Shown: positions 1-64,000 of the stretch, piece by piece
Layout of the letters: every line of letters starts with the position of its first letter
Position numbering within the stretch: the stretch's first letter is position 1
Source: a virus
Length of the DNA: 64,000 nucleotides
Direction: 5' to 3' (one strand)
Virus record (IMG/VR): IMGVR_UViG_3300032220_001630
Span: 39,136 to 103,135 of that record
Made by a program: the position numbers and the translations under genes
The notes under the pieces: generated by a model
The model's input: the letters and a program-made list of their open reading frames with translations, nothing else
The model's database searches: none
What the model was told of the DNA's origin: nothing

Positions 1-1365
1 GGTAGTAAAGATCAAAGTATTATAGATTCTTTCAGAAAACAATATCAGCAAGTACTAGACGATTTTACAAAGAGCTCAGAAGAATATGAAGTCAATTCTG
101 GTAAAGAATATGACGAGTATGTATCTAAAATTGATTTCTCTGAATTAGAAAAACCATTATCAGCAGCAAATAAAGCATTTGTAGAAGCAAAACTGCTATC
201 TTCAGATGTATTAAAAGAGATTAAGGATGTTTTAGCAATAGAAGGTGCGGGAAGTACAGGTTCAGGAGGTTCTACTGGAGGAACTAATAGTGGCTCAACA
301 AATACATCAAGTATTAAAGTTGCTAAAACAATTAAAAGTGGTACAACTCCAACAGGTGAAGATGCTGAGATAACTAAAAAGATTTTTGCATTAATCTGTG
401 AAAAATGGAAAGAATCGAAAACATTAACTGCTACTACAGCATGGAAAAAATCAGCATTCTGTTCACCTGGTTCATTAATCTTAGGACCTAACAGAAAAAA
501 ATGTGTAGCTGCAATTAAAGCTGCATATGGTATTTCCGATAGCAGTGGAGATTTAACACAAGAGTTAGTGGATAAATTATCTGCATCTGAAGCAGTTAAA
601 GAATCATTCGAAGTTAAATCAATTCCTACATCTTCGAGACTTCTTTCTTTCAATGATTTTTTATCCGCGAAATCAACATTCAATGAAGAGGTTAATATGG
701 ATGCTCTTAAAAAAGCATTAGGCGGTGGATCATCAGATGGTAAAAGTAAATCTGGATCTTCTGATAAAAAAAGTAGCTGGGAATCTCCATTCAAAAATAA
801 GGAAGAAGGAGACGCTTTTAGAAAATGGGTTAATGATAATCATTCAGACTGGGCTAAAGAAAATAAACTTGACGTAAGTGGAAGCCACACTAACTCTTTC
901 GTTAAAAAAGCTTGGGAAAAATTCAAGAATGACTATAAGCCAGGTGAAAATAAATCAGACAGTAAAGTAGATTCTGGAAACGCAAGTGAAAATGCTGCTG
1001 AGATAGAAAAACTAATGTTATCAGCTTCTGATTCAATCGTTGAGCTTTTCAATAACGCAGAATTTTGGAGAGATTATAAAGGTAAATTTGATGACAACGA
1101 AGAAAAAGCTAAAGTTGGATTCAATGATTGGTGGGATAATAATATCTTAAGAAAAAAACTTAAGCCCGCTAAGCAAAAATTAGAGACTTTACCAGAAGAT
1201 TCAGACGAAAAGAGTACTTGCAAGAAAATGTACGACACTATCGTAGGTCTAAAAAGCACTATAGATAATAAAATCATAGGCGAAACAGAGAACGATACTG
1301 CCACTTGGAAAATGTATTTGTTAAACGGAGAAGCTAAAAGCTACAAAGTAGATACAGATTTCTAA
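1..1365 (+). CDS. 5'-truncated hypothetical protein, probable virion-internal protein
   Basis: Frame 1 is open from base 1 (GSKDQSIIDSFRKQY...) to TAA at 1363-1365, so the 568 start in the ORF track is internal. Has Gly/Ser linkers and an internal RLLSFNDFL...FNEE motif. Confidence 0.8.
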   Translation, partial: GSKDQSIIDSFRKQYQQVLDDFTKSSEEYEVNSGKEYDEYVSKIDFSELEKPLSAANKAFVEAKLLSSDVLKEIKDVLAIEGAGSTGSGGSTGGTNSGSTNTSSIKVAKTIKSGTTPTGEDAEITKKIFALICEKWKESKTLTATTAWKKSAFCSPGSLILGPNRKKCVAAIKAAYGISDSSGDLTQELVDKLSASEAVKESFEVKSIPTSSRLLSFNDFLSAKSTFNEEVNMDALKKALGGGSSDGKSKSGSSDKKSSWESPFKNKEEGDAFRKWVNDNHSDWAKENKLDVSGSHTNSFVKKAWEKFKNDYKPGENKSDSKVDSGNASENAAEIEKLMLSASDSIVELFNNAEFWRDYKGKFDDNEEKAKVGFNDWWDNNILRKKLKPAKQKLETLPEDSDEKSTCKKMYDTIVGLKSTIDNKIIGETENDTATWKMYLLNGEAKSYKVDTDF

Positions 1366-1371
1366 AAGCAA

Positions 1372-1399
1372 GAAATTTTTAATAAATTAGGGGTATAAT
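1372..1399 (+). promoter_or_regulatory. Class II promoter-like motif GAAAT-N17-TATAAT
   Basis: Intergenic, 11 nt before ATG 1411. The same architecture recurs at seven other intergenic sites. Confidence 0.6.
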
Positions 1400-1410
1400 G
1401 AATAAACATT

Positions 1411-1947
1411 ATGCCCCTTTTAATTGTAGAAGGTCCTAGAAAATCCGGTAAAAGTTACCTAATATCCCAGCAGGATTCTCTTCCAGTTTTTAAGTTTAAC
1501 TTCAATGAGAATTTTGCATACTGGAACTTTGACAAAAATGGTAAAGATGTTCATTGGTTTGGACTGGGAAAAGAAGTTATGCTTCACGAATTGAACAATG
1601 CTGGATTTATTCCAAAGATGATTGTTGACAGGGGTATACTTACAAATTCAGTATGGGGAGTTTTCCAAAAGAGAATAACAGAGGAACAGGCAAAAAAAGA
1701 TCTTGTTAATTTCTATAAAAGAGGACTTTTTAACGATGTAAGTATCTTGCTAATCGAAGGTAATTACAAGAAGGATAGAGTAAAAGATATATGGGATCAA
1801 GACGATGCTAGACAGGATGAAGAAAGACGTCTTTTTTCATCGTTTTCTTTGCTTTTACGAGACTTAGGAGTAGAGGTCAATGTTTTCCATAATAATATGG
1901 ATTTGGACTCCGTAATAAGATTTAAAACAAAAATATCAGAATTATAA
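1411..1947 (+). CDS. P-loop nucleoside-monophosphate (thymidylate-kinase-like) kinase
   Basis: N-terminal LIVEGPRKSGKS Walker A and IVDRGILTNSVW, resembling the DRxxxS motif of dTMP kinases. Confidence 0.65.
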   Translation: MPLLIVEGPRKSGKSYLISQQDSLPVFKFNFNENFAYWNFDKNGKDVHWFGLGKEVMLHELNNAGFIPKMIVDRGILTNSVWGVFQKRITEEQAKKDLVNFYKRGLFNDVSILLIEGNYKKDRVKDIWDQDDARQDEERRLFSSFSLLLRDLGVEVNVFHNNMDLDSVIRFKTKISEL

Positions 1948-1951
1948 AAAC

Positions 1952-3367
1952 ATGTGTGGAATTTTAGTAGCTATTAACCCGACAAAGGAAAGGATAGAAT
2001 CTATATCTCATAGAGGAATAGAACATTCTATTGTAAACGATCAAAATCTATATCTAGTTCATCACAGGCTTCCAATACAAACAGTGGATGGTGATAGCTG
2101 GTCACAGCCTATACAAATTGGCGAAAATAGGTGGCTGTTATTTAATGGCGAGATTTTCAATTATAGTGGCGGATTCGATTCGGATACAGCATACCTTCAA
2201 AATCTATTTAGTAGTTTTAATTTTAGTGGTATTGACATGCTACAAGCTATATACGAACCCCATATAGTTTCATGGGATGGGTTTTGGGCAATAGTTATGG
2301 TAGACACCAAAGAGAAAGAAATATATGCTTTTACTGATCCTTTGGGCAAAAAGGTTTTATACAAGAACGATCTTGGCGAAATCTGCTCAGAAATAAAAGG
2401 ATTATTTGAAAAGGACAATGAACCCGCACCAGATCCATCATTCTTCAGTGGTGTTATAAAGTGGGGATATTTAACCACCGATCAGACACCTTATGAAGGC
2501 ATAAAAAAACTACAACCTAATAGATTTTATAAATGGAATCTCTATAACCCATCAAAAATGGAAGTATCTGATCCATATTATAATTTTTACTCTTTTGAGG
2601 CAGGATTAGAAACATATGAAGATAGAATGGATTGGTTATGGAATAAACTTGAAAATTCAGTAGAATCAAGATTGATCTCTAAAAACTACCCGACATCTCT
2701 TCTGTTATCAGGGGGTTTAGATTCTGCCATTATTGCAGGTCTTCTTCTTAAACTCGGAGCAGATGTTCAGTTTTATTCTATATCCAACGGTGAAGATGAG
2801 CAATACGTAAAAGCATGTGAGGAATATTGGGGTGTTAAATCTATAAGATTAGATTACGATGTTGACATAGAAAGCGAAGAGGGTAAGAATAAAACACTAG
2901 AAATATATCAGAAATGGAATGAATCACCCATAGATATGGGAAGTGTTCTACCTCAATATCATTTATTTGATGCAATAAAAAAAGGATCTAAAACCAGGAT
3001 AGTTATTTCAGGAGATGGAGCTGATGAATTATTTGGAGGATATAGGAGAATTAATGAATACGATTCACAAGATTCAGACATCTTTCACGAATTAACTTCA
3101 TACCATCTACCAAGATTGGACAAGTTATCAATGGCACACACCTTGGAGCTTAGAAGTCCTTTTTTAAATCACGACATAGTAAGATTTGCTTTAACACTTC
3201 CTTTTGAAGAGAGAAAGAATAAAAAAATATTGAAGGATACTTTTAAAGGATTAGTTCCAGATTCAGTAATTGAAAGAAAAAAATTGCCTCTTAAAAATCA
3301 GATGATTGTAGAGGATCAAATTTCTTACAGAAAAAAGATAAAGGATTTATATCTTAAATCCATTTGA
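1952..3367 (+). CDS. asnB: Asparagine synthetase B-like glutamine amidotransferase
   Basis: MCGI (Ntn Cys), HRG, HHRLPI, FNGEIFNY, LLSGGLDS, SGDGADELFGGY, RLDKLSMAHTLELRSPFL. Confidence 0.92.
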   Translation: MCGILVAINPTKERIESISHRGIEHSIVNDQNLYLVHHRLPIQTVDGDSWSQPIQIGENRWLLFNGEIFNYSGGFDSDTAYLQNLFSSFNFSGIDMLQAIYEPHIVSWDGFWAIVMVDTKEKEIYAFTDPLGKKVLYKNDLGEICSEIKGLFEKDNEPAPDPSFFSGVIKWGYLTTDQTPYEGIKKLQPNRFYKWNLYNPSKMEVSDPYYNFYSFEAGLETYEDRMDWLWNKLENSVESRLISKNYPTSLLLSGGLDSAIIAGLLLKLGADVQFYSISNGEDEQYVKACEEYWGVKSIRLDYDVDIESEEGKNKTLEIYQKWNESPIDMGSVLPQYHLFDAIKKGSKTRIVISGDGADELFGGYRRINEYDSQDSDIFHELTSYHLPRLDKLSMAHTLELRSPFLNHDIVRFALTLPFEERKNKKILKDTFKGLVPDSVIERKKLPLKNQMIVEDQISYRKKIKDLYLKSI

Positions 3368-4828
3368 TAAAACTACCTCCACACCCGCAACAGGATCCCC
3401 TTTTGCGTCTTTTGGAGAATATCCGTCTGGTCTATCTGTTAATACGAAATCCTCTGAAGGATCTACTATTAAACCTGCGGAGCTTAGAAAATCTCTATTT
3501 AATAAAAGAGGTGTGCTTTTTTCAGTTCTATCTACTAGTGAAAACTTTACTTTCTTGTAAAGAATACCATTGAATTCAACATCAAGATTAACAACCGCTC
3601 TGTGGTGGATTTTTTCACCAACCTCAGCTTTAGATTGTCCTACGATTTTATTTACAAATTGCTGATTACCTAAAGTCCATACCACTTCTCCGTCTTTTTC
3701 TTCGATAGTATCTGCGTGTAACGAACAAGACGTAGCACCATTACCAGTATCTAATTTTCCTACAAACGTACCAACTCCAGAGATAGATATCAATTCTCTA
3801 AATCCTGTTACTTTCTTAGGCTTAACCCAGTTTTTTCTATCAATTAAGAAATCTACTACAATATCTGTTACTGGTATACCGGTTGTTTTTTCTATCCCCG
3901 TAGTTCCAGGAGATGCGTTAACTTCTAATACGTATGGGTTTTCTGTTCCTTTATCAACAATTATATCAACTCCACACCATAGACAACCTGTAGCTTTAGC
4001 AGATTCAATAGCTATTTTTTCTATCGATTCTGGTAGCTCTACTGTTTCAGTGTCACCACCGAGTGAGAAGTTAGTTCTAAAATCGCCTTTAATCTTAATT
4101 CTTTTCATCGCTGCGATGACTTTGTACTCTCTTCCAGACATACCATCAGATTCAGCAATTACGTGAATTCTTAAGTCATATTCAGCTTCGATTTTTTCTT
4201 GTAAAACTATCTCAGTTCCTGGTGCTAAATGCCATAAAGCTTGAAGAGTAGAAACTAATGATGGTCTCGAATCAATCATGAATACTCCTATACCTTTAGT
4301 TCCTGAAAGAAACTTACATACTACAGGGTATTTTCCACCAACATCTTCAACAGCCTTATCTATATCTGCCTCAGAAGATATTAAAGATGTTTTAGGTACG
4401 GGGATATTATTTAATTGAAGCTTTCTTGTTGTTTGTAATTTATCCTCACATATGATAACAGAATCATAAGAGTTAACACAAGGAAAACCTAAATCTTCCA
4501 TTTTCTTAAAGAATCCCTTAGCAGCATTATTTTTTATGGAAGATCTTCTAGTTAGAACTATTGTACGATCAAGATAAATTTCTTGCTGTTTATCTCCTCT
4601 ACTAGATATAAGATATGTTCCTTTTGGTGTTTTTTGAATAGATCCTTTTTCTGTATCTACTATAATACATTTTAAACCTTTCTCCTCACATATCTTCATT
4701 ATTTTGTCAGTGGTTGGAGCATTCTTTAGGGTCTTACCTAATTTAGTGGTTAGCACAACTACTGTTAAGGGTCTTTCTTTTCCTTTTACCCCTTTGAATA
4801 TAAATTTTTCTAGCAATGGATTATCCAT
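3347..4828 (-). CDS. rimK: RimK-family ATP-grasp ligase fused to a C-terminal retropepsin-like (RimB / 'ATP-dependent Zn protease' family) peptidase
   Basis: ATP-grasp motifs KFLSGTKGIGV, LQEKI, DLRIHV, DFRTNFSLGG, GVDII, LEVNASPG. The C-terminal domain has KLDTGN and LLLNRDFL. Confidence 0.88.
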   Translation of the reverse strand: MDNPLLEKFIFKGVKGKERPLTVVVLTTKLGKTLKNAPTTDKIMKICEEKGLKCIIVDTEKGSIQKTPKGTYLISSRGDKQQEIYLDRTIVLTRRSSIKNNAAKGFFKKMEDLGFPCVNSYDSVIICEDKLQTTRKLQLNNIPVPKTSLISSEADIDKAVEDVGGKYPVVCKFLSGTKGIGVFMIDSRPSLVSTLQALWHLAPGTEIVLQEKIEAEYDLRIHVIAESDGMSGREYKVIAAMKRIKIKGDFRTNFSLGGDTETVELPESIEKIAIESAKATGCLWCGVDIIVDKGTENPYVLEVNASPGTTGIEKTTGIPVTDIVVDFLIDRKNWVKPKKVTGFRELISISGVGTFVGKLDTGNGATSCSLHADTIEEKDGEVVWTLGNQQFVNKIVGQSKAEVGEKIHHRAVVNLDVEFNGILYKKVKFSLVDRTEKSTPLLLNRDFLSSAGLIVDPSEDFVLTDRPDGYSPKDAKGDPVAGVEVVLSNGFKI

Positions 4829-4832
4829 GTTG

Positions 4833-4840
4833 TATATATC
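4833..4840 (-). promoter_or_regulatory. Class I (putative late) promoter motif GATATATA
   Basis: Minus strand reads GATATATA-caac-ATG(4828). Confidence 0.65.
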
Positions 4841-4850
4841 GATATAACAC

Positions 4851-4877
4851 TAAAAAGCCTAGAATAGTCTAGGCTTT
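4851..4877 (-). terminator. Rho-independent terminator after the Glu-rich gene
   Basis: Perfect 10-bp stem AAAGCCTAGA-atag-TCTAGGCTTT, with a U-run on the minus strand. Confidence 0.8.
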
Positions 4878-4897
4878 ATAAATTGTATATTTAAGTT

Positions 4898-5647
4898 TTA
4901 ATTGAAGAACTTATCAAATCTTATAACTCTTTGAGATTCCTCCTCTTTATCTTCCAGATCTGATTCATCCTCTTCCTCAGTATCTTCAGTATCATCTTCT
5001 ATCTCAGTAGTTTGCATAGGGGCTTCATCTGAAATAACCTCGTTATCATCTTCTTCCTCGGTTTCTTCATCTTCATCTTCTTCGTCTTCTTCTTCGTCTT
5101 CTTCATCTTCTTCAGATTCCTCGTCTTCATCTTCATCTTCAGATTCATCGTTCTCTTCCTCGTCTTCAGATTCTGCATCTTCTTCAGATTCCTCGTCCTC
5201 GTCTTCCTCTTCAGGCTCTTCTTCGGTTTCCTCTTCTGATTCTTCTTCAGATTCCTCGTCTTCCTCTTCAGACTCTTCCTCAGTCTCTTCTTCAGATTCC
5301 TCGTCTTCCTCTTCGGACTCTTCCTCAGTTTCTTCGTCTTCCTCTTCGGACTCTTCTTCTGATTCTTCGTCTTCCTCTTCGGACTCTTCTTCTGATTCTT
5401 CCTCAGTCTCTTCTTCAGATTCCTCGTCTTCTTCTTCAGTTTCCTCTTCAGATTCTTCCTCAGTTTCCTCAGTGTTGTCAGATTCTTCTTCAGAACCTTC
5501 CTCCTCTGATTCTTCTTCAGTTTCCTCCTCGTCCTCAGTTTCCTCCTCTTCCTCTATTTCTAGATCTTTCCAGATTTCATTTTCTTCTGGTAATTGGTTG
5601 CTTCTATTAGAGGCAAACTCTTCGAATGATAATATTTTTTTCTCCAT
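4898..5647 (-). CDS. Extremely acidic poly-Glu/Asp low-complexity protein (possible prohead core/internal protein)
   Basis: About 200 aa of EEE[S/T/D] repeats, flanked by KKILSFEEF at the N-terminus and RVIRFDKFFN at the C-terminus. Confidence 0.85.
   Translation of the reverse strand: MEKKILSFEEFASNRSNQLPEENEIWKDLEIEEEEETEDEEETEEESEEEGSEEESDNTEETEEESEEETEEEDEESEEETEEESEEESEEEDEESEEESEEEDEETEEESEEEDEESEEETEEESEEEDEESEEESEEETEEEPEEEDEDEESEEDAESEDEEENDESEDEDEDEESEEDEEDEEEDEEDEDEETEEEDDNEVISDEAPMQTTEIEDDTEDTEEEDESDLEDKEEESQRVIRFDKFFN
4940..5557 (-). repeat. Coding low-complexity tandem repeats (EEES/EEET/EEED units)
   Basis: TCTTC/TCCTC-rich tract including a tandem 33-bp duplication starting at 5331. 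Confidence 0.85.
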
Positions 5648-5653
5648 TTTGTT

Positions 5654-5905
5654 TTATTCTGTTATTCCTATAGCATGAGCACTTCCAGATTCGGTAGCGC
5701 CATATCCAGGATAGTCTATTTTAGATACGCCTTTAAAAACGGAATCTTGGAATCCAACATAAGCATAAGCCTCTTCAGGTGTTATTTTATGTAGTCCAGT
5801 TCTGTCTTCTTTGCTAAGATTTTCAGGATTCCATGGGTCTTGTGCGACTTTCATAAAATCCTTATAGCTAAGAATTTCTCTCTTTTTTATGTTCTTTTGG
5901 TTCAT
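5654..5905 (-). CDS. Small hypothetical protein with ILSYKDFM motif
   Basis: 83-aa ORF packed tightly between co-oriented genes. Confidence 0.75.
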   Translation of the reverse strand: MNQKNIKKREILSYKDFMKVAQDPWNPENLSKEDRTGLHKITPEEAYAYVGFQDSVFKGVSKIDYPGYGATESGSAHAIGITE

Positions 5906-5919
5906 TTTAATTACTTCTT

Positions 5920-6627
5920 TTAGAATTGTAGGATATTAGATAATCCGGTTTTCATGGCCTTAGCAAAAATGTTAGGGTCATTAGTTTCCGCTTTTTCTAT
6001 TTCTGATGATAATTTTTGTTTGTCTCCTTGAGTAATGTTACCAGATAAAACGTCACCTAGACTAAATCCACATATTTTATCTCCTATCATTTTCTCTACG
6101 TTATTCATGAAGTTAGTATTGTTTATAGCATTAGTTAAAGCTTCTCTTAATCCTGCTGATATAGTACCACCCATACCTGTATTCATGTCAATTTTTAATC
6201 CTAGTTTAGGTAATAAATATTCTACTCCTCTCTCTTGCAATGTTTCAGATAATCCCTCTACTATTGCTCTTGCCCAATTTTTACAAGATCCTTTACCAAA
6301 ATAACTTCCCAACTCGGTTATACTTACTCCTTCTATTACGTTTCTTATAAGTTGGTAAAAGAATGTTGGCTGGTTTTGTTCATCGTAAGGTTCTATACCT
6401 AATTTTTGTGCTGCCCAGTCGATAACATAATCTTTAAAGGTATCAGTAAAACCTCCACCTAAAGATCCAAGTAAAGATGAAAAAATGTTTTCGTTTATTT
6501 CTTGCTCTGATAGACCCTCTCCCTTCATTCTCAAATACTCATTCTCGAGTATAGCTATTTGATCTTTTGAACCATTATTTCTAGGTGTTGCCGACTCAGA
6601 AACAAACTGTGAATATCTGTATATCAT
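5920..6627 (-). CDS. Putative head-internal/ejected protein
   Basis: N-terminal MIYRYSQFVSE, then EINE followed by amphipathic NIFSSLLGSLGGG. Class I motif upstream. Confidence 0.7.
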   Translation of the reverse strand: MIYRYSQFVSESATPRNNGSKDQIAILENEYLRMKGEGLSEQEINENIFSSLLGSLGGGFTDTFKDYVIDWAAQKLGIEPYDEQNQPTFFYQLIRNVIEGVSITELGSYFGKGSCKNWARAIVEGLSETLQERGVEYLLPKLGLKIDMNTGMGGTISAGLREALTNAINNTNFMNNVEKMIGDKICGFSLGDVLSGNITQGDKQKLSSEIEKAETNDPNIFAKAMKTGLSNILQF

Positions 6628-6645
6628 TCCCGTTTACTTTTCTTA

Positions 6646-6680
6646 TATATATCATTTTACTATCTAAATTCTGATATATA
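6646..6680. promoter_or_regulatory. Back-to-back divergent class I GATATATA motifs
   Basis: TATATATC at 6646-6653 serves the minus-strand gene at 6627; GATATATA at 6673-6680 serves the plus-strand gene at 6688. Confidence 0.65.
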
Positions 6681-6687
6681 AGGAGAA

Positions 6688-7098
6688 ATGTCTAGAATAC
6701 TAAAAATTGACGATTTTGAAAAATCATTCCCTACCAAATATGGTTTGGATGCTGATGGATCTTGTTACGAGATAGAATCTCCATTTGATATAATGATAAT
6801 TGTAGATTATGAAGATTTAGACGGGCAGATTGATACTAAATACAAATCACCAAAATGGGAAAAGTTTAAAACTAGCAAGGGTGATGTTATACTGTGTAGT
6901 AAAAACGGATCTTTTATATTTCCAAAAGACAAAGAAGGATTCGTAGAATGCACACCAGTAAAAGATTCAAATCAACAAGATATTAGTTTTGATACATTTC
7001 CAAAAAATTCTTTAAAGAAAATAGGAAAGGATCTTTTTAGAATGCACTCTATGCCTTTCGAGGAAAGAAAAAAAATGACCATCTTTAACGGGCTATGA
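6688..7098 (+). CDS. Hypothetical protein
   Basis: 136-aa ORF with AGGAG upstream. N-terminus is MSRILKIDDF. Confidence 0.8.
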   Translation: MSRILKIDDFEKSFPTKYGLDADGSCYEIESPFDIMIIVDYEDLDGQIDTKYKSPKWEKFKTSKGDVILCSKNGSFIFPKDKEGFVECTPVKDSNQQDISFDTFPKNSLKKIGKDLFRMHSMPFEERKKMTIFNGL

Positions 7099-7649
7099 AA
7101 AATTTAAAGAATTTCAAAAATTTTATTATCAATGAGAGTTCTGCTGCAGGAAACAGAGAACATACTTACGATACTCCATTCTCTTACACCTCAAACGATC
7201 CAAAATTTGGATACAACAGTAAAAGCTTTGTAGACGACCTTAAAGCTCTTTTTGTAGAGAAACCTTCTCTGAAAGGAGAAATTACTGAATTTCTTGTTCA
7301 AAATACAGGGATATCAAGAGTTGAGGATTTAGCTTTAAAGCCTTTTGCATTAATAAAAGAGATAATTCCTGAAATAGAAAGAATAATAGCTGCTGGAGAA
7401 TATGAGCCAGAACTTATTATGCCTGGTGGTGCTTTACTGTTTATAAGAAATAAAATACTAGACAACGGAAAAGGAGCTGATTTCTATATAAACAGGAAAG
7501 GAACTAAAATAGAAGTTGTTACTGACGATTTTAACGGGGAAGAAAAAGTATTATTCTACAATTCTAAAAATTTCCCGTACGATAGGTATGATTTCACACA
7601 AGAGGAAAAAGAAGAACTTCAATCAATTATAAAAGCAAAGGGAGCTTAA
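7095..7649 (+). CDS. Putative head-internal protein with capsid-targeting-like N-terminus
   Basis: Starts MKNLKNFKNFIINE; ATGA overlap with the upstream gene. Confidence 0.75.
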   Translation: MKNLKNFKNFIINESSAAGNREHTYDTPFSYTSNDPKFGYNSKSFVDDLKALFVEKPSLKGEITEFLVQNTGISRVEDLALKPFALIKEIIPEIERIIAAGEYEPELIMPGGALLFIRNKILDNGKGADFYINRKGTKIEVVTDDFNGEEKVLFYNSKNFPYDRYDFTQEEKEELQSIIKAKGA

Positions 7650-8356
7650 TTATTATTAAAATTTTTAAGTATAAGCTCTATAGATTTTTCTTTTCCTATT
7701 TCGGTTCCTGTTTCTAGATCGACACCTTTAGCAACATCCGCAATAATAACACAATCAAATTTATCTGAGAAATCTTTTATATTGGTCTTCAAAAATCTTC
7801 TTATTTTAATAATCTCAGTGGTTGTTTCGCATTTAGGATCTAACATTTCTGTCATAAGAAGTGCTACTTTTTCATCATCCCCTATCTTAACAACAGAAAA
7901 GAACCAGCTAAATACTTTCATATATTCCTCTTCGGTTTTTCTTACTACCAAAAATCCCTGATCCCAAAGATTGTATCTGGTACAATAGCTTTCAACATCA
8001 ACTAGTGAATTATATTTAAAAGACACCTCTTTATTCTCCTCCATAAATTTATCTATGGTTTCTATGGAGTTTTTAACTATCGTCTCTATTTCGCCGATCA
8101 GATCTAAGTTTTTATCTAGTAAGTTGTAGAAAATATTTTTATCTACGTCGGTCATATTTGCAAGGGTCCTTTGACTAAACTCTGTTTTTTTATCAAAACT
8201 CTCAAGATCTCTCTTAAGTATTAATACCTCTTTAAAGTGTTTCTCAAATCCCTTTTTATTAAAATTATTTTTTGCCTTCGTTAGTAAATCCATCAAAACA
8301 TAATATTTATGCTCTACATCTATAGGGGATTCGAGAAACCAATATGGCTTTATCAT
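7646..8356 (-). CDS. Hypothetical protein resembling a conserved Bacteroidota family
   Basis: N-terminal WFLESPIDVEHKYYVL resembles the W-x4-IDFE-x-K-x-Y-x-LL start of a Bacteroidota hypothetical family (from recollection, not searched). Confidence 0.7.
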   Translation of the reverse strand: MIKPYWFLESPIDVEHKYYVLMDLLTKAKNNFNKKGFEKHFKEVLILKRDLESFDKKTEFSQRTLANMTDVDKNIFYNLLDKNLDLIGEIETIVKNSIETIDKFMEENKEVSFKYNSLVDVESYCTRYNLWDQGFLVVRKTEEEYMKVFSWFFSVVKIGDDEKVALLMTEMLDPKCETTTEIIKIRRFLKTNIKDFSDKFDCVIIADVAKGVDLETGTEIGKEKSIELILKNFNNN

Positions 8357-8439
8357 TATCTTGTATTATTCTGTATCTATAACTTATATATAGAACAAAA
8401 TGTTTTATTCCGGTTGTAGAAAAAAATTTTTCTATATGT

Positions 8440-8468
8440 GAAACTTATCTCCGAACAGGGACTAAAAT
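8440..8468 (+). promoter_or_regulatory. Class II promoter-like motif heading the glycan operon
   Basis: GAAAC-N18-TAAAAT. Confidence 0.55.
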
Positions 8469-8517
8469 TTTTACGTAGTAAATCCCGGACTATGAATCAT
8501 ATAATATAGTATTACTT

Positions 8518-9141
8518 ATGTGCCCCCAATTCTTAGTTATCGCTTACTATACTGAAAACACTTCCTACCAAGACTTAGCTGAAAAATTAAAAAATTCGCT
8601 TCAAAGGTTTGGTTTACCCCATTACATAGAACCTATCAAAGATCAAGGCTCATGGGAAAAGAATACACACTACAAAGCTTATTTTATTAAGAAATGTCTA
8701 AATGACAGAAATCTAGATCTTCTCTACGTAGATGTAGATGCAGTGTTTAAAGCGTATCCTAGCTTAATCGATGGCTTAGATTGTGACATTGCATACAGAA
8801 CCCAAGATTTTAGATGGAGAAAAGATGAGGCCTTATCTGGTACTATCTTTCTAAAGAACAATGACAAGGTAAAGAGGTTAGTTGATAGGTGGATAGAGAT
8901 TAACGAAAAGACTCCTGCTGAAAGAATGAAACCTGAGACCTGGGAGCAAAAAAATATGCAAACCGCACATAGAGAATTCTCCGATGTGGTTTATTATAAT
9001 CTACCACCAGAATATACTTTTATATTTGATCACTCAAGAACAATGTATCCTAAGGCTTCTCCTGTAATAGAGCATTACCAAGAATCTAGAAATGTACATC
9101 GAAATAATTTACAATCTCGAGGTATAATTAGAAAAAGATAG
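8518..9141 (+). CDS. GT-A nucleotide-diphospho-sugar transferase
   Basis: WEKNTHYKAYFI, LYVDVDA (DxD), SGTIFL, EQ, LPPEY, VIEHYQ. Confidence 0.8.
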   Translation: MCPQFLVIAYYTENTSYQDLAEKLKNSLQRFGLPHYIEPIKDQGSWEKNTHYKAYFIKKCLNDRNLDLLYVDVDAVFKAYPSLIDGLDCDIAYRTQDFRWRKDEALSGTIFLKNNDKVKRLVDRWIEINEKTPAERMKPETWEQKNMQTAHREFSDVVYYNLPPEYTFIFDHSRTMYPKASPVIEHYQESRNVHRNNLQSRGIIRKR

Positions 9142-9142
9142 A

Positions 9143-9874
9143 ATGCAATTAACCTATGCAGTAGTCAGCTCTAATTCCAACCCTGAGTACTTGGATTTTT
9201 GGCCATATGTGGCAAAAATGTGGCAGAGGATAGGATTAGAGCCTGTCCTTTTTTATATAGATAAAGAAGCTCCTAAGGAAAATGCGGCAGAATATGGTAG
9301 AGTTATCTTTCTAGAATCTATACCCGAATGGGACATAGCCCAACAGGCACAGTGTATTAGATTTTGGGCTGCAAAGGTTTTAGACAATCCTTTTATTATC
9401 TCAGATATTGATATGCTTCCTATTTCAAAGGATTATTACATAAATGAAGCATTGAAAATAGGACACAGAGGTATAATATCCTATAGTTCTGATATTATCA
9501 AATATAGATGGTATAGGACTAATCCTCAGTATCCTATGTGTTATCTTGCCGGAGATCCCTTATCATTCACACAGCTTCTGGATATGAATGATACTGATCA
9601 TAAAAGTTTTCTCAGAAGATTAATGAGAATGAATATCAGATTTGGTACTGATCAAAAATTCTTCTATAACCAATCCCTTCGAAAGCCTGATATTAAAATT
9701 AAGCATTTGGAGAGAGGATGGATAGAAGAAAAATATGCGGTTAAAAGACTTGATAAAGCTATCTGGCCAAAATCTGATTATAATCCAGAGGAATATATAG
9801 ACTGTCATTTACCTAGACCCTTATCATCAAATGCAGTCCTTTGTAAAAAATTATTTAGTAAGCTAGATTTATGA
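9143..9874 (+). CDS. Putative GT-A glycosyltransferase (paralogue of 19972-20799)
   Basis: YLDFWP, ISDIDMLP (DxD), YPMCY, IDCHLPRP. Confidence 0.65.
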   Translation: MQLTYAVVSSNSNPEYLDFWPYVAKMWQRIGLEPVLFYIDKEAPKENAAEYGRVIFLESIPEWDIAQQAQCIRFWAAKVLDNPFIISDIDMLPISKDYYINEALKIGHRGIISYSSDIIKYRWYRTNPQYPMCYLAGDPLSFTQLLDMNDTDHKSFLRRLMRMNIRFGTDQKFFYNQSLRKPDIKIKHLERGWIEEKYAVKRLDKAIWPKSDYNPEEYIDCHLPRPLSSNAVLCKKLFSKLDL

Positions 9875-10512
9875 CAAATCTCCCTATATTTATATCCTAT
9901 CATACTGGGGATTCTTATTATTCCTCCTGTGCAGAAAATCTTGTATCTAATATAAGATCTTTAGGCGGTGAGATAATAATGGAGAAAGTTACAGATACTG
10001 GATATTACTGGAAGAATACTTTAAAAAAGCCTGGGTTCATACTTTCTAAAATGGATGAACTAAAAAGAGATCTAATTTGGATAGATGCAGATACCAATAT
10101 TTTTGGATATACAGATTGTATGAAAAAATGGGAATCCGATATACTATTTGCATCCCATACCGGAGACATCCATGGTATAAAGGCATCTCCTATGGGTATA
10201 AAGTACAGTGAAAAAACACTGGGATTCTTTAAAAAATTTTCAGATTTGTGTAATCATAAAATAGAATCCAATGAATTGGATTTAGATCACGACGTTTTAA
10301 AGTATGAATTACTTCCTGATTACAAGGAGAAGATCAGTTTAGAAATTTTAGGTTGTGAAGGAGTACCATCGGATTACACAGACGGGAAATATATAAGAAA
10401 TGGAATTTCCAGAGGAATTAATAAAGGAAGAGAGGTTCATTCTGTCACTTTAAAAAATTCTACTAGAGATCTAAAATTTAGAATGCTATCTTTAAATGAC
10501 TTCACAATATGA
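9871..10512 (+). CDS. GT-A nucleotide-diphospho-sugar transferase
   Basis: YWKNTLKKPGFI, IWIDAD, LDHDVLK. Confidence 0.75.
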   Translation: MTNLPIFISYHTGDSYYSSCAENLVSNIRSLGGEIIMEKVTDTGYYWKNTLKKPGFILSKMDELKRDLIWIDADTNIFGYTDCMKKWESDILFASHTGDIHGIKASPMGIKYSEKTLGFFKKFSDLCNHKIESNELDLDHDVLKYELLPDYKEKISLEILGCEGVPSDYTDGKYIRNGISRGINKGREVHSVTLKNSTRDLKFRMLSLNDFTI

Positions 10513-11324
10513 GCACATACAGAGTAACTAAAAGAGGTGACCTTAGAAGAAGAGTAATTAATAATTCACCACCTTTACAAAATTCAAACAAAAACGAAAT
10601 AGGAAAAGAAGAAAAAATGAACGAAGATTTATTTTATCCGATTAAAAATTCTAGGGAAAGAAAAATAATAGAAAGAAAGGAGAGATTGACAGGTAAAGAT
10701 GATATTGTAATATCTTTTATATCTGATCCCGTAGGATCAAATTTTTACAGCGAAAAATTTAGAACCTTATTAGATAAGGTGGATCAATTAGGACTTGATT
10801 ATATTTTCTGTAAATACGAAAGTGATAGGAATTATTACCAGAACTGCTGTTACAAGCCATATTTTATAAAGACACTTATCAAAGAAACTGGAAAAAACGT
10901 TATATGGGTCGATGGAGATACAATATTAAAGAATGGGTTTTCTTCATTAAACAGAAAGGATAAGGAATTTGATATGGGATTAGTATCATATACAGGATCG
11001 ATGGATTCTTTTGTAGCATCCCCTGTTTATTTCAAAAACACAGAGGTAAGCAATACTATTATAGATCATTGGGAAAACCATTGTACTTCTAGAATAGAAA
11101 ATGGAGAATGTGAGTTAGATCATGATGCTTTAAAGCATTCTATACTTCCACATTATAGAGATAGAGTTAGAATCAATCTCTGTGGGATCGAGCTCCATAA
11201 GGGAGAAAACGTAGAAAATGTAAATTCAGATGTTCCGTATAAAAGAGATATACTTATAAAAATGAGAAGCGTAAATATGAATAGAACATTTCCAGGAAAT
11301 ATAACAAACTATAATATAGTATGA
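10509..11324 (+). CDS. GT-A nucleotide-diphospho-sugar transferase with basic N-terminal extension
   Basis: YYQNCCYKPYFI, IWVDGD, LDHDALK. Confidence 0.75.
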   Translation: MSTYRVTKRGDLRRRVINNSPPLQNSNKNEIGKEEKMNEDLFYPIKNSRERKIIERKERLTGKDDIVISFISDPVGSNFYSEKFRTLLDKVDQLGLDYIFCKYESDRNYYQNCCYKPYFIKTLIKETGKNVIWVDGDTILKNGFSSLNRKDKEFDMGLVSYTGSMDSFVASPVYFKNTEVSNTIIDHWENHCTSRIENGECELDHDALKHSILPHYRDRVRINLCGIELHKGENVENVNSDVPYKRDILIKMRSVNMNRTFPGNITNYNIV

Positions 11325-12166
11325 ATAAATTAAAAACTAACTGGGCGCCTTTTCCTCACGAGTATTCGTCTTGTTCAAATTTTAAACCTGAGGACTTCGA
11401 ATGGTCAAGAACTGAGGGAATAGCTAATATAGTTATCGATAATCAGATAATGACTTACAATCCTCCTTTAAACGAGAAAAATTTTGGATGGTTCTGTGAG
11501 TCCAGTGAAATACTTCCATCTTTAAAATCCTATATTAGAAGTAATATGCCGGCTCTAAAGAGGAAGTTTAGAAATATATTTACCTCTGATCGTGAAATAA
11601 TCTCTTGGGATCCAAGCTTTTTTATATTTAACCCTCCAGGATCTAATTTACCATGGACACCTAAGAATAATTATAGGATTCCTGAAAAAACTAAAAAATG
11701 CTCAATGATCTGCAGTCCAAAAAGTATGACATCCGGACATAAATTGAGATTAGAAGTAGCAGAAAAATATAGTGCAAATTTTGATCTGTTTGGCGGAGCA
11801 TCAGGAAGCTCTCGAATAGGATCCGGATCTGGTCCTAATGGAGATTGGTGGAGATCTAAAGAAGAAGCATTAGCTCCATATATGTTTTCTTTAGTTTTTG
11901 AGAATGCTAAAATAGATAAGTATTATACTGAAAAAATAACAGATTGCTTTGCATTGGGGGTAATTCCTATATACTGGGGAACCGATAAGATCTCTGAAGA
12001 TTTCAATATGGGAGGTATTATTAAATGGGAAGATAATTTTGATTTTTCTATGCTTACGTTGGATCTTTACAACTCTAAAATGGAATATGTAAAAGATAAC
12101 ATGGAAAGAGTCAGAAATATGTTATCCGCAGATTCATTAATTTTCAATAAGATAAAAACTTTATGA
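11321..12166 (+). CDS. GT10 (alpha-1,3-fucosyltransferase-like) glycosyltransferase
   Basis: YMFSLVFEN...YYTEKITDCFALGVIPIYWG signature. Confidence 0.85.
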   Translation: MNKLKTNWAPFPHEYSSCSNFKPEDFEWSRTEGIANIVIDNQIMTYNPPLNEKNFGWFCESSEILPSLKSYIRSNMPALKRKFRNIFTSDREIISWDPSFFIFNPPGSNLPWTPKNNYRIPEKTKKCSMICSPKSMTSGHKLRLEVAEKYSANFDLFGGASGSSRIGSGSGPNGDWWRSKEEALAPYMFSLVFENAKIDKYYTEKITDCFALGVIPIYWGTDKISEDFNMGGIIKWEDNFDFSMLTLDLYNSKMEYVKDNMERVRNMLSADSLIFNKIKTL

Positions 12167-12885
12167 GTAAAATAAACCTCGTAGCTGCATCCAGACAAAG
12201 ACCAGTAAGGATGTTCAATGTATTAAAAAAATGGCTGAGTAATTCTGCATCACCTTCTGATATAAAGGTAATTATATCTATAGACTCTAGCGATCCTACA
12301 ATTGATAAATATTTTGAATTAATAAATCCATTATCGCTGGAATACAATACAAATATATTGATAATTGTTAACCACAATACATGTACAGTTGAAGCAATAA
12401 ATTCTGTTAAGCCATATTTGGATGGGGATTTAGTTATAGTATTTTCTGATGACACAGATTGCTTTAAAAATTGGGATAAGGAATTGATAGATTTCTCGAC
12501 TAATCTTTCAGGTAAATATGTGATAAAGACCTCTGATGGAATAGGCAAAGACCTTATTACAATGCCAGTATTTTCTAAAGAATATTTAGATGGATTCACT
12601 TACATATACCATCCATCTTACAAGCATATGTTTTGTGATACAGAACTTACGTGTGTAGCTACCGTATTAGGGTGTGTGATTAATGGCGATCAATTTGAAT
12701 TTAAGCATTTACACTACTCCCAATTACATCATGATAAGGATTCTGTTGATGATAAAAATCAATCTACTTTTTATGACGGAATGGACATTTTTAAAGAAAG
12801 ACTTTCTAATAATTTCGATCTAGAACCTTCTGATTTTAAATGTGAAATGCCAAAAGAAATAATAGAATGGATATCTCAAAAATAA
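12163..12885 (+). CDS. GT2-like glycosyltransferase
   Basis: ASRQRP, IDSSDP, VEAIN, VFSDD, YHPSYKHMFCDTELT. Confidence 0.7.
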   Translation: MSKINLVAASRQRPVRMFNVLKKWLSNSASPSDIKVIISIDSSDPTIDKYFELINPLSLEYNTNILIIVNHNTCTVEAINSVKPYLDGDLVIVFSDDTDCFKNWDKELIDFSTNLSGKYVIKTSDGIGKDLITMPVFSKEYLDGFTYIYHPSYKHMFCDTELTCVATVLGCVINGDQFEFKHLHYSQLHHDKDSVDDKNQSTFYDGMDIFKERLSNNFDLEPSDFKCEMPKEIIEWISQK

Positions 12886-13532
12886 ATCTTGATAGAGTAA
12901 CATTGGTGTGTATCGATGGGAGGGAAGAGGATTCTGAAAGAACCTCTAGATATAGAGATATATTTAGATACTCTATGAATCATATTGATTTTAAAAGAGT
13001 AATTTTTTTCAGCCACATAGATTACAAATTCGATGGGGTAGAAACTATTAATATATGGAAACTAGGAAGTACTGGTGAATATTCTAATTTTTGTATGAGA
13101 TTGCTAAATCCTTATATCAATACAGATTACTGTATGATTATGCAGGATGATGGATTTATATTAAATCCTGATCTATGGGATGATGAATTTTTATCTTATG
13201 ATTATATAGGAGCTCCCTGGCCTATAGGATTAGGATCTACTACAGAGGAAACACAGGTAGGAAATGGAGGATTTTGTATAAGAAGTAAAAAATTTCTAGA
13301 GTTTAGTTCTAAGCTTTTCCCTACAATGCAAAACGAGGATAAGTACATATTAGAAACTAACAGAAAAGCAGTTAATCAAGCGAATTTAAAAATAGCACCA
13401 GTCGAGTTAGCTAAAAGATTTTCTGTAGAAATTCCAATAGATGATCAGCATAGTATAAAGAATTGTTTTGGTTTTCATGCAAAACATCTATTGGAAGAAT
13501 CAATTGAATACATAAAAAATAAAAATAAATGA
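12867..13532 (+). CDS. DUF5672 (GT-like) protein
   Basis: QDDGFILNPDLWDDEFLSYDYIGAPW, VGNGGFCIRS, NED, FGFH. Confidence 0.8.
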   Translation: MDISKINLDRVTLVCIDGREEDSERTSRYRDIFRYSMNHIDFKRVIFFSHIDYKFDGVETINIWKLGSTGEYSNFCMRLLNPYINTDYCMIMQDDGFILNPDLWDDEFLSYDYIGAPWPIGLGSTTEETQVGNGGFCIRSKKFLEFSSKLFPTMQNEDKYILETNRKAVNQANLKIAPVELAKRFSVEIPIDDQHSIKNCFGFHAKHLLEESIEYIKNKNK

Positions 13533-14110
13533 CTAAACAAATCAAAGCCTTTAACACGGATTACAAACTAGCAGAAAGATTTATTGCTTTTAAGAAAAAG
13601 TACAAAATAAAAACTGCAATAGAAACCGGAACATACCATGGAGACACCACATCCTGGCTAGCAGAAAATTTCGATACTGTATATACTGTCGAATACGATA
13701 AAAGATATCTAGACGTGGCTCAGGATCAAATATCCAAGTATACCAATATAAGAAGTTATTTAGGTAGCAGCACGGATTATCTTGGAAAATTCCTTGATGA
13801 ATCAAAGGATAATAATGTTATAGTTTTCCTAGATGCACATTGGTATGCTAATCCAGTATTACAAGAACTGGACAGGATTAGAGAGTCTGGAACAAAACCT
13901 GTTCTTGCTATACACGATTTCAAAGTTCCAGAAAGACCAGATCTTGGTTATGATGAATATCCTAATCAGGGTATAGTCTATGAATGGAATTGGATAAAGG
14001 AAAAAATAGATGCCATTTATGGAATCGATCAGTATGACATAGAATACAATACATACTCTGAACAAAATATGAGAGGCTGTATATTCATATTACCAAAAAA
14101 TAAATTATGA
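13529..14110 (+). CDS. Class I SAM-dependent methyltransferase
   Basis: IETGTYHGDT, YTVE, GSS, FLDAHW, IHD. Confidence 0.8.
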   Translation: MTKQIKAFNTDYKLAERFIAFKKKYKIKTAIETGTYHGDTTSWLAENFDTVYTVEYDKRYLDVAQDQISKYTNIRSYLGSSTDYLGKFLDESKDNNVIVFLDAHWYANPVLQELDRIRESGTKPVLAIHDFKVPERPDLGYDEYPNQGIVYEWNWIKEKIDAIYGIDQYDIEYNTYSEQNMRGCIFILPKNKL

Positions 14111-14796
14111 TAAAATTAAACGACTATAGAAAGAGTGTCTACTCTCAAACAGGTGAAGACGGAATACTAGAAAAACTTTTCCAAACTCTAGATATAAAAC
14201 AAGGCCAATTTTGTGAATTTGGTGCATCTGATGGTATGTCATATTGTAATACCCGAAAATTGAGAGAGGAAGGATGGGGAGGAGTTTTAATCGAAGGTGA
14301 TCCATTATATGCAGAGGGAATAAAAGAAAACCTTAAGGACTATAAAAATATTGAGATCCTAGATAGCTTTATTAGCTGTGAACCAGGAAGTACATTGGAT
14401 GAGATTCTAAAACCTACGAAATTAAAAAAAGACTTTGATTTTATTTCAATAGATATAGACGGGAACGATCTTTGGGTCTGGGAATCTTTAAAAAATTATT
14501 CTCCTAAGGTAATAATGGTAGAATATAATTCTAATTATCCTTCTACTGATAGCTTGTCTATAAAATATGATAAGGATCATAGACATCAGTTAGATGCTTA
14601 TTATAGCGCCACAGCTGGTGCATATAAGAAATTAGCTGATAAGAAGGGATATAAATTAGTAGGATTTACTGAGGGATTAAACCTAGTATTTTGTAAGAAT
14701 GAATTAGCTTCCAATTTTTACGAATATAAACTAGAGGAAATACCAGTAATGAGAGTGTGGCCTATAAAAGAAGGGAGAGAGCTTTTAATATATTAA
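14107..14796 (+). CDS. FkbM-like methyltransferase
   Basis: YSQTGEDGIL, EFGASDG, SIDIDGNDLW, VEYN. Confidence 0.8.
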   Translation: MIKLNDYRKSVYSQTGEDGILEKLFQTLDIKQGQFCEFGASDGMSYCNTRKLREEGWGGVLIEGDPLYAEGIKENLKDYKNIEILDSFISCEPGSTLDEILKPTKLKKDFDFISIDIDGNDLWVWESLKNYSPKVIMVEYNSNYPSTDSLSIKYDKDHRHQLDAYYSATAGAYKKLADKKGYKLVGFTEGLNLVFCKNELASNFYEYKLEEIPVMRVWPIKEGRELLIY

Positions 14797-14797
14797 A

Positions 14798-15469
14798 ATG
14801 AAAATAATATCTTTCTCACTTTGGGGAGAACACGAGAGATACTTTATAGGTGCTTTTAGAAATTGCGAGTTAGCTTTACAGTGGTATCCGGATTGGACAT
14901 GCTTTTTTTATGTAAGATCTGATTCTAGTATAAAGCATATGGATAAATTGAGAGCTTATCCGAATGCTAGAGTTATTGAAATAGAATCACCCGATGAAAA
15001 AAGAGGACTTTTCTGGAGGTTTATTCCTGCTTTTGATAAATCGATAGATGTTACAATTGTAAGAGATTGCGATTCACGTCTCTCTGAGAGAGAATTATTA
15101 GCGGTTAATCAATGGCTCGAAAGTGACAAGGCATTTCACATAATGAGAGATCATCCTTATCATAGTACCGAAATACTTGGCGGTATGTGGGGAGTTAAGA
15201 ATAAAATGATAGATCTAGGAGATCCTCTTAATCTTGAAATCATTAGTTCTTACAAAGATGAATACCAAGAGGACCAAAGATATCTTAGAGAAAAGATATG
15301 GCCAAGAGTCAAGGATAATTGCATGATACATGACGAATTTTTCGGTGGATTAAAATTTCCTAAGGAAAGGTATGATTTTGACGATTTTGTTGGTCAGCAA
15401 TATAACGATAATGATCAGCCGGTAAAGGAAAATTCAGATATTCTTAAAAAATACTTGCAAGGATCATGA
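14798..15469 (+). CDS. Putative GT-A glycosyltransferase
   Basis: IISFSLWG, FWRF, VRDCDSR (DxD), FHIMRDHPYH, ILGGMWG, DQRYL. Confidence 0.65.
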   Translation: MKIISFSLWGEHERYFIGAFRNCELALQWYPDWTCFFYVRSDSSIKHMDKLRAYPNARVIEIESPDEKRGLFWRFIPAFDKSIDVTIVRDCDSRLSERELLAVNQWLESDKAFHIMRDHPYHSTEILGGMWGVKNKMIDLGDPLNLEIISSYKDEYQEDQRYLREKIWPRVKDNCMIHDEFFGGLKFPKERYDFDDFVGQQYNDNDQPVKENSDILKKYLQGS

Positions 15470-16302
15470 GGATTATTATTATACAAGAAGCAGGAAGGCA
15501 TGACGAGAATAGAAATTTTAGAGAGTGCTTAAGCTTACAGAGAGCATTTCTATATAACGGTCATCAGTGCGACGTTTGGGGATTGGGTCATTCCAATTAT
15601 AGTCAAATCCCAGATTGGGATTCCTATGATCTTATAATGAATATAGAAAATTACGATTCTGTCGGATGGGTTCCTAATCTATCTTCATTTAATAAACCCA
15701 TAAAATTACTTTGGAGTATAGATGCTCACTGTAGGGGAGAAGAGATATACGAAAATACCTTTTCTTCTGGAAGATATAATTTCTTGCTTCACTCCACTAA
15801 AGATTTTGTCAAAAATAATTATCATATATGGTTTCCTAATTGTTTTGATGACGACCTAGTTAAAAATATGCAGGTTGATAAAAAACATTTCATAGGGTTT
15901 TGTGGTAATTATGTTAACAGAAAAGATCTTATAGATACAATTACTTCCGAATTCGGTATGAAGCAGGACATATTTGTAATAGGAGAATCTATGGTTAAAT
16001 CTATCAATGAATATAGAATACACTTTAACAAGAACATGTTAAACGATATAAACTATAGAAACTTCGAAACAATAGGTACAGGTACAGTTCTACTCACGAG
16101 CAATAATCCAAATTATGAAAGTCTTGGGTTTATCGATGGTGAAAATTGTTTAATATATAATGATATTGGGGACATTAGAAGAATATTGATGGAGGTAAAA
16201 CAAAATCCTGATATTTTGGAAAAAATAGGGGATTCCGGATATGGACTTTCTAAAAATCATACCTATAAAGTAAGGGTTAATGATTTATTGAAAAAAATTT
16301 AG
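15466..16302 (+). CDS. GT-B (CgeB/Glyco_trans_1_2-like) glycosyltransferase
   Basis: HFNKN..NDINYRNFETIGTGTVLLT, HTYKVRV. Confidence 0.8.
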   Translation: MRIIIIQEAGRHDENRNFRECLSLQRAFLYNGHQCDVWGLGHSNYSQIPDWDSYDLIMNIENYDSVGWVPNLSSFNKPIKLLWSIDAHCRGEEIYENTFSSGRYNFLLHSTKDFVKNNYHIWFPNCFDDDLVKNMQVDKKHFIGFCGNYVNRKDLIDTITSEFGMKQDIFVIGESMVKSINEYRIHFNKNMLNDINYRNFETIGTGTVLLTSNNPNYESLGFIDGENCLIYNDIGDIRRILMEVKQNPDILEKIGDSGYGLSKNHTYKVRVNDLLKKI

Positions 16303-16303
16303 C

Positions 16304-17254
16304 ATGAGAGTTTTAATTACAGGCGGAGCAGGATTTATCGGATCTAATATAGCTAATCAACTTGCTAAAGATGATATTATTAAAGATGTGATTGTTCTTG
16401 ATAATTTATCTAATGGAAGTGTTTCCAATTTAATAGATTCTCCAAAGATAAATTTTATAGAAGGAGATATCTGCGATTACAAATTAGTTTCCGATATATG
16501 TAAAAATGTTGATATTATATCGCACCAAGCTGCATGGGGATCTGTCCCTAAGTCTATAATAGATCCTATAAATTTTATTTATAACAATGTTTATGGATTT
16601 ACCTGTATATTACAAGCTGCAAGGGATAATCAGGTAAAAAAAATTATTTATGCTACTTCTTCTTCTGTATATGGAGATAATGAACTTTATAAGAAGAATG
16701 AAAAAATTATAGGAAATCCTCTTTCCCCTTATGCTTTGAGCAAAAGGTTCGATGAGATGCTAGCTGATAATTTTAACCGTTTGTATGGTATTAATTTTTA
16801 TGGACTAAGATATTTCAATGTCTTTGGAGAAAATCAAAGGTTTGATTCGGAATATTCTGCGGTTATCCCTAAATTTATAGATGCTATCATAAAAAAAGAA
16901 CAGCCCGTAATATATGGTGACGGGGAGCAAAGAAGAGATTTTACATATATTAAAAATGTCGTAGATTTTAATGTAGACCTAATAAAAAAGGAGGTCGCTA
17001 AAGGATCACATATTTATAATGTTGGGGCGGGAAAAAGTACATCTGTTAATGAGATATTTAGCATGATAAGAAATAAATTGAAATCCGATATAAATCCTAG
17101 ATATACTGATAGGAGAAATGGCGATATATTGAATTCTTTAGCTGATATAGATGCTTCTGTTAATATAGGATATATCCCTAAGATTGATGTTGAAGAAGGT
17201 ATAGAGAAGACCATAGAATGGTTTAAAAATAAAAATAAAAATGCAGGATATTAA
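16304..17254 (+). CDS. NDP-sugar 4-epimerase (WbpP/UDP-GlcNAc epimerase-like SDR)
   Basis: GGAGFIG, HQAAWGSVPKS, SSSVYG, YALSK, RYFNVFG, YSAVIP. Confidence 0.88.
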   Translation: MRVLITGGAGFIGSNIANQLAKDDIIKDVIVLDNLSNGSVSNLIDSPKINFIEGDICDYKLVSDICKNVDIISHQAAWGSVPKSIIDPINFIYNNVYGFTCILQAARDNQVKKIIYATSSSVYGDNELYKKNEKIIGNPLSPYALSKRFDEMLADNFNRLYGINFYGLRYFNVFGENQRFDSEYSAVIPKFIDAIIKKEQPVIYGDGEQRRDFTYIKNVVDFNVDLIKKEVAKGSHIYNVGAGKSTSVNEIFSMIRNKLKSDINPRYTDRRNGDILNSLADIDASVNIGYIPKIDVEEGIEKTIEWFKNKNKNAGY

Positions 17255-17921
17255 AAAAAGAATATTAGTTATATCCCCACATACTGATGATGAACTATTT
17301 GGTGTGGGTGGAACTTTGATAAAGAGAAAAAAAGAAGGATCTCACATAAAAGTTGTTGTTATGTCTTGCTCTAGTAGGTATCTTCACCATTTAGGAAGGG
17401 AGATAACAGAGGAAGAGCAATGGTCTGAGTTTAATAATGTTTCAAAGTTTATATCAACAGAAGAACCTGAAAAATTCGATACTGGCGGTATAAGACTGGA
17501 AGAAGTTCCGCAATATAAGATTGTTAGGTGGTTAGACGAATTGATAAGATCCTATAGGCCTACTGTTATTTATATTCCAGAGCCTTCTTACCACCAAGAA
17601 CATAAAGATGTTTATAATGCTTGTATATCAGCGGTTAGACCTACCGGGGTGGGATTAATCCCTGAAATCATATCCTATGAAATACCAACATCAACGTGGT
17701 CTGATCCATCCAATAGATTTCAGCCTAATTTATTTGAGAACATCGAGGATACCATAGAAGATAAAATAAACATTTTTAAAGAAAATTATGTTTTACAGTA
17801 TACTAAAACAAAGAGGGATAAATTGGGTGAAGAAGGAATAAAAGCACATGCTCATTATAGGGGATTTGAGTGCGGGATAAAGTATGCAGAAGCTTTCAAC
17901 ATAATAAGAAAAATAAAATAA
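17241..17921 (+). CDS. PIG-L/LmbE family N-deacetylase
   Basis: SPHTDDE, HQEH, YAEAF. Confidence 0.85.
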   Translation: MQDIKKRILVISPHTDDELFGVGGTLIKRKKEGSHIKVVVMSCSSRYLHHLGREITEEEQWSEFNNVSKFISTEEPEKFDTGGIRLEEVPQYKIVRWLDELIRSYRPTVIYIPEPSYHQEHKDVYNACISAVRPTGVGLIPEIISYEIPTSTWSDPSNRFQPNLFENIEDTIEDKINIFKENYVLQYTKTKRDKLGEEGIKAHAHYRGFECGIKYAEAFNIIRKIK

Positions 17922-17927
17922 AATATT

Positions 17928-18599
17928 TTGAGAATTAATTTTTTCGATTTAGGAGCTTTCGATGGGATAGAATCCAAAATAGCTTCGGATATCTTTAGAT
18001 CATTAGGTATTGAAGATTTTAAAATATACACTTTTGAACCGTGTCAAAAATCTTTTGACCAAATATCTTCCCTGTTAAAGGATGATCCTAATGTTAAACT
18101 TGTAAAATCTGCTATTTCTAATAGTAACGGAATGAGCAAATTATATCACTCATTTGAAGGAAATGAAGTGGGGCACTCTATTTTCTCCTCGAAAAATAAC
18201 GTATACGAAAGTGATTATGAAGAAATAGAAACTATAAAATTTTCTTCATTTTGTACTAATGAAAATATTGACCTAGAAAATGGGTTTAATATCATTAAAA
18301 TTAATATCGAAGGCGCTGAATGGCATCTATTTAATGATTTGATAGATTCAAAAATGATTCAAAATATACATATTTTTTGCGGGGAAGCAATAGACATGCC
18401 TAAAGTTAAAGAGCTACATCCTTACATACCCGAGTATGAGTCGATGCTAAAAAAATACAAAATAGAATTCGTACCATTTTCAGCACAGGGTATACAAAAC
18501 GAATCTGATAGGGTACTTAGTGAAACCCGAGATTTTAAAAATAAAATAAAAATGGAATATGAAAAAATGCAGGGATTTGACCCAGGATCTACAAAGTAA
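17928..18599 (+). CDS. FkbM family methyltransferase (TTG start)
   Basis: DLGAFDG, FEP, KINIEGAE. Confidence 0.8.
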   Translation: MRINFFDLGAFDGIESKIASDIFRSLGIEDFKIYTFEPCQKSFDQISSLLKDDPNVKLVKSAISNSNGMSKLYHSFEGNEVGHSIFSSKNNVYESDYEEIETIKFSSFCTNENIDLENGFNIIKINIEGAEWHLFNDLIDSKMIQNIHIFCGEAIDMPKVKELHPYIPEYESMLKKYKIEFVPFSAQGIQNESDRVLSETRDFKNKIKMEYEKMQGFDPGSTK

Positions 18600-19413
18600 T
18601 CCAATTAAAAGGGAATCTAATAAATTCATCGATGTAAACACAAAAGTTTTCACTATAGGTAGCTGTTTTGCACTTGAGATAAAGGATTTTCTCATGAGAA
18701 ATTCGTATAATGTATTGGTTCCAGAGGAGACAAGCTCAACACCAGAGCCAAGATTGATATGGTATAACACATATACTATATTATATGAATTTCAAAGAAT
18801 AACCGGTGAATTTGTACAGAAAGAGGATGATGTTTGGGATCTGGGTAATAGGTGGCAAGACCCTTACAGAAGGTGTGTATTTGGTGATACGAAAGAGGAT
18901 CTTTGGAAAAAAATAAATAAATTAAACGAGGATATAAAATTTGGAATTTTAAACTCTGAATGTTTAGTAATAACTTTAGGACTTACAGAAGTTTTCTTTA
19001 ATGGAAACTCCGCAATATGTTCCACACCGGGTTATGCTGGAGGAGGTGGACATGAGTGCGTATTTCGACCTACTAAATTCAATGAAAATTACGATAATGT
19101 GAAAAAGATTGTTGAAATACTAAAAAATATAAATCCTAATTGTAGTATAATTTTAACTGTTTCTCCTGTTCCCCTAGGAATGACCTTCAGAGATTTAGAC
19201 CATTTAATTGCAAATACTGAAAGTAAATCTATATTAAGAACCGTAGCTGGACAAATACAGGAAGAATATCCAGATATAGTCAATTATTTCCATAGCTTTG
19301 AGATTTCATCAAATAGTAATAGAGAAGCTGTTTATATGGAAGATGCGAGACATGTTCGTAGAGATTTTGTTGAGGGAATTATGAGTGAATTTAAAAAATA
19401 TTTCATAAAGTAA
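18559..19413 (+). CDS. GSCFA-domain (SGNH-like) protein
   Basis: FTIGSCFA, TLGLTE, LTVSPVP, SKSILR, DARHV. Confidence 0.85.
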   Translation: MKKCRDLTQDLQSNPIKRESNKFIDVNTKVFTIGSCFALEIKDFLMRNSYNVLVPEETSSTPEPRLIWYNTYTILYEFQRITGEFVQKEDDVWDLGNRWQDPYRRCVFGDTKEDLWKKINKLNEDIKFGILNSECLVITLGLTEVFFNGNSAICSTPGYAGGGGHECVFRPTKFNENYDNVKKIVEILKNINPNCSIILTVSPVPLGMTFRDLDHLIANTESKSILRTVAGQIQEEYPDIVNYFHSFEISSNSNREAVYMEDARHVRRDFVEGIMSEFKKYFIK

Positions 19414-19979
19414 TGACTATTTCTATACACCAGCCTAATTTTTTCCCCTGGTATCCTTTTTTTCAGAAAGTCGAAAAATCCCAAAAATTTATTCTTTTGA
19501 ATCAGTCACAATTTCAGAAGAACAATCTGCAGAATAGATTTAGTATGGACGATAAATGGTATACTATTTCTGTTAATAGAGGACTAGATCCAATATTTAC
19601 AAAAAAATATTTATCCCCAACCGATGATTGGGAAAGAATAAAAAAATCACTTCCCGAATACAAAAAGATTTTAGAAAAATTTGATCCTTTCATAGGTCAT
19701 GATTTAAAAGACACCAATACTAATATAATCAAAAAAATATGTGATATTATTGAAGTCGATACCGAAATATTATCCGATTACCCTACTGAATTAAAAGCAA
19801 GCGAAAGAATTTTGGACATATGCTTAAAATTCGAAGCTTCTACTTATATTTCTGGCATTTCTGGAAAAAAATACTTAGACCTAGAGATTTTCAAAAAAAA
19901 TGGTATAGAGGTATTTTTTCAAAAAGAGGAAGAAATGATCAAGGAACCTATTTTAAAAATACTAAAAAAATATGTTTAA
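19413..19979 (+). CDS. wbqC: WbqC-like protein
   Basis: IHQPNFFPW, QNR, YISGISGKKYL. Confidence 0.85.
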   Translation: MTISIHQPNFFPWYPFFQKVEKSQKFILLNQSQFQKNNLQNRFSMDDKWYTISVNRGLDPIFTKKYLSPTDDWERIKKSLPEYKKILEKFDPFIGHDLKDTNTNIIKKICDIIEVDTEILSDYPTELKASERILDICLKFEASTYISGISGKKYLDLEIFKKNGIEVFFQKEEEMIKEPILKILKKYV

Positions 19980-20799
19980 TAGAGTTATTGTTAGCTCAGA
20001 CGATTCTGATTTTAAAAATTTCTGGCCTATAGTGGTTAAGTCTTGGAATAAATATTTTCCGGAAGTAAAGGTGTGTTTAGCATTTGTAACGGACAGAAAA
20101 GAAAATGATGAGATCGTAAAAAGGCTTAAAAAATATGGTGAGGTTTATTTATTCCCCGTTCAACCTAATATACCTACTCCCAACCAAGCAAAAATGTACA
20201 GACATATATTAGCTGGACAATTTGGTGATGATGTGTGTATGATAGAGGATATAGATACTATTCCACTACAATCTGAATTTGTACACAGAATCCTATCTCA
20301 GAGGGATTTTGGAAAAATGCTCAGGGTTGGCTCTGAGATCTACAACGGGACACTTGACGAGGGTAAATTTCCTACGAGTAACCTTACAGGGGAATCATAT
20401 CTCTTCAAGGAATTAATAAATCCAGATAATCTAAACTACAAATCTCTATTTGATACGTGGTGTAATATTAGATATTATGACCACAAAGAATCTGTTAATA
20501 ACCATCCGGATTTATCTGGATTAGATGGATTCTCTGATGAATCTTTGATGAGAGTACTAATGAATAGATTTTCCCCAACAAAAGATAGAATTAATGAAAT
20601 AAAAAGGGATGTTGATATACGGGACAATTGGATAGACAGATCTTGGTGGAATATAGATAAAAATAAATTAATTAATAACGAATATGTGATCTGTAACTTT
20701 TTAAGACCTTTTGCTGAAAATATTCATCTATGCAAACCGATAATTGAATATATATTCGACACTCAAAATATCCGGTTAGACGAAATATTAATAGATTAA
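19972..20799 (+). CDS. Putative GT-A glycosyltransferase (paralogue of 9143-9874)
   Basis: FKNFWP, EDIDTIP, SDE, IDRSWW, CNFLRP. Confidence 0.65.
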   Translation: MFNRVIVSSDDSDFKNFWPIVVKSWNKYFPEVKVCLAFVTDRKENDEIVKRLKKYGEVYLFPVQPNIPTPNQAKMYRHILAGQFGDDVCMIEDIDTIPLQSEFVHRILSQRDFGKMLRVGSEIYNGTLDEGKFPTSNLTGESYLFKELINPDNLNYKSLFDTWCNIRYYDHKESVNNHPDLSGLDGFSDESLMRVLMNRFSPTKDRINEIKRDVDIRDNWIDRSWWNIDKNKLINNEYVICNFLRPFAENIHLCKPIIEYIFDTQNIRLDEILID

Positions 20800-20801
20800 A
20801 A

Positions 20802-21440
20802 ATGATTACAACCATTTATGAGCATTCTGTTGATTTAGAAATTCTAGAAAAAGGTGGGTGGGTTTTAGATCTGGGATGTGGTGTAGACTTCCTATTTTCA
20901 AAAGCCATGCTAGAAAAAGGAATGAAAGTTTTAGCAGTAGATCCAAATCCTAAAATTTCACAAATTCCAGATCATCCTAATTTCTATTTTGTAAACAAGG
21001 CAATAACCACAGAAGAATCTAAAGAGCCTTTGGAATTCACCATATATAATGACTCTGACGCATTTAGTTCAGTTAATACAATGCATGATGTTTCCTTCGT
21101 TGAAAAACAGGGGAATATCATGATTGAAACTGTGACCCTCAATGATCTTAAAAACGAATTTTCAATTAATTCTATAGAGCTGATTAAAATTGACATCGAA
21201 GGGGCAGAATACGGTCTATTAGAATCTTTACATTATCCAATTTCTAGACAAATAAGTATCGAGTATCACGATTTTAGAGGAATGAATCCATATTTTCCAA
21301 ATAATCAATTATACCATGATAAATTGAAAATAAAACTTGGCTTTTACAACTTTGTTAAGTACAGCATAGAACAACACAAGGGAATTTCAGGAGAACAGGG
21401 ACTTAATTATTGGGATTGTCTTTTAGTTCAAAAAAATTAG
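20802..21440 (+). CDS. FkbM family methyltransferase
   Basis: LDLGCG, VDPNP, KIDIEGAEY, QISIEYH. Confidence 0.82.
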   Translation: MITTIYEHSVDLEILEKGGWVLDLGCGVDFLFSKAMLEKGMKVLAVDPNPKISQIPDHPNFYFVNKAITTEESKEPLEFTIYNDSDAFSSVNTMHDVSFVEKQGNIMIETVTLNDLKNEFSINSIELIKIDIEGAEYGLLESLHYPISRQISIEYHDFRGMNPYFPNNQLYHDKLKIKLGFYNFVKYSIEQHKGISGEQGLNYWDCLLVQKN

Positions 21441-21444
21441 ATCT

Positions 21445-22116
21445 ATGGTTATAGGAAATGGCCTACTGGCAAGAAAGTTCCAAGGAATTGACAATGTTAT
21501 TGTTTTTGCTTCCGGAGTTTCAGACTCTTCAGAAACCGACCAGAAAGAATTTGAAAGAGAAAAAAAACTCCTTTTAAAGGTAATAGAATCGAACTCTTGT
21601 GTTCCTCTTGTTTATTTCAGTTCTGTTTCAATATTAACCCAATCTTCACCATATATCTTACACAAGAAAGAAATGGAACAAATCATACAAGGATTAGGGA
21701 TTAATTATTGGATATTTAGACTTCCCCAAATTGTTGGCTTTGGCGGATGCAAAAGAAATCTTATAAATTTTATTCTTGGTAAGATAATGTCAGGAGATGA
21801 AATACAAATTTATGACACAAAAAGAAGTATATTGGACGTTGATGACGCTAGGAGTATTGTTGAGTATATCATACAAAACTTTGAACCTAATAAAATTTTA
21901 AATGTTGGCGGGGTGCAAGCTTTGAAGGTTCATGATATTGTTGACATTTTAGAATCTTTAACTGGAAATAAACCCATAGTAAACAAAATCAAGAAAGAAT
22001 GTTTAGATCAATCTACTGTTAATTCGGAAGAAGTTGAACAAGCAATCAGCTTTCTGGGAATAAAAACTGAATTTTACATTAAAAAAACTTTAGCTAAATA
22101 TGTTGCACATTACTGA
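21445..22116 (+). CDS. NAD-dependent epimerase/dehydratase-like protein
   Basis: IGNGLLA, FASGVSDS, YFSS, YILHK, FRLPQIVG. Confidence 0.75.
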   Translation: MVIGNGLLARKFQGIDNVIVFASGVSDSSETDQKEFEREKKLLLKVIESNSCVPLVYFSSVSILTQSSPYILHKKEMEQIIQGLGINYWIFRLPQIVGFGGCKRNLINFILGKIMSGDEIQIYDTKRSILDVDDARSIVEYIIQNFEPNKILNVGGVQALKVHDIVDILESLTGNKPIVNKIKKECLDQSTVNSEEVEQAISFLGIKTEFYIKKTLAKYVAHY

Positions 22117-23017
22117 AGAAACACACCACGACCTATATTATAATGTAGAAAAATGTGTGGAGTATTGTAGACAAATTAAGACATCTGTTCGCAAGGAAAT
22201 AACTGAATATCACATGTTTTGGAATGTCGGTTTACCATTCGAGAGAAAACAAATTTTATCTATAAAATCATATCTTTGTACTCAAGATCTTAAGAATACA
22301 CGATTAAACATATGGTCAAATGTAGACCTAAGGTCGAATCATTTTTTGTTGCCTTTTCTCCCTTATATAAATTTTAAAATATGGGATCCTATCAAAGAAG
22401 CACGAGGAACTGAATTGGAAGGGAGGTTAGATGTTCTTCTAGTAAAAGACGACTTAAACTATTCTGCGGGGGATCTTTTCAGAATTTTGGTTTTGCATAA
22501 TTATGGAGGATTATACGTAGATTTTGATGTCGTTTTTTTAAGGGATTTCTCCCCTATTCTTGATCAAGAATTTATGTATAAATGGTCCTTCCAAGAAGAA
22601 ATGATAAATGGTGCTGTGATGAGGATGTTTAAAGGTAGTAAACTTTCTAAGGATCTTTTAAAAGAAATAGCAAAAGGTGAAGTTTATTCTGGAACTGTTA
22701 ATTGGTCAACAGTTTTATATCAAAAAGTTAGATCTTATAATAAGGATTGGACAGTTTTCCCTTGTGCGTTCTTTAATACTGAGTGGCAAATTAAATTAAC
22801 AGAGGAACAAAAAAACAACGACCCCGAATATAGGGAATTAGTTAATTTTATTCTTTATCCTTTCAAAAAAACAGAATGGAGTTCAAAATTGATGTATGAG
22901 GGGGTATTCAGTTGGCATTGGCATAACAACTGGAATGCAGAAATTGAAATAGGAAGTAAGTGGCAAATTTTAGAAGATAAATTTAACAATGAAATCAAAA
23001 CAAAATTTAAAATTTGA
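22100..23017 (+). CDS. GT32-like DxD glycosyltransferase
   Basis: DLFRILVLHNYGGLYVDFDV, INGAVM, WHWHNNW. Confidence 0.82.
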   Translation: MLHITEETHHDLYYNVEKCVEYCRQIKTSVRKEITEYHMFWNVGLPFERKQILSIKSYLCTQDLKNTRLNIWSNVDLRSNHFLLPFLPYINFKIWDPIKEARGTELEGRLDVLLVKDDLNYSAGDLFRILVLHNYGGLYVDFDVVFLRDFSPILDQEFMYKWSFQEEMINGAVMRMFKGSKLSKDLLKEIAKGEVYSGTVNWSTVLYQKVRSYNKDWTVFPCAFFNTEWQIKLTEEQKNNDPEYRELVNFILYPFKKTEWSSKLMYEGVFSWHWHNNWNAEIEIGSKWQILEDKFNNEIKTKFKI

Positions 23018-23570
23018 TATCGATAAAAAGTATTTAACAATGTTTACGTCAGATAAAGAGGTAAACCAGCTTGGATGGGGATCGATACATTCTCAAAATA
23101 GTAGATTTGAAATACTCCTACAGATTAGAGGATACAACCAAAACGATACGGTATTAGATGTTGGGTGTGGATACGGGGATCTTTGTAAATATATTCAAAA
23201 TTATACTGGTATAGATCTGAGAGCATCTGCAATAGACAAGGCTAAAAATAAATACCCAGGGAGGGATTTTAAAAATTGTGAAATATATTCAATCGACGAG
23301 AAATATGACTGGGTTTTTGCATCGGGAATATTTTGTTTTGATTATGAATGGGAAAAAAATACTAATGATTGCATAAAAAAAATGTATGAAATTTCCAAAA
23401 AAGGATTAGCCTTTAATTTCCTTTCTGACCTAAGCGAGGGCAATAGAGAAATCGGAATGAAATATACCAAAATAGAAGAGGCTTTACCTATTGTTTCATC
23501 ATTATGTAAGAATTTTACATTTAGACACGACTATCTAAAAAACGATTTTACTGTCTATATGTACAAATAA
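22989..23570 (+). CDS. Class I SAM-dependent methyltransferase
   Basis: LGWGS..SQ..RF, LDVGCGYG, YTGID, ASGIF, RHDY. Confidence 0.85.
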   Translation: MKSKQNLKFDIDKKYLTMFTSDKEVNQLGWGSIHSQNSRFEILLQIRGYNQNDTVLDVGCGYGDLCKYIQNYTGIDLRASAIDKAKNKYPGRDFKNCEIYSIDEKYDWVFASGIFCFDYEWEKNTNDCIKKMYEISKKGLAFNFLSDLSEGNREIGMKYTKIEEALPIVSSLCKNFTFRHDYLKNDFTVYMYK

Positions 23571-23584
23571 TTCACGTTATAGGA

Positions 23585-23613
23585 GGAACTATCTTTAATA
23601 CATTTTATATAAT
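23585..23613 (+). promoter_or_regulatory. Class II promoter-like motif before fcl-gmd-kds
   Basis: GGAAC-N18-TATAAT in the largest gap within the glycan locus. Confidence 0.55.
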
Positions 23614-23627
23614 TTATAAATATCGTT

Positions 23628-24554
23628 ATGATTCTTTGTATTTTTGGATCCTCTGGATTAGTAGGAAGCAATCTTTATAATAAATGTTTAGAAAAATATT
23701 CGAATTACAGAATACTTGCTCCTAAAAGATCTGATGTGGATCTTTCTAATAGGGAAGAAACCTTATCGTATCTCCATTTTAATAAGCCCGACATAGTTTT
23801 TCTATGTGCTGCTAAAGTTGGAGGAATAAAGGCTAATAGCGATTTTAAAGCTGATTTTATAACAGAGAATATAAAAATACAATCCAATGTTATAGAGGGA
23901 TGTTTTCTAGCTGGTATAAAGAAGCTAGTATTTTTAGGATCTTCTTGCATATATCCTAAGAATTGTCCTCAACCCATCAAGGAAGAATACCTCATGACTG
24001 GACCATTAGAACCTACTAACGATGCTTATGCTATTGCAAAGATATCTGGGATTAAGATGTGTCAATCCTACAGAAGTCAATATGGATGTGATTTTATATC
24101 CGTAATGCCGTCAAATCTTTATGGTCCTGGTGATAATTTCGATCTTAATTCGAGTCATGTATTGCCTGCTCTAATTAGAAAATTCCACGAGGCTAAAATA
24201 AAAAATAAGCCATACGTTGAGGTGTGGGGATCTGGTACACCCATGAGAGAATTTTTATATGTTGAGGATCTTGCGGATGCTTTAATTTTTCTGTCCGAAA
24301 ATTATTCAGACGAGAAAATAATAAATGTTGGATCTGGAATGGACCTATCAATTAAACTTTTGTCCCATTATATACAAAAAGAAGTCGGTTATGAGGGTGA
24401 TGTAGTTTTTAATAATTCTTATCCTGACGGAACAATGAGAAAGGTTATGGACTCATCCAGAATATTCGAAATGGGATGGAGTCCTAAAATTTCATTGGAG
24501 GATGGGATTAAAAAGACATATTCCTACTATAAAGAAACATATGAACAACAATAA
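23628..24554 (+). CDS. fcl: GDP-L-fucose synthase
   Basis: [50 protein letters not shown]. Confidence 0.95.
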
Positions 24555-25569
24555 GAAAGCTATTATAACCGGGGTTAATGGGCAGGACGGAAGCTACCTT
24601 GCTGAACTTCTTCTGAATAAAGGATATGAGGTTCATGGTACAATAAGAAGATCCTCGTCTTTTAATACCTGGAGAATAGATCATTTAAGAAAAGATAGTA
24701 ATTTTCACTGGCATTATGCTGATATAACAGACCCAGTAAGTATATCTAACCTAGTATCTTCTCTAAAACCTGACGAATTCTATAACCTTGCAGCGCAAAG
24801 CCATGTAAAGATTTCTTTTGAAATCCCATACTATACCGGACAAGTTGATGCTATAGGGACTTTAAATGTATTAGAGGCTATCAGATCACACTCGCCTAAT
24901 ACTAAATTGTATCAGGCATCAACCTCTGAATTGTACGGTATGGTTCAAGAGATACCGCAAAATGAAAAAACACCTTTCTATCCAAGATCCCCCTATGGAG
25001 TTGCAAAGCTCTATGGGTTTTGGATAATTAAAAACTACAGAGAAGCCTACAATTTATTTGCATGTAACGGTATACTATTTAATCACACTTCTCCAAGAAG
25101 GGGTGAAAATTTCGTCGAGAAAAAAATAGTTGATGCTCTTGCTGATATTATACACAATCAAAAGATCACATCTTTTTCATTAGGTAACTTGAACTCACAA
25201 AGGGATATAGGTCATGCTAGGGAATATGTTGAAGGTATGTGGAGAATGCTCCAACAGAAAACTCCTGATGATTTTGTTCTTGCAACAGGAACAACGTATA
25301 CTATTAGATCAATTGTTGAGATGACAGCTTCTATTTTAGGAGTTCATTTAATATGGGAGGGTGAAGGAATAAATGAAGTTGGTAAAAACAAAGAAACAGG
25401 AGAAATACTGGTAACTATTGATTCTAAATATTTTAGACCTTCTGAGGTTGATCTTTTAATAGGAAATCCTGAGAAGGCTGAATCTGTATTAGGATGGAAA
25501 GCTAAAATGGATCTTACTGAAATATTAAAGGAAATGGTTGAATCTAAAATTAATGGAAATGTACGCTGA
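24541..25569 (+). CDS. gmd: GDP-mannose 4,6-dehydratase
   Basis: [45 protein letters not shown]. Start placed at ATG 24541. Confidence 0.95.
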
Positions 25570-26137
25570 TTTATTATTCAGGGAGATAGAATATCTTAGT
25601 AGGATACCTGTTCATAAAATATCTTTTCTTGTAGATCTTGTACATGGGGGAATAGATGAAGACAGTAGGATAATCTGTTCAGGTATGGGAAAGGCAGGAC
25701 AGATTGCACATACCTTTTCTACAACTTTAAGCTCTACTGGAGTCCCCTCATATTTCCTTCATCCTTCTGAAGCACAACACGGGGATCTTGGTATTTTAGG
25801 TAAGAATGATATTCTTATGCTATTTTCAAATTCTGGAAAAACTAGGGAGGTTTTAGAATTGATTGATCTATCTAAGAGATTGCATCCTGATTTAAGAATA
25901 CTTTGTATAGTTGGAGAATCTAATAAGGAGCTGGAAGAAAAAACCTCTCTTGTTTTAGATTTTGGTCCTGTCAAAGAAATATGTCCATTAGGATTAACAC
26001 CTACTACATCAACAACCTGTATGTCCGTTATATGCGACCTTATAGTTGTTGGATTAATGAAGAAGAATAATTTTACTAAAGAAGAATACGCAAAAAGACA
26101 TCATGGAGGATATCTTGGAGAAAAGTCAAAATCCTAA
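25553..26137 (+). CDS. kdsD: Arabinose-5-phosphate isomerase, SIS domain only (no CBS pair)
   Basis: [41 protein letters not shown]. Confidence 0.88.
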
Positions 26138-26906
26138 ATTTTTAATATCTGGACCTTGTGTAATAGAGAATCTAGATCTCTGTGTACATATAGCTAAGGA
26201 GGTAAAAAGGGTTGGTGAATTATACGGCTTTAAACCGATCTTTAAAGCTAGTTACGATAAGGCTAATAGGACATCAGGTGATTCGTTTAGAGGAGTTGGA
26301 ATTAAAGAAGGATTATACATATTGGATAAGGTAAGGTTTATTGTAGATATTCCTTTTATAACTGACGTTCATGATGTTGAACAAGTTAAGATTGTTGCTC
26401 CTTTTGCAGACTATTTACAGATCCCTGCTTTTTTATCTAGACAGACAGATCTCGTTGAAGCTTGTGCAAAAACAGGATTGCCAACCTTAGTGAAAAAAGG
26501 ACAGTTTCTTTCACCTGAAGCATGCTCTTATATAGAAAGAAAATTCTATAAAGCTGGCGGATCACAGATGATGATATGTGAGAGAGGAAATTCTTTTGGT
26601 TATAATGATCTAATAGTAGATGTTACATCTCTTTCTAGATTAAAAAAATCGTGTGAAAATTCTTCCGTTATTATGGACTGTACACACAGTTTACAAAAGC
26701 CTAATGGAATTTACGGTAAAACAGAAGGGAGAGGGGACATGGTAGAAGAGATGGTTAGATTTGCATCTGTAATGGGTGCTGATGGCTTATTCATAGAAAC
26801 ACATCCAGATCCTAGTAAATCACCTTCTGACTCCGAAAATATATTGGAACTTTCAATGCTAGACAAGGTATTAAATATATCAAGAAAAATATACGATTGT
26901 GAGTAA
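26103..26906 (+). CDS. kdsA: Kdo-8-phosphate synthase
   Basis: GPCVIE, FKASYDKANRTS, QIPAFLSRQTDL, KKGQF, ERG, DCTHS, ETHPDP. Confidence 0.93.
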   Translation: MEDILEKSQNPKFLISGPCVIENLDLCVHIAKEVKRVGELYGFKPIFKASYDKANRTSGDSFRGVGIKEGLYILDKVRFIVDIPFITDVHDVEQVKIVAPFADYLQIPAFLSRQTDLVEACAKTGLPTLVKKGQFLSPEACSYIERKFYKAGGSQMMICERGNSFGYNDLIVDVTSLSRLKKSCENSSVIMDCTHSLQKPNGIYGKTEGRGDMVEEMVRFASVMGADGLFIETHPDPSKSPSDSENILELSMLDKVLNISRKIYDCE

Positions 26907-27609
26907 AGTGGATATTGTAATAGTCAGTTATGCTAAAGACGATTACTGTAAGAATTTAACAGAAAATTGTATAAACAGTCTTTTTCATTCAGAAGAGGAC
27001 AAAGATCTATTTAATGTTATTGTAGTAGAATCAGAGCCCGGAGTTAAATGGGAAGAAAAATTTACACAAAATGTAACTACATATGAAGCACCACTTCCTT
27101 ACGGATACCATAAATTTTTAAACTTCGGTAGAAAAAAAGGAAATTCTGAATGGGTAGCATTATGTAATAATGATTTACAGTTTACAGTAAATTGGTTTTC
27201 TAAAATACTTAAGTCAAATAAAGAGAATCCTGATGTGATTTCATTTTCTCCGATTTGTCCAATGACCCAAACCCTGTATGGTATTAATCCACATACGGGT
27301 ATTCATCTGGGTTACGAAATTAGAAAACAAATTTCAGGGTGGTGCATAGTACACAAGAGAGAGATCTACGAAAAAATCGGGGATTTAGACGAGAATTTTT
27401 ATCATTGGTTTTGTGACAATGATTATGCTATGACTCTGCAAGAAGAAGGTTTAAAGCATGCTCTTGTTACAGACTCTATAGTTATACATCACGAAAAGAC
27501 CATAGGGAAAACTACCGAAAGGGTAGTTGAAACTAATGATGAGATGTATAGGTTAACCATGGGATCTCAATCGATATTTCAAAAAAAATGGGAAAAAATT
27601 AGAATATGA
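26899..27609 (+). CDS. GT2 glycosyltransferase
   Basis: DIVIVSY, VIVVES, LCNND, GDLDENFYHWFCDND. Confidence 0.82.
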   Translation: MSKVDIVIVSYAKDDYCKNLTENCINSLFHSEEDKDLFNVIVVESEPGVKWEEKFTQNVTTYEAPLPYGYHKFLNFGRKKGNSEWVALCNNDLQFTVNWFSKILKSNKENPDVISFSPICPMTQTLYGINPHTGIHLGYEIRKQISGWCIVHKREIYEKIGDLDENFYHWFCDNDYAMTLQEEGLKHALVTDSIVIHHEKTIGKTTERVVETNDEMYRLTMGSQSIFQKKWEKIRI

Positions 27610-27748
27610 AAAGATACGAGATCATAAACATTAGATAGGTTTATTGCTAATTCATTGAATTGGGATTTTTAATAAAATCAGAAATGATATATTAAACCTA
27701 ATGGACGATGAAAATTTTAAATCCAATTATTCAATTGGATTTTATTGA
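27606..27748 (+). pseudogene. Collapsed (internally deleted, frameshifted) gene remnant, probably a methyltransferase
   Basis: ATGA-coupled start gives MKRYEIIN, then a stop. Shifted frames give LDRFIANSLNWDF and NKIRNDILNLMDDENF. Confidence 0.45.
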
Positions 27749-27755
27749 TAACAAT

Positions 27756-27783
27756 GAAATTATTATCTTCTATTTGCTATAAC
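27756..27783 (+). promoter_or_regulatory. Class II promoter-like motif
   Basis: GAAAT-N17-TATAAC, 15 nt before ATG 27799. Confidence 0.5.
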
Positions 27784-27798
27784 TTATAACGGGGTAAA

Positions 27799-28059
27799 AT
27801 GGAAATTCCTATAGGATTTAAAATGATTCTTTCGAGAGCCAAAGGCAAGACACAGATTGAAATAACTAGACACAAAGATCCTATAATGGATAATATGCTT
27901 ATAGTTAATAGCATAGGAAGTAAAGCATATAAAGATTCATGGATAATAGAAAAAGATCTTCCTACATGGTTAAGCTATTTACAAAAAGAAGGATACACCG
28001 AAATAAAAACAATCGAGGATGTGGGATCTTCTAAAAAAAATAATACGAAAAAAATCTAA
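27799..28059 (+). CDS. Hypothetical protein
   Basis: 86-aa ORF downstream of a promoter motif. Confidence 0.7.
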   Translation: MEIPIGFKMILSRAKGKTQIEITRHKDPIMDNMLIVNSIGSKAYKDSWIIEKDLPTWLSYLQKEGYTEIKTIEDVGSSKKNNTKKI

Positions 28060-28660
28060 GATGGAAAATATCGAGGAATTAGATATAGAGGTTCTTGACC
28101 AAGAACTAAAACCTTTTGCCTATCAATGGACAAAAGGAGACAATAACGGAAACGTATGCGAGTACGCGGATGTTTTTAAAGACGGCACTACTGGTGTTAT
28201 CTGGGTTAATTTTAAGGATGGAACCAGAATTAATTATTCATTACTGAATGAATACATGATTCAAATAGATCCTAGTAATAGAAGAGCATTAGCAGCTCCT
28301 TTGGTTGAAGCTACCAGCACTCCTGTTGAAAGAGCTTCACCAGTTAGGAATGTTATGCTTGCTGATAATTCCTCAATCAGTGCCAAGTCTTCTAACCCTA
28401 TAACATCGCTTCTTGAAAAACAAAAACCAAATTGGGTGGAAGTAGGAATTACTCTTAAACTAAATCTTCCAACAAAAAGCCTTTATAATGTTTTAACCTC
28501 CTCTTTTGAAGAAGCTGACAAAGAAATTATAGAATTCGTTGTTAGCGATCTTGATTTAGAAATAATAAAAGAAAGCTTAAGGATAAATATAAAGGAGATA
28601 TATAAAGGTACTAATGGAAATATTCGAAAAGGCGGAAATAACATCTCTACAGAAGAGTAA
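28019..28660 (+). CDS. Hypothetical protein (start may be 28061)
   Basis: 213-aa ORF with two folded-looking regions separated by a P/S/A linker. Ends in STEE. Confidence 0.75.
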   Translation: MWDLLKKIIRKKSKMENIEELDIEVLDQELKPFAYQWTKGDNNGNVCEYADVFKDGTTGVIWVNFKDGTRINYSLLNEYMIQIDPSNRRALAAPLVEATSTPVERASPVRNVMLADNSSISAKSSNPITSLLEKQKPNWVEVGITLKLNLPTKSLYNVLTSSFEEADKEIIEFVVSDLDLEIIKESLRINIKEIYKGTNGNIRKGGNNISTEE

Positions 28661-29174
28661 AAATACCGAATCTGTAGAAATAGACGGGAAACTTTTTATA
28701 AGACAAATTAACCCTGGGGTTATAATAATGCCTTATACTTTGGATTCTGATAAAAACCCAAATGAAATTGGGATAATTAGTGAGATTCTAGGACAAAGAC
28801 CTGGTGGTATTTCTATGACATTAATCACAGGTACCCCAGAAGATAGTGATGCAAATATTTTTCAGACCGCTATAAGAGAACTTAAAGAGGAGTCTGGATT
28901 TTTTGTTGATGATATCAAGAGATGGAATTTTTTAGGAACTTTGTATACATCAAAAATGGTTCTTAATGCTAACCCTTGTTTTAGTGTTGATATAACAGGA
29001 TTGGTTGCAGAGCAAAAAACAACCGACGGATCTCAATCAGAAGCAGATAGTAAATTCGAATTAATTAGTATAGAAGAAGCTTTAGACCTTGAGGATTCTT
29101 TAGTTAGTACTCTTTTCATCAAAACTTTTAAAAACGTTTTCATTAAAAAAATAAAAGAGGATGATATTACCTAA
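28614..29174 (+). CDS. Nudix hydrolase
   Basis: ITGTPE...TAIRELKEESGF Nudix box. Confidence 0.85.
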   Translation: MEIFEKAEITSLQKSKNTESVEIDGKLFIRQINPGVIIMPYTLDSDKNPNEIGIISEILGQRPGGISMTLITGTPEDSDANIFQTAIRELKEESGFFVDDIKRWNFLGTLYTSKMVLNANPCFSVDITGLVAEQKTTDGSQSEADSKFELISIEEALDLEDSLVSTLFIKTFKNVFIKKIKEDDIT

Positions 29175-29331
29175 TAGAAAAGAAAGAAGAAAATTGGCCA
29201 AAGAGATGGGTCTTTTTGGTAAGAATAAAAATACTAATAGTAGCGAGACATCCGAAAGATCTAGATCTATGGGAAAATTGATACACCTCAGAAATTTAAC
29301 TGAGCAGAGAAATTCCAAAAAAAAATCTTAA
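29161..29331 (+). CDS. Small basic protein (56 aa; below the ORF-track cutoff)
   Basis: MILPNRKERRKLAKEMGLFG...RNSKKKS fills the gap between the Nudix gene and 29341. Confidence 0.65.
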   Translation: MILPNRKERRKLAKEMGLFGKNKNTNSSETSERSRSMGKLIHLRNLTEQRNSKKKS

Positions 29332-29340
29332 ATCTAATTA

Positions 29341-29664
29341 GTGTATTTTAAATCCTTCATCGTCACCAAAATTGACAAGATTAAAAATGCAGATTTAGAA
29401 AACTGCGAGATATGTTCCATTGATGTGAACTCCTGGTTCAAATCTAATAGTCTCACACCTTCAAGTATGAATGAAATAAGACAATACATATTTGAAGAGT
29501 GGTTACATAAAAAAATATCTGGATCTAAGAATAAGATATCTACAGGATCCAATCTAGTAATAGTTTACGATAGCCCTACTGATCCTTTTATCGCTTTGTT
29601 GAAGGAAAAAATATCTGACGTTTTTGAGTGTGAATTTTGCGAAGTTGTTTTAATCGCAGAATAA
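29341..29664 (+). CDS. Hypothetical protein (GTG start)
   Basis: 107-aa ORF in a co-oriented run. Confidence 0.65.
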   Translation: MYFKSFIVTKIDKIKNADLENCEICSIDVNSWFKSNSLTPSSMNEIRQYIFEEWLHKKISGSKNKISTGSNLVIVYDSPTDPFIALLKEKISDVFECEFCEVVLIAE

Positions 29665-29671
29665 ATAGTCA

Positions 29672-29679
29672 GGTATATA
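29672..29679 (+). promoter_or_regulatory. Class I motif heading the baseplate module
   Basis: GGTATATA-gtat-ATG(29684). Confidence 0.6.
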
Positions 29680-29683
29680 GTAT

Positions 29684-31531
29684 ATGAATCCTCCTGAACA
29701 AATTACTTCTCAAGGGATAACTCCACCTTCGAATCTTTCTAGCGGAGGAAGTACGGTATCTGATATCCAAACATTTGCCAAAGGAATATATTCTTTTGAT
29801 AGTGATAAGACGTTTTATACTTACGAGTTAAGCGAATTAAAATCACTTCCTAAGAGTTTATTTTACGATGCAGCAACCTCTGACGGTGTATATAGAGGTT
29901 TATTTTCTTATTATGTATTAGGAACAAATAGAGGAAATAAAGTACCCTATCACAGGTCAGAAAGTACCCAATATCTACAGGATATAACTCCTATAGAATC
30001 TAGGAATCCCACTGCAAAAATGATCATTGATACAGTTAGCAAAAAAACTGGAACTACCCCTGCATATCTTAATCCCTCTAGTCCTTACAGAGGACAAGTT
30101 TATAACGTTAAGGATTTTATATTTTGTAAGCATTACGGGATCATTCCTAACAACAGGATGATAACTCTTAGAAGATTTCCTTATCCAACTTTAGATTCTT
30201 TAAGAATTCTTCCAGATAAACCTGCGGAGTTCACAAAAGAAGGAAATAAGGTAAAATACGAAGCTGTATCTATTCCTGAATTAGGGAGAGTTAAAGATTT
30301 AAAAGGTATAGAAAACTCATCTTTACCGGTAGCTCAAGCAGTAACTTATTTTGGTGGGGATACGGGTAATAATTTGTCTACTATATTAGGTATATCTACA
30401 GGATTAAATTTTGCGTCACAGACGCAAGAACCCATGAAAAATGAACAAACTGGGGACCCTGGATTATTAAATTCACCCTTTGGGGATCTTATAAAATCCT
30501 TTGTTTCTAGCGGACAAAGTAATATAAATGTTGAAGATGTTGATAATTTACTCGGGACATTTGTTGCACCGGAAAGAAATATTAACAGACTAAAGAGGAA
30601 GCTTTTAGATAACGCTTTACAAGCAGACGGACCTTTATCTAAGAAGATTTTCGTAAATGTTAACACTGTTAACCAGATGATGGTAAGAACCCAGGGTTTC
30701 AGTGGAGGTATGAATCAGTTTACTATAAATTTTGAATATAATTTAACTTCTGTTGGAACTGTAAATACAAAGCTTTTATTCTTGGATTTAATGACTAATC
30801 TTTTATCTATAGGTACGGATTATGGTCAATTTCTCTCTCCTGAACTAAGACTTGAACAAACTAGCGTGGGTTTAGGATTTCCTGGAGGAGCAAAAGGTTA
30901 TGCTAAATCTATAGTGGATCCAATTGGATACATTAAAGATCAAGTTAGCGGGATATTATCAGAGCAAAGCGTAAACAATCAATTAACTGCAGAGGGATCA
31001 GTAAAAAAGGATATAGAAGAAGCAACAAATGAATTGAAGAATTTCATTGCAGATCCTAAAAACGGAATACCTAAAAATGGTAAATTCTATAACTCGATTG
31101 CTGTTTTACTGAGTGATATGTTTCTCAAGAAGGTTTATTATCAACCGATAATGTTAAGTGGATATCCAGTAGGAGAATGGCATTTAGTAGTGGGTAATCC
31201 TTTAAATCCTATAGCTATGATTGGTAATTTAGTTTGTACTAACGTGACTATAAACTTTAATGATGATTTAGGTCCAGACGATTTTCCAACTGAAATAAAA
31301 GCAAGCTTTACTCTATCTCCTGGTAGACAAAGACATAGAGGAGATTGGGAATCAATGTTTAATAGAGGTAACGGAAGATTATATCTTGGTCAATTGGTTT
31401 CTTCTGGAGAAAGTACTAATGCTTATATTACTACAGGTGGTGTAAAAGTTAATCAACCAGGACTTAGTATAGAACAGATAACAGAAGCAACAGCTCCTGC
31501 AAATAACACAGGAAATACATCAAATCAATAA
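29684..31531 (+). CDS. Putative baseplate/tail-tube-initiator-type structural protein
   Basis: First gene of the baseplate run. C-terminal WHLVVGNPLNPIAMIGNLVC...GPDDFPTEIKASFTL beta-rich tube-like pattern. Confidence 0.5.
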   Translation: MNPPEQITSQGITPPSNLSSGGSTVSDIQTFAKGIYSFDSDKTFYTYELSELKSLPKSLFYDAATSDGVYRGLFSYYVLGTNRGNKVPYHRSESTQYLQDITPIESRNPTAKMIIDTVSKKTGTTPAYLNPSSPYRGQVYNVKDFIFCKHYGIIPNNRMITLRRFPYPTLDSLRILPDKPAEFTKEGNKVKYEAVSIPELGRVKDLKGIENSSLPVAQAVTYFGGDTGNNLSTILGISTGLNFASQTQEPMKNEQTGDPGLLNSPFGDLIKSFVSSGQSNINVEDVDNLLGTFVAPERNINRLKRKLLDNALQADGPLSKKIFVNVNTVNQMMVRTQGFSGGMNQFTINFEYNLTSVGTVNTKLLFLDLMTNLLSIGTDYGQFLSPELRLEQTSVGLGFPGGAKGYAKSIVDPIGYIKDQVSGILSEQSVNNQLTAEGSVKKDIEEATNELKNFIADPKNGIPKNGKFYNSIAVLLSDMFLKKVYYQPIMLSGYPVGEWHLVVGNPLNPIAMIGNLVCTNVTINFNDDLGPDDFPTEIKASFTLSPGRQRHRGDWESMFNRGNGRLYLGQLVSSGESTNAYITTGGVKVNQPGLSIEQITEATAPANNTGNTSNQ

Positions 31532-31534
31532 GAT

Positions 31535-32140
31535 ATGTTAGCAATTGACATTATAGAATCTAAGTCACTCAGAACTAATCCAAATACTAAAATTCAATAT
31601 TTGGATCTTGTTACTTCTTCGTGGGACACTAGAAGGATAAATTACAGTTTAAGAAGTATAGCGATTGTCACAGACGAGACCCAAATGAGACCTGATTTGG
31701 TTGCTTTATCCTATATGGGGGATCAGTCAGAACTAGGAACACTTTTAAAACTTAATAACATTTCAAATCCTCTTTCTGTAGCAACTGGAGAAGTTTTAGC
31801 AGTCCCTGGACAAACGATGACTAAAGACCTTTTTAATAGTGGACAATCGATAACAAACCAAAAGCAAAAGGCAAAATCGTTCAGAAAAGAATTACAAGAA
31901 AAGATCTCTCAGGTTAGTAAAGAAAGATTAGAATATCTAAATTCTAAAAATATTTCTAATCTAGCAGACACGCCTTTGCCACCTAATCTTTTACAAGATG
32001 GACAACAGCAGATATTGGTAGAGGGCGGAAAACTTTTATTCGGTCCTGACATAGGTCAATGTAGAACGAAGGTAAAGAAAAATGTATCTGTAACAGATAT
32101 TAAAACAAAGCTAGCACAGAAGAATATTTTTAGAAGATAA
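31535..32140 (+). CDS. Baseplate wedge protein, T4 gp53/LysM-like
   Basis: RPDLVALSYMG...LLKLNNISNPLSVATGEVLAVP. Confidence 0.75.
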   Translation: MLAIDIIESKSLRTNPNTKIQYLDLVTSSWDTRRINYSLRSIAIVTDETQMRPDLVALSYMGDQSELGTLLKLNNISNPLSVATGEVLAVPGQTMTKDLFNSGQSITNQKQKAKSFRKELQEKISQVSKERLEYLNSKNISNLADTPLPPNLLQDGQQQILVEGGKLLFGPDIGQCRTKVKKNVSVTDIKTKLAQKNIFRR

Positions 32141-33768
32141 TGGCAGAATTTAATTTAAGAAAAGCTATACTGCAATATAGAAATCCTGATATATTTCTGG
32201 ATGAGTTATCAGTGGTTGATACTTCGGTACAAGAAGGTGACCCACAAGTAAATGATGCTAAAACTGGAAATATACAGAAGAAGTATTTTGGTATGGCTGA
32301 ACCTCTAATAAGGATAAACAGCGTCATAGTAAAGGGTCTTAGCTATTTTAATTTAGATCTTACTGGATTTAAACCTGTTGCTATGTTTAGGTTCCAAACT
32401 ATAGATGAAAGATTTATGTTCACGTCTTTTCCTAAAGATGGTGACATCTTTTCAGTTTATATAAGAGCATTTGGGGAAATGTTTAAACCTATCAGAATGG
32501 ATTTTATAATAACTGAGGTTATATCTCCATTTTCTAGATCTTCTTCTTCATTAAATGAAGAGAATAATATTGAGCCCTCTACTGGGAAATTTCAAACTTA
32601 TACAATTACTGGGGAGGTTAGAATACCCAAGTTATATAAAAATGTATCCAAAGTTTTTAAAGGAAACAGTTCCGATGCTTTAATAAAAATATCTGAAGAT
32701 CTTGGATTAGGATACGCATCTAATGAACCAAAGACTAATGATTCGATGAATTGGGTATGTCCTAATCTAGATTATGAGACACTTATAAAAAACATAGTTG
32801 GTAGTTCGTGGCTAGGTGAGGAAGATTATTTTGATTGCTGGATTGATCAATATTATAATATTAATTTAGTAAATCTTAAAAAGCAATTTGATGAACAAAA
32901 TTCACAAATAGAAACCATTAGAATGGCTTATGGAGCTGATTATAATACAGACTTAGCACCTGGTGCAGATACCAAAGAGATTGAATTTCCTATATTATTA
33001 ACCAACGCAACAAACTATAGTAAGTCTCCTCTTTTTGTTACAGCGCTATCTTTAGAGCAACACGCAGGACAGATTAATAACGATCTTGGATATTTTCAAA
33101 GATTGCAGTTTTATGATGACAAACTAAAATCAGATAAACCTAAGAATAAATTTGTTTCATATAACATAGAGGCTGTTACTAATAAGGATCTAGGAGCTAG
33201 AGATGCAATTAATAAGGGAAGATTAGGTGAATCCCTATATAAGGACGAGATAAAAAGTACCTATATAGGAACTATGTATTTTGAAAATGTCCACGAAAAT
33301 TATCACCAGGCACAGGTGCAAAATATAGTTAATAAAAACGATAGCTATAAGATATTATTGAAAGTAAAAAATAGAGCATGGACTCCTTTTCTTTATAGAG
33401 GACAAACATTCCCTGTTAATATAATGACCGAGGGAAGTTCTACTGTTTCTGGTGATTCTAAGTATACTGCAGCTAGAGGTGATGGAACATCTCTTGCACC
33501 TCCGCCTGATAAAAGAACACCTAATGCTTTCCTTTCAGGAAACTATGTTGTTCTTGGATTTTCTATCGAATACAACAAAAAAGACGGAATGCACCAAACT
33601 ATGGTATTAGGAAAGAAACAATGGACTCTTAATCCAGGACTTTCTTCTGATCCATCCACTCTTGATCCTAAAAATGACCCAGCAGATTTTAACGATCTTG
33701 TTGAGAACGCTTCTAGCCAACTACAAAATGATATTGGTAATATAAAGAGCGATATATTCGGAAAATAA
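32140..33768 (+). CDS. Putative baseplate hub protein (gp27-like)
   Basis: Lies between the gp53-like and gp5-like genes. Contains FPKDGD, ALIKISEDLGLG, and C-terminal LSGNYVVLG. Confidence 0.55.
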   Translation: MAEFNLRKAILQYRNPDIFLDELSVVDTSVQEGDPQVNDAKTGNIQKKYFGMAEPLIRINSVIVKGLSYFNLDLTGFKPVAMFRFQTIDERFMFTSFPKDGDIFSVYIRAFGEMFKPIRMDFIITEVISPFSRSSSSLNEENNIEPSTGKFQTYTITGEVRIPKLYKNVSKVFKGNSSDALIKISEDLGLGYASNEPKTNDSMNWVCPNLDYETLIKNIVGSSWLGEEDYFDCWIDQYYNINLVNLKKQFDEQNSQIETIRMAYGADYNTDLAPGADTKEIEFPILLTNATNYSKSPLFVTALSLEQHAGQINNDLGYFQRLQFYDDKLKSDKPKNKFVSYNIEAVTNKDLGARDAINKGRLGESLYKDEIKSTYIGTMYFENVHENYHQAQVQNIVNKNDSYKILLKVKNRAWTPFLYRGQTFPVNIMTEGSSTVSGDSKYTAARGDGTSLAPPPDKRTPNAFLSGNYVVLGFSIEYNKKDGMHQTMVLGKKQWTLNPGLSSDPSTLDPKNDPADFNDLVENASSQLQNDIGNIKSDIFGK

Positions 33769-33778
33769 AACATAAACA

Positions 33779-36436
33779 ATGGCAGATTTTATATCAGATT
33801 TTGGATCTAGTTTGGGAGATAAGGTATTACCTAACGGTGATGCGCTTAATAGAAAAATAGATTTTCAGAGAGATAAGTTTTTAAAAGGTATCTCTAGTAC
33901 CAAGCATGGTAAGAAAGAGGACCCAACGTATCTGCATTTTAAATTTATTTTTGATTTTGGCGATACCTCTTTAATAGACCCTGAAACATTCCTTGCACCG
34001 TCTCCTTTATTCAGACCTTATAATCCTGATGCTTATGAAATTGAGAGGGATGCACAAGGTACTGCTAATTTTAAACTACAGAGTGAAAATAGTATAAACC
34101 TCGACAAATCTCTTTCTGATACTCAGAGACAAGATGAACTTAATAAAATCAATAAACTATCAAGTGGAGAGGAGGGGTTTAAAACAGACATGGATTTTTT
34201 CTATGGTTCTAAGTCTAAAATCGATGATAGAATAGGAGTTGGATTTTATCCTACCGGAGATATAGCTTATATGGGAGCTCAACAGTTCTTATTCCAAAGA
34301 TCTGTTAAGAGGCAACAAATGCTAAAATCCTTCAAGAATGGAATATCATTCATAAACAAGGAATGTCCTTATTATTTTCAAACATTAAGTGGATTAGACC
34401 AAATTCTGAAAAATGATATAGGGAATTATCACAAAAAAATGGGAGCTCCAAAAAGAGCAGGAACCCTGACAATAGATTGTATGGAATCTATTGATATGAG
34501 AATTTTTGGTCTTAGCGAGCTTTACAGAAAAGCAATATATGATTATACTTATCATCGTGCAATGCTTCCTGAAAATCTAAGAAAGTTTAGAATGTGGGTA
34601 GTTGTAACAGAGCTAAGAAATATACAATTAACTTACGGAATAAATGATATATTAAATCCATTCTCTATTCCTTCTGTAGCTCAGGCAGCAAACTTTGCAG
34701 ATAGTTTTAATAGTCAAACTGGTCTATTAAACAATAGCCAGGGCTTATTACAGAAATCTACTAACACTGAGCAACCAGGTAGCGATAAATTTGGAACTTA
34801 TGAAATGGGTCCTTATGCTTTCGTGTATCAATTAGAACAATGTGAATTTGATTTTGATGAGACGTATCCTTCTTATAATAGTATAGATAACAAAGGTGGA
34901 CAAGCTGTTAGCACTAAATTTAAAATACATGTTGGACGAGCTAAAGACTATAAAATTCAGTTTAATCAATTGGCAGACGTCCTTAAAAAAGATGATAACA
35001 TACAGCAGATGGTTTTATCTGATGTGTGGGGAAATAAATCTAGCGCTTATAATGACTATGATTATGTAGGTACAGAAGGACTTGCTCCGATAGATCTTAC
35101 AAATACCCCCAATCCTGCTCAATTCTTTGCGCAGATGGCTTCCAATTTTATAAATAACACTGTAGCAGATCTTAAGAATCAAGGAGTTTCTATTTTACAG
35201 GGCGCTTTATTAGGAAATATTTATGGATTTGGAGGAGTAAATCTAGGGCAAGCAGCATCTAGTGTACAATCGCTAGTTAATACGGTAAAAGGAGGAATTC
35301 CGAATCCGTTCGCTGATAATACCCCACAAGCTAATGGATTTGGAGGTCCTACGGAAAGACAATATCCTACGGTAAATTATGATGTTTATCCTGATGTTCC
35401 TTCTCAGCCGGGGCAGAATTTAGGAAATGTTATTTCTAACACTCCTGGTAATAATTCTCTTTCCTCTGATGTATATGCTAATACACCTGGAACAGATTTA
35501 GGATTACCTGATAGACAATATCCAGCTCCTGGTGGTGATGAATATGCAAATGTACCTGGATCTGATTTAGGTATACCAGGAAGAGTTTATCCTATCCCTA
35601 CTGGTGATCAATATACGGATGTCCCTGGTGTAGATTTAGGATTACCTGATAGACAATACCCTTCTCTGAGTGGAGACGAATATGCAAATGTCCCTGGAGC
35701 TGATTTAGGAGCACCTGGAAGGGTTTATCCAGTTCCTTCTGGCGATCAATATGCAAATGTCCCTGGATCTGATTTAGGATTGCCTGATAGACAATATCCT
35801 CCTTCATCGGGAGACGAATATGCAAATGTGCCTGGGTCTGATCTAGGAGCACCTAATAGAGTTTATCCAGTTCCTACCGGAGACCAATATTCAGATGTAC
35901 CTGGAGCGGATTTAGGATTACCTGATAGACAATATCCCCCTTCAGCGGGAGACGAATATGCAAATGTGCCTGGAAAAGATCTTGGAGTACCCGATAGGGT
36001 TTATCCAGTTCCTTCTGGTGACCAATATGCAAATGTACCAGGATCTGATTTAGGATTACCTGATAGACAATATAATGTGCCACCTACAAAGGACGAATAT
36101 CCAAATGTTCCAGGATCAGATCTTGGAGTATTAGGAAGAGTTTATGATGAACCCACTGGAGACCAATATAAAAATGTACCAGGCTTGGATTTAGGACTTC
36201 CGTCTAGAGAATATAAAACTCCCCCTCCTAAAGATGAATATAGTGACGTACCAGGAAAAGATCTTGGTGTAGTTGGAAGAGTTTATCCAGTTCCGAATGA
36301 AGATGTCTATAATAAAACTCCAGGTACTGATCTTGGATTGCCTGGTAGAACATATCCGGGAGTAGTTGGGGATGAATACACAAACAATCCTCAAATTGAT
36401 TCAATAAATCTGGGCAGGATATATCCTACAGAGTAA
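33779..36436 (+). CDS. Tail/baseplate-associated protein with C-terminal 23-aa tandem repeats
   Basis: N-terminal globular region (TLTIDCMESIDMRI...LPENLRKFRM...CEFD) plus a repeat tail; located in the baseplate run. Confidence 0.7.
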   Translation: MADFISDFGSSLGDKVLPNGDALNRKIDFQRDKFLKGISSTKHGKKEDPTYLHFKFIFDFGDTSLIDPETFLAPSPLFRPYNPDAYEIERDAQGTANFKLQSENSINLDKSLSDTQRQDELNKINKLSSGEEGFKTDMDFFYGSKSKIDDRIGVGFYPTGDIAYMGAQQFLFQRSVKRQQMLKSFKNGISFINKECPYYFQTLSGLDQILKNDIGNYHKKMGAPKRAGTLTIDCMESIDMRIFGLSELYRKAIYDYTYHRAMLPENLRKFRMWVVVTELRNIQLTYGINDILNPFSIPSVAQAANFADSFNSQTGLLNNSQGLLQKSTNTEQPGSDKFGTYEMGPYAFVYQLEQCEFDFDETYPSYNSIDNKGGQAVSTKFKIHVGRAKDYKIQFNQLADVLKKDDNIQQMVLSDVWGNKSSAYNDYDYVGTEGLAPIDLTNTPNPAQFFAQMASNFINNTVADLKNQGVSILQGALLGNIYGFGGVNLGQAASSVQSLVNTVKGGIPNPFADNTPQANGFGGPTERQYPTVNYDVYPDVPSQPGQNLGNVISNTPGNNSLSSDVYANTPGTDLGLPDRQYPAPGGDEYANVPGSDLGIPGRVYPIPTGDQYTDVPGVDLGLPDRQYPSLSGDEYANVPGADLGAPGRVYPVPSGDQYANVPGSDLGLPDRQYPPSSGDEYANVPGSDLGAPNRVYPVPTGDQYSDVPGADLGLPDRQYPPSAGDEYANVPGKDLGVPDRVYPVPSGDQYANVPGSDLGLPDRQYNVPPTKDEYPNVPGSDLGVLGRVYDEPTGDQYKNVPGLDLGLPSREYKTPPPKDEYSDVPGKDLGVVGRVYPVPNEDVYNKTPGTDLGLPGRTYPGVVGDEYTNNPQIDSINLGRIYPTE
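35480..36382 (+). repeat. 13 in-frame tandem repeats (11 x 69 bp, 2 x 72 bp) with alternating A/B types
   Basis: Consensus NVPGxDLGxPxRxYPxPxGDxYx; 903 bp = 301 aa. Confidence 0.92.
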
Positions 36437-36439
36437 AAA

Positions 36440-36468
36440 GAAACTCATAAATCTTAATCAGGTATAAT
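36440..36468 (+). promoter_or_regulatory. Class II promoter-like motif before the gp5-like gene
   Basis: GAAAC-N18-TATAAT, 5 nt before ATG 36474. Confidence 0.6.
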
Positions 36469-36473
36469 TAAAT

Positions 36474-37343
36474 ATGTTAATCACAAGAGATAAATTAGTT
36501 AGCAAGGATTTAGATGCAGGCCATTATCTGGGTGTTGTCGTTGACAATAAAGACCCGGAATTTAGAGGAAGAGCTAAAATAAGAGTTTTTGGTACTTTCG
36601 ATGATATAGAGGATGCAGATCTTCCTTGGTCTCACCAATCATTTGAAATGAGCTACGGGCTTGGTGGTGGAAGTGGGAGAATGTCAGTTCCTAAATTGGG
36701 TTCAGTTGTTCATGTTGAATTCAATAATGGAAATATGTATAGCCCTGAATATAAAGCAGTTCAGGAACTTTCCCCAGATTTAATAGAAGAGATAAGAGCA
36801 AGTTACGACGGAGCTCATTCTGTGATCTATGACGGCATAGAAAGACTTAAAATGTACTATACTGTTCAGAAAGGGCTTGTAATCGATTTAAAGGAGTCTA
36901 AAATAATAATTAGGAATGATAATTCTATTCTTATAACTCACGCGGATGATTCTTCGTCTATAGAGTTAAAAGGAGGGAAGATAACTAAGTATGCAGACCA
37001 GGAGATAGAAAATACAGCAGTGACAAGAATAAAGCACTCATCTGAAGAAGTTTGGATGGACGGAAAAACAACTAACCTAGGTCACTCTCCAGTATTTTCT
37101 GCTGTTTGTGCAGAACCCTTATGGGATTTCTTAAAAAAGTTGGCAACCGCAGTAGATGCTAAAATGCCAGCTACTCCAAGTGTAAATTCTACACTTGCCT
37201 CTAGTTTTGAGCAATTAGCAACTAGTCAAACAGTAAGGGTCACAAGGGAAAATTCTCCTGAGGTTCCAACTGTTCCTGCTCAAAATAATTTCCCGGTTTC
37301 TTTACCTGCTACTGGTGCAGCTACCGGAACAACTGGAGGATAA
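36474..37343 (+). CDS. Baseplate central spike, gp5/VgrG-like (OB-fold plus beta-helix; no lysozyme domain)
   Basis: YLGVVVDNKDPEFRGRAKIRVFG, LPW, SVPKLGSVVHVEFNNG. Confidence 0.85.
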   Translation: MLITRDKLVSKDLDAGHYLGVVVDNKDPEFRGRAKIRVFGTFDDIEDADLPWSHQSFEMSYGLGGGSGRMSVPKLGSVVHVEFNNGNMYSPEYKAVQELSPDLIEEIRASYDGAHSVIYDGIERLKMYYTVQKGLVIDLKESKIIIRNDNSILITHADDSSSIELKGGKITKYADQEIENTAVTRIKHSSEEVWMDGKTTNLGHSPVFSAVCAEPLWDFLKKLATAVDAKMPATPSVNSTLASSFEQLATSQTVRVTRENSPEVPTVPAQNNFPVSLPATGAATGTTGG

Positions 37344-37344
37344 T

Positions 37345-40300
37345 ATGGCAACAGAAGATAGCATAGGAAGTAAGATAGATCAACTATTAGGTAAAGATTT
37401 TGAAAAATTAACTACCGATGAAATAGTTCAGACTATAATGGGGGAAAAAATAGATATCCCCTATGAGGATTTACAGTCTGAAGATGGATTCAATAAACAA
37501 CTTGAAATTGCAGACAAAGAGGTTGAAGCATTAGTTAAAGGCTTAGAACCAAAAAGTCCACCTATTCCTATGTCCAAAATAGAGGATCTCTCGTGTAAAT
37601 TTGAGGGCGATTCTCTTTATGCACAGATATTAATAGAGAGCATTAAGAAGGATAAATCTGATTTATATTTAGAACTAAAGAAATCTGGTGCCCTTGATGA
37701 AAAAACAATAACACCGGATGATCTTGGTATAAAAAGTTCTATTCCTTCATTAAAGAACGACAGAGAAATAACATCTTCTGGTATAATCAAATTTCTAGAG
37801 AATAATGATCCTTCATTTCTGGACGAAACAAACGAAAGAATTTTTGATAATTTAGACCCACTTTTGGTTGGGAAACCTTCAAACTCTGGATCTAGAAAGA
37901 AAAGAGAATTAAATATACTAGGATTTAAAATTCCTTTGGAATTTATAATGTCTGGTAAAAAAATAGTGCATGTTAAAATATCTGGACCTAAACTCAGCAA
38001 TAAGGAAGCTATAGATAAAATAAATCAAACATTAAGCGAGCAATACAAAAATAGCAAGCCGTGTGATTTTGATGGACTTGACGAAGCATCACAGGATACA
38101 GATAATGGAAATCAAGGGATCCCAGAAACTACAAGGATAGACGACTATGATTCCAATTTTTATCCTGAGGGAGATGATCCGATATTAGACCAAGATTGTG
38201 CACCAGGACTTCCCGAAGATCCTATAACAGGGGATGTCATATTAACAAAAGATGCTTTTGATGATTCTAAAGATGATTTTTGTGATCCTCCAGCTTATGA
38301 TTTTTCAGGATTAAATCCTGACGAACCTGATCCTGAAGCACCTCCAGTGGACGTGGATGCTATCCAAGCTTGTATAGATTCAGCTCTAGAAAAAGCTGAT
38401 AAGATAGACAACAATAGCAAGCTTTTAGGTAGATGGTCAATGATAGAAAAAAATCTCGAGGAGATATTGTATCACTATGAGATAATATGGGAATATCAAA
38501 GAAATTTTACTGAAAAATTTAGGAGTAGAGTTTCATTTAATGATTCAGGTAATCCAACTTCTCCTCAGGCAATAATACAGGCACTAACCTATGATGATCA
38601 ATCTAAGGAGCTAAATCTTCAAATAACAAAATCCCAAACTCTTCTCGATAACGATAAAAATATTTTTCTTCAAAACAATCCTATTTTTACTAGCTCCCTG
38701 TTCAATCTCACAGTTTTAGATTTAGAAGATATAAGTAATTACACACAACAGGAGGGATATAGTTTTATTCAAGATTATATTGATTCTGGGAATTCGATAA
38801 TACAATATGATGATGCGAAAAAGGATTGGCCAATTTCGGATGGTTATACTGAACTTGTCAATAATATACCAGACATAAGAGAGATTATAATTAAGGGAAA
38901 TTTTTTAGATGCTCTAAAAGAACAAAGACAAGAGGTTATTAATCAGAGAAAAACCAATCTAGATTTCTTATCCGATCAAAAAGGTCAAATTGTTACAATA
39001 GATAATATAGATCAGGTTATATCCTCTGCCGTTTACGGACAGGAAATAACCAATGATTCATTTAGAAGAGTATTTGAAAACATATATTCGCCTGGTGGAT
39101 ATGATTCTTATGGATACGATTTTATAAATTCATTAAAGAAATTCTCTGTTAGATTTAAAAATACTTCAGTTGATTCTTCAGATAGCGAATTAAAATTTGA
39201 GGTTTCTTTTATGGATAATTTTGGCCTTCCACTTCCATATAAGAGCACTAAGAAGCCAGGAAAAATATCAATGAAGGGATCTTCTTCAGAGCCTTTAAAA
39301 GAAGTTTCTGAACCTGATACTGAAAAGATAAAGATAGGTAACGAATTTGCAAACAATGGCGGATTGCTATCCAGTTATCCCAAGGACATTTTTAAAAGTT
39401 CTAGCTTTCTAAAGGTGAACAATCTAAAAGATGGACAGACTGATGTCGGAAAATTTTATGATTTCATAGAGAAGATAATTAAAACAAATGATAGTAAAAC
39501 ATCTATCATAAATTATATAAAAACAGAAAGAGGAATTTTATATGGTGAGTTAATTGAAAAATCTGGATCTAACTGGCTATTTTTTAATCCTGAAGAAAGA
39601 GGTGATAATGATGCTAGAGATCCTTCTAAATTAAGGCCATCTAGTTTTACTACCGACGGAGAGCCAAATGAAATCTTCTCAGATTTTTACGGTAACTTCA
39701 AACCTAAATGGGATACCAAATATCAGCAGAATAAATCTTCTTATATAGAACCAGAGATAGCATCTTTAAAAGCTAAAGCATTAAAAGCTGCAGAAGGAGC
39801 TGCAGCCACCGCGAATATTTCAGATTTTATTGCCCTTAGAATTTATAGAAACTATTTTGATATAAAATCGAAGATGGATCAAATAGAAGAAATTCTTCTA
39901 TTTGCTGCACAGAAAAGACAGGAGATACAAGATGGGCTTAGTCCTGAAGCTTTAGAAAAAGAATTCTCTGATATTAAATGTGCTGGAGCTTCCAACGGAG
40001 CAGCTGAACCAGGAGGTAATGACCCAGAAAATTGTCCACCTCCTTGCTGTGGTCCTGCAGGATCAGATTTTAAATCTGGTGGAAATTATTTATTATCTTC
40101 CCCACCAAGTTCAGATTGTCCTACTATATTTCAAAGATGTTGGTGGAAACAATTTTGTAAAGATGTTACTAAGGTTGGACTTCTTCCCTACCCTAACGGA
40201 TTACCCCCGATAGAAAATACTTCCTATTTTTTATCTGCTGGTCCATCAGTTAGACTTGGATTAAAATACTGGCCAGTTGGCTACCTTCCTCCTGCTTTTA

Positions 40301-42468
40301 TACCTATCCCTATACCTAATCCGGTAGACGGTCTTCCTTATATAAGAATACCTCTCCCTATGATATGGACAATTATACCACCTATAGTTATTCCTTTACC
40401 TTTTAATCTAGGAATATTGGTAATCTTTATACCCTTGATAGGTGGATTTATGCCTACACCTCTTGTTTATTTAAAAGAGTTTATCACTGGTAGTTCTTTA
40501 TTTTTAACAGGAATAAGAGGTCCAAGATTTATTCCGAGAAAATCTGATCCGACTTTAAAAGATCCTCTTGAGAAAATTAAACAAGCACTATCTTTTGGAA
40601 TTCCTGATAAGCTTATACCTCTTCCAGGATTTGGTAATGATAATCTAGATTCTCCTATGAGAATCATAACTGATATTCAAAGTAACTTTACTAAGATACT
40701 GGATAGCATACCCCCTCCTGGTGATATAGAGGAATTAAGAGATGTGCAACAAAAAGAGCTGGAAGTAAAAAATAGAATACTTTCGAAAAAGAAAGAATAT
40801 GAAAAAAAGGCTGCATTATTAGATGATCCTGCTCCTAATTTTGATCAAGATAAAGTTGAATTAGATCTTTTACTAAACGAAAGAAAAAACGCTTTAAAAC
40901 AAGTTATAAAGGACTATTTAGATAAAGGTATACCTAATCCTAAGTCTATCTATTTTCCGAAGGATAAGGACAAATTAAAGATCGATATACCGGGTATAGT
41001 AAAGTCATTGAGAATACTAAAAGAGCTTAAAGCTAGTTTTGTTCCAATAACATGTGGCTCTGATATTAATTTTAAGGATGAGATAAGAGAAGTTTTAAAG
41101 CTTGTAAAAATACCAACTCCCCCTAAATACATTTTAGAAAATTTAGATGTTTCTAATCCTAATAAGATATTTTTAAGAATTGATAAAGATCCTAGAACTA
41201 TGAGTGAGGATGAGTTCGAGGACCTTGTTAAGGGGATAAAAGCAACATCCTTAATTATAACACATATCTTACTGAGAGGTAATAAATTTTCTGTTGTTAA
41301 GAAGATTAGAAAAGGTGCATTTTCCATTATTGATGGATGCGATTACCAAGGACAGTTTGCATTTCCTCCAGTAAAGATAACTAATGCAGCTCCTACACCT
41401 CTTAAATTCTTGAAGATTCCTAATCCGATTCTTACTGCTATGTACTTAAGAATAATGGAGGGAATGGCTAAAGCTGATTATACGACAGAAGATTTTTCTA
41501 GATATGTTAGATATGATGGTGAAAATCCATTACTTGTTATAAGGGTTAAGGATCTTAAAAAATTAATATCTAAGAAATTGGGATTAAGTAGAAGAGGCCC
41601 TTTTGATCCAGAAAGACCTTTAGACAGAGAAGAACCTTTAATATCTAAGTTTCCACATCCTGAAGGTCCTTTATGTTGTCTTGAATCACTAAATGGTAGT
41701 TTTGGTAATGCTATTTCTGCTTTTGAAATGCCAACAGTTTTTCCACCAAAATCAGATCAGATAACTCAGACACAAGGTGTTGGTGGTATTATACAAATTA
41801 CTATCCCTGGAGCAGTAATAAAATCTTTTGCTGTAAATGTTATAACCAAATCTCTGGACGCTTTAATTGATCAGCTTTTTCCTGAGATCAACGATATAAA
41901 TTCTCCGAAATTTACAAATCTTCAGCCTCAGGATATACAGAAGATGGTAAGGAATATGATAAGAGAGAATTTCAATCCAGATTCTCCAAACATACCTGAA
42001 TTTTTAAATATTGCAAAAATCCCAATTATTCCTCCCGCAAGACCTACTGACATCATCGAGCAAGCCATAATTGGTATGGGTGCACCACCGCCTGCTAGAA
42101 TAGTCTATTCACTATTCTGGAAATATTTTAAAGGAGTTCCAAAAACTCCTTTATTGGAAAGTATAGTTAGACCTGCTATAGATCTATCTGGAAAGATATT
42201 GCCTAAAATTCCTTGGCCTTTGACAGTTCTTCTAGGAAGAAACGTTGTTAACCTTATTAACCCAATAATTATGTCTGATGACCATCCTTCTTGGAGAAGA
42301 ATGAGTTTGAAAAACACGTATTATGTAATCTATATAGATGAATTTTTAAGGAGTGCAGCAGATGTTTCTGGTCTTTTTAAATTCTTTCTAGGATCTGCAG
42401 ATCCTGTGTATCCTATACCAGAACTCCCATCTGAATTACAAAAAGCGTTTAATGTAAAAAAATATTAA
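37345..42468 (+). CDS. Very large (~1707 aa) hypothetical virion protein
   Basis: Single long ORF; ATG 37345 preferred because it lies 1 nt after the gp5 stop. Has acidic, coiled-coil, Cys-cluster and Pro/hydrophobic segments. Confidence 0.8.
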   Translation: MATEDSIGSKIDQLLGKDFEKLTTDEIVQTIMGEKIDIPYEDLQSEDGFNKQLEIADKEVEALVKGLEPKSPPIPMSKIEDLSCKFEGDSLYAQILIESIKKDKSDLYLELKKSGALDEKTITPDDLGIKSSIPSLKNDREITSSGIIKFLENNDPSFLDETNERIFDNLDPLLVGKPSNSGSRKKRELNILGFKIPLEFIMSGKKIVHVKISGPKLSNKEAIDKINQTLSEQYKNSKPCDFDGLDEASQDTDNGNQGIPETTRIDDYDSNFYPEGDDPILDQDCAPGLPEDPITGDVILTKDAFDDSKDDFCDPPAYDFSGLNPDEPDPEAPPVDVDAIQACIDSALEKADKIDNNSKLLGRWSMIEKNLEEILYHYEIIWEYQRNFTEKFRSRVSFNDSGNPTSPQAIIQALTYDDQSKELNLQITKSQTLLDNDKNIFLQNNPIFTSSLFNLTVLDLEDISNYTQQEGYSFIQDYIDSGNSIIQYDDAKKDWPISDGYTELVNNIPDIREIIIKGNFLDALKEQRQEVINQRKTNLDFLSDQKGQIVTIDNIDQVISSAVYGQEITNDSFRRVFENIYSPGGYDSYGYDFINSLKKFSVRFKNTSVDSSDSELKFEVSFMDNFGLPLPYKSTKKPGKISMKGSSSEPLKEVSEPDTEKIKIGNEFANNGGLLSSYPKDIFKSSSFLKVNNLKDGQTDVGKFYDFIEKIIKTNDSKTSIINYIKTERGILYGELIEKSGSNWLFFNPEERGDNDARDPSKLRPSSFTTDGEPNEIFSDFYGNFKPKWDTKYQQNKSSYIEPEIASLKAKALKAAEGAAATANISDFIALRIYRNYFDIKSKMDQIEEILLFAAQKRQEIQDGLSPEALEKEFSDIKCAGASNGAAEPGGNDPENCPPPCCGPAGSDFKSGGNYLLSSPPSSDCPTIFQRCWWKQFCKDVTKVGLLPYPNGLPPIENTSYFLSAGPSVRLGLKYWPVGYLPPAFIPIPIPNPVDGLPYIRIPLPMIWTIIPPIVIPLPFNLGILVIFIPLIGGFMPTPLVYLKEFITGSSLFLTGIRGPRFIPRKSDPTLKDPLEKIKQALSFGIPDKLIPLPGFGNDNLDSPMRIITDIQSNFTKILDSIPPPGDIEELRDVQQKELEVKNRILSKKKEYEKKAALLDDPAPNFDQDKVELDLLLNERKNALKQVIKDYLDKGIPNPKSIYFPKDKDKLKIDIPGIVKSLRILKELKASFVPITCGSDINFKDEIREVLKLVKIPTPPKYILENLDVSNPNKIFLRIDKDPRTMSEDEFEDLVKGIKATSLIITHILLRGNKFSVVKKIRKGAFSIIDGCDYQGQFAFPPVKITNAAPTPLKFLKIPNPILTAMYLRIMEGMAKADYTTEDFSRYVRYDGENPLLVIRVKDLKKLISKKLGLSRRGPFDPERPLDREEPLISKFPHPEGPLCCLESLNGSFGNAISAFEMPTVFPPKSDQITQTQGVGGIIQITIPGAVIKSFAVNVITKSLDALIDQLFPEINDINSPKFTNLQPQDIQKMVRNMIRENFNPDSPNIPEFLNIAKIPIIPPARPTDIIEQAIIGMGAPPPARIVYSLFWKYFKGVPKTPLLESIVRPAIDLSGKILPKIPWPLTVLLGRNVVNLINPIIMSDDHPSWRRMSLKNTYYVIYIDEFLRSAADVSGLFKFFLGSADPVYPIPELPSELQKAFNVKKY

Positions 42469-42475
42469 AAAAATG

Positions 42476-42504
42476 GAAATCTTTTTATCCTTCCACACTA
42501 AAAA
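42476..42504 (+). promoter_or_regulatory. Class II promoter-like motif before the S1 gene
   Basis: GAAAT-N18-TAAAAA followed by an A-rich leader. Confidence 0.45.
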
Positions 42505-42528
42505 CAATAATACAAACTAAAGAAGTAA

Positions 42529-43644
42529 ATGAAAAGAAAAAATTATACTTGCTTCGAATATGAGGCGGGAGAAAGGGAAATACTAGAAAAGAAATATTCT
42601 CAGTATTTTCCTGCGGATCTTCCAAATGATTTTAGTGGAAAAGACTTGACACAGAATTCTTCAGCTAGAGTTATAATTACTCAATTTGATAGCAACTCAG
42701 GAGTTGCAGTAGGAGAAACAATGTTTGGTCAATCTGTCATAATAGATACAAACAAAGAAGAGAAGAGCTTAAGAAAACTTGGATACCCTTCAATCGGTAT
42801 GGAAGCAGGCCAAGTATTAGATGTCGTAATTTATAAAGATCCCTCAGGGACTTTTAACGGATCAGTATCTGCAGGATACGAAAAAGCTCTAAAACAAGAA
42901 TTACATAAATCTATCGTAAAAGAAGATTGCGCATATAGAATAAAAGTTAAATCTGTATGTAATGGAGGTTTCATGGTGGATCTTTCAGGAATAGAATGTT
43001 TTCTTCCTGGTAGTTTAGCAGCTGCTAACAGAATCATGAATTTTGCAGACTATGTAGGGAAAGAACTACACGTAATGATTGAGGTATACGACCAAAGAAG
43101 GGATATATTTGTCGTATCTTTCAAAAAATATCTAAAGAAGATCATAGACTCTGAAGTACAGAATCTTTCTTTCTCTAATAAATATGAGGGAATAGTTACT
43201 GGGTCTTCAAGTACTGGTGTTTTTGTTGAATGGGATGAAATCTTTACTGGTATCGTTCCTTTTGAAGATTCAACAAAAGAATCATTGGATAAATTAAAAC
43301 CAGGAGATTCTTTAAGTTTCTATGTTGTAGATATTAAGAATCCACAAAGAGTAGTTCTTTCTATCACAGAACCAAATGGAAAACTTAAGAATATCCAGGA
43401 ATTGAAAGATTCATCTGAGGATGTTTTAGGAGAAAATTCTGATCTCAAAGTTTATAAAGCAGAAATCTCTAAAGTGAAAACTTTTGGTGTATTTGTTAAA
43501 TTAGAGAACGGACTAACAGGTCTAATAGAAAAAGAAAGATTAGCAAATTCGATTAAAGAATATGAAATCGGACAATTAATAGATTGCTCGGTTTTAAGCG
43601 TTGATCTATCAAATCTTAAGGTTCAGTTAGTAGAAGTAGAATAA
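42529..43644 (+). CDS. rpsA: Ribosomal protein S1 homologue (3-4 S1 domains)
   Basis: NGGFMVDLSGIECFLPGSL, VGKELHVMI, VVSFKK, YEGIVTG..STGVFVE, KVKTFGVFVKLENGLTGLI. Confidence 0.8.
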   Translation: MKRKNYTCFEYEAGEREILEKKYSQYFPADLPNDFSGKDLTQNSSARVIITQFDSNSGVAVGETMFGQSVIIDTNKEEKSLRKLGYPSIGMEAGQVLDVVIYKDPSGTFNGSVSAGYEKALKQELHKSIVKEDCAYRIKVKSVCNGGFMVDLSGIECFLPGSLAAANRIMNFADYVGKELHVMIEVYDQRRDIFVVSFKKYLKKIIDSEVQNLSFSNKYEGIVTGSSSTGVFVEWDEIFTGIVPFEDSTKESLDKLKPGDSLSFYVVDIKNPQRVVLSITEPNGKLKNIQELKDSSEDVLGENSDLKVYKAEISKVKTFGVFVKLENGLTGLIEKERLANSIKEYEIGQLIDCSVLSVDLSNLKVQLVEVE

Positions 43645-43664
43645 ACCCTGTTTTTATATTTGAG

Positions 43665-43697
43665 AAAGAGCTTTACCTTACGTAAAGCTCTTTTTTT
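43665..43697 (+). terminator. Rho-independent terminator after the S1 gene
   Basis: 12-bp stem AAAGAGCTTTAC-cttac-GTAAAGCTCTTT followed by a T-run. Confidence 0.88.
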
Positions 43698-43732
43698 GTA
43701 AGTCTCCTTATAAATTTTATATTTCTTCTCGT

Positions 43733-43741
43733 GAATATATA
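43733..43741 (+). promoter_or_regulatory. Class I motif
   Basis: GAATATATA-gtgt-ATG(43746). Confidence 0.65.
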
Positions 43742-43745
43742 GTGT

Positions 43746-45185
43746 ATGAATTTAAGTAGTATAGATTTTTTTTATTCTGCCAAAATAGGTTTCGAGTTTG
43801 AGTTCTATAGCAACTTGAATAGGAACGAGATAGTTGAAAATTTAAGAAAGTCCATAGGTAAAAAAATCCTACTTTTTAATAAGTACCATTCTAATTTTAA
43901 ACCAACCAAGGATATTTTTAAGTTGGAGCCGGATTATTCTGGCGGATCTAAAATGGTAGAGTTAATTACGGGACCACTCCCTTATTTTGAAGCCATTCCT
44001 TTATTGATAAGAATACTCAAATGGATAGACGTAAATGGGTACACTGATAAAAGATGTGCTTTCCAATTTGGGATTAGTATAGACACTTCGATATTTCCGG
44101 AGGTTCCTCCTGTTAGCAAGCTTAACATGCTGAAATTTATTCTTGGATTCGATGAGAATGTCATTTATAAAAGATTTCCAGAGAGAGCAAATTCCCTTTA
44201 TGCTAAGTCAATAAAAAGAGTTACTCCTACTAATAAATTTGTAGATCCCTCTAATATTTCTTTCATAGACAAGAATCTGTTCAATGTACCGGTTGAAAAA
44301 AATATGGGGATAAACTTCCTTAAACTTCCCGAGGGATATTTTGAAGTTAGATATTTAGGAGGAAACGATTATCAGAAAAAATACACTTCTATAAAAGAGG
44401 TGATAGATTACATTATTACCTATACCTTCCAGGTATTACAGACCAATGATCTTTTTACAGATAACGATCTTAAGATCCTTAAGATGTTTCTTTCAGAGAT
44501 TTATAAGAACGCATCAACTTTCATAGATCCTGAATCATTCCAAAAAAATTATCCTCATATGAATATTATGGTGGATTTAAGATCTGACCCACAGATTTTA
44601 AGAACTTTCTTCCTTAGTATAAGAGAAGTTCTTTATGATCTAATAGTTGAGAATAACATAAAGGAAGGATTGGTTAATTACGACAGCAACTTAGGAAAAT
44701 ACCAACTTAAGGAAATAAAAACTTCTAAAGCTTACCTATTAAAAGACTATGATATTCTCGAAAGTGAAGTATCTGGTAACCTTTTGAATTGTAGAATTTT
44801 TTCCACTAAGATATCTGATAGTACGCTAGAAGACTGTGATTTAATTAACAGTAACGAAGTTTATAGGTCTAAGCTAATGTATAGTGATATAATGTTCAGT
44901 AACGTTATACACGACAGCTATATTGACAATAAGACGAAGGAAATAAACTGTGAGGTTTTTGGAGGAATAATAAGATCTGGATTTATTGGGCAGCTTGCTA
45001 CAATATCTCCAGAAACTGAAATAGTTAATGATGCAGAGGACGATAAGAAAATGAAGGGGTCTTCTAAGAAAAGATTATTCCCGAATAGAAATGATTCTCA
45101 GGATTCTCCACTTCAAACTATTTTTAAAGACAACAATACTAAGCCATCTGGGATACCAGGGGTAAGATTCAATCAAAGCAACTAA
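43746..45185 (+). CDS. Amidoligase_2-like (COOH-NH2 ligase) protein with C-terminal beta-helix-like repeats
   Basis: IGFEFEF, LEPDYSGG, VELITGPL, GYTDKRC, GINF, FEVRYLGG, followed by short I/L-x-x-S/C repeats. Confidence 0.65.
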   Translation: MNLSSIDFFYSAKIGFEFEFYSNLNRNEIVENLRKSIGKKILLFNKYHSNFKPTKDIFKLEPDYSGGSKMVELITGPLPYFEAIPLLIRILKWIDVNGYTDKRCAFQFGISIDTSIFPEVPPVSKLNMLKFILGFDENVIYKRFPERANSLYAKSIKRVTPTNKFVDPSNISFIDKNLFNVPVEKNMGINFLKLPEGYFEVRYLGGNDYQKKYTSIKEVIDYIITYTFQVLQTNDLFTDNDLKILKMFLSEIYKNASTFIDPESFQKNYPHMNIMVDLRSDPQILRTFFLSIREVLYDLIVENNIKEGLVNYDSNLGKYQLKEIKTSKAYLLKDYDILESEVSGNLLNCRIFSTKISDSTLEDCDLINSNEVYRSKLMYSDIMFSNVIHDSYIDNKTKEINCEVFGGIIRSGFIGQLATISPETEIVNDAEDDKKMKGSSKKRLFPNRNDSQDSPLQTIFKDNNTKPSGIPGVRFNQSN

Positions 45186-45186
45186 T

Positions 45187-45966
45187 ATGACCGAAGCAGA
45201 TTTAATCCAAGAAATAAAAGACGAGATTTCACACTCTTGTGCTTTACCTTACAATCTTAACGATCAAGAGATTAAAAGGATCATAAAAAGAGCTAGAGCT
45301 TATTTTTATGATAACTATCAGTACGCTGTAGAGGATAGAATATTTGTTTTAGGAAAAGACCTATTTTCTGCTGCTGCATTTAGAGCAACTAGACAGATAC
45401 AACTTCCATCTTGTGTAGTTTCTGTGTATGACGTTAGAGAGGTTAACGGTTCTGGTCTTACAGGAACACCAGATAAAGATTTTGGGGATTCTAAACTTCT
45501 TGGTTCTGAACTTATGCTTTCACCCTTTGTTGGGGATAACTTAGTTTACAGAACAGTCTTATATTCTTTTTTCGATCTTGCTAAGGCATACCTTTTAGAA
45601 AGCTACGCTTTTAATTTTAATAAAAATACTAAAAAACTTACCATCAACGGTAGAGATCCTGCAAGAACAAATACGACTATGGGTGGAGCTGATACAACTT
45701 TGTATTCTGGCGTTGATGTAGGGGTTAGAGCTTATATAGCAATCCCTGATGAAAGCCTATATGATGATGAACTATTTGTGAGATATTGTCTTGCAGAGGC
45801 AAAGATCAATATAGGTAGGCTGTTAGGAACATTCGAGTATAATCTACCTGGAGGAGTGAGAGTTAACTACAATAACATCCAATCTTTAGGAACGTCTGAG
45901 AAGACAGAAATACTACAGATGATCAAAGACGAGAACACTCCAAGTTATTTTTTGCAGTGGAATTGA
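45187..45966 (+). CDS. Neck/head-completion protein, T4 gp13-like
   Basis: FVRYCLAEAKINIGRLLGTFEYNLPGGVRVNY at the C-terminus; RARAYFYDNY at the N-terminus. Confidence 0.75.
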   Translation: MTEADLIQEIKDEISHSCALPYNLNDQEIKRIIKRARAYFYDNYQYAVEDRIFVLGKDLFSAAAFRATRQIQLPSCVVSVYDVREVNGSGLTGTPDKDFGDSKLLGSELMLSPFVGDNLVYRTVLYSFFDLAKAYLLESYAFNFNKNTKKLTINGRDPARTNTTMGGADTTLYSGVDVGVRAYIAIPDESLYDDELFVRYCLAEAKINIGRLLGTFEYNLPGGVRVNYNNIQSLGTSEKTEILQMIKDENTPSYFLQWN

Positions 45967-46113
45967 AATAAACACAGGTTTTGGATATTTAATACTAAAA
46001 ATATCCAATGTGTATATTACAAAAAATTGAAGAGTGGAGATCTAAGACAGGACAGCAAAGGAGAAAGAATCACAAAATAACAGGCCGTTCTTTTTTCTTT
46101 GAATATATAATAA

Positions 46114-46473
46114 ATGAGTAATTTTGTAAATTTAGGAGTCTTCAAAATATTTCCTTTGTATTTTGTTTTAAATATGGAAGAAGCAGAGGAAAAAATTAAA
46201 GAATTTGGAAATAATGCAAGATTTTTAACCTTTCCAGAGATGCTTTATTTGAATAATGAAATTAGAAATCTTTCAGTCCTTAACCTATCCGAGGGGGATT
46301 ATTGGATGAAAAACGATAAAAAAATACCGAATGTTTATTGGAATAAAGCCACAATTTTTAAGATGAAGAATAAACTTCCAGGCTGGGAAAATTATAATTA
46401 TGATTTCTGGAGTGCGACAAAGAAAGATAAATTAATAAAAAGAATTCTTATAGTTGGTAAAGATGTCAATTAA
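46114..46473 (+). CDS. Hypothetical protein
   Basis: 119-aa ORF preceded by GAATATATA-ataa-ATG. Confidence 0.7.
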   Translation: MSNFVNLGVFKIFPLYFVLNMEEAEEKIKEFGNNARFLTFPEMLYLNNEIRNLSVLNLSEGDYWMKNDKKIPNVYWNKATIFKMKNKLPGWENYNYDFWSATKKDKLIKRILIVGKDVN

Positions 46474-46517
46474 TTCTGGTTTAATTAGTTCTGATATATA
46501 GAGCAAAAAATATACCA

Positions 46518-46853
46518 ATGAATAATATAAAATTAGAAGAGGAAGTTAGATCTTCCTTTGTATTAAAAACGTATAATTCCATTTATAAACTTGTAAAATT
46601 TATCCCTTACTTTAAATGGACTGCTGGTATATTGTTCGTAATAGGATTTTTAGAAACAGTTTTTTTAGGGGAACCTGATAAATTTATCACTTGGGGAAAT
46701 GTTATTGTTTGGATTCCGGGATTATTATTTGTTTTAGCTGGTGGTTTTTTTCACTTTTTCACTGGAATAAAACTTAGAAATATGTCTAATAGATATAGAA
46801 TGGATCAATCTGAATTACAAAAAAAAGCGGATGCGATCTTAAACAATAAATAA
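46518..46853 (+). CDS. Small two-TM membrane protein
   Basis: Hydrophobic WTAGILFVIGFLETVFLG and VIVWIPGLLFVLAGGFFHFF segments. Confidence 0.75.
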   Translation: MNNIKLEEEVRSSFVLKTYNSIYKLVKFIPYFKWTAGILFVIGFLETVFLGEPDKFITWGNVIVWIPGLLFVLAGGFFHFFTGIKLRNMSNRYRMDQSELQKKADAILNNK

Positions 46854-46861
46854 ACCTAATC

Positions 46862-47218
46862 ATGCTAGATTTCATTAAAAAATTTATAGGGAAAGGAAAA
46901 TTTGAGGTTTCTTTAAACAGAAGCGATGAATATTTTTTTAAACTGAAAGCATCAAATGGAGAAACTATATTGGTCTCAGAATTCTATAAAAATAGACAAG
47001 GGTGCGATAACGGTATTCAGGCAGTTAGAGAAAATTCGTCTTTGGAGGAAAATTTTGATATAAGAATTTCTAAAGACAAAAAAAGATACTTTGTTCTTAA
47101 AGCAAAAAATGGAGAGATTATAGGTAAAAGCGAGAATTACAATTCTTTAGCTAATACCTTAAATGGAATAGAATCTGTTAAAAGATTCGGTCAAACTGAC
47201 GACGTGAAATTTGTCTAA
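46862..47218 (+). CDS. yegP: YegP/DUF1508 tandem-domain protein
   Basis: Two copies of F-x-LKA-x-NGE-x-I-x-x-SE-x-Y...NGI-x-x-V. Confidence 0.88.
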   Translation: MLDFIKKFIGKGKFEVSLNRSDEYFFKLKASNGETILVSEFYKNRQGCDNGIQAVRENSSLEENFDIRISKDKKRYFVLKAKNGEIIGKSENYNSLANTLNGIESVKRFGQTDDVKFV

Positions 47219-47312
47219 TCTATTATTTCGCTAATTTTTTCTCTTTTGACCTTAGTACTGATAAACAACTCAGAAATAACATCAGATTAATTTGCTGAAT
47301 ATATAGAGCAAG

Positions 47313-47684
47313 ATGGCAAGATATTCAGAAATTTACCCTAGAAGTCCTGATGATCCTAATTATAAAGTTGGGCTTTTGCATACCGATGATGAGGTTGAAA
47401 TCCTAATCGGAATGATAAAGCAGTGCATGATGACTGCTCCAGGAGAGGTCCTAGGAGATCCTTATTTTGGAATAGATCTGGAGTCTCTTCTTTTCGATTT
47501 TGAGATTGATCAAAAAACCCTAGAAAGAGCTATAAGACTGCACCTTTTAACTTATGTTCCTTTAGCAGGGACTAAATATGATGTGGATTTTACTGTTGGA
47601 TTTTTTAAAGGTGAAACGAGAGATACTTGTGTCATTGATTTTGCTATAAGAGGAAACCCTATACTGGGGATTAAAATAATATAA
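47313..47684 (+). CDS. Baseplate wedge protein, gp25/GPW-like
   Basis: MTAPGEVLGDPYFGIDLESLLF...YVP. Confidence 0.82.
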   Translation: MARYSEIYPRSPDDPNYKVGLLHTDDEVEILIGMIKQCMMTAPGEVLGDPYFGIDLESLLFDFEIDQKTLERAIRLHLLTYVPLAGTKYDVDFTVGFFKGETRDTCVIDFAIRGNPILGIKII

Positions 47685-47685
47685 G

Positions 47686-49383
47686 ATGGATTTACTACAA
47701 AAAAATAAAGCGAAAATATCAGATCTGATAAGTCAAACATTTGATCTTATACAGGCTAGATATTCGATGTCAAACCAGCTATTCACGGTAGCTTCTGTTT
47801 GGGGACAGATCATATTTGTTCTAGACAACCTTTCTCAGTTTATCCTTTTCTTTATAGAGGATTCAATCACTGAGTTAAATATCAACCAGGCAACCAGAGA
47901 ATCTTCCATTTATGGTCTTGCTACTCTTGCAGGACACAACCCTACTCGAGCAATTTCTGCTAAAGGTGAGGTTGTTGTAACATGGAACGGAAAAGGATTT
48001 GAAGATATAGGTGGTGGAGCAATATTAATCCCTAATAACAGCGAGATTAAGTGTGTGAATAATGGAAAGATCTATCTTCTAAAATTACCTCAAGAGTATT
48101 TAAGAATAAATTTAGATCCTTCATCTAAAATAATAGCTTCGATAGTGGAAGGAACTATAAAAGTTAACCAGTACACTAGCGACGGTACAAAACTACAGAG
48201 CTTTAATATATCTGCAAGAGGAACTTCAAGTATAGAAAATTTTGAGGTTAGTGTTAAGGTCAATGGAGAGGAATGGAAAAAATACGATTCACTTTATGAT
48301 ATACCAAGAAATGCAAAGGGCTACATAGTAAAAAGCTCATTAATTTCGGGTATAGATATTTTCTTCGGAACTAATGACTTTGGATTTCCTCCTAATGCTG
48401 GAGCTATTATAGAAGTTACATATTTAGAGTCTACCGGGGCATTCGGTAATCTTTTAGTAGAAGACGCATATCAGGCATTAATGAATTTTGATTCTGATGG
48501 AACAGATCTTTTTGGAAGACAAATAACATTAAAAGATTATCTTCAAGTTTCTTGTAGCATTGCTCCTCAATTAGGTGCAAACCAAGAACCTGTTGACCTA
48601 ACAAGATTAATAGCTCCTAAAACTTCTAGAAGTTTTGTTTTAGCAAATCCAACTAACTATATTACTTTCTTTGAAAAGTTTGGACAATTTTCTATAATAG
48701 AAGCTTTTACAACATTTGATGACCAGTATATAGACGATGATAATATCATTTACTTAATCCTAGTCCCAGATATTTCATTAACTCTTAAGAGCAACGAAAC
48801 ATACTTTGACGTTCCTCTTTCTAGATTCAAATTAACTAAAACACAGACCGATAGAATTTATCAATTATTAGATGAGAGCGGTCAGAAAATAGTTACAACA
48901 GTAGTTAAAGTGCTAGATCCTTTATTGGTAAGATTCGTTGTTAACATAGCTATTACTATTTTCGAAGGAAATGATCCAGATACAATAAAATCACAGATTG
49001 TCAACATCTTAAGTGATTACTTCTTAAATATCAGAAGAAGAGATAAAATACCAAGATCTGATTTAATTGCTGCAATAGAAGGCATAGAAGGTATAGACTC
49101 TGTTTCCTTATATTTTGTTGGCGAGGAAAACGAAGCTGCAAAAACACAGAGTGCTAATTCACCAGAAATAGGATTTGATGAATTTGGAGATATAGTCATA
49201 GGTAAAGATCAAGTAGTAGTTATCTCTGGAGGATGGGAAGACAGAAATGGAATTTATTACGATTATGGAGCTAGTATGCAAACACTATCTTCTGTAAATA
49301 TAGATGTTAGATCTATAGTTCCAGTTACTTATAACACAAGGGTAAACAATATCCTTAAAAATTCACTAAAAACAGGTAATTAA
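47686..49383 (+). CDS. Baseplate wedge protein, gp6/baseplate-J-like
   Basis: ATRESSIYGLATLAGHNPTRAISAKG, IFFGTNDFG, IEVTYLESTGAFGN, SDLIAAIEGIEGIDSV. Confidence 0.82.
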   Translation: MDLLQKNKAKISDLISQTFDLIQARYSMSNQLFTVASVWGQIIFVLDNLSQFILFFIEDSITELNINQATRESSIYGLATLAGHNPTRAISAKGEVVVTWNGKGFEDIGGGAILIPNNSEIKCVNNGKIYLLKLPQEYLRINLDPSSKIIASIVEGTIKVNQYTSDGTKLQSFNISARGTSSIENFEVSVKVNGEEWKKYDSLYDIPRNAKGYIVKSSLISGIDIFFGTNDFGFPPNAGAIIEVTYLESTGAFGNLLVEDAYQALMNFDSDGTDLFGRQITLKDYLQVSCSIAPQLGANQEPVDLTRLIAPKTSRSFVLANPTNYITFFEKFGQFSIIEAFTTFDDQYIDDDNIIYLILVPDISLTLKSNETYFDVPLSRFKLTKTQTDRIYQLLDESGQKIVTTVVKVLDPLLVRFVVNIAITIFEGNDPDTIKSQIVNILSDYFLNIRRRDKIPRSDLIAAIEGIEGIDSVSLYFVGEENEAAKTQSANSPEIGFDEFGDIVIGKDQVVVISGGWEDRNGIYYDYGASMQTLSSVNIDVRSIVPVTYNTRVNNILKNSLKTGN

Positions 49384-49384
49384 A

Positions 49385-49633
49385 ATGGCAGATAAAAAAA
49401 GTTGGTACGATTTCATAAGAACACAAAACGAGATTAGATCTAATGTCGGATTTGATTATGAAGGTAAGATATTTGAAAAAACATTATCTAACCAATTATT
49501 GAACGGGGATGAGAATAGGGTTTTAATACTTGCTAGTATTGAGAAGGTTGTTAATCAATTATTTGAAACCACTAAGTATATAAAGAACTATATTAATTAC
49601 ACTGTTCCTAAAAATAATAAGTACGTAAGATAA
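49385..49633 (+). CDS. Small baseplate-region protein
   Basis: 82-aa ORF with 1-nt gaps to both neighbours. Confidence 0.7.
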   Translation: MADKKSWYDFIRTQNEIRSNVGFDYEGKIFEKTLSNQLLNGDENRVLILASIEKVVNQLFETTKYIKNYINYTVPKNNKYVR

Positions 49634-49634
49634 A

Positions 49635-52600
49635 ATGACAACTCAGAATCTTTTATTCTTTGATAAAAAAGGAGAACAATATAACTTTGAATGGAATGGA
49701 AATTTCTGGGAGGGATCTGTTTTATTTCCTATAGTTTCAGAAAAGCTTTTCGAAATAGAGCATATTTTCATCATTGAAAAATTCCTAGATAATGTTGGTG
49801 ATACTAAATATGGATTTCCACATAGCTATGGAATAAGTCCAGGAAATCCAATCTGGAGAACAAAATGGGAATCTGCTTACGATGGAAAAGTAGATGTATC
49901 CTCTATCTTATTTACCTACGAGCTTGGTATAGATCCAGTTTTAGATGCACCATATCTCGTAAAAACACAGAACGTAGAATTCTACCCTGAGGTTGTTGCG
50001 GGAGATACTATAAGTTCACCTAGTGGGATAGTTGTTACCTCTGATATCACTTCATCTTCGATGCAGATTAATATTGCACTTAATTCTGACGCTGAAGGTG
50101 TATACGATAGAACATTAATACTAGAGGATTATACGGATCCGAACAATCCTGTTACTATATTAAAGGTAAATTTTCATGGTGAGGTAGAAGGGGAAGATTC
50201 CAGACTATCTGTTCTTCTGGATAACTTCGGAAGATCTTTTGTTGAATCTGATTCTTTTATAGTAAGAGATACTGACATAAAAGAGCCTCTTCCTAATTTT
50301 GAGATAATAAACAAAAAAAGAAAGGAATTACTTCTAACTGGCGAAAGTATATTTCCTTATTTGGGATCTTATAAATCTCTTTTTAATGCTATAAAATTCT
50401 TTGGTTATTATGACTTAAGAATAAAAGAGTATTGGTTAAATGTCAAAGTTGACTCAGCTGATGTGTTGACACCTTTACAGCAAAATTCTAAAATTTTAAC
50501 CCAGTTAGCAAAACCTAATTTAGAGGGACAAAATTCACTAGAGCTGATAAGTAGTTTATTAAAAGACGAAAATGAGGGAAAATTTAAGCATGTAGAAATT
50601 TACGGGAAAAGAAAGGATGGTTCATTTGGATTAAAAAAGCAGTTCGAAGAAATATTTCCTTCTAAATCATATAAGAAAACTTCTCTTTTTGGTTTATTCT
50701 ATGATATTAATAGAGTAGTAGAAGATCAAGACGAAGATCAATACGGATATCCTATAGTTGAAGATGCTTTCATGTTCAGTCCAGAGGAGGTTTTATTAAA
50801 GCTTTTCGGGTTAAAAGAAAGATTAAAAAGAGATTACCTTCCTTTAAATGCTAGAATAGTAGATATAACAGGAGAAGGTGTATACTTTAATATTTATAAA
50901 ACAAGAGGATGGGTAGATCAGTTAGGGATAGATGAAGTAAAAACTGGTATAAAAGTAGACTTTACTGTTTTTCCTAATGATGGATACGTCGAGGATCTAA
51001 GAGTTTTCTACACTAAGCCTAATCAAAATGGTCTTCTTTATCCAGCCATTAATGGTCCAGAAGAAGGAATTAGCTACTACGGAAATACGATAGAACCTTA
51101 TTCATATTTTCAAAAATATCCAGTTTCTAATATACCACTTCTAACTGATGCTATACAAAAATTCTATACTGACGTTGAAAGTGGTGCGATGCCTAAATTC
51201 TTAGGTGACGGTGATTATGATCCACCTGGGTATAAATTATACGAAACAGGCGAGGAATATGTTTTCCCTGCAGGCTGTCCTGTTATAATCAAGGATAACA
51301 CATTCGATTTAACTTGGGATGAACTTAGCGTAATTTGGCAGGGATTAGATCCTACTATAACTACTGATACCTTCGATGTAGCTAGTTACACTAGTACCAC
51401 GTCAAGTAATCCTGGTACACCTTTACAATCTGTAAATAGCTCTACTAATTTTACAATAAACAGTACTTTACCACAAACTGCTAATTTTAATATAGGATTG
51501 GGTAATACTTGGTTTAGTCCAGTAGGAACGGAAATCGTTTTTGTAAGAATAGAATCTGTTACTTCTCCTGGAAATTTAATTCTAGGCTATTGCACATCTG
51601 CTGATTATAATCCAGCTACTGGTAGCTTAACAGTTCAGATTATATCTAAGAGAGGTAGTGGAACATATTCAAATTGGAAAGTATCTCCAACTAATATTTC
51701 TACCTCTACTTATGAGTTTACATATTTTATGAATTATGTACACTCAGGAGGATTTTATTCATGGAGTAGATTGCCATTCTTAGATTTCTATGAAATAGAA
51801 TGGACTATTTATAAAAATGATGATAGACCTTATTATTTCCAAATAAGAGGTGGACTTCCTGATTTAGAAACTTTACCTCACTTTTTACCATATACTGGTG
51901 AATACAATGTTCAGTGCAGAGTATGGGACACATTAAATTCTATTTCACTTGGAATTAAAAGAAGTGTAATAAAGGTAGGAAAGAGAGAAATTGAGTTAAA
52001 CACTATAACAAGATATAGAGAGTCTGAAAAATACGATTGGGAAAATATGCCATTGAAATGGGATAGCTATCCTTCTCAATGGATATGGCCAGTTGAAAAC
52101 ACTGACAAAACCGATAATATATCTGACTTTATTCAAAATTTCCCAGAATATTCTAATAACTATAATGAAGGGCAAACATGCGAGGTTTTAAGTAAAGTTG
52201 CTGAGATTAAAGCTACTTCTACCTTTGATTTATCTGCTTCATCAATTGCTATAAGTACTATACAGAGTAATCCAGTAGGTGGTGGATATTCTTTTGCTGT
52301 AGTAACAACATCAGCACCTCATGGATATTCTTCAGGGGATACTGTTTGGATAAAAGATATTCCTTCGACAGGGGATTCTTATGGGCAATTTCCTATAACT
52401 GTATTATCTAGTACTACTTTTGAGATCCCGCAAATAATTATAACTGCTATATCTGGTGGAAATGTTTATGGACCAGGTAATGTAAAAATTATAGCAGATG
52501 GAACAGAAATAGCAAACACTAATTTTCAGGGAGACTTAAATTCAACTGTTGGGTTAGTATACAACTCTATAAACACTTCTTTAGTTCTTCCTAAGTGTAA

Positions 52601-55600
52601 GATTATAAGCTTAACTGATTCTGTTACTCCTGGAAGTAAAACTTTTGTTATACAAGCTCCTAATAATAGCGGATCTTTATGGAACGGAAAAACATTAGTT
52701 ATACAAACTACTGGATGTTTATCTGCTACACCTACTAATACTACTTTTAGTGGTGGAGTAAACGAAAAAGAAGAATATTTACCATATGATTTTAATAGTC
52801 CTCCTAATCCAGTAATGAAATATTGGGGAACTAAAAAATTATGTTGGGACACTTTTGAAGATTTCGAATTCGCTAAAGCATATGCCCATACTTGGGACAT
52901 GTATGATTACCATAACGATTGGTTGGGTGGATTTGATTTATATGCTCTTCAATATGGAGATAGAGTAAGAGTATCTTCAGAGACTAATGGAATTGTTTTC
53001 GGAGAAACATCATCCCCTGGAAATAGTTACTTAGGATTATGGGAAGCAGCAGAGCAATTAAATAATTCAACAGATGAGAACATAAAGAGATTTAATTATG
53101 AGGTTAGAGGGTTTTCAGAACTTCCTAATGCTTTCTATCCTAATTCTAATTACATTTCTCCTGAGATTGAATCTGATGCAGGTCCTCAGAATTTCAGATC
53201 ATCTATATTCCAAAGTCCTAAAAGCACTCCGTTTACTGGGACTGCTTTTGATGGTAATGGTGATATATGGATAACTGGAGAGGATCTAATGAAGTTCGAC
53301 GGAGCTAACTTTACCGTTTATGATTCATCTAATAGCGTAATGCCTGCTCCTGGTACGTTCACAAATTGTATTAAAATAGACAGAGATGATAATATATGGG
53401 TAGGGTGTGAATTAGTAAATACCCCACTTATAAAAATAAATCAAAAATACCCTAATGAGAGTATTGCTTTTGATGTTACGGATTTTATTGATAATTCAGG
53501 AAATCCCGTTATTGGCAATTCACCTTCAACTATTTTTGATCTAGAAATAAATCCTAATAATGGGGATATTTTCTGTGCAATTACGGTAGGGGCAACTCCA
53601 GGGGAAGAAGGACTATTATACTATGATGGATCTGCTAAATCTTGGAAATTTTTTGATCCCGCTAATTCAAATTTAGTTTCAGGAACAATATATGATCTTA
53701 AGATTGAATACGTTTCTATTAATAAGTGGTATTTATGGATTGCAACTTTAAATGGATTATCTAGATTTGATGGAGTAGATTTTAAAAACTATACGGTTTT
53801 AAATTCAGGATTACCTGATAACGCGGTACACTCTATATCTATAGATAAATTAGGACATAAGTGGCTTGGTTGTAAGGATAATTTAGTTTATTGGGATAAT
53901 ATCAGATGGAAAGTTTGGAATTCGACAACTAATCCTGAGCTATCCGCGATAAGTTTTTTTCTTGAAGTTGTTGATTCTGGTAATTCAAATATATGGTTTA
54001 TTGGTAAGGATAGTAATAGCCTCTGGAGTTTTGATGGATATAATTTCAGAGAATTCCTATACAGAAATGATGGAACTACTTTAATTGAACCAAACTTTAA
54101 TCCGTTTGGTGAATTGATAACTATAGCTCCATGGAAAACAATAAAAGAAGGGTTTACTGTTTATCCTAAAAATCTAATCTATGGAACTATTTATGGGGAA
54201 TTAATAATTAGTGATTATGTGATTCCTCATATACATGCAACATCTACCCAACCAGGAACTAATGGATGGGATTTCGTCTATCATGAGACATCTGATCCTA
54301 TGCCTTCTATTGGATATATTTATAATTCAGGTGTAGGAGAATCTCAGATAGGATTTAACTTCGTACTAGGGCCTTTAAATGATAATATAACTTTAAATTC
54401 TGAATACACAAGACCAGTGATGGCTAATGTTGATAGAAATTCATGGTATAAGCCTATTTGGCAGCGTTATACGATCGATTATTTAAAGAATCAGTTCCCA
54501 TCATTAAATATCGACGATGTCTTCTTATATGCGCCATTAAGAGATATTTTAAATGGCAAGGCAACTAAAGAGAGCTATTGGAGGAATAATCAGATTGAGA
54601 GAATTGCTAAGAAAAAATCTAGAGATCTATTTCAAAACTTCGAATGGCTTATTGCAATAGGTAAAAACAATGACGACCAAGGAACAAAGATTTCAATAGA
54701 TTCAGAAGGTGATATTATAGCGGTTGGAGATTTCTCTGGTACTATTTATATGGGTGAAGTTAATAATGTGGCTTCTCAGGATGTTAGTCTTAGTAGTTCT
54801 GGTCATGGCGTATTTATTGGTAAATATAATTCAGGAGGGGTTCTTCAATGGGCTAGAGCTATAACATACGGTGGTGCACCATCGATTGGAAATTATGCTA
54901 GATCGGTAATTACTGATAAAAATGATAACATATACGTGGTTTATGATAATAATCAGGGCAACTATATGAGGATGAGAAAATATGACCGAGACGGAAATTT
55001 ACTTTTAACTGCAACACTTTTATCTGTTCCAACGAATAGCTTCCACTACATTGGTGACATAAAGGTAGACCAATACGAGAATCTTTACATCTGTGGTAGC
55101 TTCAAAGGTGATTTACGCTTGAACTCTGGGACAAATTCTATATTAAATTCAGTTCAAGAGGTTGGGTACATTATGAAATTTGATGCCTCTTACAATTTAA
55201 TATGGGCTAAACAGCTTGGTAATAACTACTATTCTAGATCATATGAATTATCAGTTTTAAAAGACGGTGATATTTATGTAGCTGGTATTTTTGATACTGA
55301 GTTAGATCTTGGAAACTCAACATTAACGAGCACTAGTAATTCGGATATGTTTTTAGGGAAATTCTCAGGATCTGATGGAACTTGTATTTGGTCAGAATCC
55401 TTTGCTGATAATTCCACAACAACTTTCTCCGAGGTTTCTATAACAATGGATAAGAAGGAACACATACTTTTAACTGGAGGATTCCAAGGAACTATTAACA
55501 TGGAAGGAAATAAATTAAGCTCCTTCCCTGGATCAACCGATATATTTGTATTAAAAATACTTTCTACCGGTAAATTGATATGGATGAAAATGTGTGGAGG

Positions 55601-56408
55601 AGCATCTGGTGATACTGCTTATGATATAGAGTCTGATTCAGAAGAGAATGTTTACATAACAGGTAGCTATACATCTCCTGCATATTTCTCCCCTGAGGTG
55701 ATTAACTCTAGAGGAGGATCTGATATTTTCCTAACTAAGTTTAATAAGGATGGTACATTAGTAGATATTGTTACTGCTGGTGGAAGTAACAATGACAGAG
55801 GAGCGGATTTGGTAATGGATAAGGACGAGAACCTATACATAACAGGTTACTTCCAAGGTGAGGGAGAATTTTCTCCGTATTTGGCATCTCCTCCGGGAAA
55901 TTATCTAGATGCTTTCTTAGGTAAAATCCCTAAGGAAAGATTCCAATCTGGATATAATATAGGATCGATTCAATCATGGCTAGGATCTCATTCATGGTCA
56001 TGGAGAGACGAAGTATTTTATGACGAGGAATTTGAAATACCTCTCGCAACTACTATTTTTATAAATCCTATAGATTCTTTAATACCAGGTAAGAAAAACC
56101 ATATATGGACTTTAACTGATACTGAGACCGGGGAAGATATAGCTAAGATAAGAAAAACCCCTTACTTCATTTGGACTTTTACTAAGCCTGGTTTTTACAG
56201 TGTTTCTTGCTCGTTACAGGACGCAAATGGAAACATATATGAAACACAGCATAAAGGGAAAATACGTGTAATAGATCATAAAGAAGCTTATGCTGGAGAC
56301 CTTATTCCAGATGTAGTAAATCCAAATGACTATCTCCTCAGATCAATCTACTACAATAGAGAAGAAATGGGGTTTCCCCCATTAAATCCCTTTGAAGTTA
56401 CTGCTTAA
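49635..56408 (+). CDS. Giant baseplate wedge (gp7/tail-I-like) protein with inserted PKD-like, Reg_prop and SBBP beta-propeller modules
   Basis: GSYKSLFNAIKFFGY..LRIKEYW; NSGLPDNAVHSISIDKLGHKWLG; repeated D-x-x-x-N-x-Y-I-T-G-x-F/Y; WTFTKPGFYSVSCSLQDANGN. Confidence 0.75.
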   Translation: MTTQNLLFFDKKGEQYNFEWNGNFWEGSVLFPIVSEKLFEIEHIFIIEKFLDNVGDTKYGFPHSYGISPGNPIWRTKWESAYDGKVDVSSILFTYELGIDPVLDAPYLVKTQNVEFYPEVVAGDTISSPSGIVVTSDITSSSMQINIALNSDAEGVYDRTLILEDYTDPNNPVTILKVNFHGEVEGEDSRLSVLLDNFGRSFVESDSFIVRDTDIKEPLPNFEIINKKRKELLLTGESIFPYLGSYKSLFNAIKFFGYYDLRIKEYWLNVKVDSADVLTPLQQNSKILTQLAKPNLEGQNSLELISSLLKDENEGKFKHVEIYGKRKDGSFGLKKQFEEIFPSKSYKKTSLFGLFYDINRVVEDQDEDQYGYPIVEDAFMFSPEEVLLKLFGLKERLKRDYLPLNARIVDITGEGVYFNIYKTRGWVDQLGIDEVKTGIKVDFTVFPNDGYVEDLRVFYTKPNQNGLLYPAINGPEEGISYYGNTIEPYSYFQKYPVSNIPLLTDAIQKFYTDVESGAMPKFLGDGDYDPPGYKLYETGEEYVFPAGCPVIIKDNTFDLTWDELSVIWQGLDPTITTDTFDVASYTSTTSSNPGTPLQSVNSSTNFTINSTLPQTANFNIGLGNTWFSPVGTEIVFVRIESVTSPGNLILGYCTSADYNPATGSLTVQIISKRGSGTYSNWKVSPTNISTSTYEFTYFMNYVHSGGFYSWSRLPFLDFYEIEWTIYKNDDRPYYFQIRGGLPDLETLPHFLPYTGEYNVQCRVWDTLNSISLGIKRSVIKVGKREIELNTITRYRESEKYDWENMPLKWDSYPSQWIWPVENTDKTDNISDFIQNFPEYSNNYNEGQTCEVLSKVAEIKATSTFDLSASSIAISTIQSNPVGGGYSFAVVTTSAPHGYSSGDTVWIKDIPSTGDSYGQFPITVLSSTTFEIPQIIITAISGGNVYGPGNVKIIADGTEIANTNFQGDLNSTVGLVYNSINTSLVLPKCKIISLTDSVTPGSKTFVIQAPNNSGSLWNGKTLVIQTTGCLSATPTNTTFSGGVNEKEEYLPYDFNSPPNPVMKYWGTKKLCWDTFEDFEFAKAYAHTWDMYDYHNDWLGGFDLYALQYGDRVRVSSETNGIVFGETSSPGNSYLGLWEAAEQLNNSTDENIKRFNYEVRGFSELPNAFYPNSNYISPEIESDAGPQNFRSSIFQSPKSTPFTGTAFDGNGDIWITGEDLMKFDGANFTVYDSSNSVMPAPGTFTNCIKIDRDDNIWVGCELVNTPLIKINQKYPNESIAFDVTDFIDNSGNPVIGNSPSTIFDLEINPNNGDIFCAITVGATPGEEGLLYYDGSAKSWKFFDPANSNLVSGTIYDLKIEYVSINKWYLWIATLNGLSRFDGVDFKNYTVLNSGLPDNAVHSISIDKLGHKWLGCKDNLVYWDNIRWKVWNSTTNPELSAISFFLEVVDSGNSNIWFIGKDSNSLWSFDGYNFREFLYRNDGTTLIEPNFNPFGELITIAPWKTIKEGFTVYPKNLIYGTIYGELIISDYVIPHIHATSTQPGTNGWDFVYHETSDPMPSIGYIYNSGVGESQIGFNFVLGPLNDNITLNSEYTRPVMANVDRNSWYKPIWQRYTIDYLKNQFPSLNIDDVFLYAPLRDILNGKATKESYWRNNQIERIAKKKSRDLFQNFEWLIAIGKNNDDQGTKISIDSEGDIIAVGDFSGTIYMGEVNNVASQDVSLSSSGHGVFIGKYNSGGVLQWARAITYGGAPSIGNYARSVITDKNDNIYVVYDNNQGNYMRMRKYDRDGNLLLTATLLSVPTNSFHYIGDIKVDQYENLYICGSFKGDLRLNSGTNSILNSVQEVGYIMKFDASYNLIWAKQLGNNYYSRSYELSVLKDGDIYVAGIFDTELDLGNSTLTSTSNSDMFLGKFSGSDGTCIWSESFADNSTTTFSEVSITMDKKEHILLTGGFQGTINMEGNKLSSFPGSTDIFVLKILSTGKLIWMKMCGGASGDTAYDIESDSEENVYITGSYTSPAYFSPEVINSRGGSDIFLTKFNKDGTLVDIVTAGGSNNDRGADLVMDKDENLYITGYFQGEGEFSPYLASPPGNYLDAFLGKIPKERFQSGYNIGSIQSWLGSHSWSWRDEVFYDEEFEIPLATTIFINPIDSLIPGKKNHIWTLTDTETGEDIAKIRKTPYFIWTFTKPGFYSVSCSLQDANGNIYETQHKGKIRVIDHKEAYAGDLIPDVVNPNDYLLRSIYYNREEMGFPPLNPFEVTA

Positions 56409-57080
56409 TTAAGTGGTATATTCTTTATAAACGTCTAGAATATCTGGAACTATAGGATGTCTGTGATTTTTCTTCAATGTAATAACCTTAACACCTTGTA
56501 CTCTTGATGCTAGTGTGTTCATAAAATCTAATCCTGATTCCTTCTTGTTCTTAAGATCTATCTGTGAAGTATCTCCACATATGATCATTTTTGATCCTAT
56601 ACCTAATCTTCCAAGAACCATCTCCATTTGATTCATAGTTACGTTTTGTGCTTCGTCTACTACTACACAAGAATTAACTAATGTTCTACCTCTCATGAAA
56701 GGGAAGGGAAGAATTTCTATGATGCCATCCGCTAAAAGCTTTTCTATTTTTTGCTTTTCGTATAGCATTTCTAGATTTGAATAGATTGGTGCTAACCACG
56801 GATCCATTTTTTCTTTTAGATCACCGGGTAAAAATCCGATGTCCTCTTTTGCCACTGTGGGTCTTGTAATTACTACCTTTTCAATTTCCCTAGTGAATAA
56901 AAGATCTAAAGCTATCTGAACAGCCAATAGCGTTTTACCGGATCCTGCAGATCCTTTTAAAACGTTTACTGGGTTTTCAAGAATAATTCTTTTAGCCTCT
57001 TTTTGTTCTTCGTTAAGGGTAATTTTGAATTTGATAGGACCCTTGGGTTTTCTCTTTTGTGTCCAATTGCTTTCTGTCAT
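56409..57080 (-). CDS. phoH: PhoH family ATPase
   Basis: GSAGSGKT, ITRP, GFLPGDLKEKMDPW, FMRGRT, VDEAQN, GDTSQIDL, RHPIV. Confidence 0.95.
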   Translation of the reverse strand: MTESNWTQKRKPKGPIKFKITLNEEQKEAKRIILENPVNVLKGSAGSGKTLLAVQIALDLLFTREIEKVVITRPTVAKEDIGFLPGDLKEKMDPWLAPIYSNLEMLYEKQKIEKLLADGIIEILPFPFMRGRTLVNSCVVVDEAQNVTMNQMEMVLGRLGIGSKMIICGDTSQIDLKNKKESGLDFMNTLASRVQGVKVITLKKNHRHPIVPDILDVYKEYTT

Positions 57081-57100
57081 GGAAAAACTCCTTTTTTTTA

Positions 57101-57173
57101 GAAACTACTTGCGTGTTTTCGTGTTTAATAAATGGCCTGTACTTTTCCTATCTGAATCCGTACAGGATATATA
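57101..57173 (+). promoter_or_regulatory. Tandem class II and class I motifs upstream of 57193
   Basis: GAAAC-N18-TTTAAT (57101-57129) and GATATATA (57166-57173). Confidence 0.55.
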
Positions 57174-57192
57174 TCAAAAAAAGAAAAATCAA

Positions 57193-58092
57193 ATGGCAGT
57201 AACAATCACAGAAATCCTTGGAACCGATTCGATTTCAGGTTCTAGATTAACAATTAATGCAAACTTTTTATTATTAGAGAACGCTTATAATGATCTTGAG
57301 AATACTTTTAACATTAATGTGTTAACTGGATCGATGGATGTATCAACGGCATCTAGCGGACAGATAAAAGCAAAAGCATTTATTTCCAATAGTTTAGTGA
57401 TGCCTTCATCAGGAAGCCCAACTATTGAAATATACGGAACAGGTGCAAGTGCAGGTTATATGGTAGCTTCCAGTACAATTGCAGGAGCAACTGGTATTTT
57501 CTCTAATGTTCTTCAAGTTAATACATTTTCAGCAACAGGAGCAGCTACTTTTGGAGCAACCGCTTCTTTCCAAGCACAAACAAATATAAACGGAGCATTA
57601 ACTTTTGGAGCTTCTGGATCTATAGTTAATACTAATAGAAAAGCAAGTGTTGGATCTACCACAGCTTTTCCATCTGCACCAGCTTCTGGTGTTACTGGAA
57701 CATATGCTAATCCTTATGCTTTGAATTTCACAGAGAATGTAATTTATATTCAATCAGATTATTCAGCTGGTGGTTATTCTGGATTTTTCTTCTATGCAAC
57801 TACTGGATCTGGAGCAACCGCTTCTGATATTCCTGCAGGATTCACTGTCACTCTTATAGATACAGCAACTAGTGGAGGAATAATAGCTACTGGAGTAACA
57901 GGAGGAGGAGCTCAATATTATACAGGATTTAATGAAGCTGATGGACAATACAGTCCTACCTCTATTACTACAACTCCTAACCCTTATAAATCTTCAGTTA
58001 CTCTTATGTGGGAACCAAGAATAGCACAAGGAGATGCTACACAAAAAGGATCATGGGTAGTTATTTCAAGCACTCCTAACTGGACATTCTAA
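57193..58092 (+). CDS. Ser/Thr/Gly/Ala-rich virion fibre-like protein
   Basis: Start at ATG 57193 (MAVTITEILGTDSISGSRLTINANF, a fibre-anchor-like N-terminus). Confidence 0.7.
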   Translation: MAVTITEILGTDSISGSRLTINANFLLLENAYNDLENTFNINVLTGSMDVSTASSGQIKAKAFISNSLVMPSSGSPTIEIYGTGASAGYMVASSTIAGATGIFSNVLQVNTFSATGAATFGATASFQAQTNINGALTFGASGSIVNTNRKASVGSTTAFPSAPASGVTGTYANPYALNFTENVIYIQSDYSAGGYSGFFFYATTGSGATASDIPAGFTVTLIDTATSGGIIATGVTGGGAQYYTGFNEADGQYSPTSITTTPNPYKSSVTLMWEPRIAQGDATQKGSWVVISSTPNWTF

Positions 58093-58108
58093 TTAATTTT
58101 AAAAATAA

Positions 58109-60292
58109 ATGGCAAAAACACCATACATACGTCCAATATCAGTTCAAGGTGGAACTTTTTATACTTTTTCTTCTGCTGCTGAGGATCTATCACTTACTTT
58201 CAACAACTCTCTAAAGAAGTTCAAGTTTTCAAAGTATGCTCTTCTAAAATTACCAGAATTTGGTAGACCAACTTATGGAGAGAATACTTTCCAATTTGAT
58301 GCTATAGATACTACATTTTTGGATGCTGCATATGGAGATTTTGTTCTTTCTAATCCTAATAACCTTAGTCCCTCGCCAGAGATTTCTTTTCAAAACTATT
58401 GTTTGAATCTAGAATCTACTGTCATTTCTGATTCAAACTACAATCCTGAATTAAAAAGAAATGTATCGGAGAGAGTTTTTTGGAAGTGGGTTAAAGAAGT
58501 TGGAGGAATTAGATACAGAAGTGCTAATACAAATGAAGTTGTTGCTTCACTTAATCAGGTAACTACATCTACCATTGACGGATATCCTTATTCAGATAAA
58601 AGATGGGTTGAAGAGGACACTTATTTAACTGGTAACGGAACTCCTACACCAAGATATGACAGAATAGTTCAATACGTCGGGGAAATAGACGTTGTGAATT
58701 CTGTTCAGAATTCAGATAATGCTTATTCTGAGGTTTATATCCACGTTCCAACGGGAGACGGGGCAACACCTTACGTCCTTTTTAAAACAGTAGCTGACGA
58801 AAATTATTATCCAGATAGAACATGGACACACAATCCAACAGATCCACTTGATACAGAATATATTCAAGGTAGAGATTCTGCTAGCGGTTTATATGGTCCT
58901 AATGGATTACCTAAACTTGCAATATTTGACCAGGACGTTCTAGGAGAACCTGGAGTAAGCGGAACATCATCTACTGGAGCATTTACTTCTAATTGGTATT
59001 CACCAAGAGATGAAGCAAATTCTTATTTCAGTGATCCTTCTTTTTTCGATGCTTCAAATTATGAAATAGAAAAATACGTAGCAGCTACCGGATTAGGTGG
59101 TTATACAGTTACATATAAAAGAAGTAATCTTGATGGAGTACAGATAGATTTTGAACCATCTTCTTATAAAGCTATACAAAATTATGTAGGCATAACAACA
59201 ATAGAAGAATGGAACGGAACTCCATCAACAACCTCTTTTGAGTTTAATGTAGTTTTAGTTTATTACGACGTTTACGATCCTAATAATCCAACTGACTCAG
59301 AAACTAATCTTTATGGAATTTTATTCCTTAATGATCCAGAACCGGTTTCAACTAATGCTGCTAAGCTTCCAAACTTTAAAAAATTCAAGCCAGATCCAAT
59401 TACTAAGTTAAATGGTAATTCTTATGGATTTAAGATTAATTTAAAGTTTGACACTGACGTAGAAAGTACGGGTGTAGAACAAGCTATTAATGATTATTCT
59501 TCTTTCTCTCTTTCCATCTTCATGGATGCTGCAACAGTATTACAAGATGCTGCAAAAAATCTTAATGATAGAACATTAGAGATAATGGGATTACAAGATG
59601 AGGTAGCAGCTCTAAAAGATCTTATTATAAATACTGACGATAGTGAGGAGATCAAACAAAGATTAACAACCGTTGAAAATTCATTACAAGCTAATCAAGC
59701 TCTTTTTGAAAATACACAAGATATTCTAAGTTTAATCGAAAAGAACAGCGATAGTATTCAGGACATTTTACAGAACCAAACATCTATAACAATGTCTTAT
59801 AATCTGGATCTACTAAAAGACGGGGACGGAACAACTGTAGATAGATCAGTACCTAACATATTAAGAGTGGATGTTACACAACAGGATTACAACATAAGTA
59901 ACAATTCTTTGTTTACTATAAATCCTGCAGCTGGAAATACTATTCCTCTTGAGATTTATACAAACTATCTAAAGCATAAAAACAACGGATTATCTATTAC
60001 TGCAACGAATGATATAGTTCTTAGAATAGACGATTCTTTAGCTAAATGGAAAAAAGGGCAAGTATTAAGATTGGTCATCGGAGATGATATAGATCTTGGT
60101 AATTATTCTCTTGTGATCCTTACTGATGCTTTAGGTGAATATCCAAAAGGAACACCATCAGGAGTTCCTTATTCGACAGTAGTTGCTGGATTTACTAATA
60201 GTAGTTTCAGTAGCTCTTCTTATAAGCCAATTTTTGATATTGTTTGTATAGATGATATCAATCTAATATTTGAAGTAGATCAAATAAAATAA
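58109..60292 (+). CDS. Putative structural protein with central coiled coil
   Basis: 727-aa ORF in the structural run. GGTFYTFSSAAEDL, FQNYCLNLE, ERVFWKW and a heptad segment. Confidence 0.7.
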   Translation: MAKTPYIRPISVQGGTFYTFSSAAEDLSLTFNNSLKKFKFSKYALLKLPEFGRPTYGENTFQFDAIDTTFLDAAYGDFVLSNPNNLSPSPEISFQNYCLNLESTVISDSNYNPELKRNVSERVFWKWVKEVGGIRYRSANTNEVVASLNQVTTSTIDGYPYSDKRWVEEDTYLTGNGTPTPRYDRIVQYVGEIDVVNSVQNSDNAYSEVYIHVPTGDGATPYVLFKTVADENYYPDRTWTHNPTDPLDTEYIQGRDSASGLYGPNGLPKLAIFDQDVLGEPGVSGTSSTGAFTSNWYSPRDEANSYFSDPSFFDASNYEIEKYVAATGLGGYTVTYKRSNLDGVQIDFEPSSYKAIQNYVGITTIEEWNGTPSTTSFEFNVVLVYYDVYDPNNPTDSETNLYGILFLNDPEPVSTNAAKLPNFKKFKPDPITKLNGNSYGFKINLKFDTDVESTGVEQAINDYSSFSLSIFMDAATVLQDAAKNLNDRTLEIMGLQDEVAALKDLIINTDDSEEIKQRLTTVENSLQANQALFENTQDILSLIEKNSDSIQDILQNQTSITMSYNLDLLKDGDGTTVDRSVPNILRVDVTQQDYNISNNSLFTINPAAGNTIPLEIYTNYLKHKNNGLSITATNDIVLRIDDSLAKWKKGQVLRLVIGDDIDLGNYSLVILTDALGEYPKGTPSGVPYSTVVAGFTNSSFSSSSYKPIFDIVCIDDINLIFEVDQIK

Positions 60293-60299
60293 TTAAGAA

Positions 60300-63200
60300 A
60301 TGTCAAATACGAAAAATTCATTTTCATCGTTAATAGCTCAATTTCTAAGGCTGCAAAAAAACTCTTTAGAAATAATCAACAAATTAAATGATGTTGCAAC
60401 ATCATCAAAGGATTCTGTTGAGATAGAATTTTTGATGGATGATAACACATCTGAAAATATACAGATTCCATCATACGGATTTCTTAAGTCTGAGATCAAC
60501 CGATTAGATCAAAACATATTAGCTCTTTCTGGAATGGAAGATAACACAGCTAATATTAGAAAATCTGATGGAACTGTTGCTAAGATCTATCAGGCAACTG
60601 TTCTTAAAGATCCAAATTCCCCTAGTAGTTTACAAGTACCTGGTACATTCCAGGCAAGAAATAACTGGTTTTTTGAATCGTTTCTTAATCCTCTTCTTTA
60701 CATTTCAGTTGATGTAGAAAATCAGATACCGGATAATTCTGAGAAGGTATTAGTTAAGAGAATCATAGCAAGCACACAATCTGATATACAAAAGCAATAT
60801 TTTGATGCTAATATAAAAGGTAGAAATGATCTATCCGATGAAGATTATATTGCAGCTCTTGAAAGCCAAGGAATAGCTTATTTTACCGACGAGCAAATAA
60901 ATGAATTAGAATTAAGAACTATCAGATATACTGGATCTTTTGGAGTTCTAAGAATTTTTGACGAAGAAACTCAAACTACAGAGAACGGAATAACTACAAC
61001 CAATACTGTAAGAAAATACAAACTTAGCACTTTCAGATATAATGACACTTTAGCTACTACGACTGATTCTAGAACACTAGCTAAAGGTGATCAACTTATA
61101 ACTCCTGGAGGAACTAAATATGAAATCTCTTCAATAGATTATACTGATTATACAGTTTCTTTGAGAAGATTATTTGGTTTCGAAGCTATACAGATTGGAG
61201 ATGGATCACTAACTATATTCTCAAATACACTTTCAAATAGAACTGTAGAGGTTAACGTTGGATTTGATGAGAGACAGGCAATATTTATAAAATCTATAGA
61301 TGGGGATTTTAATGTTGCATCTAGCAGTTACAGCCCAGGAATAACTTTCTGGTCAAATGAATTACAGATTAATACTTCGGATGGTGTTCAAACACTCTCT
61401 GATTTTTATAATTCACAAGTTTCCGATTTTGGACAAATCTTTATAGCGGCAGCTAAAGAAAAAACTATCCCTGCAGTTTACGGACAATCTCCAGCTGCTC
61501 CTATAGTTTCTGCTGAAAATTTCAAGGTTGTTCAGGTTAATTCACAAATAACAGATTCGAAAGAAAATAAAGCTTTCAAAGAAAAGATCCAAGTAAAAAC
61601 TTCTCTTAAGAATGAGATATCCTCAATCGACAGAGCAATAGATCAAACAAGAAAGCAAATCTCTGATCTAACAACCACTTCCACTAAGAAGGCACCTACT
61701 GCTGAATTTAAGAAGTTAAGTGATAAGATCACAACCCTTACTAAAGATAAAACAAACAAAACTGATCTCTTATCTACAACCATAACAGATCTTAATAACA
61801 TCACAACAACAACTCCAGCTTTGGTTGAACCTCCTAAGTATAGAGTTAGAGGATTCTGGCCTATACCAGAGCCTATAACAGATGCTAAAACAGGGGAACA
61901 GAATATTATTCAATTCAATGTAAGATACAGATATCTTTCGTTAACTGGTAATCCTAACGGAACAACTCAGATAGATTTTGTTGACAATGACGGTGTAAAA
62001 AGAGCAGGACAATTTTCAAACTGGACACAGTTTAAGAGCGATTTAAGAAAGAAAGTATATGATGAGAATACTGGAACATATACATGGAAAATTGAAGACG
62101 TAAGCGATGCTAATACGGTAAATATTAACCAGCTAGACGTAGCTATCACAAGAGGAGAAAAGGTAGAAATTCAAGTACAGGCAATATCTGAAGCTGGATG
62201 GCCAACCAACCCATTAACTTCTGATTGGTCTACTTCTATAACTGTAGATTTCCCTGCTGATCTTGCTGTTCAGATAGACAATACTCCTTTTATAACTCAG
62301 AACATGAGTGACCAAACTATTGTTCAAATACAAGCTGAGTTACAAGCTAAAGGATTAGATCAACATCTTTCAACATCTTTCACATCTGGAGATAAGTATT
62401 ATGGACACACGTCCAATGCAATATCTTCTGGATTTTTTGATGCAAACGGGGTTGCTATAGATTTATTCCAAAAATTAACTCAAATTGATAACGAGTTACA
62501 GTCATTAAGAGCATTAATAGCAAAAGCAAAAGGAACTCTTGGAGTTTATATCAGAAGTGGAAACGCATCAACAAAAGTAAATCCTGGAAGTACAGTAAAT
62601 CTATTTGCTGGATATTATGATCAATTAATAGATCTATCAAATCCTAACAACAAAGGAAAGATCGCAACTGTAACATATTACATAGAACTAAGAAATGAAG
62701 CTGCAACTCCTTTAGAGCTTTCTTCTTTAATACCGGGGGGTCAAGGTGTACATGCACCACAGACAATAGTTGGACAAACAGACTATAACAATAATAGAAA
62801 ATACGGAGATACTCCTCTTCAGTTATCTGGTGTGGTTGCGTCACAGGTTGATACAACAGCTCCTGGTGATTTTGTTCAAGCTCTTGGATATCAAAGTGGG
62901 AATGCTTACTCTCAATTTGTTTACCCTAGATACAAGAGCGTGGGGTTAGACGAGAATTTATATTTTACACCTGCCACTTCATTACCTTGGGGAATATCAA
63001 ACGGTACTTCAAATTTACCAATAAATAACTATGGTATATTAATGCCATTTGATCCTGCTACTACTTCTGCACCTAATCTAGGTACTAATATAAATATATG
63101 GAACGGAGCATATACTTCTTCAGTTCCTGATGGATCTGGATATCTGAATGAATTCTGTGTTCACGTTTCTCATCCATCTTTAAATGGCGATGTTTTCAGT

Positions 63201-63782
63201 GATCTTGAAAGACCTGCTGTTACTACAAGTACAATGGTTTATCCAGCTTTTAGACATGCTCTAGGATTTGAGGTAGATGCTAATAGTACAAGTTCAGGAA
63301 CTGGAGGTACTCAAACATTAGCAATACAGCAATTAGAATTTTATAGTGCTAGCTCTAGTGCAGCTTTTGGTACCGATGACAATGCTTATCCTAATAAATT
63401 AGGATTTGTTGAATCTGACGAGTATTTATGCGGAAAATTCTCTTGCGGATCGTATTTATTTATTGCCCCTACTAATCACACTGCAGTACAGGTGGAAGGA
63501 TCAACACAGCTAGCTAAGAAAACATTAGAATTTGGACAAGAAAATTCTATAACAGTTCCTATAATTTTCCAAATGAGAGCTCAGGATAAATTAGGATATG
63601 TTGGAGGATGGAGACAGGCAGGTAACCTTAAAAATATAACTTACAGTAAGAAAATAGGTATTGATGTACAGGTTAAGAATGAGGATTTATTTTCATTCGA
63701 TGTACTTATATCAGGAAGCTATACTAAGACATCTCTAGTATCTCCAGCTTATTCTCAAACAGTAATCACATCTAAGAAATAA
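60300..63782 (+). CDS. Large putative structural protein (coiled coil plus FN3-like segment)
   Basis: 1160-aa ORF containing YRVRGFWPIP...IQVQAISEAGWPTNPLTSDWS. Confidence 0.7.
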   Translation: MSNTKNSFSSLIAQFLRLQKNSLEIINKLNDVATSSKDSVEIEFLMDDNTSENIQIPSYGFLKSEINRLDQNILALSGMEDNTANIRKSDGTVAKIYQATVLKDPNSPSSLQVPGTFQARNNWFFESFLNPLLYISVDVENQIPDNSEKVLVKRIIASTQSDIQKQYFDANIKGRNDLSDEDYIAALESQGIAYFTDEQINELELRTIRYTGSFGVLRIFDEETQTTENGITTTNTVRKYKLSTFRYNDTLATTTDSRTLAKGDQLITPGGTKYEISSIDYTDYTVSLRRLFGFEAIQIGDGSLTIFSNTLSNRTVEVNVGFDERQAIFIKSIDGDFNVASSSYSPGITFWSNELQINTSDGVQTLSDFYNSQVSDFGQIFIAAAKEKTIPAVYGQSPAAPIVSAENFKVVQVNSQITDSKENKAFKEKIQVKTSLKNEISSIDRAIDQTRKQISDLTTTSTKKAPTAEFKKLSDKITTLTKDKTNKTDLLSTTITDLNNITTTTPALVEPPKYRVRGFWPIPEPITDAKTGEQNIIQFNVRYRYLSLTGNPNGTTQIDFVDNDGVKRAGQFSNWTQFKSDLRKKVYDENTGTYTWKIEDVSDANTVNINQLDVAITRGEKVEIQVQAISEAGWPTNPLTSDWSTSITVDFPADLAVQIDNTPFITQNMSDQTIVQIQAELQAKGLDQHLSTSFTSGDKYYGHTSNAISSGFFDANGVAIDLFQKLTQIDNELQSLRALIAKAKGTLGVYIRSGNASTKVNPGSTVNLFAGYYDQLIDLSNPNNKGKIATVTYYIELRNEAATPLELSSLIPGGQGVHAPQTIVGQTDYNNNRKYGDTPLQLSGVVASQVDTTAPGDFVQALGYQSGNAYSQFVYPRYKSVGLDENLYFTPATSLPWGISNGTSNLPINNYGILMPFDPATTSAPNLGTNINIWNGAYTSSVPDGSGYLNEFCVHVSHPSLNGDVFSDLERPAVTTSTMVYPAFRHALGFEVDANSTSSGTGGTQTLAIQQLEFYSASSSAAFGTDDNAYPNKLGFVESDEYLCGKFSCGSYLFIAPTNHTAVQVEGSTQLAKKTLEFGQENSITVPIIFQMRAQDKLGYVGGWRQAGNLKNITYSKKIGIDVQVKNEDLFSFDVLISGSYTKTSLVSPAYSQTVITSKK

Positions 63783-63789
63783 TTAGAAA

Positions 63790-64000
63790 TTGGCAAGGAA
63801 AATAATAAAACAGACGGCTTCGTTTGGGGTTCTTAGGGCTAATCCAAGAATTTCTGGTAATGTAAAAATTACGGTTGATTCAAATAGCGATATTTGGCTT
63901 AATTCGATAGACTCGAATCAAGAAATGTCAAACCAAGCATATAAGGGATTTAGAATATCCCCTGAATCATCTTTTGACAGGGATCTTTATACCTTTTTCA
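63790..64000 (+). CDS. 3'-truncated structural-region protein (TTG start)
   Basis: Open to the window end: MARKIIKQTASFGVLRANPRISGNVKITVDS... Confidence 0.7.
   Translation, partial: MARKIIKQTASFGVLRANPRISGNVKITVDSNSDIWLNSIDSNQEMSNQAYKGFRISPESSFDRDLYTFF

Follow-up and report, generated by a model that had tools for sequence, protein, structure and literature searches.

A conserved peptide tag resembling the T4 capsid targeting sequence on unrelated proteins of a phage contig, with internal and C-terminal copies

The closest described system is the capsid targeting sequence (CTS) of phage T4, carried by IPI, IPII, IPIII and Alt and removed by the prohead protease gp21. The T4 sequences read MKTYQEFIAE in IPII and IPIII and MKTFKEF...ITE in IPI. 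For IPIII, residues 4 and 7 are reported to carry targeting and residues 8 and 10 processing, according to passages of PMC9026906. Alt is cut at both ends, and the protease of SPN3US has been proposed to be targeted via a C-terminal propeptide, as set out in parts of PMC9026906 and PMC7411985. In phiKZ, 201phi2-1 and SPN3US, a gp21-related protease cleaves numerous head proteins after Glu residues, and the propeptides have been proposed to be CTS-like (passages of PMC5694885 and PMC7411985). The propeptides described there are mostly over 100 residues long, with S/A/G-x-E or A-x-E sites, and without a short shared consensus.

The locus and its tagged proteins

The window analyzed is the terminal 64 kb of a 103-kb (103,135-bp) phage contig of 34% G+C, and 100 ORFs were called by script on the whole contig. 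T4-type head genes are present. The prohead protease is of the T4 gp21 type (gp21/S77-S80; PF03420 at 39.5 bits, where the cut-off is 27, phrog_207 at 5.5e-39, and also above the PF20034 cut-off), and it is fused to a repeat scaffold that makes up the C-terminal 450 residues of the protein. In this 686-aa fusion the protease domain takes up residues 1 to about 170, the repeats residues 280-480 and a C-terminal domain residues 510-686. The fusion gene lies 3-7 kb upstream of the window, as does the gene for the gp23-family capsid protein (PF07068, 8.3e-39), and two gp20-family portals (PF07230, about 1e-59) are encoded on the same contig. The counterpart of the protease in phage PTm1 is annotated as "prohead core scaffolding protein and protease," and 540 stretches in IMG/VR were reported to encode a relative of the protease. 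A megablast search of window positions 1-8400 against the phage collection gave no matches, and neither the tagged proteins nor several of their orthologues exceeded any Pfam or PHROGs cut-off.

The first-pass annotation had quoted seven peptides as copies of a T4-like tag, and all seven were located in the translated sequence where it had placed them. The 577-aa head-module protein (1..1365, plus strand) starts 368 nt before the window, which contains its last 454 codons. Its N terminus is MAISNNFRMLME, of which the orthologues keep F-x-x-L-[LM]-E, while the internal tag RLLSFNDFLSAKSTFNEE occupies residues 336-353 (637..690, plus strand) and was kept in 4/4 distinct orthologues. The internal tag has the core h-h-[ST]-[FY]-x-x-F followed by h-[NT]-E 3-8 residues on, and is flanked by poorly conserved linkers. 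An impression that the segment ahead of the internal tags resembles a peptidoglycan-binding domain found no support in Pfam. Three loci (L027, L041 and L081) each have a large ORF that begins with NP[LT]F[ED], the leader of a 181-aa family, and later in its sequence matches the 577-aa protein; in L027 the residues F-I-N-E-S stand at the junction of the 181-aa-like and 577-aa-like parts. The idea of a gene fusion is a lead only, with the 181-aa part giving no BLAST match.

Four smaller tagged proteins follow. The 83-aa protein (5654..5905, minus strand) contains REILSYKDFM at residues 9-18, the tag being taken as EILSYKDFMK at residues 10-19 (5849-5878, minus strand). The 235-aa protein (5920..6627, minus strand) begins with MIYRYSQFVSE (6595-6627), which has the register of the T4 IPII/IPIII leader plus one residue, and a variable linker comes next. 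The 136-aa protein (6688..7098, plus strand) opens with MSRILKIDDF (6688-6717) and has no adjacent h-x-E. The 184-aa protein (7095..7649, plus strand) carries the N-terminal tag MKNLKNFKNFIINE (7095-7136), and the predicted structure places this tag in a disordered stretch (residues 1-38, pLDDT below 50) that precedes a folded domain of helices and beta-sheet (residues 40-184). A Foldseek comparison of the 184-aa model with the PDB gave no match at E <= 0.001, and an ESM Atlas search with the 235-aa protein returned one viral cluster at 0.79, which was uninformative. The 236-aa protein (7646..8356, minus strand) has an N terminus conserved among orthologues as M(x)KPYWF[LI]E[SD]; this is possibly, though uncertainly, a further leader ending in h-x-E.

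A divergent pair of GATATATA motifs at 6646..6680, a candidate late promoter or start-region element, stands 19 nt before the start of the 235-aa gene (minus strand) and 8 nt before that of the 136-aa gene (plus strand), and another GATATATA (4833..4840, minus strand) lies 5 nt ahead of the start of a RimK-like gene (3347-4828, minus strand). Same-strand starts with RATATATA in the preceding 40 nt numbered 14, where 0.56 would be expected; among them were those of portal 1, the protease, three tag-cluster genes and baseplate genes.

The most unusual carrier is a poly-Glu protein of 249 aa (4898..5647, minus strand) in which 135 Glu and 31 Asp residues account for 67% of the chain and both ends are tagged. 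Its N-terminal tag, MEKKILSFEEFASN (5606..5647, minus strand), opens MEKKILSFEEF, with a core like that of T4 IPI and no adjacent h-x-E. The C-terminal tag, RVIRFDKFFN (4901..4930, minus strand), abuts the stop codon. The pattern [RK]VIRFD[KN]FF was found in all six orthologues whose 3' end lies inside the locus, two of the six being identical, and [IV]-E-E is conserved where the acidic run begins. In distant relatives, an acidic stretch occurs within the scaffold protein.

Copies beyond those listed at first were found at the N termini of the upstream 290-aa, 93-aa and 292-aa ORFs and inside an 867-aa ORF upstream of the protease. In all, leaders of 10-19 residues occur at the N termini of eight unrelated proteins, in addition to the internal and C-terminal copies. 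That the carriers are unrelated, as had been claimed, was borne out: with the first 25 residues removed, no pair among 13 proteins was similar at E < 0.05.

Consensus, position and conservation of the tag

The core of the tag consists of two hydrophobic residues, any residue, an aromatic or aliphatic residue, any residue, an acidic or polar residue, and Phe. The Phe, together with an aromatic or aliphatic residue at -3, was found in 11/11 instances. Enrichment was assessed against 500 shuffles of the contig ORFs. The pattern suggested with the first-pass annotation, [ILV]xx[FY]xxF[ILV]xE, proved too narrow and was not enriched, matching once (MIYRYSQFVSE) against a shuffled mean of 0.48, with 193/500 shuffles reaching one match. 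The looser expressions were composed after the instances had been inspected, and are to be read as post hoc: [ILV][ILV][SKR][FYIL][DEKNQ][DEK]F gave 7 matches against 0.25, and [ILV]xx[FYLI]x[DEKNQ]F within the first 25 residues gave 10 against 2.4, counts reached by 0/500 shuffles in each case. Enrichment at N termini over shuffled proteins was obtained with the looser post hoc expression; the one first put forward was not enriched.

In a leave-one-out profile of the 11 instances, eight ranked 9th to 14th of 32,035 positions, directly behind the ten training instances; the tags of the 83-aa and 136-aa proteins each ranked 10th and the N-terminal tag of the poly-Glu protein 11th. The C-terminal copy ranked 47th, and the two tags most like that of T4 IPII, from the 235-aa and 184-aa proteins, ranked 146th and 281st. 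Because these two are weakly recognized by the profile of the others, there may be two tag classes with different partners.

The matches are strongly over-represented, fall mainly at N termini and are confined to a head-proximal region of 22 kb. N-terminal matches occurred in 8 of 23 ORFs between 25.2 and 47.5 kb of the contig versus 2 of 77 elsewhere (Fisher P = 8.7e-5). The cluster had been called a head-cargo island. A tagged cluster near the head genes is indeed present; against the island, three untagged enzymes (1411-4828) interrupt the tagged genes in mid-cluster, and several carriers look more like core or scaffold parts than cargo.

The tags are conserved in relatives. Every tag is retained in nine syntenic IMG/VR loci, which are 70-87% identical to the 235-aa query, and the codons of the conserved tag residues differ synonymously (TTT/TTC, ATA/ATT/ATC and GAA/GAG). 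In an eight-row alignment of the 184-aa family, F7, F10 and E14 are invariant while the residues between them vary, and positions 4 and 12 are of the I/L/V type in seven of the eight rows; in the eighth, L014, a one-residue deletion shifts the register. Orthologues in L006 to L014 keep the Phe and the -3 residue in all but three cases, which come from the two loci that have diverged most: Tyr for Phe in the N-terminal poly-Glu tag (L006) and in the 136-aa tag (L014), and Asp at -3 in the latter. The internal copies of the 577-aa and 867-aa proteins are retained where their flanks are not. That of the 867-aa protein was kept, judged by eye, in about 35 of 40 distinct orthologues, each then followed by h-x-E. 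Among 456 distinct ORFs of 43 distant loci, 26 had a match to the core expression beginning at residue 12 or earlier, where 6.5 were expected (P = 4e-9, a value to be read with the caveat that these orthologues are not mutually independent). Inspection by eye of the capsid gene neighborhoods in LR756500, PTm1 and pT24 showed no obvious tags.

A possible cleavage site, [ILVF]-x-E, comes after both internal copies and after the N-terminal tags of four proteins (235, 184, 290 and 93 aa); the predicted cuts would fall after E11 in the 235-aa, E14 in the 184-aa and E353 in the 577-aa protein. No h-x-E adjoins four copies, namely, the N- and C-terminal tags of the poly-Glu protein and the tags of the 83-aa and 136-aa proteins; therefore, the description "cut off after loading" cannot apply to them. 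The internal and C-terminal copies, which had been said to go beyond T4's rule of N-terminal tags, are real and conserved in orthologues. The contrast with T4 was overdrawn, however, since C-terminal processing also occurs there in Alt, which is cut at both ends according to passages of PMC9026906.

Proposed role and alternative explanations

The motif is interpreted as the T4-type CTS system of this phage lineage, a reading that we hold to be somewhat better than an even chance from the sequence comparisons. The resemblance to the T4 CTS that had been pointed out is upheld by the preserved spacing, by the gp21, gp23 and gp20 families on the contig and by the conservation of the tags in relatives. 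The tag would be a short amphipathic peptide that binds the prohead core made by the protease-scaffold fusion, and this binding would draw the carrier into the head while the shell is still open. Where [ILVF]-x-E lies within 0-8 residues of the tag, as in the 235-, 184-, 290- and 93-aa proteins and both internal copies, the gp21-type protease would cut and free the mature protein; the internal copies would divide their proteins in two, with the C-terminal half set free within the head. Carriers with tags that have no cut site (the poly-Glu protein at both termini and the 83-aa and 136-aa proteins) would stay attached to the core. The poly-Glu protein, tethered by both ends, is probably a prohead-core polyanion analogous to T4 gp67, and certain carriers are probably core parts rather than cargo. 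Core binding, cleavage and presence in the virion are what we infer from these features.

A bolder extension, which we regard as doubtful, is that the tag is a free-standing copy of one scaffold repeat unit. The cargo would be taken in as an additional strand of the scaffold coiled coil and be freed by the cut that dissolves the scaffold, gene fusion and fission would turn N-terminal tags into internal ones, and the doubly tagged poly-Glu protein would cross-link the core. The protease-scaffold fusion contains 12-16 tandem units of 14 residues (NISYSEYLAENLDK), with 14 in this phage, and each unit carries Y-x-x-Y-[LI]-A-E, which is likely to be a cut site. A profile of the full 14-mer recovered none of the tags among its top 30 matches, with counts equal to those of shuffles. 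A 9-residue core profile, chosen after the 14-mer had failed, placed the 235-aa tag 2nd and the 93-aa tag 17th of 31,457 positions; matches per score again equaled shuffles, and this result is suggestive only as support for scaffold mimicry. When the scaffold core profile was run over 92 kb of T4 (28,094 positions), its top two matches were the targeting sequences of IPIII and IPII. A post hoc expression, [IL]S[YF]x[DE][YF], occurred 7 times in the scaffold and 5 times elsewhere (four tags and capsid residue 129) against 0.46 expected, a count biased by its construction. The likeness between tag and repeat suggests what the tag binds, which is unsettled even in T4.

The same repeats bear on an alternative that we consider unlikely, in which the motif serves chiefly as an extended element by which the prohead protease recognizes or docks onto its substrates (P10 to P4) rather than as an address label, with the carriers arriving by other means. 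The probable cut site in all 14 scaffold repeats would fit such a role, as would the [ILVF]-x-E that follows both internal and five or six N-terminal copies. A role in cleavage alone nevertheless leaves unexplained the four conserved copies with no nearby h-x-E, one of which is the extreme C terminus of its protein. In addition, the equivalent T4 residues 4 and 7 affect targeting and not processing, according to passages of PMC9026906.

It is similarly improbable that the carriers are not cargo but structural parts of the prohead core (gp22-, gp67- and gp68-like) with the peptide as a common assembly helix, so that little or none of them would reach the mature head or the host. The 331-, 290- and 93-aa proteins are rich in Lys and Glu and look helical by eye, and their genes and that of the poly-Glu protein come directly after the capsid gene. 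The poly-Glu protein itself, with its short N-terminal leader and acidic tail, is built like gp67, and the acidic stretch inside the scaffold of distant relatives points the same way. Such a role is less easily reconciled with the 184-aa protein, in which a disordered leader precedes a folded domain of helices and beta-sheet, or with the 235-, 136-, 83- and 577-aa proteins, which are mutually unrelated and nearer to the T4 internal proteins than to a scaffold. Finally, a motif unrelated to the head (a membrane or other localization helix, an AT-rich start bias, or chance) is very unlikely: in a genome of 34% G+C the codons for Lys, Asn, Ile and Phe occur often near starts, and no partner was found, but the conserved residues vary synonymously in codon, copies are also internal and C-terminal, the matches are confined to the head module, and shuffles never reached the observed counts.

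If the CTS interpretation is correct, the head-loading tag of T4 would be an old portable device common to a large clade of uncultured giant phages and not a speciality of the T-even phages. A sequence rule would then predict which proteins are carried into the host, the likeliest first-strike counter-defence or take-over factors, and the internal and C-terminal copies would show the tag used for domain release or for tethering a polyanion. The scaffold-repeat reading, if true, would give the long-unknown T4 CTS receptor a concrete form, and the likeness of tag and repeat points to a possible means of packing foreign proteins into large capsids.

Comparison with T4 and the giant phages

The class of tag is already known; the new features are that copies inside proteins and at a C terminus are conserved and that the tag resembles the 14-residue repeat of the scaffold. 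As with the T4 CTS, short N-terminal leaders are found on unrelated proteins of a phage with gp20, gp21 and gp23 homologues. The key positions are three apart (Y4/F7 in T4, F4/F7 in IPI), and [LI]-x-E comes directly after them in IPII and IPIII or some residues on in IPI, as a candidate [ILVF]-x-E site does here after part of the tags; the spacing of an aromatic or hydrophobic residue, two residues, Phe and then [ILV]-x-E is common to both. Counterparts of the IPII/IPIII tag are YSQFVSE, KDFLSE and FKNFIINE, and those of the IPI tag are SFEEF, SYKDF and SFNDF. Unlike in T4, the first of the two key positions is frequently aliphatic and has another hydrophobic residue before it, two large proteins contain conserved internal copies and a third protein has one at its C terminus, several copies have no cut site, and protease and scaffold are one protein.

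Among the T4 core proteins, gp67 (80 aa) has a short leader ending in L-I-E and a C-terminal Asp/Glu run. A gp67-like protein would be small, with a leader ending in h-x-E, a helix and an acidic tail. By eye the poly-Glu protein looks built in this way, though no h-x-E directly follows its tag; it is three times longer than gp67, has acidic residues at 67% of its positions and bears another tag at the C terminus. T4 gp22 begins with LIAE and contains KEWLAEN, which is similar to SEYLAEN of the scaffold repeat, whereas the scaffold in this phage is composed of 14 tandem 14-residue units fused to the protease. Compared with the long propeptides described in passages on phiKZ, 201phi2-1 and SPN3US, the leaders reported here are 10-20 residues long, with a clear shared core and a hydrophobic residue at P3.

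Tag copies and their distribution

All seven peptides quoted in the first-pass annotation as resembling the T4 capsid targeting sequence (CTS) were present at the positions claimed, namely in proteins of 184 aa (window 7095-7649, +), 235 aa (5920-6627, -), 136 aa (6688-7098, +) and 83 aa (5654-5905, -), at both ends of a 249-aa poly-Glu protein (4898-5647, -) and within a 577-aa protein. Further copies were located at the N-termini of the 290-aa ORF (MEIKRLKDFELNE) and the 93-aa ORF (MGIVKLKDFLSE), both upstream of the window, at the N-terminus of a 292-aa ORF at contig 25204 (MKKPIIKSLDEF) and internally at residue 472 of the 867-aa ORF directly upstream of the protease (PILSFEDFYSVIEE). The carriers proved to be unrelated, as had been proposed, no mutual match being found at E < 0.05 once the first 25 residues were removed.

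The regular expression offered in the annotation for scanning the proteome did not perform, as it matched one tag only and gave no enrichment in the contig ORFs relative to shuffled proteins. Looser patterns gave 7 matches versus 0.25 expected and 10 N-terminal matches versus 2.4, neither count being reached in 500 shuffles, and these patterns were post hoc, written once instances had been seen; all motif definitions were post hoc except the leave-one-out and distant-set tests. The leave-one-out profile was the fairer test, and here 8 of the 11 instances ranked 9th to 14th of 32,035 positions, which is the best match after the training set. The C-terminal copy of the poly-Glu protein ranked 47th, and the two tags most like those of T4 IPII and IPIII ranked only 146th and 281st, from which two sub-classes were deduced. 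We see class A as h-h-x-[FYLI]-x-[DEKN]-F (h, hydrophobic), resembling T4 IPI (MKTFKEF), and class B as aromatic-x-x-F-h-x-E, resembling T4 IPII/III (MKTYQEFIAE). N-terminal matches were concentrated at contig 25-47 kb (8 of 23 ORFs versus 2 of 77 elsewhere; P = 8.7e-5). Since the contig covers a fragment of the genome, these tag counts fall short of the whole proteome. The ORF calls followed a simple longest-ATG rule, which mis-started at least one orthologue group (the 136-aa family in the syntenic loci L011-L013).

Several neighboring observations were made. A 213-aa protein without a Pfam family in the glycosyltransferase region (window 9871-10512, +) ends in the tag-like RMLSLNDFTI at its very C terminus, the second-best non-training match to the tag profile (12.5 bits, 32,035 positions), and its orthologues finish in SLSLENF or SLSLKNF-like peptides. 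The segments before the two internal tags (282-346 of the 577-aa and 428-481 of the 867-aa protein) matched weakly (31% over 65 residues, E = 0.065) and may represent a shared module of domain, linker and tag. The 867-aa (L002:9457-12060, in the upstream contig stretch) and 181-aa (L002:18203-18748) families, and also large ORFs of distant relatives (MSGIYKGYNPIFES, MKNNIYNPLFES), begin with a different N-terminal leader that is likewise conserved, Y-x-x-x-N-P-[ILV]-[FY]-E-[SQ]. T4 gp2 (L096:28061-28885) begins MAIFQIINES, near the FIINES of the 184-aa tag (window 7095-7136), and the gp2-like protein of the contig begins MKPFNQLFED.

Conservation in relatives

Nine syntenic loci, with 70-87% identity to the 235-aa query, were recovered from IMG/VR, and these retain every tag. 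Across the eight aligned rows of the 184-aa family, F7, F10 and E14 were invariant and the positions between varied freely; positions 4 and 12 were of the I/L/V type in seven of eight rows, the register of L014 being shifted by a one-residue deletion. Since conserved tag residues were encoded by differing synonymous codons across relatives, selection was deduced to act on the peptide rather than on start-region RNA. SSAAGN is conserved directly after the Glu in the 184-aa family, and the linker after the Glu is variable in the 235-aa family.

The C-terminal and internal copies noticed in the annotation were both borne out. The former reads [RK]VIRFD[KN]FF in each of the six orthologues with a 3' end inside the locus (two identical); the poly-Glu orthologues span 184-249 residues, and the acidic run between the tags differs. 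The internal copy of the 577-aa protein was kept in 4/4 distinct orthologues, always followed by h-[NT]-E and flanked by poorly aligned low-complexity linkers.

Querying with the protease gave 540 stretches encoding a relative, of which 79 loci were kept (38-92% identity). By eye, the ORF upstream of the protease carries an internal [ILV][ILV][SRN]F-x-x-F, then h-x-E (a predicted gp21-type cut site) within 2-8 residues, in about 35 of 40 distinct orthologues, and the tag is missing in L049, L051, L070, L081 and L085. Among 456 distinct ORFs from the 43 most distant loci, 26 have a class A regex match beginning in their first 12 residues, against 6.5 predicted from the frequency of internal matches (P = 4e-9, a generous value because the ORFs include each other's orthologues). 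Examples from this set, MKIKRYDRYIAEE and MIKRYNQFLNEA, are very near the T4 tag.

Gene setting and nature of the carriers

The contig measures 103,135 bp (34% G+C), the window being its final 64 kb, and no tRNA gene was found in the window. By tblastn, the large window proteins matched solely huge uncultured phages (LR756500 at 33-43% identity), Lak megaphages of Prevotella, and jumbo phages of Tenacibaculum, Chryseobacterium, Flavobacterium and Sphingomonas. Ahead of the window, the contig codes for a DNA end protector resembling T4 gp2, two tandem portals of the gp20 type, a 686-aa prohead protease of the gp21 type and a capsid protein of the gp23 type. The 3.2 kb from the end of the protease and capsid genes to the window start contain five ORFs (331, 290, 93, 181 and 577 aa), the last of which enters the window as the ORF 1-1365 of the annotation.

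RATATATA occurs 29 times on the contig, and 14 copies are followed within 40 nt by a start codon on the same strand versus 0.56 expected, all 14 lying 5-20 nt before it; total octamer counts on the contig were not above chance. Window copies are at 4833, 6646, 6673, 28597, 43734, 46102, 46493 and 47298. The motif is a candidate late promoter or start-region signal. It precedes portal 1, the protease, the 331-, 181-, 235- and 136-aa genes, the RimK-like gene and four baseplate-region genes, and since it is common to tag-cluster and structural gene starts, the two groups are probably expressed together.

No Pfam or PHROG family was found for any carrier, and the 184-aa fold gave no PDB match at E <= 0.001. 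Its AlphaFold model (eight sequences; mean pLDDT 69.6) has a helical plus beta-sheet domain at residues 40-184, preceded by residues 1-38 at pLDDT below 50, as would be expected of a detachable leader. The poly-Glu protein is built like T4 gp67, which has a leader ending L-I-E, a helix and then an Asp/Glu run, and the scaffold of the most distant relatives has an acidic stretch of its own, between the repeats and the C-terminal domain (alignment columns 601-650). On these grounds we take the poly-Glu protein to be no cargo but a putative core polyanion, provided in trans and tethered at its two ends. Better cargo candidates for the proposed head-cargo island are the 184-, 235-, 136- and 83-aa proteins and the C-terminal half of each of the 577- and 867-aa proteins. 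The 331-, 290- and 93-aa proteins are rich in Lys/Glu and may also be core parts.

Untagged genes lie inside the cluster. Window 1411-3367 (+) encodes a small P-loop protein with a weak match to AAA_14 and an amidotransferase of the asparagine-synthase type (PF00733, 3e-38), syntenic in those relatives that extend to them; as a guess, they modify head proteins. Adjoining the poly-Glu gene, window 3347-4828 (-) encodes a fusion of a RimK-type ATP-grasp domain with a PF05618 'Zn_protease' domain, and GATATATA sits 5 nt ahead of its start. Cutting by a prohead protease leaves Glu at the C-terminus, and RimK extends an end of this kind on protein S6. Farther on, about 25 genes run on the same strand (window 8518-27609, +). 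Among six put through Pfam, only a family-10 fucosyltransferase C-terminal domain was above cut-off (29.5 bits versus 23.9); two were weak (Nucleotid_trans-like, Glycos_transf_2) and three had no credible match.

The scaffold repeat and comparison with known systems

The protease is a fusion to a scaffold (L002:12083-14143, contig 32083-34143, upstream of the window), its C-terminal part comprising 14 exact-period units of 14 residues (consensus NISYSEYLAENLDK) and a conserved C-terminal domain. Of 79 protease loci, 75 have arrays of 8-16 units, down to 38% identity, the remaining four covering only the gene 3' end, and in many units Y, Y, A and E show no variation. Each unit bears a T4-type site, [LI]-A-E, so that cutting would reduce the scaffold to 14-mers.

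By eye, the unit YSEY[LI]AE resembles the T4 tag YQEFIAE and the 235-aa tag YSQFVSE, which reads YSQFLAE in three orthologues; T4 gp22 contains KEWLAEN and begins LIAE. Tests of this likeness were mixed. The full 14-mer profile did not find the tags in the contig ORFs. A 9-residue core profile, picked afterwards, placed the 235-aa tag second of 31,457 positions, with matches at that score no more frequent than in shuffles. In T4 (157 ORFs from 92 kb, 55% of the genome) it placed the IPIII tag first and the IPII tag second of 28,094 positions. Such a score is not remarkable in itself, as the shuffled T4 proteome gave 0.9 matches reaching it; a known CTS would take first place by chance about 2 times in 10,000, but the likeness had been seen beforehand. 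The boldest reading, which we keep but consider unlikely, is that the tag is a free-standing copy of one repeat unit; the shared pattern may equally reflect the extended substrate preference of the protease.

The best reading of the tag is a T4-type CTS. According to PMC9026906, the first ten residues of T4 IPIII are enough for packaging, targeting depends on residues 4 and 7 and processing on 8 and 10, and Asp at 10 stops cutting and not targeting; T4 leaders have 10-19 residues, and Alt is cut at both ends. Further background on the CTS and processing comes from PMC3012670, PMC5694885 and PMC7411985. Class B tags retain all four positions, two targeting and two processing, and class A tags retain the two targeting positions, as in T4 IPI, whose cut site is 12 residues further on. 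A protease of the T4 gp21 type, matching a CTS system, is encoded by the phage. Judged by sequence, the tag has the short leader form and the two targeting positions of a T4 CTS, with an h-x-E site after some copies, and the system is predicted to work like it. A thin literature search found CTS work only on T4 and phiKZ-like phages, and none pairing 'capsid targeting sequence' with huge phage, megaphage or jumbo phage, absence from print being unproven.

In contrast to T4, tags are here also conserved inside proteins and, on a polyanion, at the C-terminus, and the protease is fused to a scaffold with a regular repeat. Some copies also differ from T4 in having no cut site, which fits the T4 finding that targeting needs no cutting. 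The propeptides of phiKZ and SPN3US, unlike the tags described here, are long and have no short consensus.

Follow-up and report, generated by a model that had tools for sequence, protein, structure and literature searches.

A gene on the reverse strand of the window, the whole 64,000-nucleotide stretch of viral DNA analysed here (positions 39,136 to 103,135 of IMG/VR record IMGVR_UViG_3300032220_001630), is predicted to encode a bifunctional enzyme in which a RimK-type ligase precedes a RimB-type endopeptidase. RimK-type ligases add alpha-linked Glu onto a C-terminal Glu or make poly-alpha-Glu, and RimB-type endopeptidases cut poly-Glu tracts. The fusion belongs to a large, previously uncharacterised phage family, widespread among T4-like and jumbo phages of aquatic habitats, with members on more than 593 IMG/VR contigs (254 protein clusters) and in Pelagibacter phage Mosig and Yersinia phage YerA41. 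The reading tentatively favoured here is that the enzyme is made late, is delivered in the capsid and modifies host bS6 or makes poly-Glu, and that the acidic protein encoded next to it is a separate, tagged head protein.

The gene has the following parts:

3347..4828 (-), fusion gene, 493 aa: leader, RimK-type alpha-L-glutamate ligase, RimB-like retropepsin and short C-terminal extension
4772..4828 (-), N-terminal leader, residues 1-19, MDNPLLEKFIFKGVKGKER; bacterial RimK has no leader
3827..4771 (-), RimK ATP-grasp region, residues ~20-334, from profile matches, invariant residues and a structure match
3434..3826 (-), RimB/PF05618-like retropepsin domain, residues ~335-465, from profile matches
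3740..3751 (-), D360-T361-G362-N363 codons, the catalytic DTG motif, invariant in relatives

Residues 128-325 match the RimK family PF08443 (5e-37, 127.8 bits against a cut-off of 21), and residues 39-326 score above the cut-off of TIGR00768 (152.6 against 143.4 bits). Against the S6-ligase equivalog NF007764 the fusion reaches 103 bits, far below the cut-off of 331, so the score does not imply that bS6 is the substrate. The second-best NCBIfam match is MptN, with 135.5 bits, far under its 350-bit cut-off. A family profile built from 14 sequences and compared with the PDB places Pseudomonas and E. coli RimK as the nearest solved structures to the ligase part (7qyr, 9e-49), and a Foldseek search with the AF2 model of the fusion (pLDDT 86.8) finds Pseudomonas RimK 7qys with a TM of 0.87 and an E of 2e-23. 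The ATP/Mg residues K172, G176/G179/G181, D288, E302 and N304 align with their RimK equivalents and are invariant in 32 diverse relatives.

The C-terminal part of the window's fusion scores 25.7 bits against PF05618, just under the cut-off of 27, while relatives exceed it (L055, for example, at 43.7 bits); it also matches the RloA3 retropepsin. The same family profile recovers the solved PF05618 structures 9g59 (7e-11), 9g58 (1e-9) and 2pma (8.5e-8), and DTGN, in the context KLDTGNG, is invariant across the 32 relatives. A fusion of RimK to a DTG retropepsin, proposed in the first-pass annotation, is thus borne out by the TIGR00768/PF08443 matches, the matches to PF05618 structures and the invariant DTGN.

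The phage order, RimK then RimB, is the reverse of that in the bacterial RimBK hybrid described in 2025, the first fused RimBK to be reported (PMC11957791). All of the closest relatives of the phage protease domain share the RimK-then-RimB order, which suggests that the fusion arose independently of the bacterial one. Proteins of ~500 aa with an N-terminal PF05618 domain, considered as RimBK hybrids, were rejected as they have no RimK domain. L065 encodes the ligase and the PF05618 protease in two separate genes, and this stand-alone protease is clearly tagged. The usual annotations of family members, 'glutathione synthetase', 'F420 ligase' or 'structural protein', are mistaken. The source of the window is a lake jumbo phage, and a megablast of the locus against cultured phages gave no match.

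Compared with bacterial RimK, the phage proteins have ~26 extra N-terminal residues, and in most family members these form a leader like the T4 capsid-targeting sequence (CTS), with an (I/L/V)xE↓(A/S) protease site. Scored within the first 30 residues, the pattern F/Y-h-x(1,2)-E-[ASNGQ] is present in 48/81 fusions and in 79/1192 flanking ORFs. Examples are MEQFKSFITEAK and VLDFSSFLNEAK, whose core, FITEAK or FLNEAK, compares with MKTYQEFIAEA, the IPII/IPIII leader taken from the T4 record. In the model of the window's protein the leader is disordered (pLDDT below 50 for residues 1-16). Its own sequence, LLEKFIFKG, keeps the hydrophobic face and has lost the Glu-Ala cleavage site; judged by these residues, the CTS-like tag common in the family is present here in degenerate form.

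A matching leader is also found on the immediate neighbours of the fusion in many unrelated loci. The protease that would cleave such leaders belongs to the same genomes: a prohead protease of the T4 type (gp21-like) is present in all carriers of the fusion that were checked. Peptidase_S77, the gp21-type family, is encoded at C1:32131-32502 in this genome (42 bits) and was found in 5/5 other carrier genomes tested, and the Mosig record lists a protein annotated as prohead core scaffold and protease. In YerA41, gp066 is annotated as 'structural protein' in its record, a label that presumably rests on particle mass spectrometry (PMC7354516). The YerA41 particle proteome comprises 63 proteins, polymerases and helicases among them (PMC7354516), and the record also marks the ribonucleotide reductase alpha subunit as particle-borne, so that detection in this list is weak evidence for packaging; the supplement has no usable gp066 entry.

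The genes and signals around the fusion are arranged as follows:

4833..4840 (-), GATATATA promoter-like motif, 4 nt before the fusion ATG, from its position and conservation
4854..4877 (-), intrinsic-terminator-like hairpin at the end of the upstream operon, pairing kept in relatives
4898..5647 (-), acidic protein gene upstream of the fusion, 249 aa, 67% D+E, EEE[S/T/D] repeats
5654..5905 (-), 83-aa protein with the tag REILSYKDF and the C-terminus ...GITE, transcribed together with the acidic gene
5920..6627 (-), 235-aa protein with the tag MIYRYSQFVSE↓S, encoded first in the operon, with GATATATA at 6646-6653(-)
1952..3367 (+), asparagine-synthase-like amidotransferase, convergent to the fusion, whose 3' end it overlaps by 21 nt

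The hairpin and the motif both lie between the acidic gene and the fusion. An earlier suggestion that the fusion is transcribed separately, from a late-type motif of its own, is upheld (hairpin at 4877-4854(-), motif 4 nt before the start codon). Relatives have an equivalent hairpin in which the stem sequences differ and the pairing is retained. Counted as a bare 8-mer, GATATATA is no more frequent in the window than expected (7 against 7.4), so only its position at the start codon and its conservation carry weight: TATATA-N4-ATG occurs 7 times against an expected 2.0 +/- 1.3, a count reached in 0/100 shuffles, and the position upstream of the fusion is conserved in two unrelated genomic contexts. 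Since GATATATA also precedes the ORFs for the portal and the prohead protease in this genome, it is probably a late promoter. The amidotransferase neighbour is conserved in the close clade only, where a P-loop protein also adjoins the fusion.

Packaging is thus suggested by the leader, the tagged neighbours, the Peptidase_S77 protein, the motif shared with the portal and protease genes and the gp066 annotation. Against it count the degenerate leader of the window's copy and the placement of the gene in Mosig-like phages, where it lies between regA and the DNA polymerase, in the replication module, and has no visible late motif. Under the favoured reading, the protein would be made late in infection, its leader would recruit it into the prohead core, and it would enter the next host with the DNA, by analogy with T4 Alt. 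There it would most likely lengthen and trim the acidic C-terminal tail of bS6, or else make poly-Glu. The choice of bS6 follows from its being the sole RimK protein substrate that every host has. Against this target count the low NF007764 score and the behaviour of the bacterial RimBK hybrid, which did not glutamylate Pseudomonas RpsF in vitro (PMC11957791). A more specific version, in which the injected enzyme rewrites the poly-Glu tail of host bS6 within seconds and, in this lineage, may also polyglutamylate the S6-like -SEE tails of a prohead core protein, is possible but somewhat unlikely.

Alternatively, the fusion could be a late auxiliary enzyme that stays unpackaged in the cytoplasm and modifies bS6 or makes free poly-alpha-Glu, its N-terminal motif having another role. 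The degenerate leader of the window's protein and the replication-module contexts of the gene in many phages agree with this, as do the untagged RimK-only genes of cyanophages, which are annotated as S6 modification enzymes. However, a T4-CTS-like leader with a protease site, tagged neighbours and a gp21-type protease would then all be coincidence, which makes a purely cytoplasmic role unlikely.

The first-pass annotation had joined the fusion to its neighbour, as a dedicated writer and eraser beside a genetically encoded poly-Glu substrate. The description of the neighbour itself stands: it is encoded directly upstream on the same strand, and both of its ends carry capsid-targeting-like tags, KKILSFEEF at the N-terminus and VIRFDKFFN at the C-terminus, which are conserved in relatives; no family match was found for it. 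In functional terms, the fusion would trim or degrade a disposable prohead scaffold or DNA mimic, or extend its cleaved product. The expected synteny was found in part: an acidic ORF adjoins the fusion, or nearly so, in ~26-28/80 loci, in two different contexts, and is absent from the rest. In favour of a link, the two clades with a tagged acidic neighbour have otherwise unrelated surroundings and differing orientations, no other acidic ORF occurs in the +/-6 kb flanks of the fusion, GATATATA motifs precede both genes, and RimB is able to cut internal poly-Glu.

However, about two thirds of the loci have no such neighbour, and no stand-alone polyacid gene occurs anywhere in the complete genomes of Mosig, YerA41 and Melnitz. 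An inversion in L009/L010 relocated the acidic gene along with the two genes upstream of it, and the fusion stayed. Glu runs do not exceed 5 in 23/27 acidic ORFs (5 at most in the window's protein, 2-5 in the second clade) and the D:E ratio drifts, whereas Pseudomonas RimB requires at least 6 contiguous Glu for cleavage (PMC11957791). A C-terminal Glu is missing from all of the acidic proteins, so that in their translated form they are not RimK-type acceptors. The adjacency is explained by clustering, as the fusion and the acidic gene both lie within islands of genes whose products carry T4-CTS-like tags. The case for a writer and eraser acting on the acidic neighbour is therefore weak, and this role is distinctly improbable; the other option named in that annotation, the glutamylation of ribosomal or virion proteins, is now the better one. 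Under the favoured reading, the acidic neighbour is probably a tagged head-internal or core protein, by analogy with T4 gp67 and its poly-D/E tail, and would not be an obligatory substrate of the enzyme. The small acidic ORF of the second clade (C-terminal ...FxDFF) was also considered as a gp33-like late co-activator or clamp binder, which is unsupported: it has no Pfam or PHROG match and little likeness to T4 gp33 (...TNTLDFLL, 20% acidic).

Another set of acceptors could be Glu-terminated head proteins, to which the fusion would add poly-Glu inside the prohead. The candidates are an 867-aa protein in core position (...EAGESEE), the 83-aa protein (...ITE) and the xE↓ ends left by gp21-type cleavage. 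The 867-aa ORF lies directly upstream of the protease ORF, and its end, EAGESEE, resembles EAGDSEE of E. coli S6; 37/54 of its homologues end in EE, with variable preceding residues. The 83-aa family ends in (I/L/V)TE, and in the L006 member five further residues come after LTE, as a protease site would predict. In addition, the fusion appears co-expressed and co-tagged with head proteins. However, distant homologues of the 867-aa protein in fusion-carrying phages have no EE tail, the family is absent from other clades, and the Mosig head module has no such tail, so a role of this kind would be lineage-specific at best. The EAGESEE tail was accordingly rejected as a universal acceptor, being conserved in the close sub-clade only, and is kept as a lead. 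Several Glu-ended proteins exist in this genome, as had been pointed out, but their frequency is that of chance (9/100 ORFs against 7.3 expected). Modification of head proteins is for these reasons distinctly improbable.

It is highly improbable that the fusion ligates Glu to a small molecule (a cofactor, or DNA or nucleotides in hypermodification), like the RimK relatives MptN and CofF: the MptN match, the ~1 kDa thymidine hypermodification of YerA41 and the adjacent AsnB-like amidotransferase and P-loop protein of the close clade would fit, but that match is far below its cut-off, the YerA41 modification appears to be an oligosaccharide, and the conserved fusion to a retropepsin with intact DTG argues for peptide substrates.

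What is new here is an apparently independent RimK-RimB fusion of reverse order that many aquatic phages of the T4-like and jumbo types have in common; to our knowledge, work on how RimK and RimB control ribosome glutamylation has been confined to bacteria. Should the leader function as it does in T4, these phages would inject an enzyme ready to modify ribosomes, which would be a new class of ejected effector. The packaged fusion would then be the first protein glutamylase/deglutamylase known to be delivered by a phage, acting on translation much as T4 Alt acts on other host machinery. It would also offer a handle on why such phages carry ribosomal proteins (S1 here, S21 in Mosig). The family further yields a list of natural RimK/RimB substrates that can be put to the test, and its many diverse leaders could serve to package proteins into T4-type heads.

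Among known systems, Pseudomonas RimABK has the same two modules, with the nearest solved ligase (7qyr/7qys) and a RimB-type domain with DTG (PMC4741518, PMC7343187, PMC11957791). There, RimB cuts poly-Glu and stimulates RimK (PMC11957791). In contrast, the phage form is one polypeptide, has no RimA partner, and has an extra leader and a probable late-type promoter. The bacterial RimBK of Desulfotalea psychrophila (DP2392), Flavobacteriales and Rhodobacterales is likewise a single chain of RimB and RimK, is common in aquatic bacteria and is proteolytically active (PMC11957791); its RimB is N-terminal, whereas that of the phage fusion is C-terminal (335-465) and is accompanied by a CTS-like leader. 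In phages, the cyanophage 'ribosomal protein S6 glutaminyl transferase' (phrog_2599, 297 aa) is a RimK-family ligase with neither leader nor protease domain, and the RimK-like protein of Melnitz (350 aa) has the leader and no protease domain.

The enzyme Alt of T4 enters the host with the DNA and modifies its machinery. Like IPI, IPII, IPIII and Alt, most members of the family begin with a leader of the type MKTYQEFIAE↓A, which ends at a gp21-type cleavage site, and, as with the T4 internal proteins, the genes are hypervariable and clustered. Unlike the case of the T4 proteins, packaging is here inferred from sequence and the window's copy has a degenerate leader; we know of no RimK- or RimB-type enzyme among the T4 internal proteins. 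The prohead core protein gp67 of T4, precursor of an acidic internal peptide, has an encoded poly-D/E tract, its C-terminal 36 residues being almost pure D/E, and in this it resembles the acidic neighbour; the window's acidic protein has no homology to it, is three times longer, follows a Glu-rich EEE[S/T/D] period and is tagged at both ends.

The fusion protein combines a RimK-type ATP-grasp ligase with a C-terminal retropepsin-like domain of the RimB type (PF05618). Its source record has 103 kb and is rated 36% complete in IMG/VR, and the virus is therefore a jumbo phage. The locus contains the following elements:

3347-4828, minus strand: fusion gene, 493 aa
4898-5647, minus strand (the strand of the fusion, upstream of it): acidic ORF, 249 aa, 67% D+E
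between the two genes: terminator-like hairpin
between the two genes, 4 nt before the fusion ATG: promoter-like motif GATATATA

All of these features, including the two domains, had been described in the first-pass annotation and are borne out. The RimK-family ATP-grasp region covers residues ~39-330 and matches PF08443 (5e-37) and TIGR00768 (152.6 bits, cut-off 143.4), while the best solved relatives in a family profile search are Pseudomonas and E. coli RimK (7qyr, 9e-49; 4iwx, 2e-44). The AlphaFold model (pLDDT 86.8) superposes on RimK with a TM of 0.87, and the Lys, the Gly-rich loop and the metal triad D288/E302/N304 show no variation in 32 diverse relatives. For residues ~335-465, PF05618 and the RloA3 retropepsin model score slightly below threshold; the family profile matches the solved PF05618 proteins 9g59, 9g58 and 2pma (7e-11 to 8.5e-8), and D360-T361-G362-N363 is invariant in the same 32 relatives. 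The identification as a RimK-RimB enzyme, originally proposed as a RimK domain joined to a DTG retropepsin, is sound.

The fusion family is large and uncharacterised. Full-length fusions form 254 protein clusters with identity reaching down to ~42%, and more than 593 contigs in an IMG/VR scan encode a relative. Cultured carriers are Pelagibacter phage Mosig, where the protein is annotated as "glutathione synthetase", and Yersinia phage YerA41, whose gp066 is annotated as "structural protein". When the protease domain by itself was searched exhaustively, the nearest relatives were proteins of ~450-510 aa with this domain at ~330-490, and the order in all of them is RimK first, RimB second. Longer variants of 753-1160 aa are also present (L054:1785-5264, L055:5281-7557 and at locus L059), in which RimK and PF05618 follow a 300-700-aa N-terminal extension that has no Pfam match at E below 1e-4. 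This extension contains FGRFNPPTSGHELL, which resembles a nucleotidyltransferase motif. A second, RimK-only paralogue is another variant of the family. Melnitz has only RimK and a leader, an N-terminal motif resembling the capsid-targeting sequence of T4, and in cyanophage RimK both the leader and the protease domain are missing. At locus L065 the two activities are separate genes, a RimK protein of 592 aa without DTG (L065:5944-7719) and, downstream of it, a stand-alone PF05618 protease of 314 aa (L065:7963-8904), which carries the clear leader MKRIKTYEEFIN.

At their N-terminus, the phage proteins exceed bacterial RimK by ~26 residues, which are disordered in the AlphaFold model of the fusion. 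The leader is kept across 80 fusion loci, with examples such as MEQFKSFITEAK, MKVPSFNEFISEAV, VLDFSSFLNEAK and MRLREFINES. In T4, the capsid-targeting sequence is removed after Glu by the gp21 prohead protease. The T4 record gives MKTYQEFIAEA as the start of both IPII and IPIII, and this is the capsid-targeting sequence (PMC3012670). A simple leader pattern is found in 48/81 fusions and 79/1192 flanking ORFs, many of the latter being obvious further tagged proteins, and genes adjoining the fusion in quite different phages share leader-like starts (MKFKQYLSEKK, MRLENYLNEG, MKLLNFDSFINES). Small unrelated flanking ORFs starting with M(K/R)hxx(Y/F)hxE are seen at L022, L046, L050, L053, L058, L060, L062, L067 and other loci. 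Judged by sequence, these surroundings have the look of hypervariable islands in which tagged genes gather. An ORF for a gp21-type protease (Peptidase_S77) is present in this genome, in four complete IMG/VR genomes and in YerA41, a Mosig protein is annotated as prohead core scaffold and protease, and the tagged proteins of this genome cluster beside head genes, over a stretch whose window coordinates run from ~-14 kb to +7.6 kb. In the leader of the window's own fusion, MDNPLLEKFIFKG, the stretch LLEKFIFKG keeps the hydrophobic face without the Glu-Ala site; the case for packaging is therefore weaker for the window's clade.

The promoter-like motif had been called late-type. In this genome (G000), ORFs with (G/A)ATATATA at 4-19 nt upstream of their ATG include the first portal gene, the ORF that contains the protease domain and further large ORFs of the structural region (G000: 13355, 32083, 9358, 21119; window 6627(-), 6688, 43746, 46114, 57193), and several gaps of only 4-7 nt would imply leaderless or near-leaderless mRNAs. 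Ahead of the fusion, the motif is kept both in the close clade, which shares the gene context of the window and has it 4 to ~20 nt before the ATG, and in a second clade with unrelated context. TATATA-N4-ATG is enriched (7 vs 2.0), but the bare 8-mer is not, so that the putative late timing of the fusion is supported by association with portal and protease ORFs and by conservation.

The best reading is a RimK-RimB enzyme that would be made late and is probably packaged in the head, and whose common target would most economically be host bS6 or free glutamate. In Bacteroidia, bS6 is one of three proteins, with bS18 and bS21, that jointly keep the anti-Shine-Dalgarno sequence sequestered (PMC7797042). 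Mosig (L087) encodes ribosomal protein S21 at 9932-10141, ~5 kb from the fusion, and the window's phage encodes a copy of S1. Fusion-bearing phages seem to collect 30S-platform proteins, and together with the role of bS6 this makes the ribosome an attractive candidate target.

A phage-encoded acceptor may exist in some lineages. Directly upstream of the protease ORF, outside the window, lies an ORF of 867 aa (G000:C1:29457-32060, window -9678 to -7075; also L098:458-3058) that ends in ...EAGESEE, where E. coli S6 ends in ...EAGDSEE. The EE terminus is found in 37/54 homologues with varying residues before it. More distant homologues are without the EE tail, though their phages still carry the fusion, and the protein is absent from other fusion clades. 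It is a lineage-specific candidate RimK acceptor rather than the common substrate of the family. The 83-aa tagged proteins of the close clade (window 5654-5905(-), L004-L013) end in (I/L/V)TE, and the L006 relative has five further residues after LTE, as if a gp21-type cut made the Glu end.

The acidic neighbour had been proposed as a polyacid on which the fusion may act. Clustering of the flanking genes of 80 fusion loci gives three main contexts:

group A, window and L004-L013: tagged genes, acidic ORF, fusion, AsnB-like gene, P-loop gene
group B, ~20 loci: topoisomerase II, half of DNA polymerase B, two small ORFs, fusion, 60-83-aa ORF, acidic ORF (opposite strand), tagged 104-aa ORF
group C, Mosig-like: gp45, gp44, regA, fusion, DNA polymerase; no acidic ORF

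A C-terminal RV(L/I)xFxDFF motif is common to the acidic ORFs of group A and those of group B, so they are one family near the fusion in two contexts, and this is genuine evidence that the two genes are linked. Other findings speak against a pair of enzyme and substrate. The expected synteny extends to only ~26-28/80 loci, no stand-alone polyacid gene is found in the whole genomes of Mosig, YerA41 and Melnitz, and an inversion in L009/L010 relocated the acidic gene and its two upstream genes as one block. Pseudomonas RimB requires approximately six or more contiguous Glu and can cleave an internal E8 linker (PMC11957791). Runs of at least six Glu occur in only 4/27 acidic ORFs, those of group B having runs of 2-5 and just 18-34% Glu, and none of the acidic ORFs ends in Glu. 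The acidic protein is best read as one more tagged protein of the head, not as a dedicated substrate. In YerA41 (L096), the sole long D/E run is at ~85.4 kb, within the N-terminal part of the DNA polymerase gene. Two further neighbours of the fusion are conserved, and solely in the close clade: an AsnB-like amidotransferase (GATase and Asn_synthase, 471 aa), encoded on the opposite strand with a 21-nt overlap with the 3' end of the fusion, and a P-loop protein of 178 aa (window 1411-3367(+)).

The T4 prohead core protein gp67 has a C-terminal end made almost entirely of D and E, and so provides a precedent, without RimK, for an encoded polyacid in the head core of a T4-type phage. T4-type internal-protein loci are hypervariable, and the tagged genes beside the fusion show the same pattern. 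Regarding the enzyme, Pseudomonas RimB is a retropepsin-like endopeptidase that stimulates the synthesis of poly-alpha-Glu by RimK (Little et al. 2025, PMC11957791). A bacterial hybrid, RimBK, is mainly found in Flavobacteriales and Rhodobacterales; its protease is active, but it did not glutamylate Pseudomonas RpsF in vitro (PMC11957791). In this hybrid RimB is N-terminal to RimK (PMC11957791), whereas the phage fusion has the opposite order, which makes it a variant of a known pairing with the two domains reversed.

Follow-up and report, generated by a model that had tools for sequence, protein, structure and literature searches.

The window, a 64,000-nucleotide stretch at the end of a 103-kb phage contig from IMG/VR (33.7% G+C, CheckV completeness 36%), encodes a 371-aa homologue of ribosomal protein S1. 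On balance this protein is probably a shortened bS1 derivative that docks on the 30S subunit of the host and shifts initiation to phage mRNAs. Among ribosomal proteins, S1 alone chooses mRNAs directly. Since Bacteroidota make hardly any use of Shine-Dalgarno pairing, they depend on it. The phage protein would take the uS2 site of host bS1 on the 30S subunit, and its two RNA-binding OB domains would help to recruit mRNAs with A-rich leaders and without Shine-Dalgarno sites. Initiation would then tilt to phage messages, in a phylum where bS1 is needed for it. We infer both the competition with bS1 and the change in mRNA choice. An earlier sequence-only reading of this stretch had proposed that the protein replaces host bS1 and biases ribosomes toward phage messages. 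This core idea is plausible and, from sequence comparison and structure prediction, seems better founded at the docking end of the protein.

The idea that phages hijack ribosomes in this way is not new, as it was published in 2020 by Al-Shayeb et al. (Nature, PMC7162821). A 'possible rpS1' was described there in huge phages and tied to missing Shine-Dalgarno sites, and initiation was proposed to be intercepted 'on or off the ribosome'. Replacement of bS1 together with an altered mRNA choice was already put forward in that paper. Mizuno et al. (2019) left S1 aside as ambiguous. What is added here is a domain-by-domain orthology, a controlled prediction of the uS2 interface, the ancestral coupling of S1 to an amidoligase-like gene, and a change of promoter class between clades.

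The S1 gene and the parts of its product are the following:

42529..43644, plus strand: phage S1 homologue, ATG start, 371 aa, acidic (pI 5.1), under purifying selection
42565..42606, plus strand: N-terminal helix, aa 13-26, with invariant Y11 and Y23 close by; resembles the N-terminal segment of Bacteroidota bS1
42658..42864, plus strand: OB1, aa 44-112, divergent, with a family-specific invariant loop (E63, G67, Q68)
42934..43119, plus strand: OB2, aa 136-197, the best-conserved part, with GGFMV, FLPGSLAAANRI and FVVSFKKYL invariant
43180..43362, plus strand: OB3, aa 218-278, an S1 fold with a partly degenerate RNA-binding face; FVEW, D268 and R274 invariant
43450..43635, plus strand: OB4, aa 308-369, a canonical RNA-binding S1 domain with F319, F322, D359 and K364 kept; the usual His is E334

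The earlier description of the product as a shortened S1 homologue is borne out. The protein matches the Pfam S1 family (PF00575) over three stretches (E 9e-19; 68 bits against a gathering cut-off of 22), with 32.9 bits for OB4 and 22.2 bits for OB3, and dN/dS of the gene is 0.07-0.19. On TIGR00717 (rpsA) residues 89-367 align colinearly, but the score is 86.6 bits against a cut-off of 577, while bS1 from 21 Bacteroidota genomes (the comparison set) reached 520-626 bits on the same model. All other NCBIfam rpsA models are colinear yet far under their cut-offs, and E. coli bS1 and a 591-aa S1 are likewise colinear with the phage protein. Judged by these alignments, phage S1 is derived from bS1 and is not an rpsA equivalog. 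A PHROGs search of the protein gave no useful family.

An AlphaFold model built with 23 family members in the alignment (pLDDT 82) contains the helix followed by four OB folds, with the limits listed above and linker helices between them. Its top match among solved structures was E. coli bS1 on the 30S subunit (9gut_B, E 2e-22), and OB1-OB2 chains were matched with TM 0.67-0.70 (9guq_B, TM 0.70). The PDB entries 28jw/9tvu, 'Ribosomal protein S1 homologue', are no phage protein; their source is the Chlamydomonas chlororibosome. Just two domains follow OB2 in the model instead of the OB3-OB6 of bS1, which in Gram-negative bacteria has six domains altogether, and OB5 and OB6 are missing.

For a domain-wise comparison, HMMs from the phage family were set against the individual OB domains of bacterial bS1. 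The phage OB2 HMM matched bacterial OB2 alone, in 18 of 18 Bacteroidota bS1 proteins (mean 27 bits), and OB2 has the lowest dN in phage S1. The OB2 signature of bS1 (GGF...FLPGS and the F120/F130 equivalents) is present, with GGFMV and FLPGS invariant. F148 and F158 of the phage domain, invariant in the family, occupy the positions of F120 and F130 in E. coli; the roles of these two residues in bS1 OB2 are taken from PMC10123108. By these profile matches OB2 is orthologous to bS1 OB2. The phage OB4 HMM matched bS1 OB4 and OB5 about equally (22-26 bits), and the OB3 HMM gave weak matches to bS1 OB5 and OB4. In the Bacteroidota bS1 comparison the OB1 HMM matched none of the bacterial OB domains significantly. 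In the family alignment the last domain keeps four and the third domain three of the five classical RNA-binding positions, scored at what we take to be the positions of Bycroft.

With the six-domain bS1 of Bacteroidota the phage protein therefore shares the helix motif, the OB2 signature, tandem OB folds with linker helices, an acidic pI and, by prediction, the interface sites for uS2. It differs in its four domains, in a strongly diverged OB1 with a family-specific loop, in an insert of 10-13 aa between helix and OB1, and in final two domains that are like bS1 OB4/OB5 and not OB3/OB4. The four-domain S1 of Firmicutes (NF005208, PRK06676) is similar in length and domain number and is colinear over phage aa 91-367, but phage S1 scores 72.8 bits on NF005208 against a cut-off of 368. 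Firmicutes four-domain S1 is reportedly a weak ribosome binder. The phage family, in contrast to it, has retained a docking helix of the Bacteroidota type.

This family is large and specific to phages. A word-indexed search found more than 120 homologues with 50-95% identity, all of 345-405 aa and on contigs of up to 320 kb. An exhaustive HMMER search gave 1622 clusters at E <=0.001 and 367 clusters (50% identity) at E <=1e-10; almost all of the best 150 HMMER clusters are 340-450 aa long. Named members of the family are called solely 'ribosomal protein S1' and lie on metagenomic contigs of up to 145 kb. The signature peptides of the family occur in 1 of 185,579 species genomes. This lone match is a 64-kb syntenic phage contig binned with a Saprospirales MAG, and the MAG carries its own 589-aa bS1.

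Among public phage records, homologues were found by tblastn in LR756500-4, LR745206 and all 15 Lak records (27-39% identity, E 2e-29 to 5e-17). The gene is old and has been vertically inherited in the jumbo/huge-phage lineage related to LR756500 and Lak. The published 'possible rpS1' of huge phages (LR756500-LR756504, LR745206, Lak; length class 357-394 aa) is homologous to the S1 of the window, which is likewise a multi-S1-domain protein on a large phage genome. Three S1-annotated UniProt/BFVD entries from uncultured phages (A0A7S9STL2, A0A8D9CG03 and A0A6J5NIG6; 373-385 aa) match the model at E 2e-24 to 3e-31. A 2026 paper (PMC13157829) reports that the jumbo cyanophage PhiMa05 encodes a bS1 which groups with Vampirovibrio ribosomal proteins and adjoins other ribosomal protein genes. 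PhiMa05 and the uncultured-phage entries resemble the window in having a virus-encoded multi-domain S1, but the S1 of the window is without other ribosomal-protein neighbours.

The host of this phage is probably a member of Bacteroidota, because of the relatives of its wedge gene and S1 and because Shine-Dalgarno sites are missing. The baseplate wedge gene has kin in LR756500-4, LR745206 and Lak, with remoter kin in Flavobacterium, Tenacibaculum and Chryseobacterium phages, and the hosts of the nearest phages are Bacteroidota. The mRNA type that had been read from the sequence was seen again: leaders across the 103-kb contig are short and A-rich, and on inspection the 30 nt upstream of 96 ORFs are rich in A/T and show no GGAGG-type motif that recurs. 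A genome largely without Shine-Dalgarno sites is also a trait of the huge-phage rpS1 carriers, which presumably share the host phylum. This phage differs from them in its smaller lineage (relatives are 230-248 kb at 85% complete, and CheckV estimates for relatives put the genome at ~280-290 kb) and in an S1 gene with its own terminator. No tRNA genes were found in the 64-kb window.

At the docking end, the first 40 residues of the phage family match by HMM the region of bS1 directly ahead of OB1. When this 40-aa N-terminal HMM was run against 2366 ORFs, 15 of the 16 top non-self matches were N-termini of Bacteroidota bS1 (E 1.3e-5 to 0.2). In the alignment, phage Y11 and Y23 coincide with the two tyrosines that are conserved in the N-terminal helix of Bacteroidota bS1, and an aromatic N-terminal helix, the uS2 anchor of bS1, is recovered by both sequence and model. 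It is this N-terminal segment that suggests a Bacteroidota-like donor. In E. coli bS1, Phe5 and Phe9 of the N-terminal helix stack on uS2 Phe32, a loop of OB1 inserts into the zinc pocket of uS2 (188, 203-205), and Phe79 forms a stack with His18 of uS2 (PMC10123108).

A complex was predicted from phage S1 aa 1-135, with the family alignment, and the Swiss-Prot uS2 of Flavobacterium johnsoniae. The latter served as a stand-in for the host protein, because no uS2 gene was found in the incomplete Saprospirales MAG. The complex scored 0.74 and the best of three controls 0.00, a pass that may partly come from solved bS1-uS2 structures which the model remembers. Of 80 solved complexes 58 attained the mark passed at 0.74, as did 2 of 110 mismatched pairs. 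Contact agreement between runs was at least 95% and partner pLDDT at least 79. The predicted contacts lie on uS2 residues 16-20, 29-37 and 204-210, and on phage S1 at residues 3-8, helix 19-27 and the invariant E63-Q68 loop. The N-terminal helix is paired with uS2 29-37 and the family loop of OB1 with the 204-210 region. In this prediction the contact sites on uS2 are the same three as those of E. coli bS1. The score, set against that of the best control, supports binding to uS2, and from helix motif and predicted interface taken together phage S1 probably sits on host ribosomes via uS2. The rpsA scores below all cut-offs and an OB1 without bacterial likeness count against the docking reading.

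The family singles out residues to mutate (Y11, Y23, E63-Q68, F148 and F158), and the 2020 hypothesis is directly testable in Flavobacterium johnsoniae, for which a ribosome structure and genetic tools exist. Virus-encoded ribosomal proteins blur the boundary between virus and cell. To our knowledge, bench evidence for viral ribosomal proteins is limited to bS21 and a few others.

Docking could also have a more radical outcome, which is possible but unlikely. Phage S1 would displace bS1 and create specialised ribosomes whose choice of 5' ends is altered toward the very short or absent leaders found behind the phage's own promoter motifs, because OB5 and OB6 are missing and OB1 and OB3 are altered. 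In a bolder variant the protein would be packaged and delivered with the DNA; if true, the switch would be on from the first minute. The signals and genes around S1 are these:

36474..37343, plus strand: gp5-like baseplate hub OB domain, upstream context
37315..42468, plus strand: 1717-aa variable protein, directly upstream of S1
42474..42504, plus strand: promoter-like 'class II' motif, TGGAAAT (42474-42480), 18 nt, TAAAAA (42499-42504)
42510-42517, plus strand: conserved ATACAAAC, 3' of the class II motif and ahead of S1
43662..43699, plus strand: predicted intrinsic terminator, a 15-bp hairpin (43662-43696) with a 5-nt loop, then a T run, TTTTTTTGT
43733..43741, plus strand: late-type 'class I' motif GAATATATA, 4 nt ahead of the amidoligase-like ATG
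43746..45185, plus strand: amidoligase-like gene, directly downstream of S1, its ancestral operon partner
45187..45966, plus strand: gp13-like neck or adaptor gene, downstream context
47313-47684: gp25-like gene, baseplate context
47686-49383: gp6-like wedge gene, baseplate context

The class II motif assigned to S1 in the sequence-only reading was found again. It is kept upstream of S1 (TGGAAAT, ~18 nt, TAnAA) in almost every distinct near-clade locus; the exceptions, L042/L043, have GGTGAAAT instead, at a different spacing. Class II matches lie just upstream of co-oriented starts in 12 of 39 cases, far above expectation (binomial P 1.6e-11). For GATATATA-type matches the figure is 14 of 29 (P 1.8e-16); their overall counts show no excess over shuffle expectation, and their positions alone are non-random. 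The predicted S1 leader runs for roughly 15-20 nt to the ATG, is A-rich and has no Shine-Dalgarno site. The strong terminator claimed for the gene also stands, as the predicted hairpin folds at -18.9 kcal/mol (z -6.1; none of 200 shuffles was as stable) and is followed by the T run of an intrinsic terminator. It was found by folding and missed by a consensus terminator scan, because its A and T runs can pair and consume the T tail.

Expression of S1 before the late genes, as had been supposed, fits these signals poorly. The same motif class precedes the gp5-like hub gene (GAAAC or GAAAAC, 17-18 nt, TATAAT, then 5-8 nt to the ATG). In the sister clade a late-type GATATATA lies ~30 nt upstream of S1 in 10 of 10 distinct loci. 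The promoter class of S1 has thus changed between clades. The description of S1 as a stand-alone unit holds for this phage, with its own motif and terminator, but not for most of its relatives. Across the outgroup clade, and in most near-clade members, the stop codon of S1 either overlaps the start codon of the amidoligase-like gene (often TTG) or lies 1-4 nt from it. The hairpin terminator with GAATATATA occurs in four small subclades, the window's among them. Since coupling is seen in the outgroup and in most relatives, translational coupling of S1 to the amidoligase-like gene is the ancestral state, and the terminator plus late motif a derived insertion. Given co-transcription with the neck genes or a late-type motif in relatives, the best reading of S1 is that it belongs to the structural-gene period and is not a switch that acts earlier. 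Its position in the virion module, together with the late promoter or coupling, counts against a role in early takeover.

For several promoter-like motifs of the phage, the gp5-like and amidoligase-like ones among them, just 4-8 nt separate the end of the motif from the ATG, and this spacing suggests leaderless or near-leaderless mRNAs. Such mRNAs would suit a dominant-negative blocker, a sharper version of the earlier idea in which phage S1 fills the uS2 site mainly to keep out bS1, so that leadered host mRNAs are shut off and phage mRNAs with very short or no leaders still initiate. The docking parts of the protein are its best-conserved ones, OB5 and OB6 are missing, and the RNA face of OB3 is degenerate, all of which fits. 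Byrgazov and co-workers reportedly found in E. coli that an excess of N-terminal bS1 fragments inhibits translation of leadered but not leaderless mRNAs, which is counted for the blocker. However, OB4 keeps four of five canonical RNA-binding positions under purifying selection, so RNA binding is favoured, and the S1 gene itself has a predicted leader of roughly 15-20 nt. Blocking is accordingly considered clearly unlikely, and docking with recruitment of phage mRNAs is preferred.

Host bS1 acts off the ribosome for T4 RegB and Q-beta replicase, and phage S1 might similarly serve a phage nuclease, polymerase or replication enzyme as cofactor, protect mRNAs, or work as an RNA chaperone. Many RNA-binding proteins that act off the ribosome contain S1 domains, which counts against the docking reading, and PNPase, RNase R and GSP13-type matches appeared in the NCBIfam search. 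Q-beta replicase contacts OB1-OB2 of bS1, and its structures 4q7j and 4r71 are among the matches; Al-Shayeb et al. left the choice between 'on' and 'off' the ribosome undecided. A purely off-ribosome factor is nevertheless improbable, to about the same degree as a blocker, as it gives no account of the retained uS2-binding helix motif, the OB2 signature, and a predicted uS2 interface at the known sites.

Synteny read from IMG/VR loci agrees with the earlier placing of S1 between virion genes, with the gp5-like hub upstream, gp13-, gp25- and gp6-like genes downstream, and a gp7-like baseplate gene also among the flanking genes. The order hub, large variable protein, S1, amidoligase-like, neck, gp25, gp6, gp7 is kept at every depth examined. 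It is found in 48 of 48 close loci (S1 identity 51-74%) and in the sister clade (36-40%). The 462-kb LR756500, with an S1 identity of 28%, shares the order of hub, S1, amidoligase-like and neck genes with the window and lacks the 1717-aa protein alone. S1 has diverged more quickly than the structural genes beside it in both the near clade and the sister clade. In Lak and the 630-735 kb phages S1 is retained but lies far from the baseplate, neck and amidoligase genes, and, unlike in the window, S1 lies outside the baseplate block in the 540-735 kb phages. The function of S1 is therefore not bound to that block. A virion-associated role, in which S1 is packaged and acts on ribosomes at the start of infection or is an OB-fold component of tail assembly or structure, would suit the hub-neck position fixed down to 28% identity, the late-type motif before S1 in the sister clade and the ancestral coupling to amidoligase-like and neck genes, but it is very improbable with S1 far from the module in Lak/630-735 kb phages and no packaging signal identified.

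The amidoligase-like protein is modelled as a carboxylate-amine ligase fold of the glutamine-synthetase/YbdK/PafA type, with a pentapeptide-type beta-helix and then a disordered tail behind it. An obligate functional pair of S1 and this protein was considered and is weakened: the genes overlap in two clades, but in the 630-735 kb phages S1, the amidoligase-like gene and the neck gene lie scattered, and in Lak, where S1 is present, no amidoligase-like homologue was detected. The ancestral coupling is notable, not universal.

Another ribosome-related gene lies at a distance from S1:

3347..4828, minus strand: RimK-domain gene, 130 bits, 38 kb from S1

No ribosomal-protein-like gene other than S1 was found. 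The related phage genomes that were checked carry exactly one S1-repeat gene apiece, and bS21 was found neither in the 103-kb contig nor in four related genomes. The sequence-only reading had joined S1 and RimK into a ribosome-reprogramming set. The distance between the two genes and the absence of RimK from LR756500 and Lak-A1, both of which carry S1, weaken this proposal and leave a fixed pairing unsupported. The RimK domain itself is real, and the gene occurs with S1 in the roughly 280-kb lineage, including two 85%-complete relatives, one from each clade.

The upstream region of S1, the phage bS1 homologue, differs between the two clades of relatives. In the sister clade (L054-L062 and the contig L078) a late-type motif, GATATATA, lies ~30 nt 5' of the S1 start, and at its position the window's own clade carries TGGAAAT-N18-TAnAA. 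Judged by these motifs, the predicted promoter class is swapped between the sister clade and the window's clade at an orthologous position. Other features, by window position, are:

3347-4828 (-), RimK ATP-grasp domain protein, ~500 aa
36440-36476, promoter-like motif 5' of the gp5-like hub gene
37315-42468, 1717-aa variable protein, flanked by the hub gene and S1
43746-45185, amidoligase-like gene (model-based fold assignment)

The motif of the hub gene (GAAAC or GAAAAC, 17-18 nt, TATAAT) is kept at the equivalent site throughout the near clade (L003-L050). The gap from its end to the ATG is only 5-8 nt, which implies that the mRNA of this structural gene would be leaderless or nearly leaderless. 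The RimK-domain protein was kept in both clades of the ~280-kb lineage (G027:C1:29279-29869; G028:C1:161683-162291) and is absent from LR756500 and Lak-A1.

Within the block the 1717-aa protein evolves fastest, with 48-73% identity versus 74-96% for its neighbours, and in the sister clade its place is taken by a different ~950-aa protein. In most relatives the amidoligase-like gene starts with a TTG which overlaps or abuts the S1 stop. In the predicted model, residues 1 to ~300 of its product form a glutamine-synthetase/YbdK/PafA-like ligase fold, followed by a pentapeptide-type beta-helix (~305-415); the 50-aa tail is disordered. E17, E19, E61, D63, E72, E200, and R202 are invariant across 15 homologues.

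In one relative (L030:11111-12760, IMGVR_UViG_3300027736_000280) a ~1.6-kb insertion lies within the S1 terminator hairpin and separates its two arms. It carries a metK-like (S-adenosylmethionine synthetase) gene with a higher G+C and looks like a moron placed at the terminator.

L078 (CALAZP010000190.1, 64.2 kb) was binned with an uncultured Saprospirales MAG. Its gene order (hub, S1, amidoligase, neck, baseplate) is the same as in the window, and it is a phage contig inside the MAG. It was either misbinned or hints at Saprospirales as hosts.
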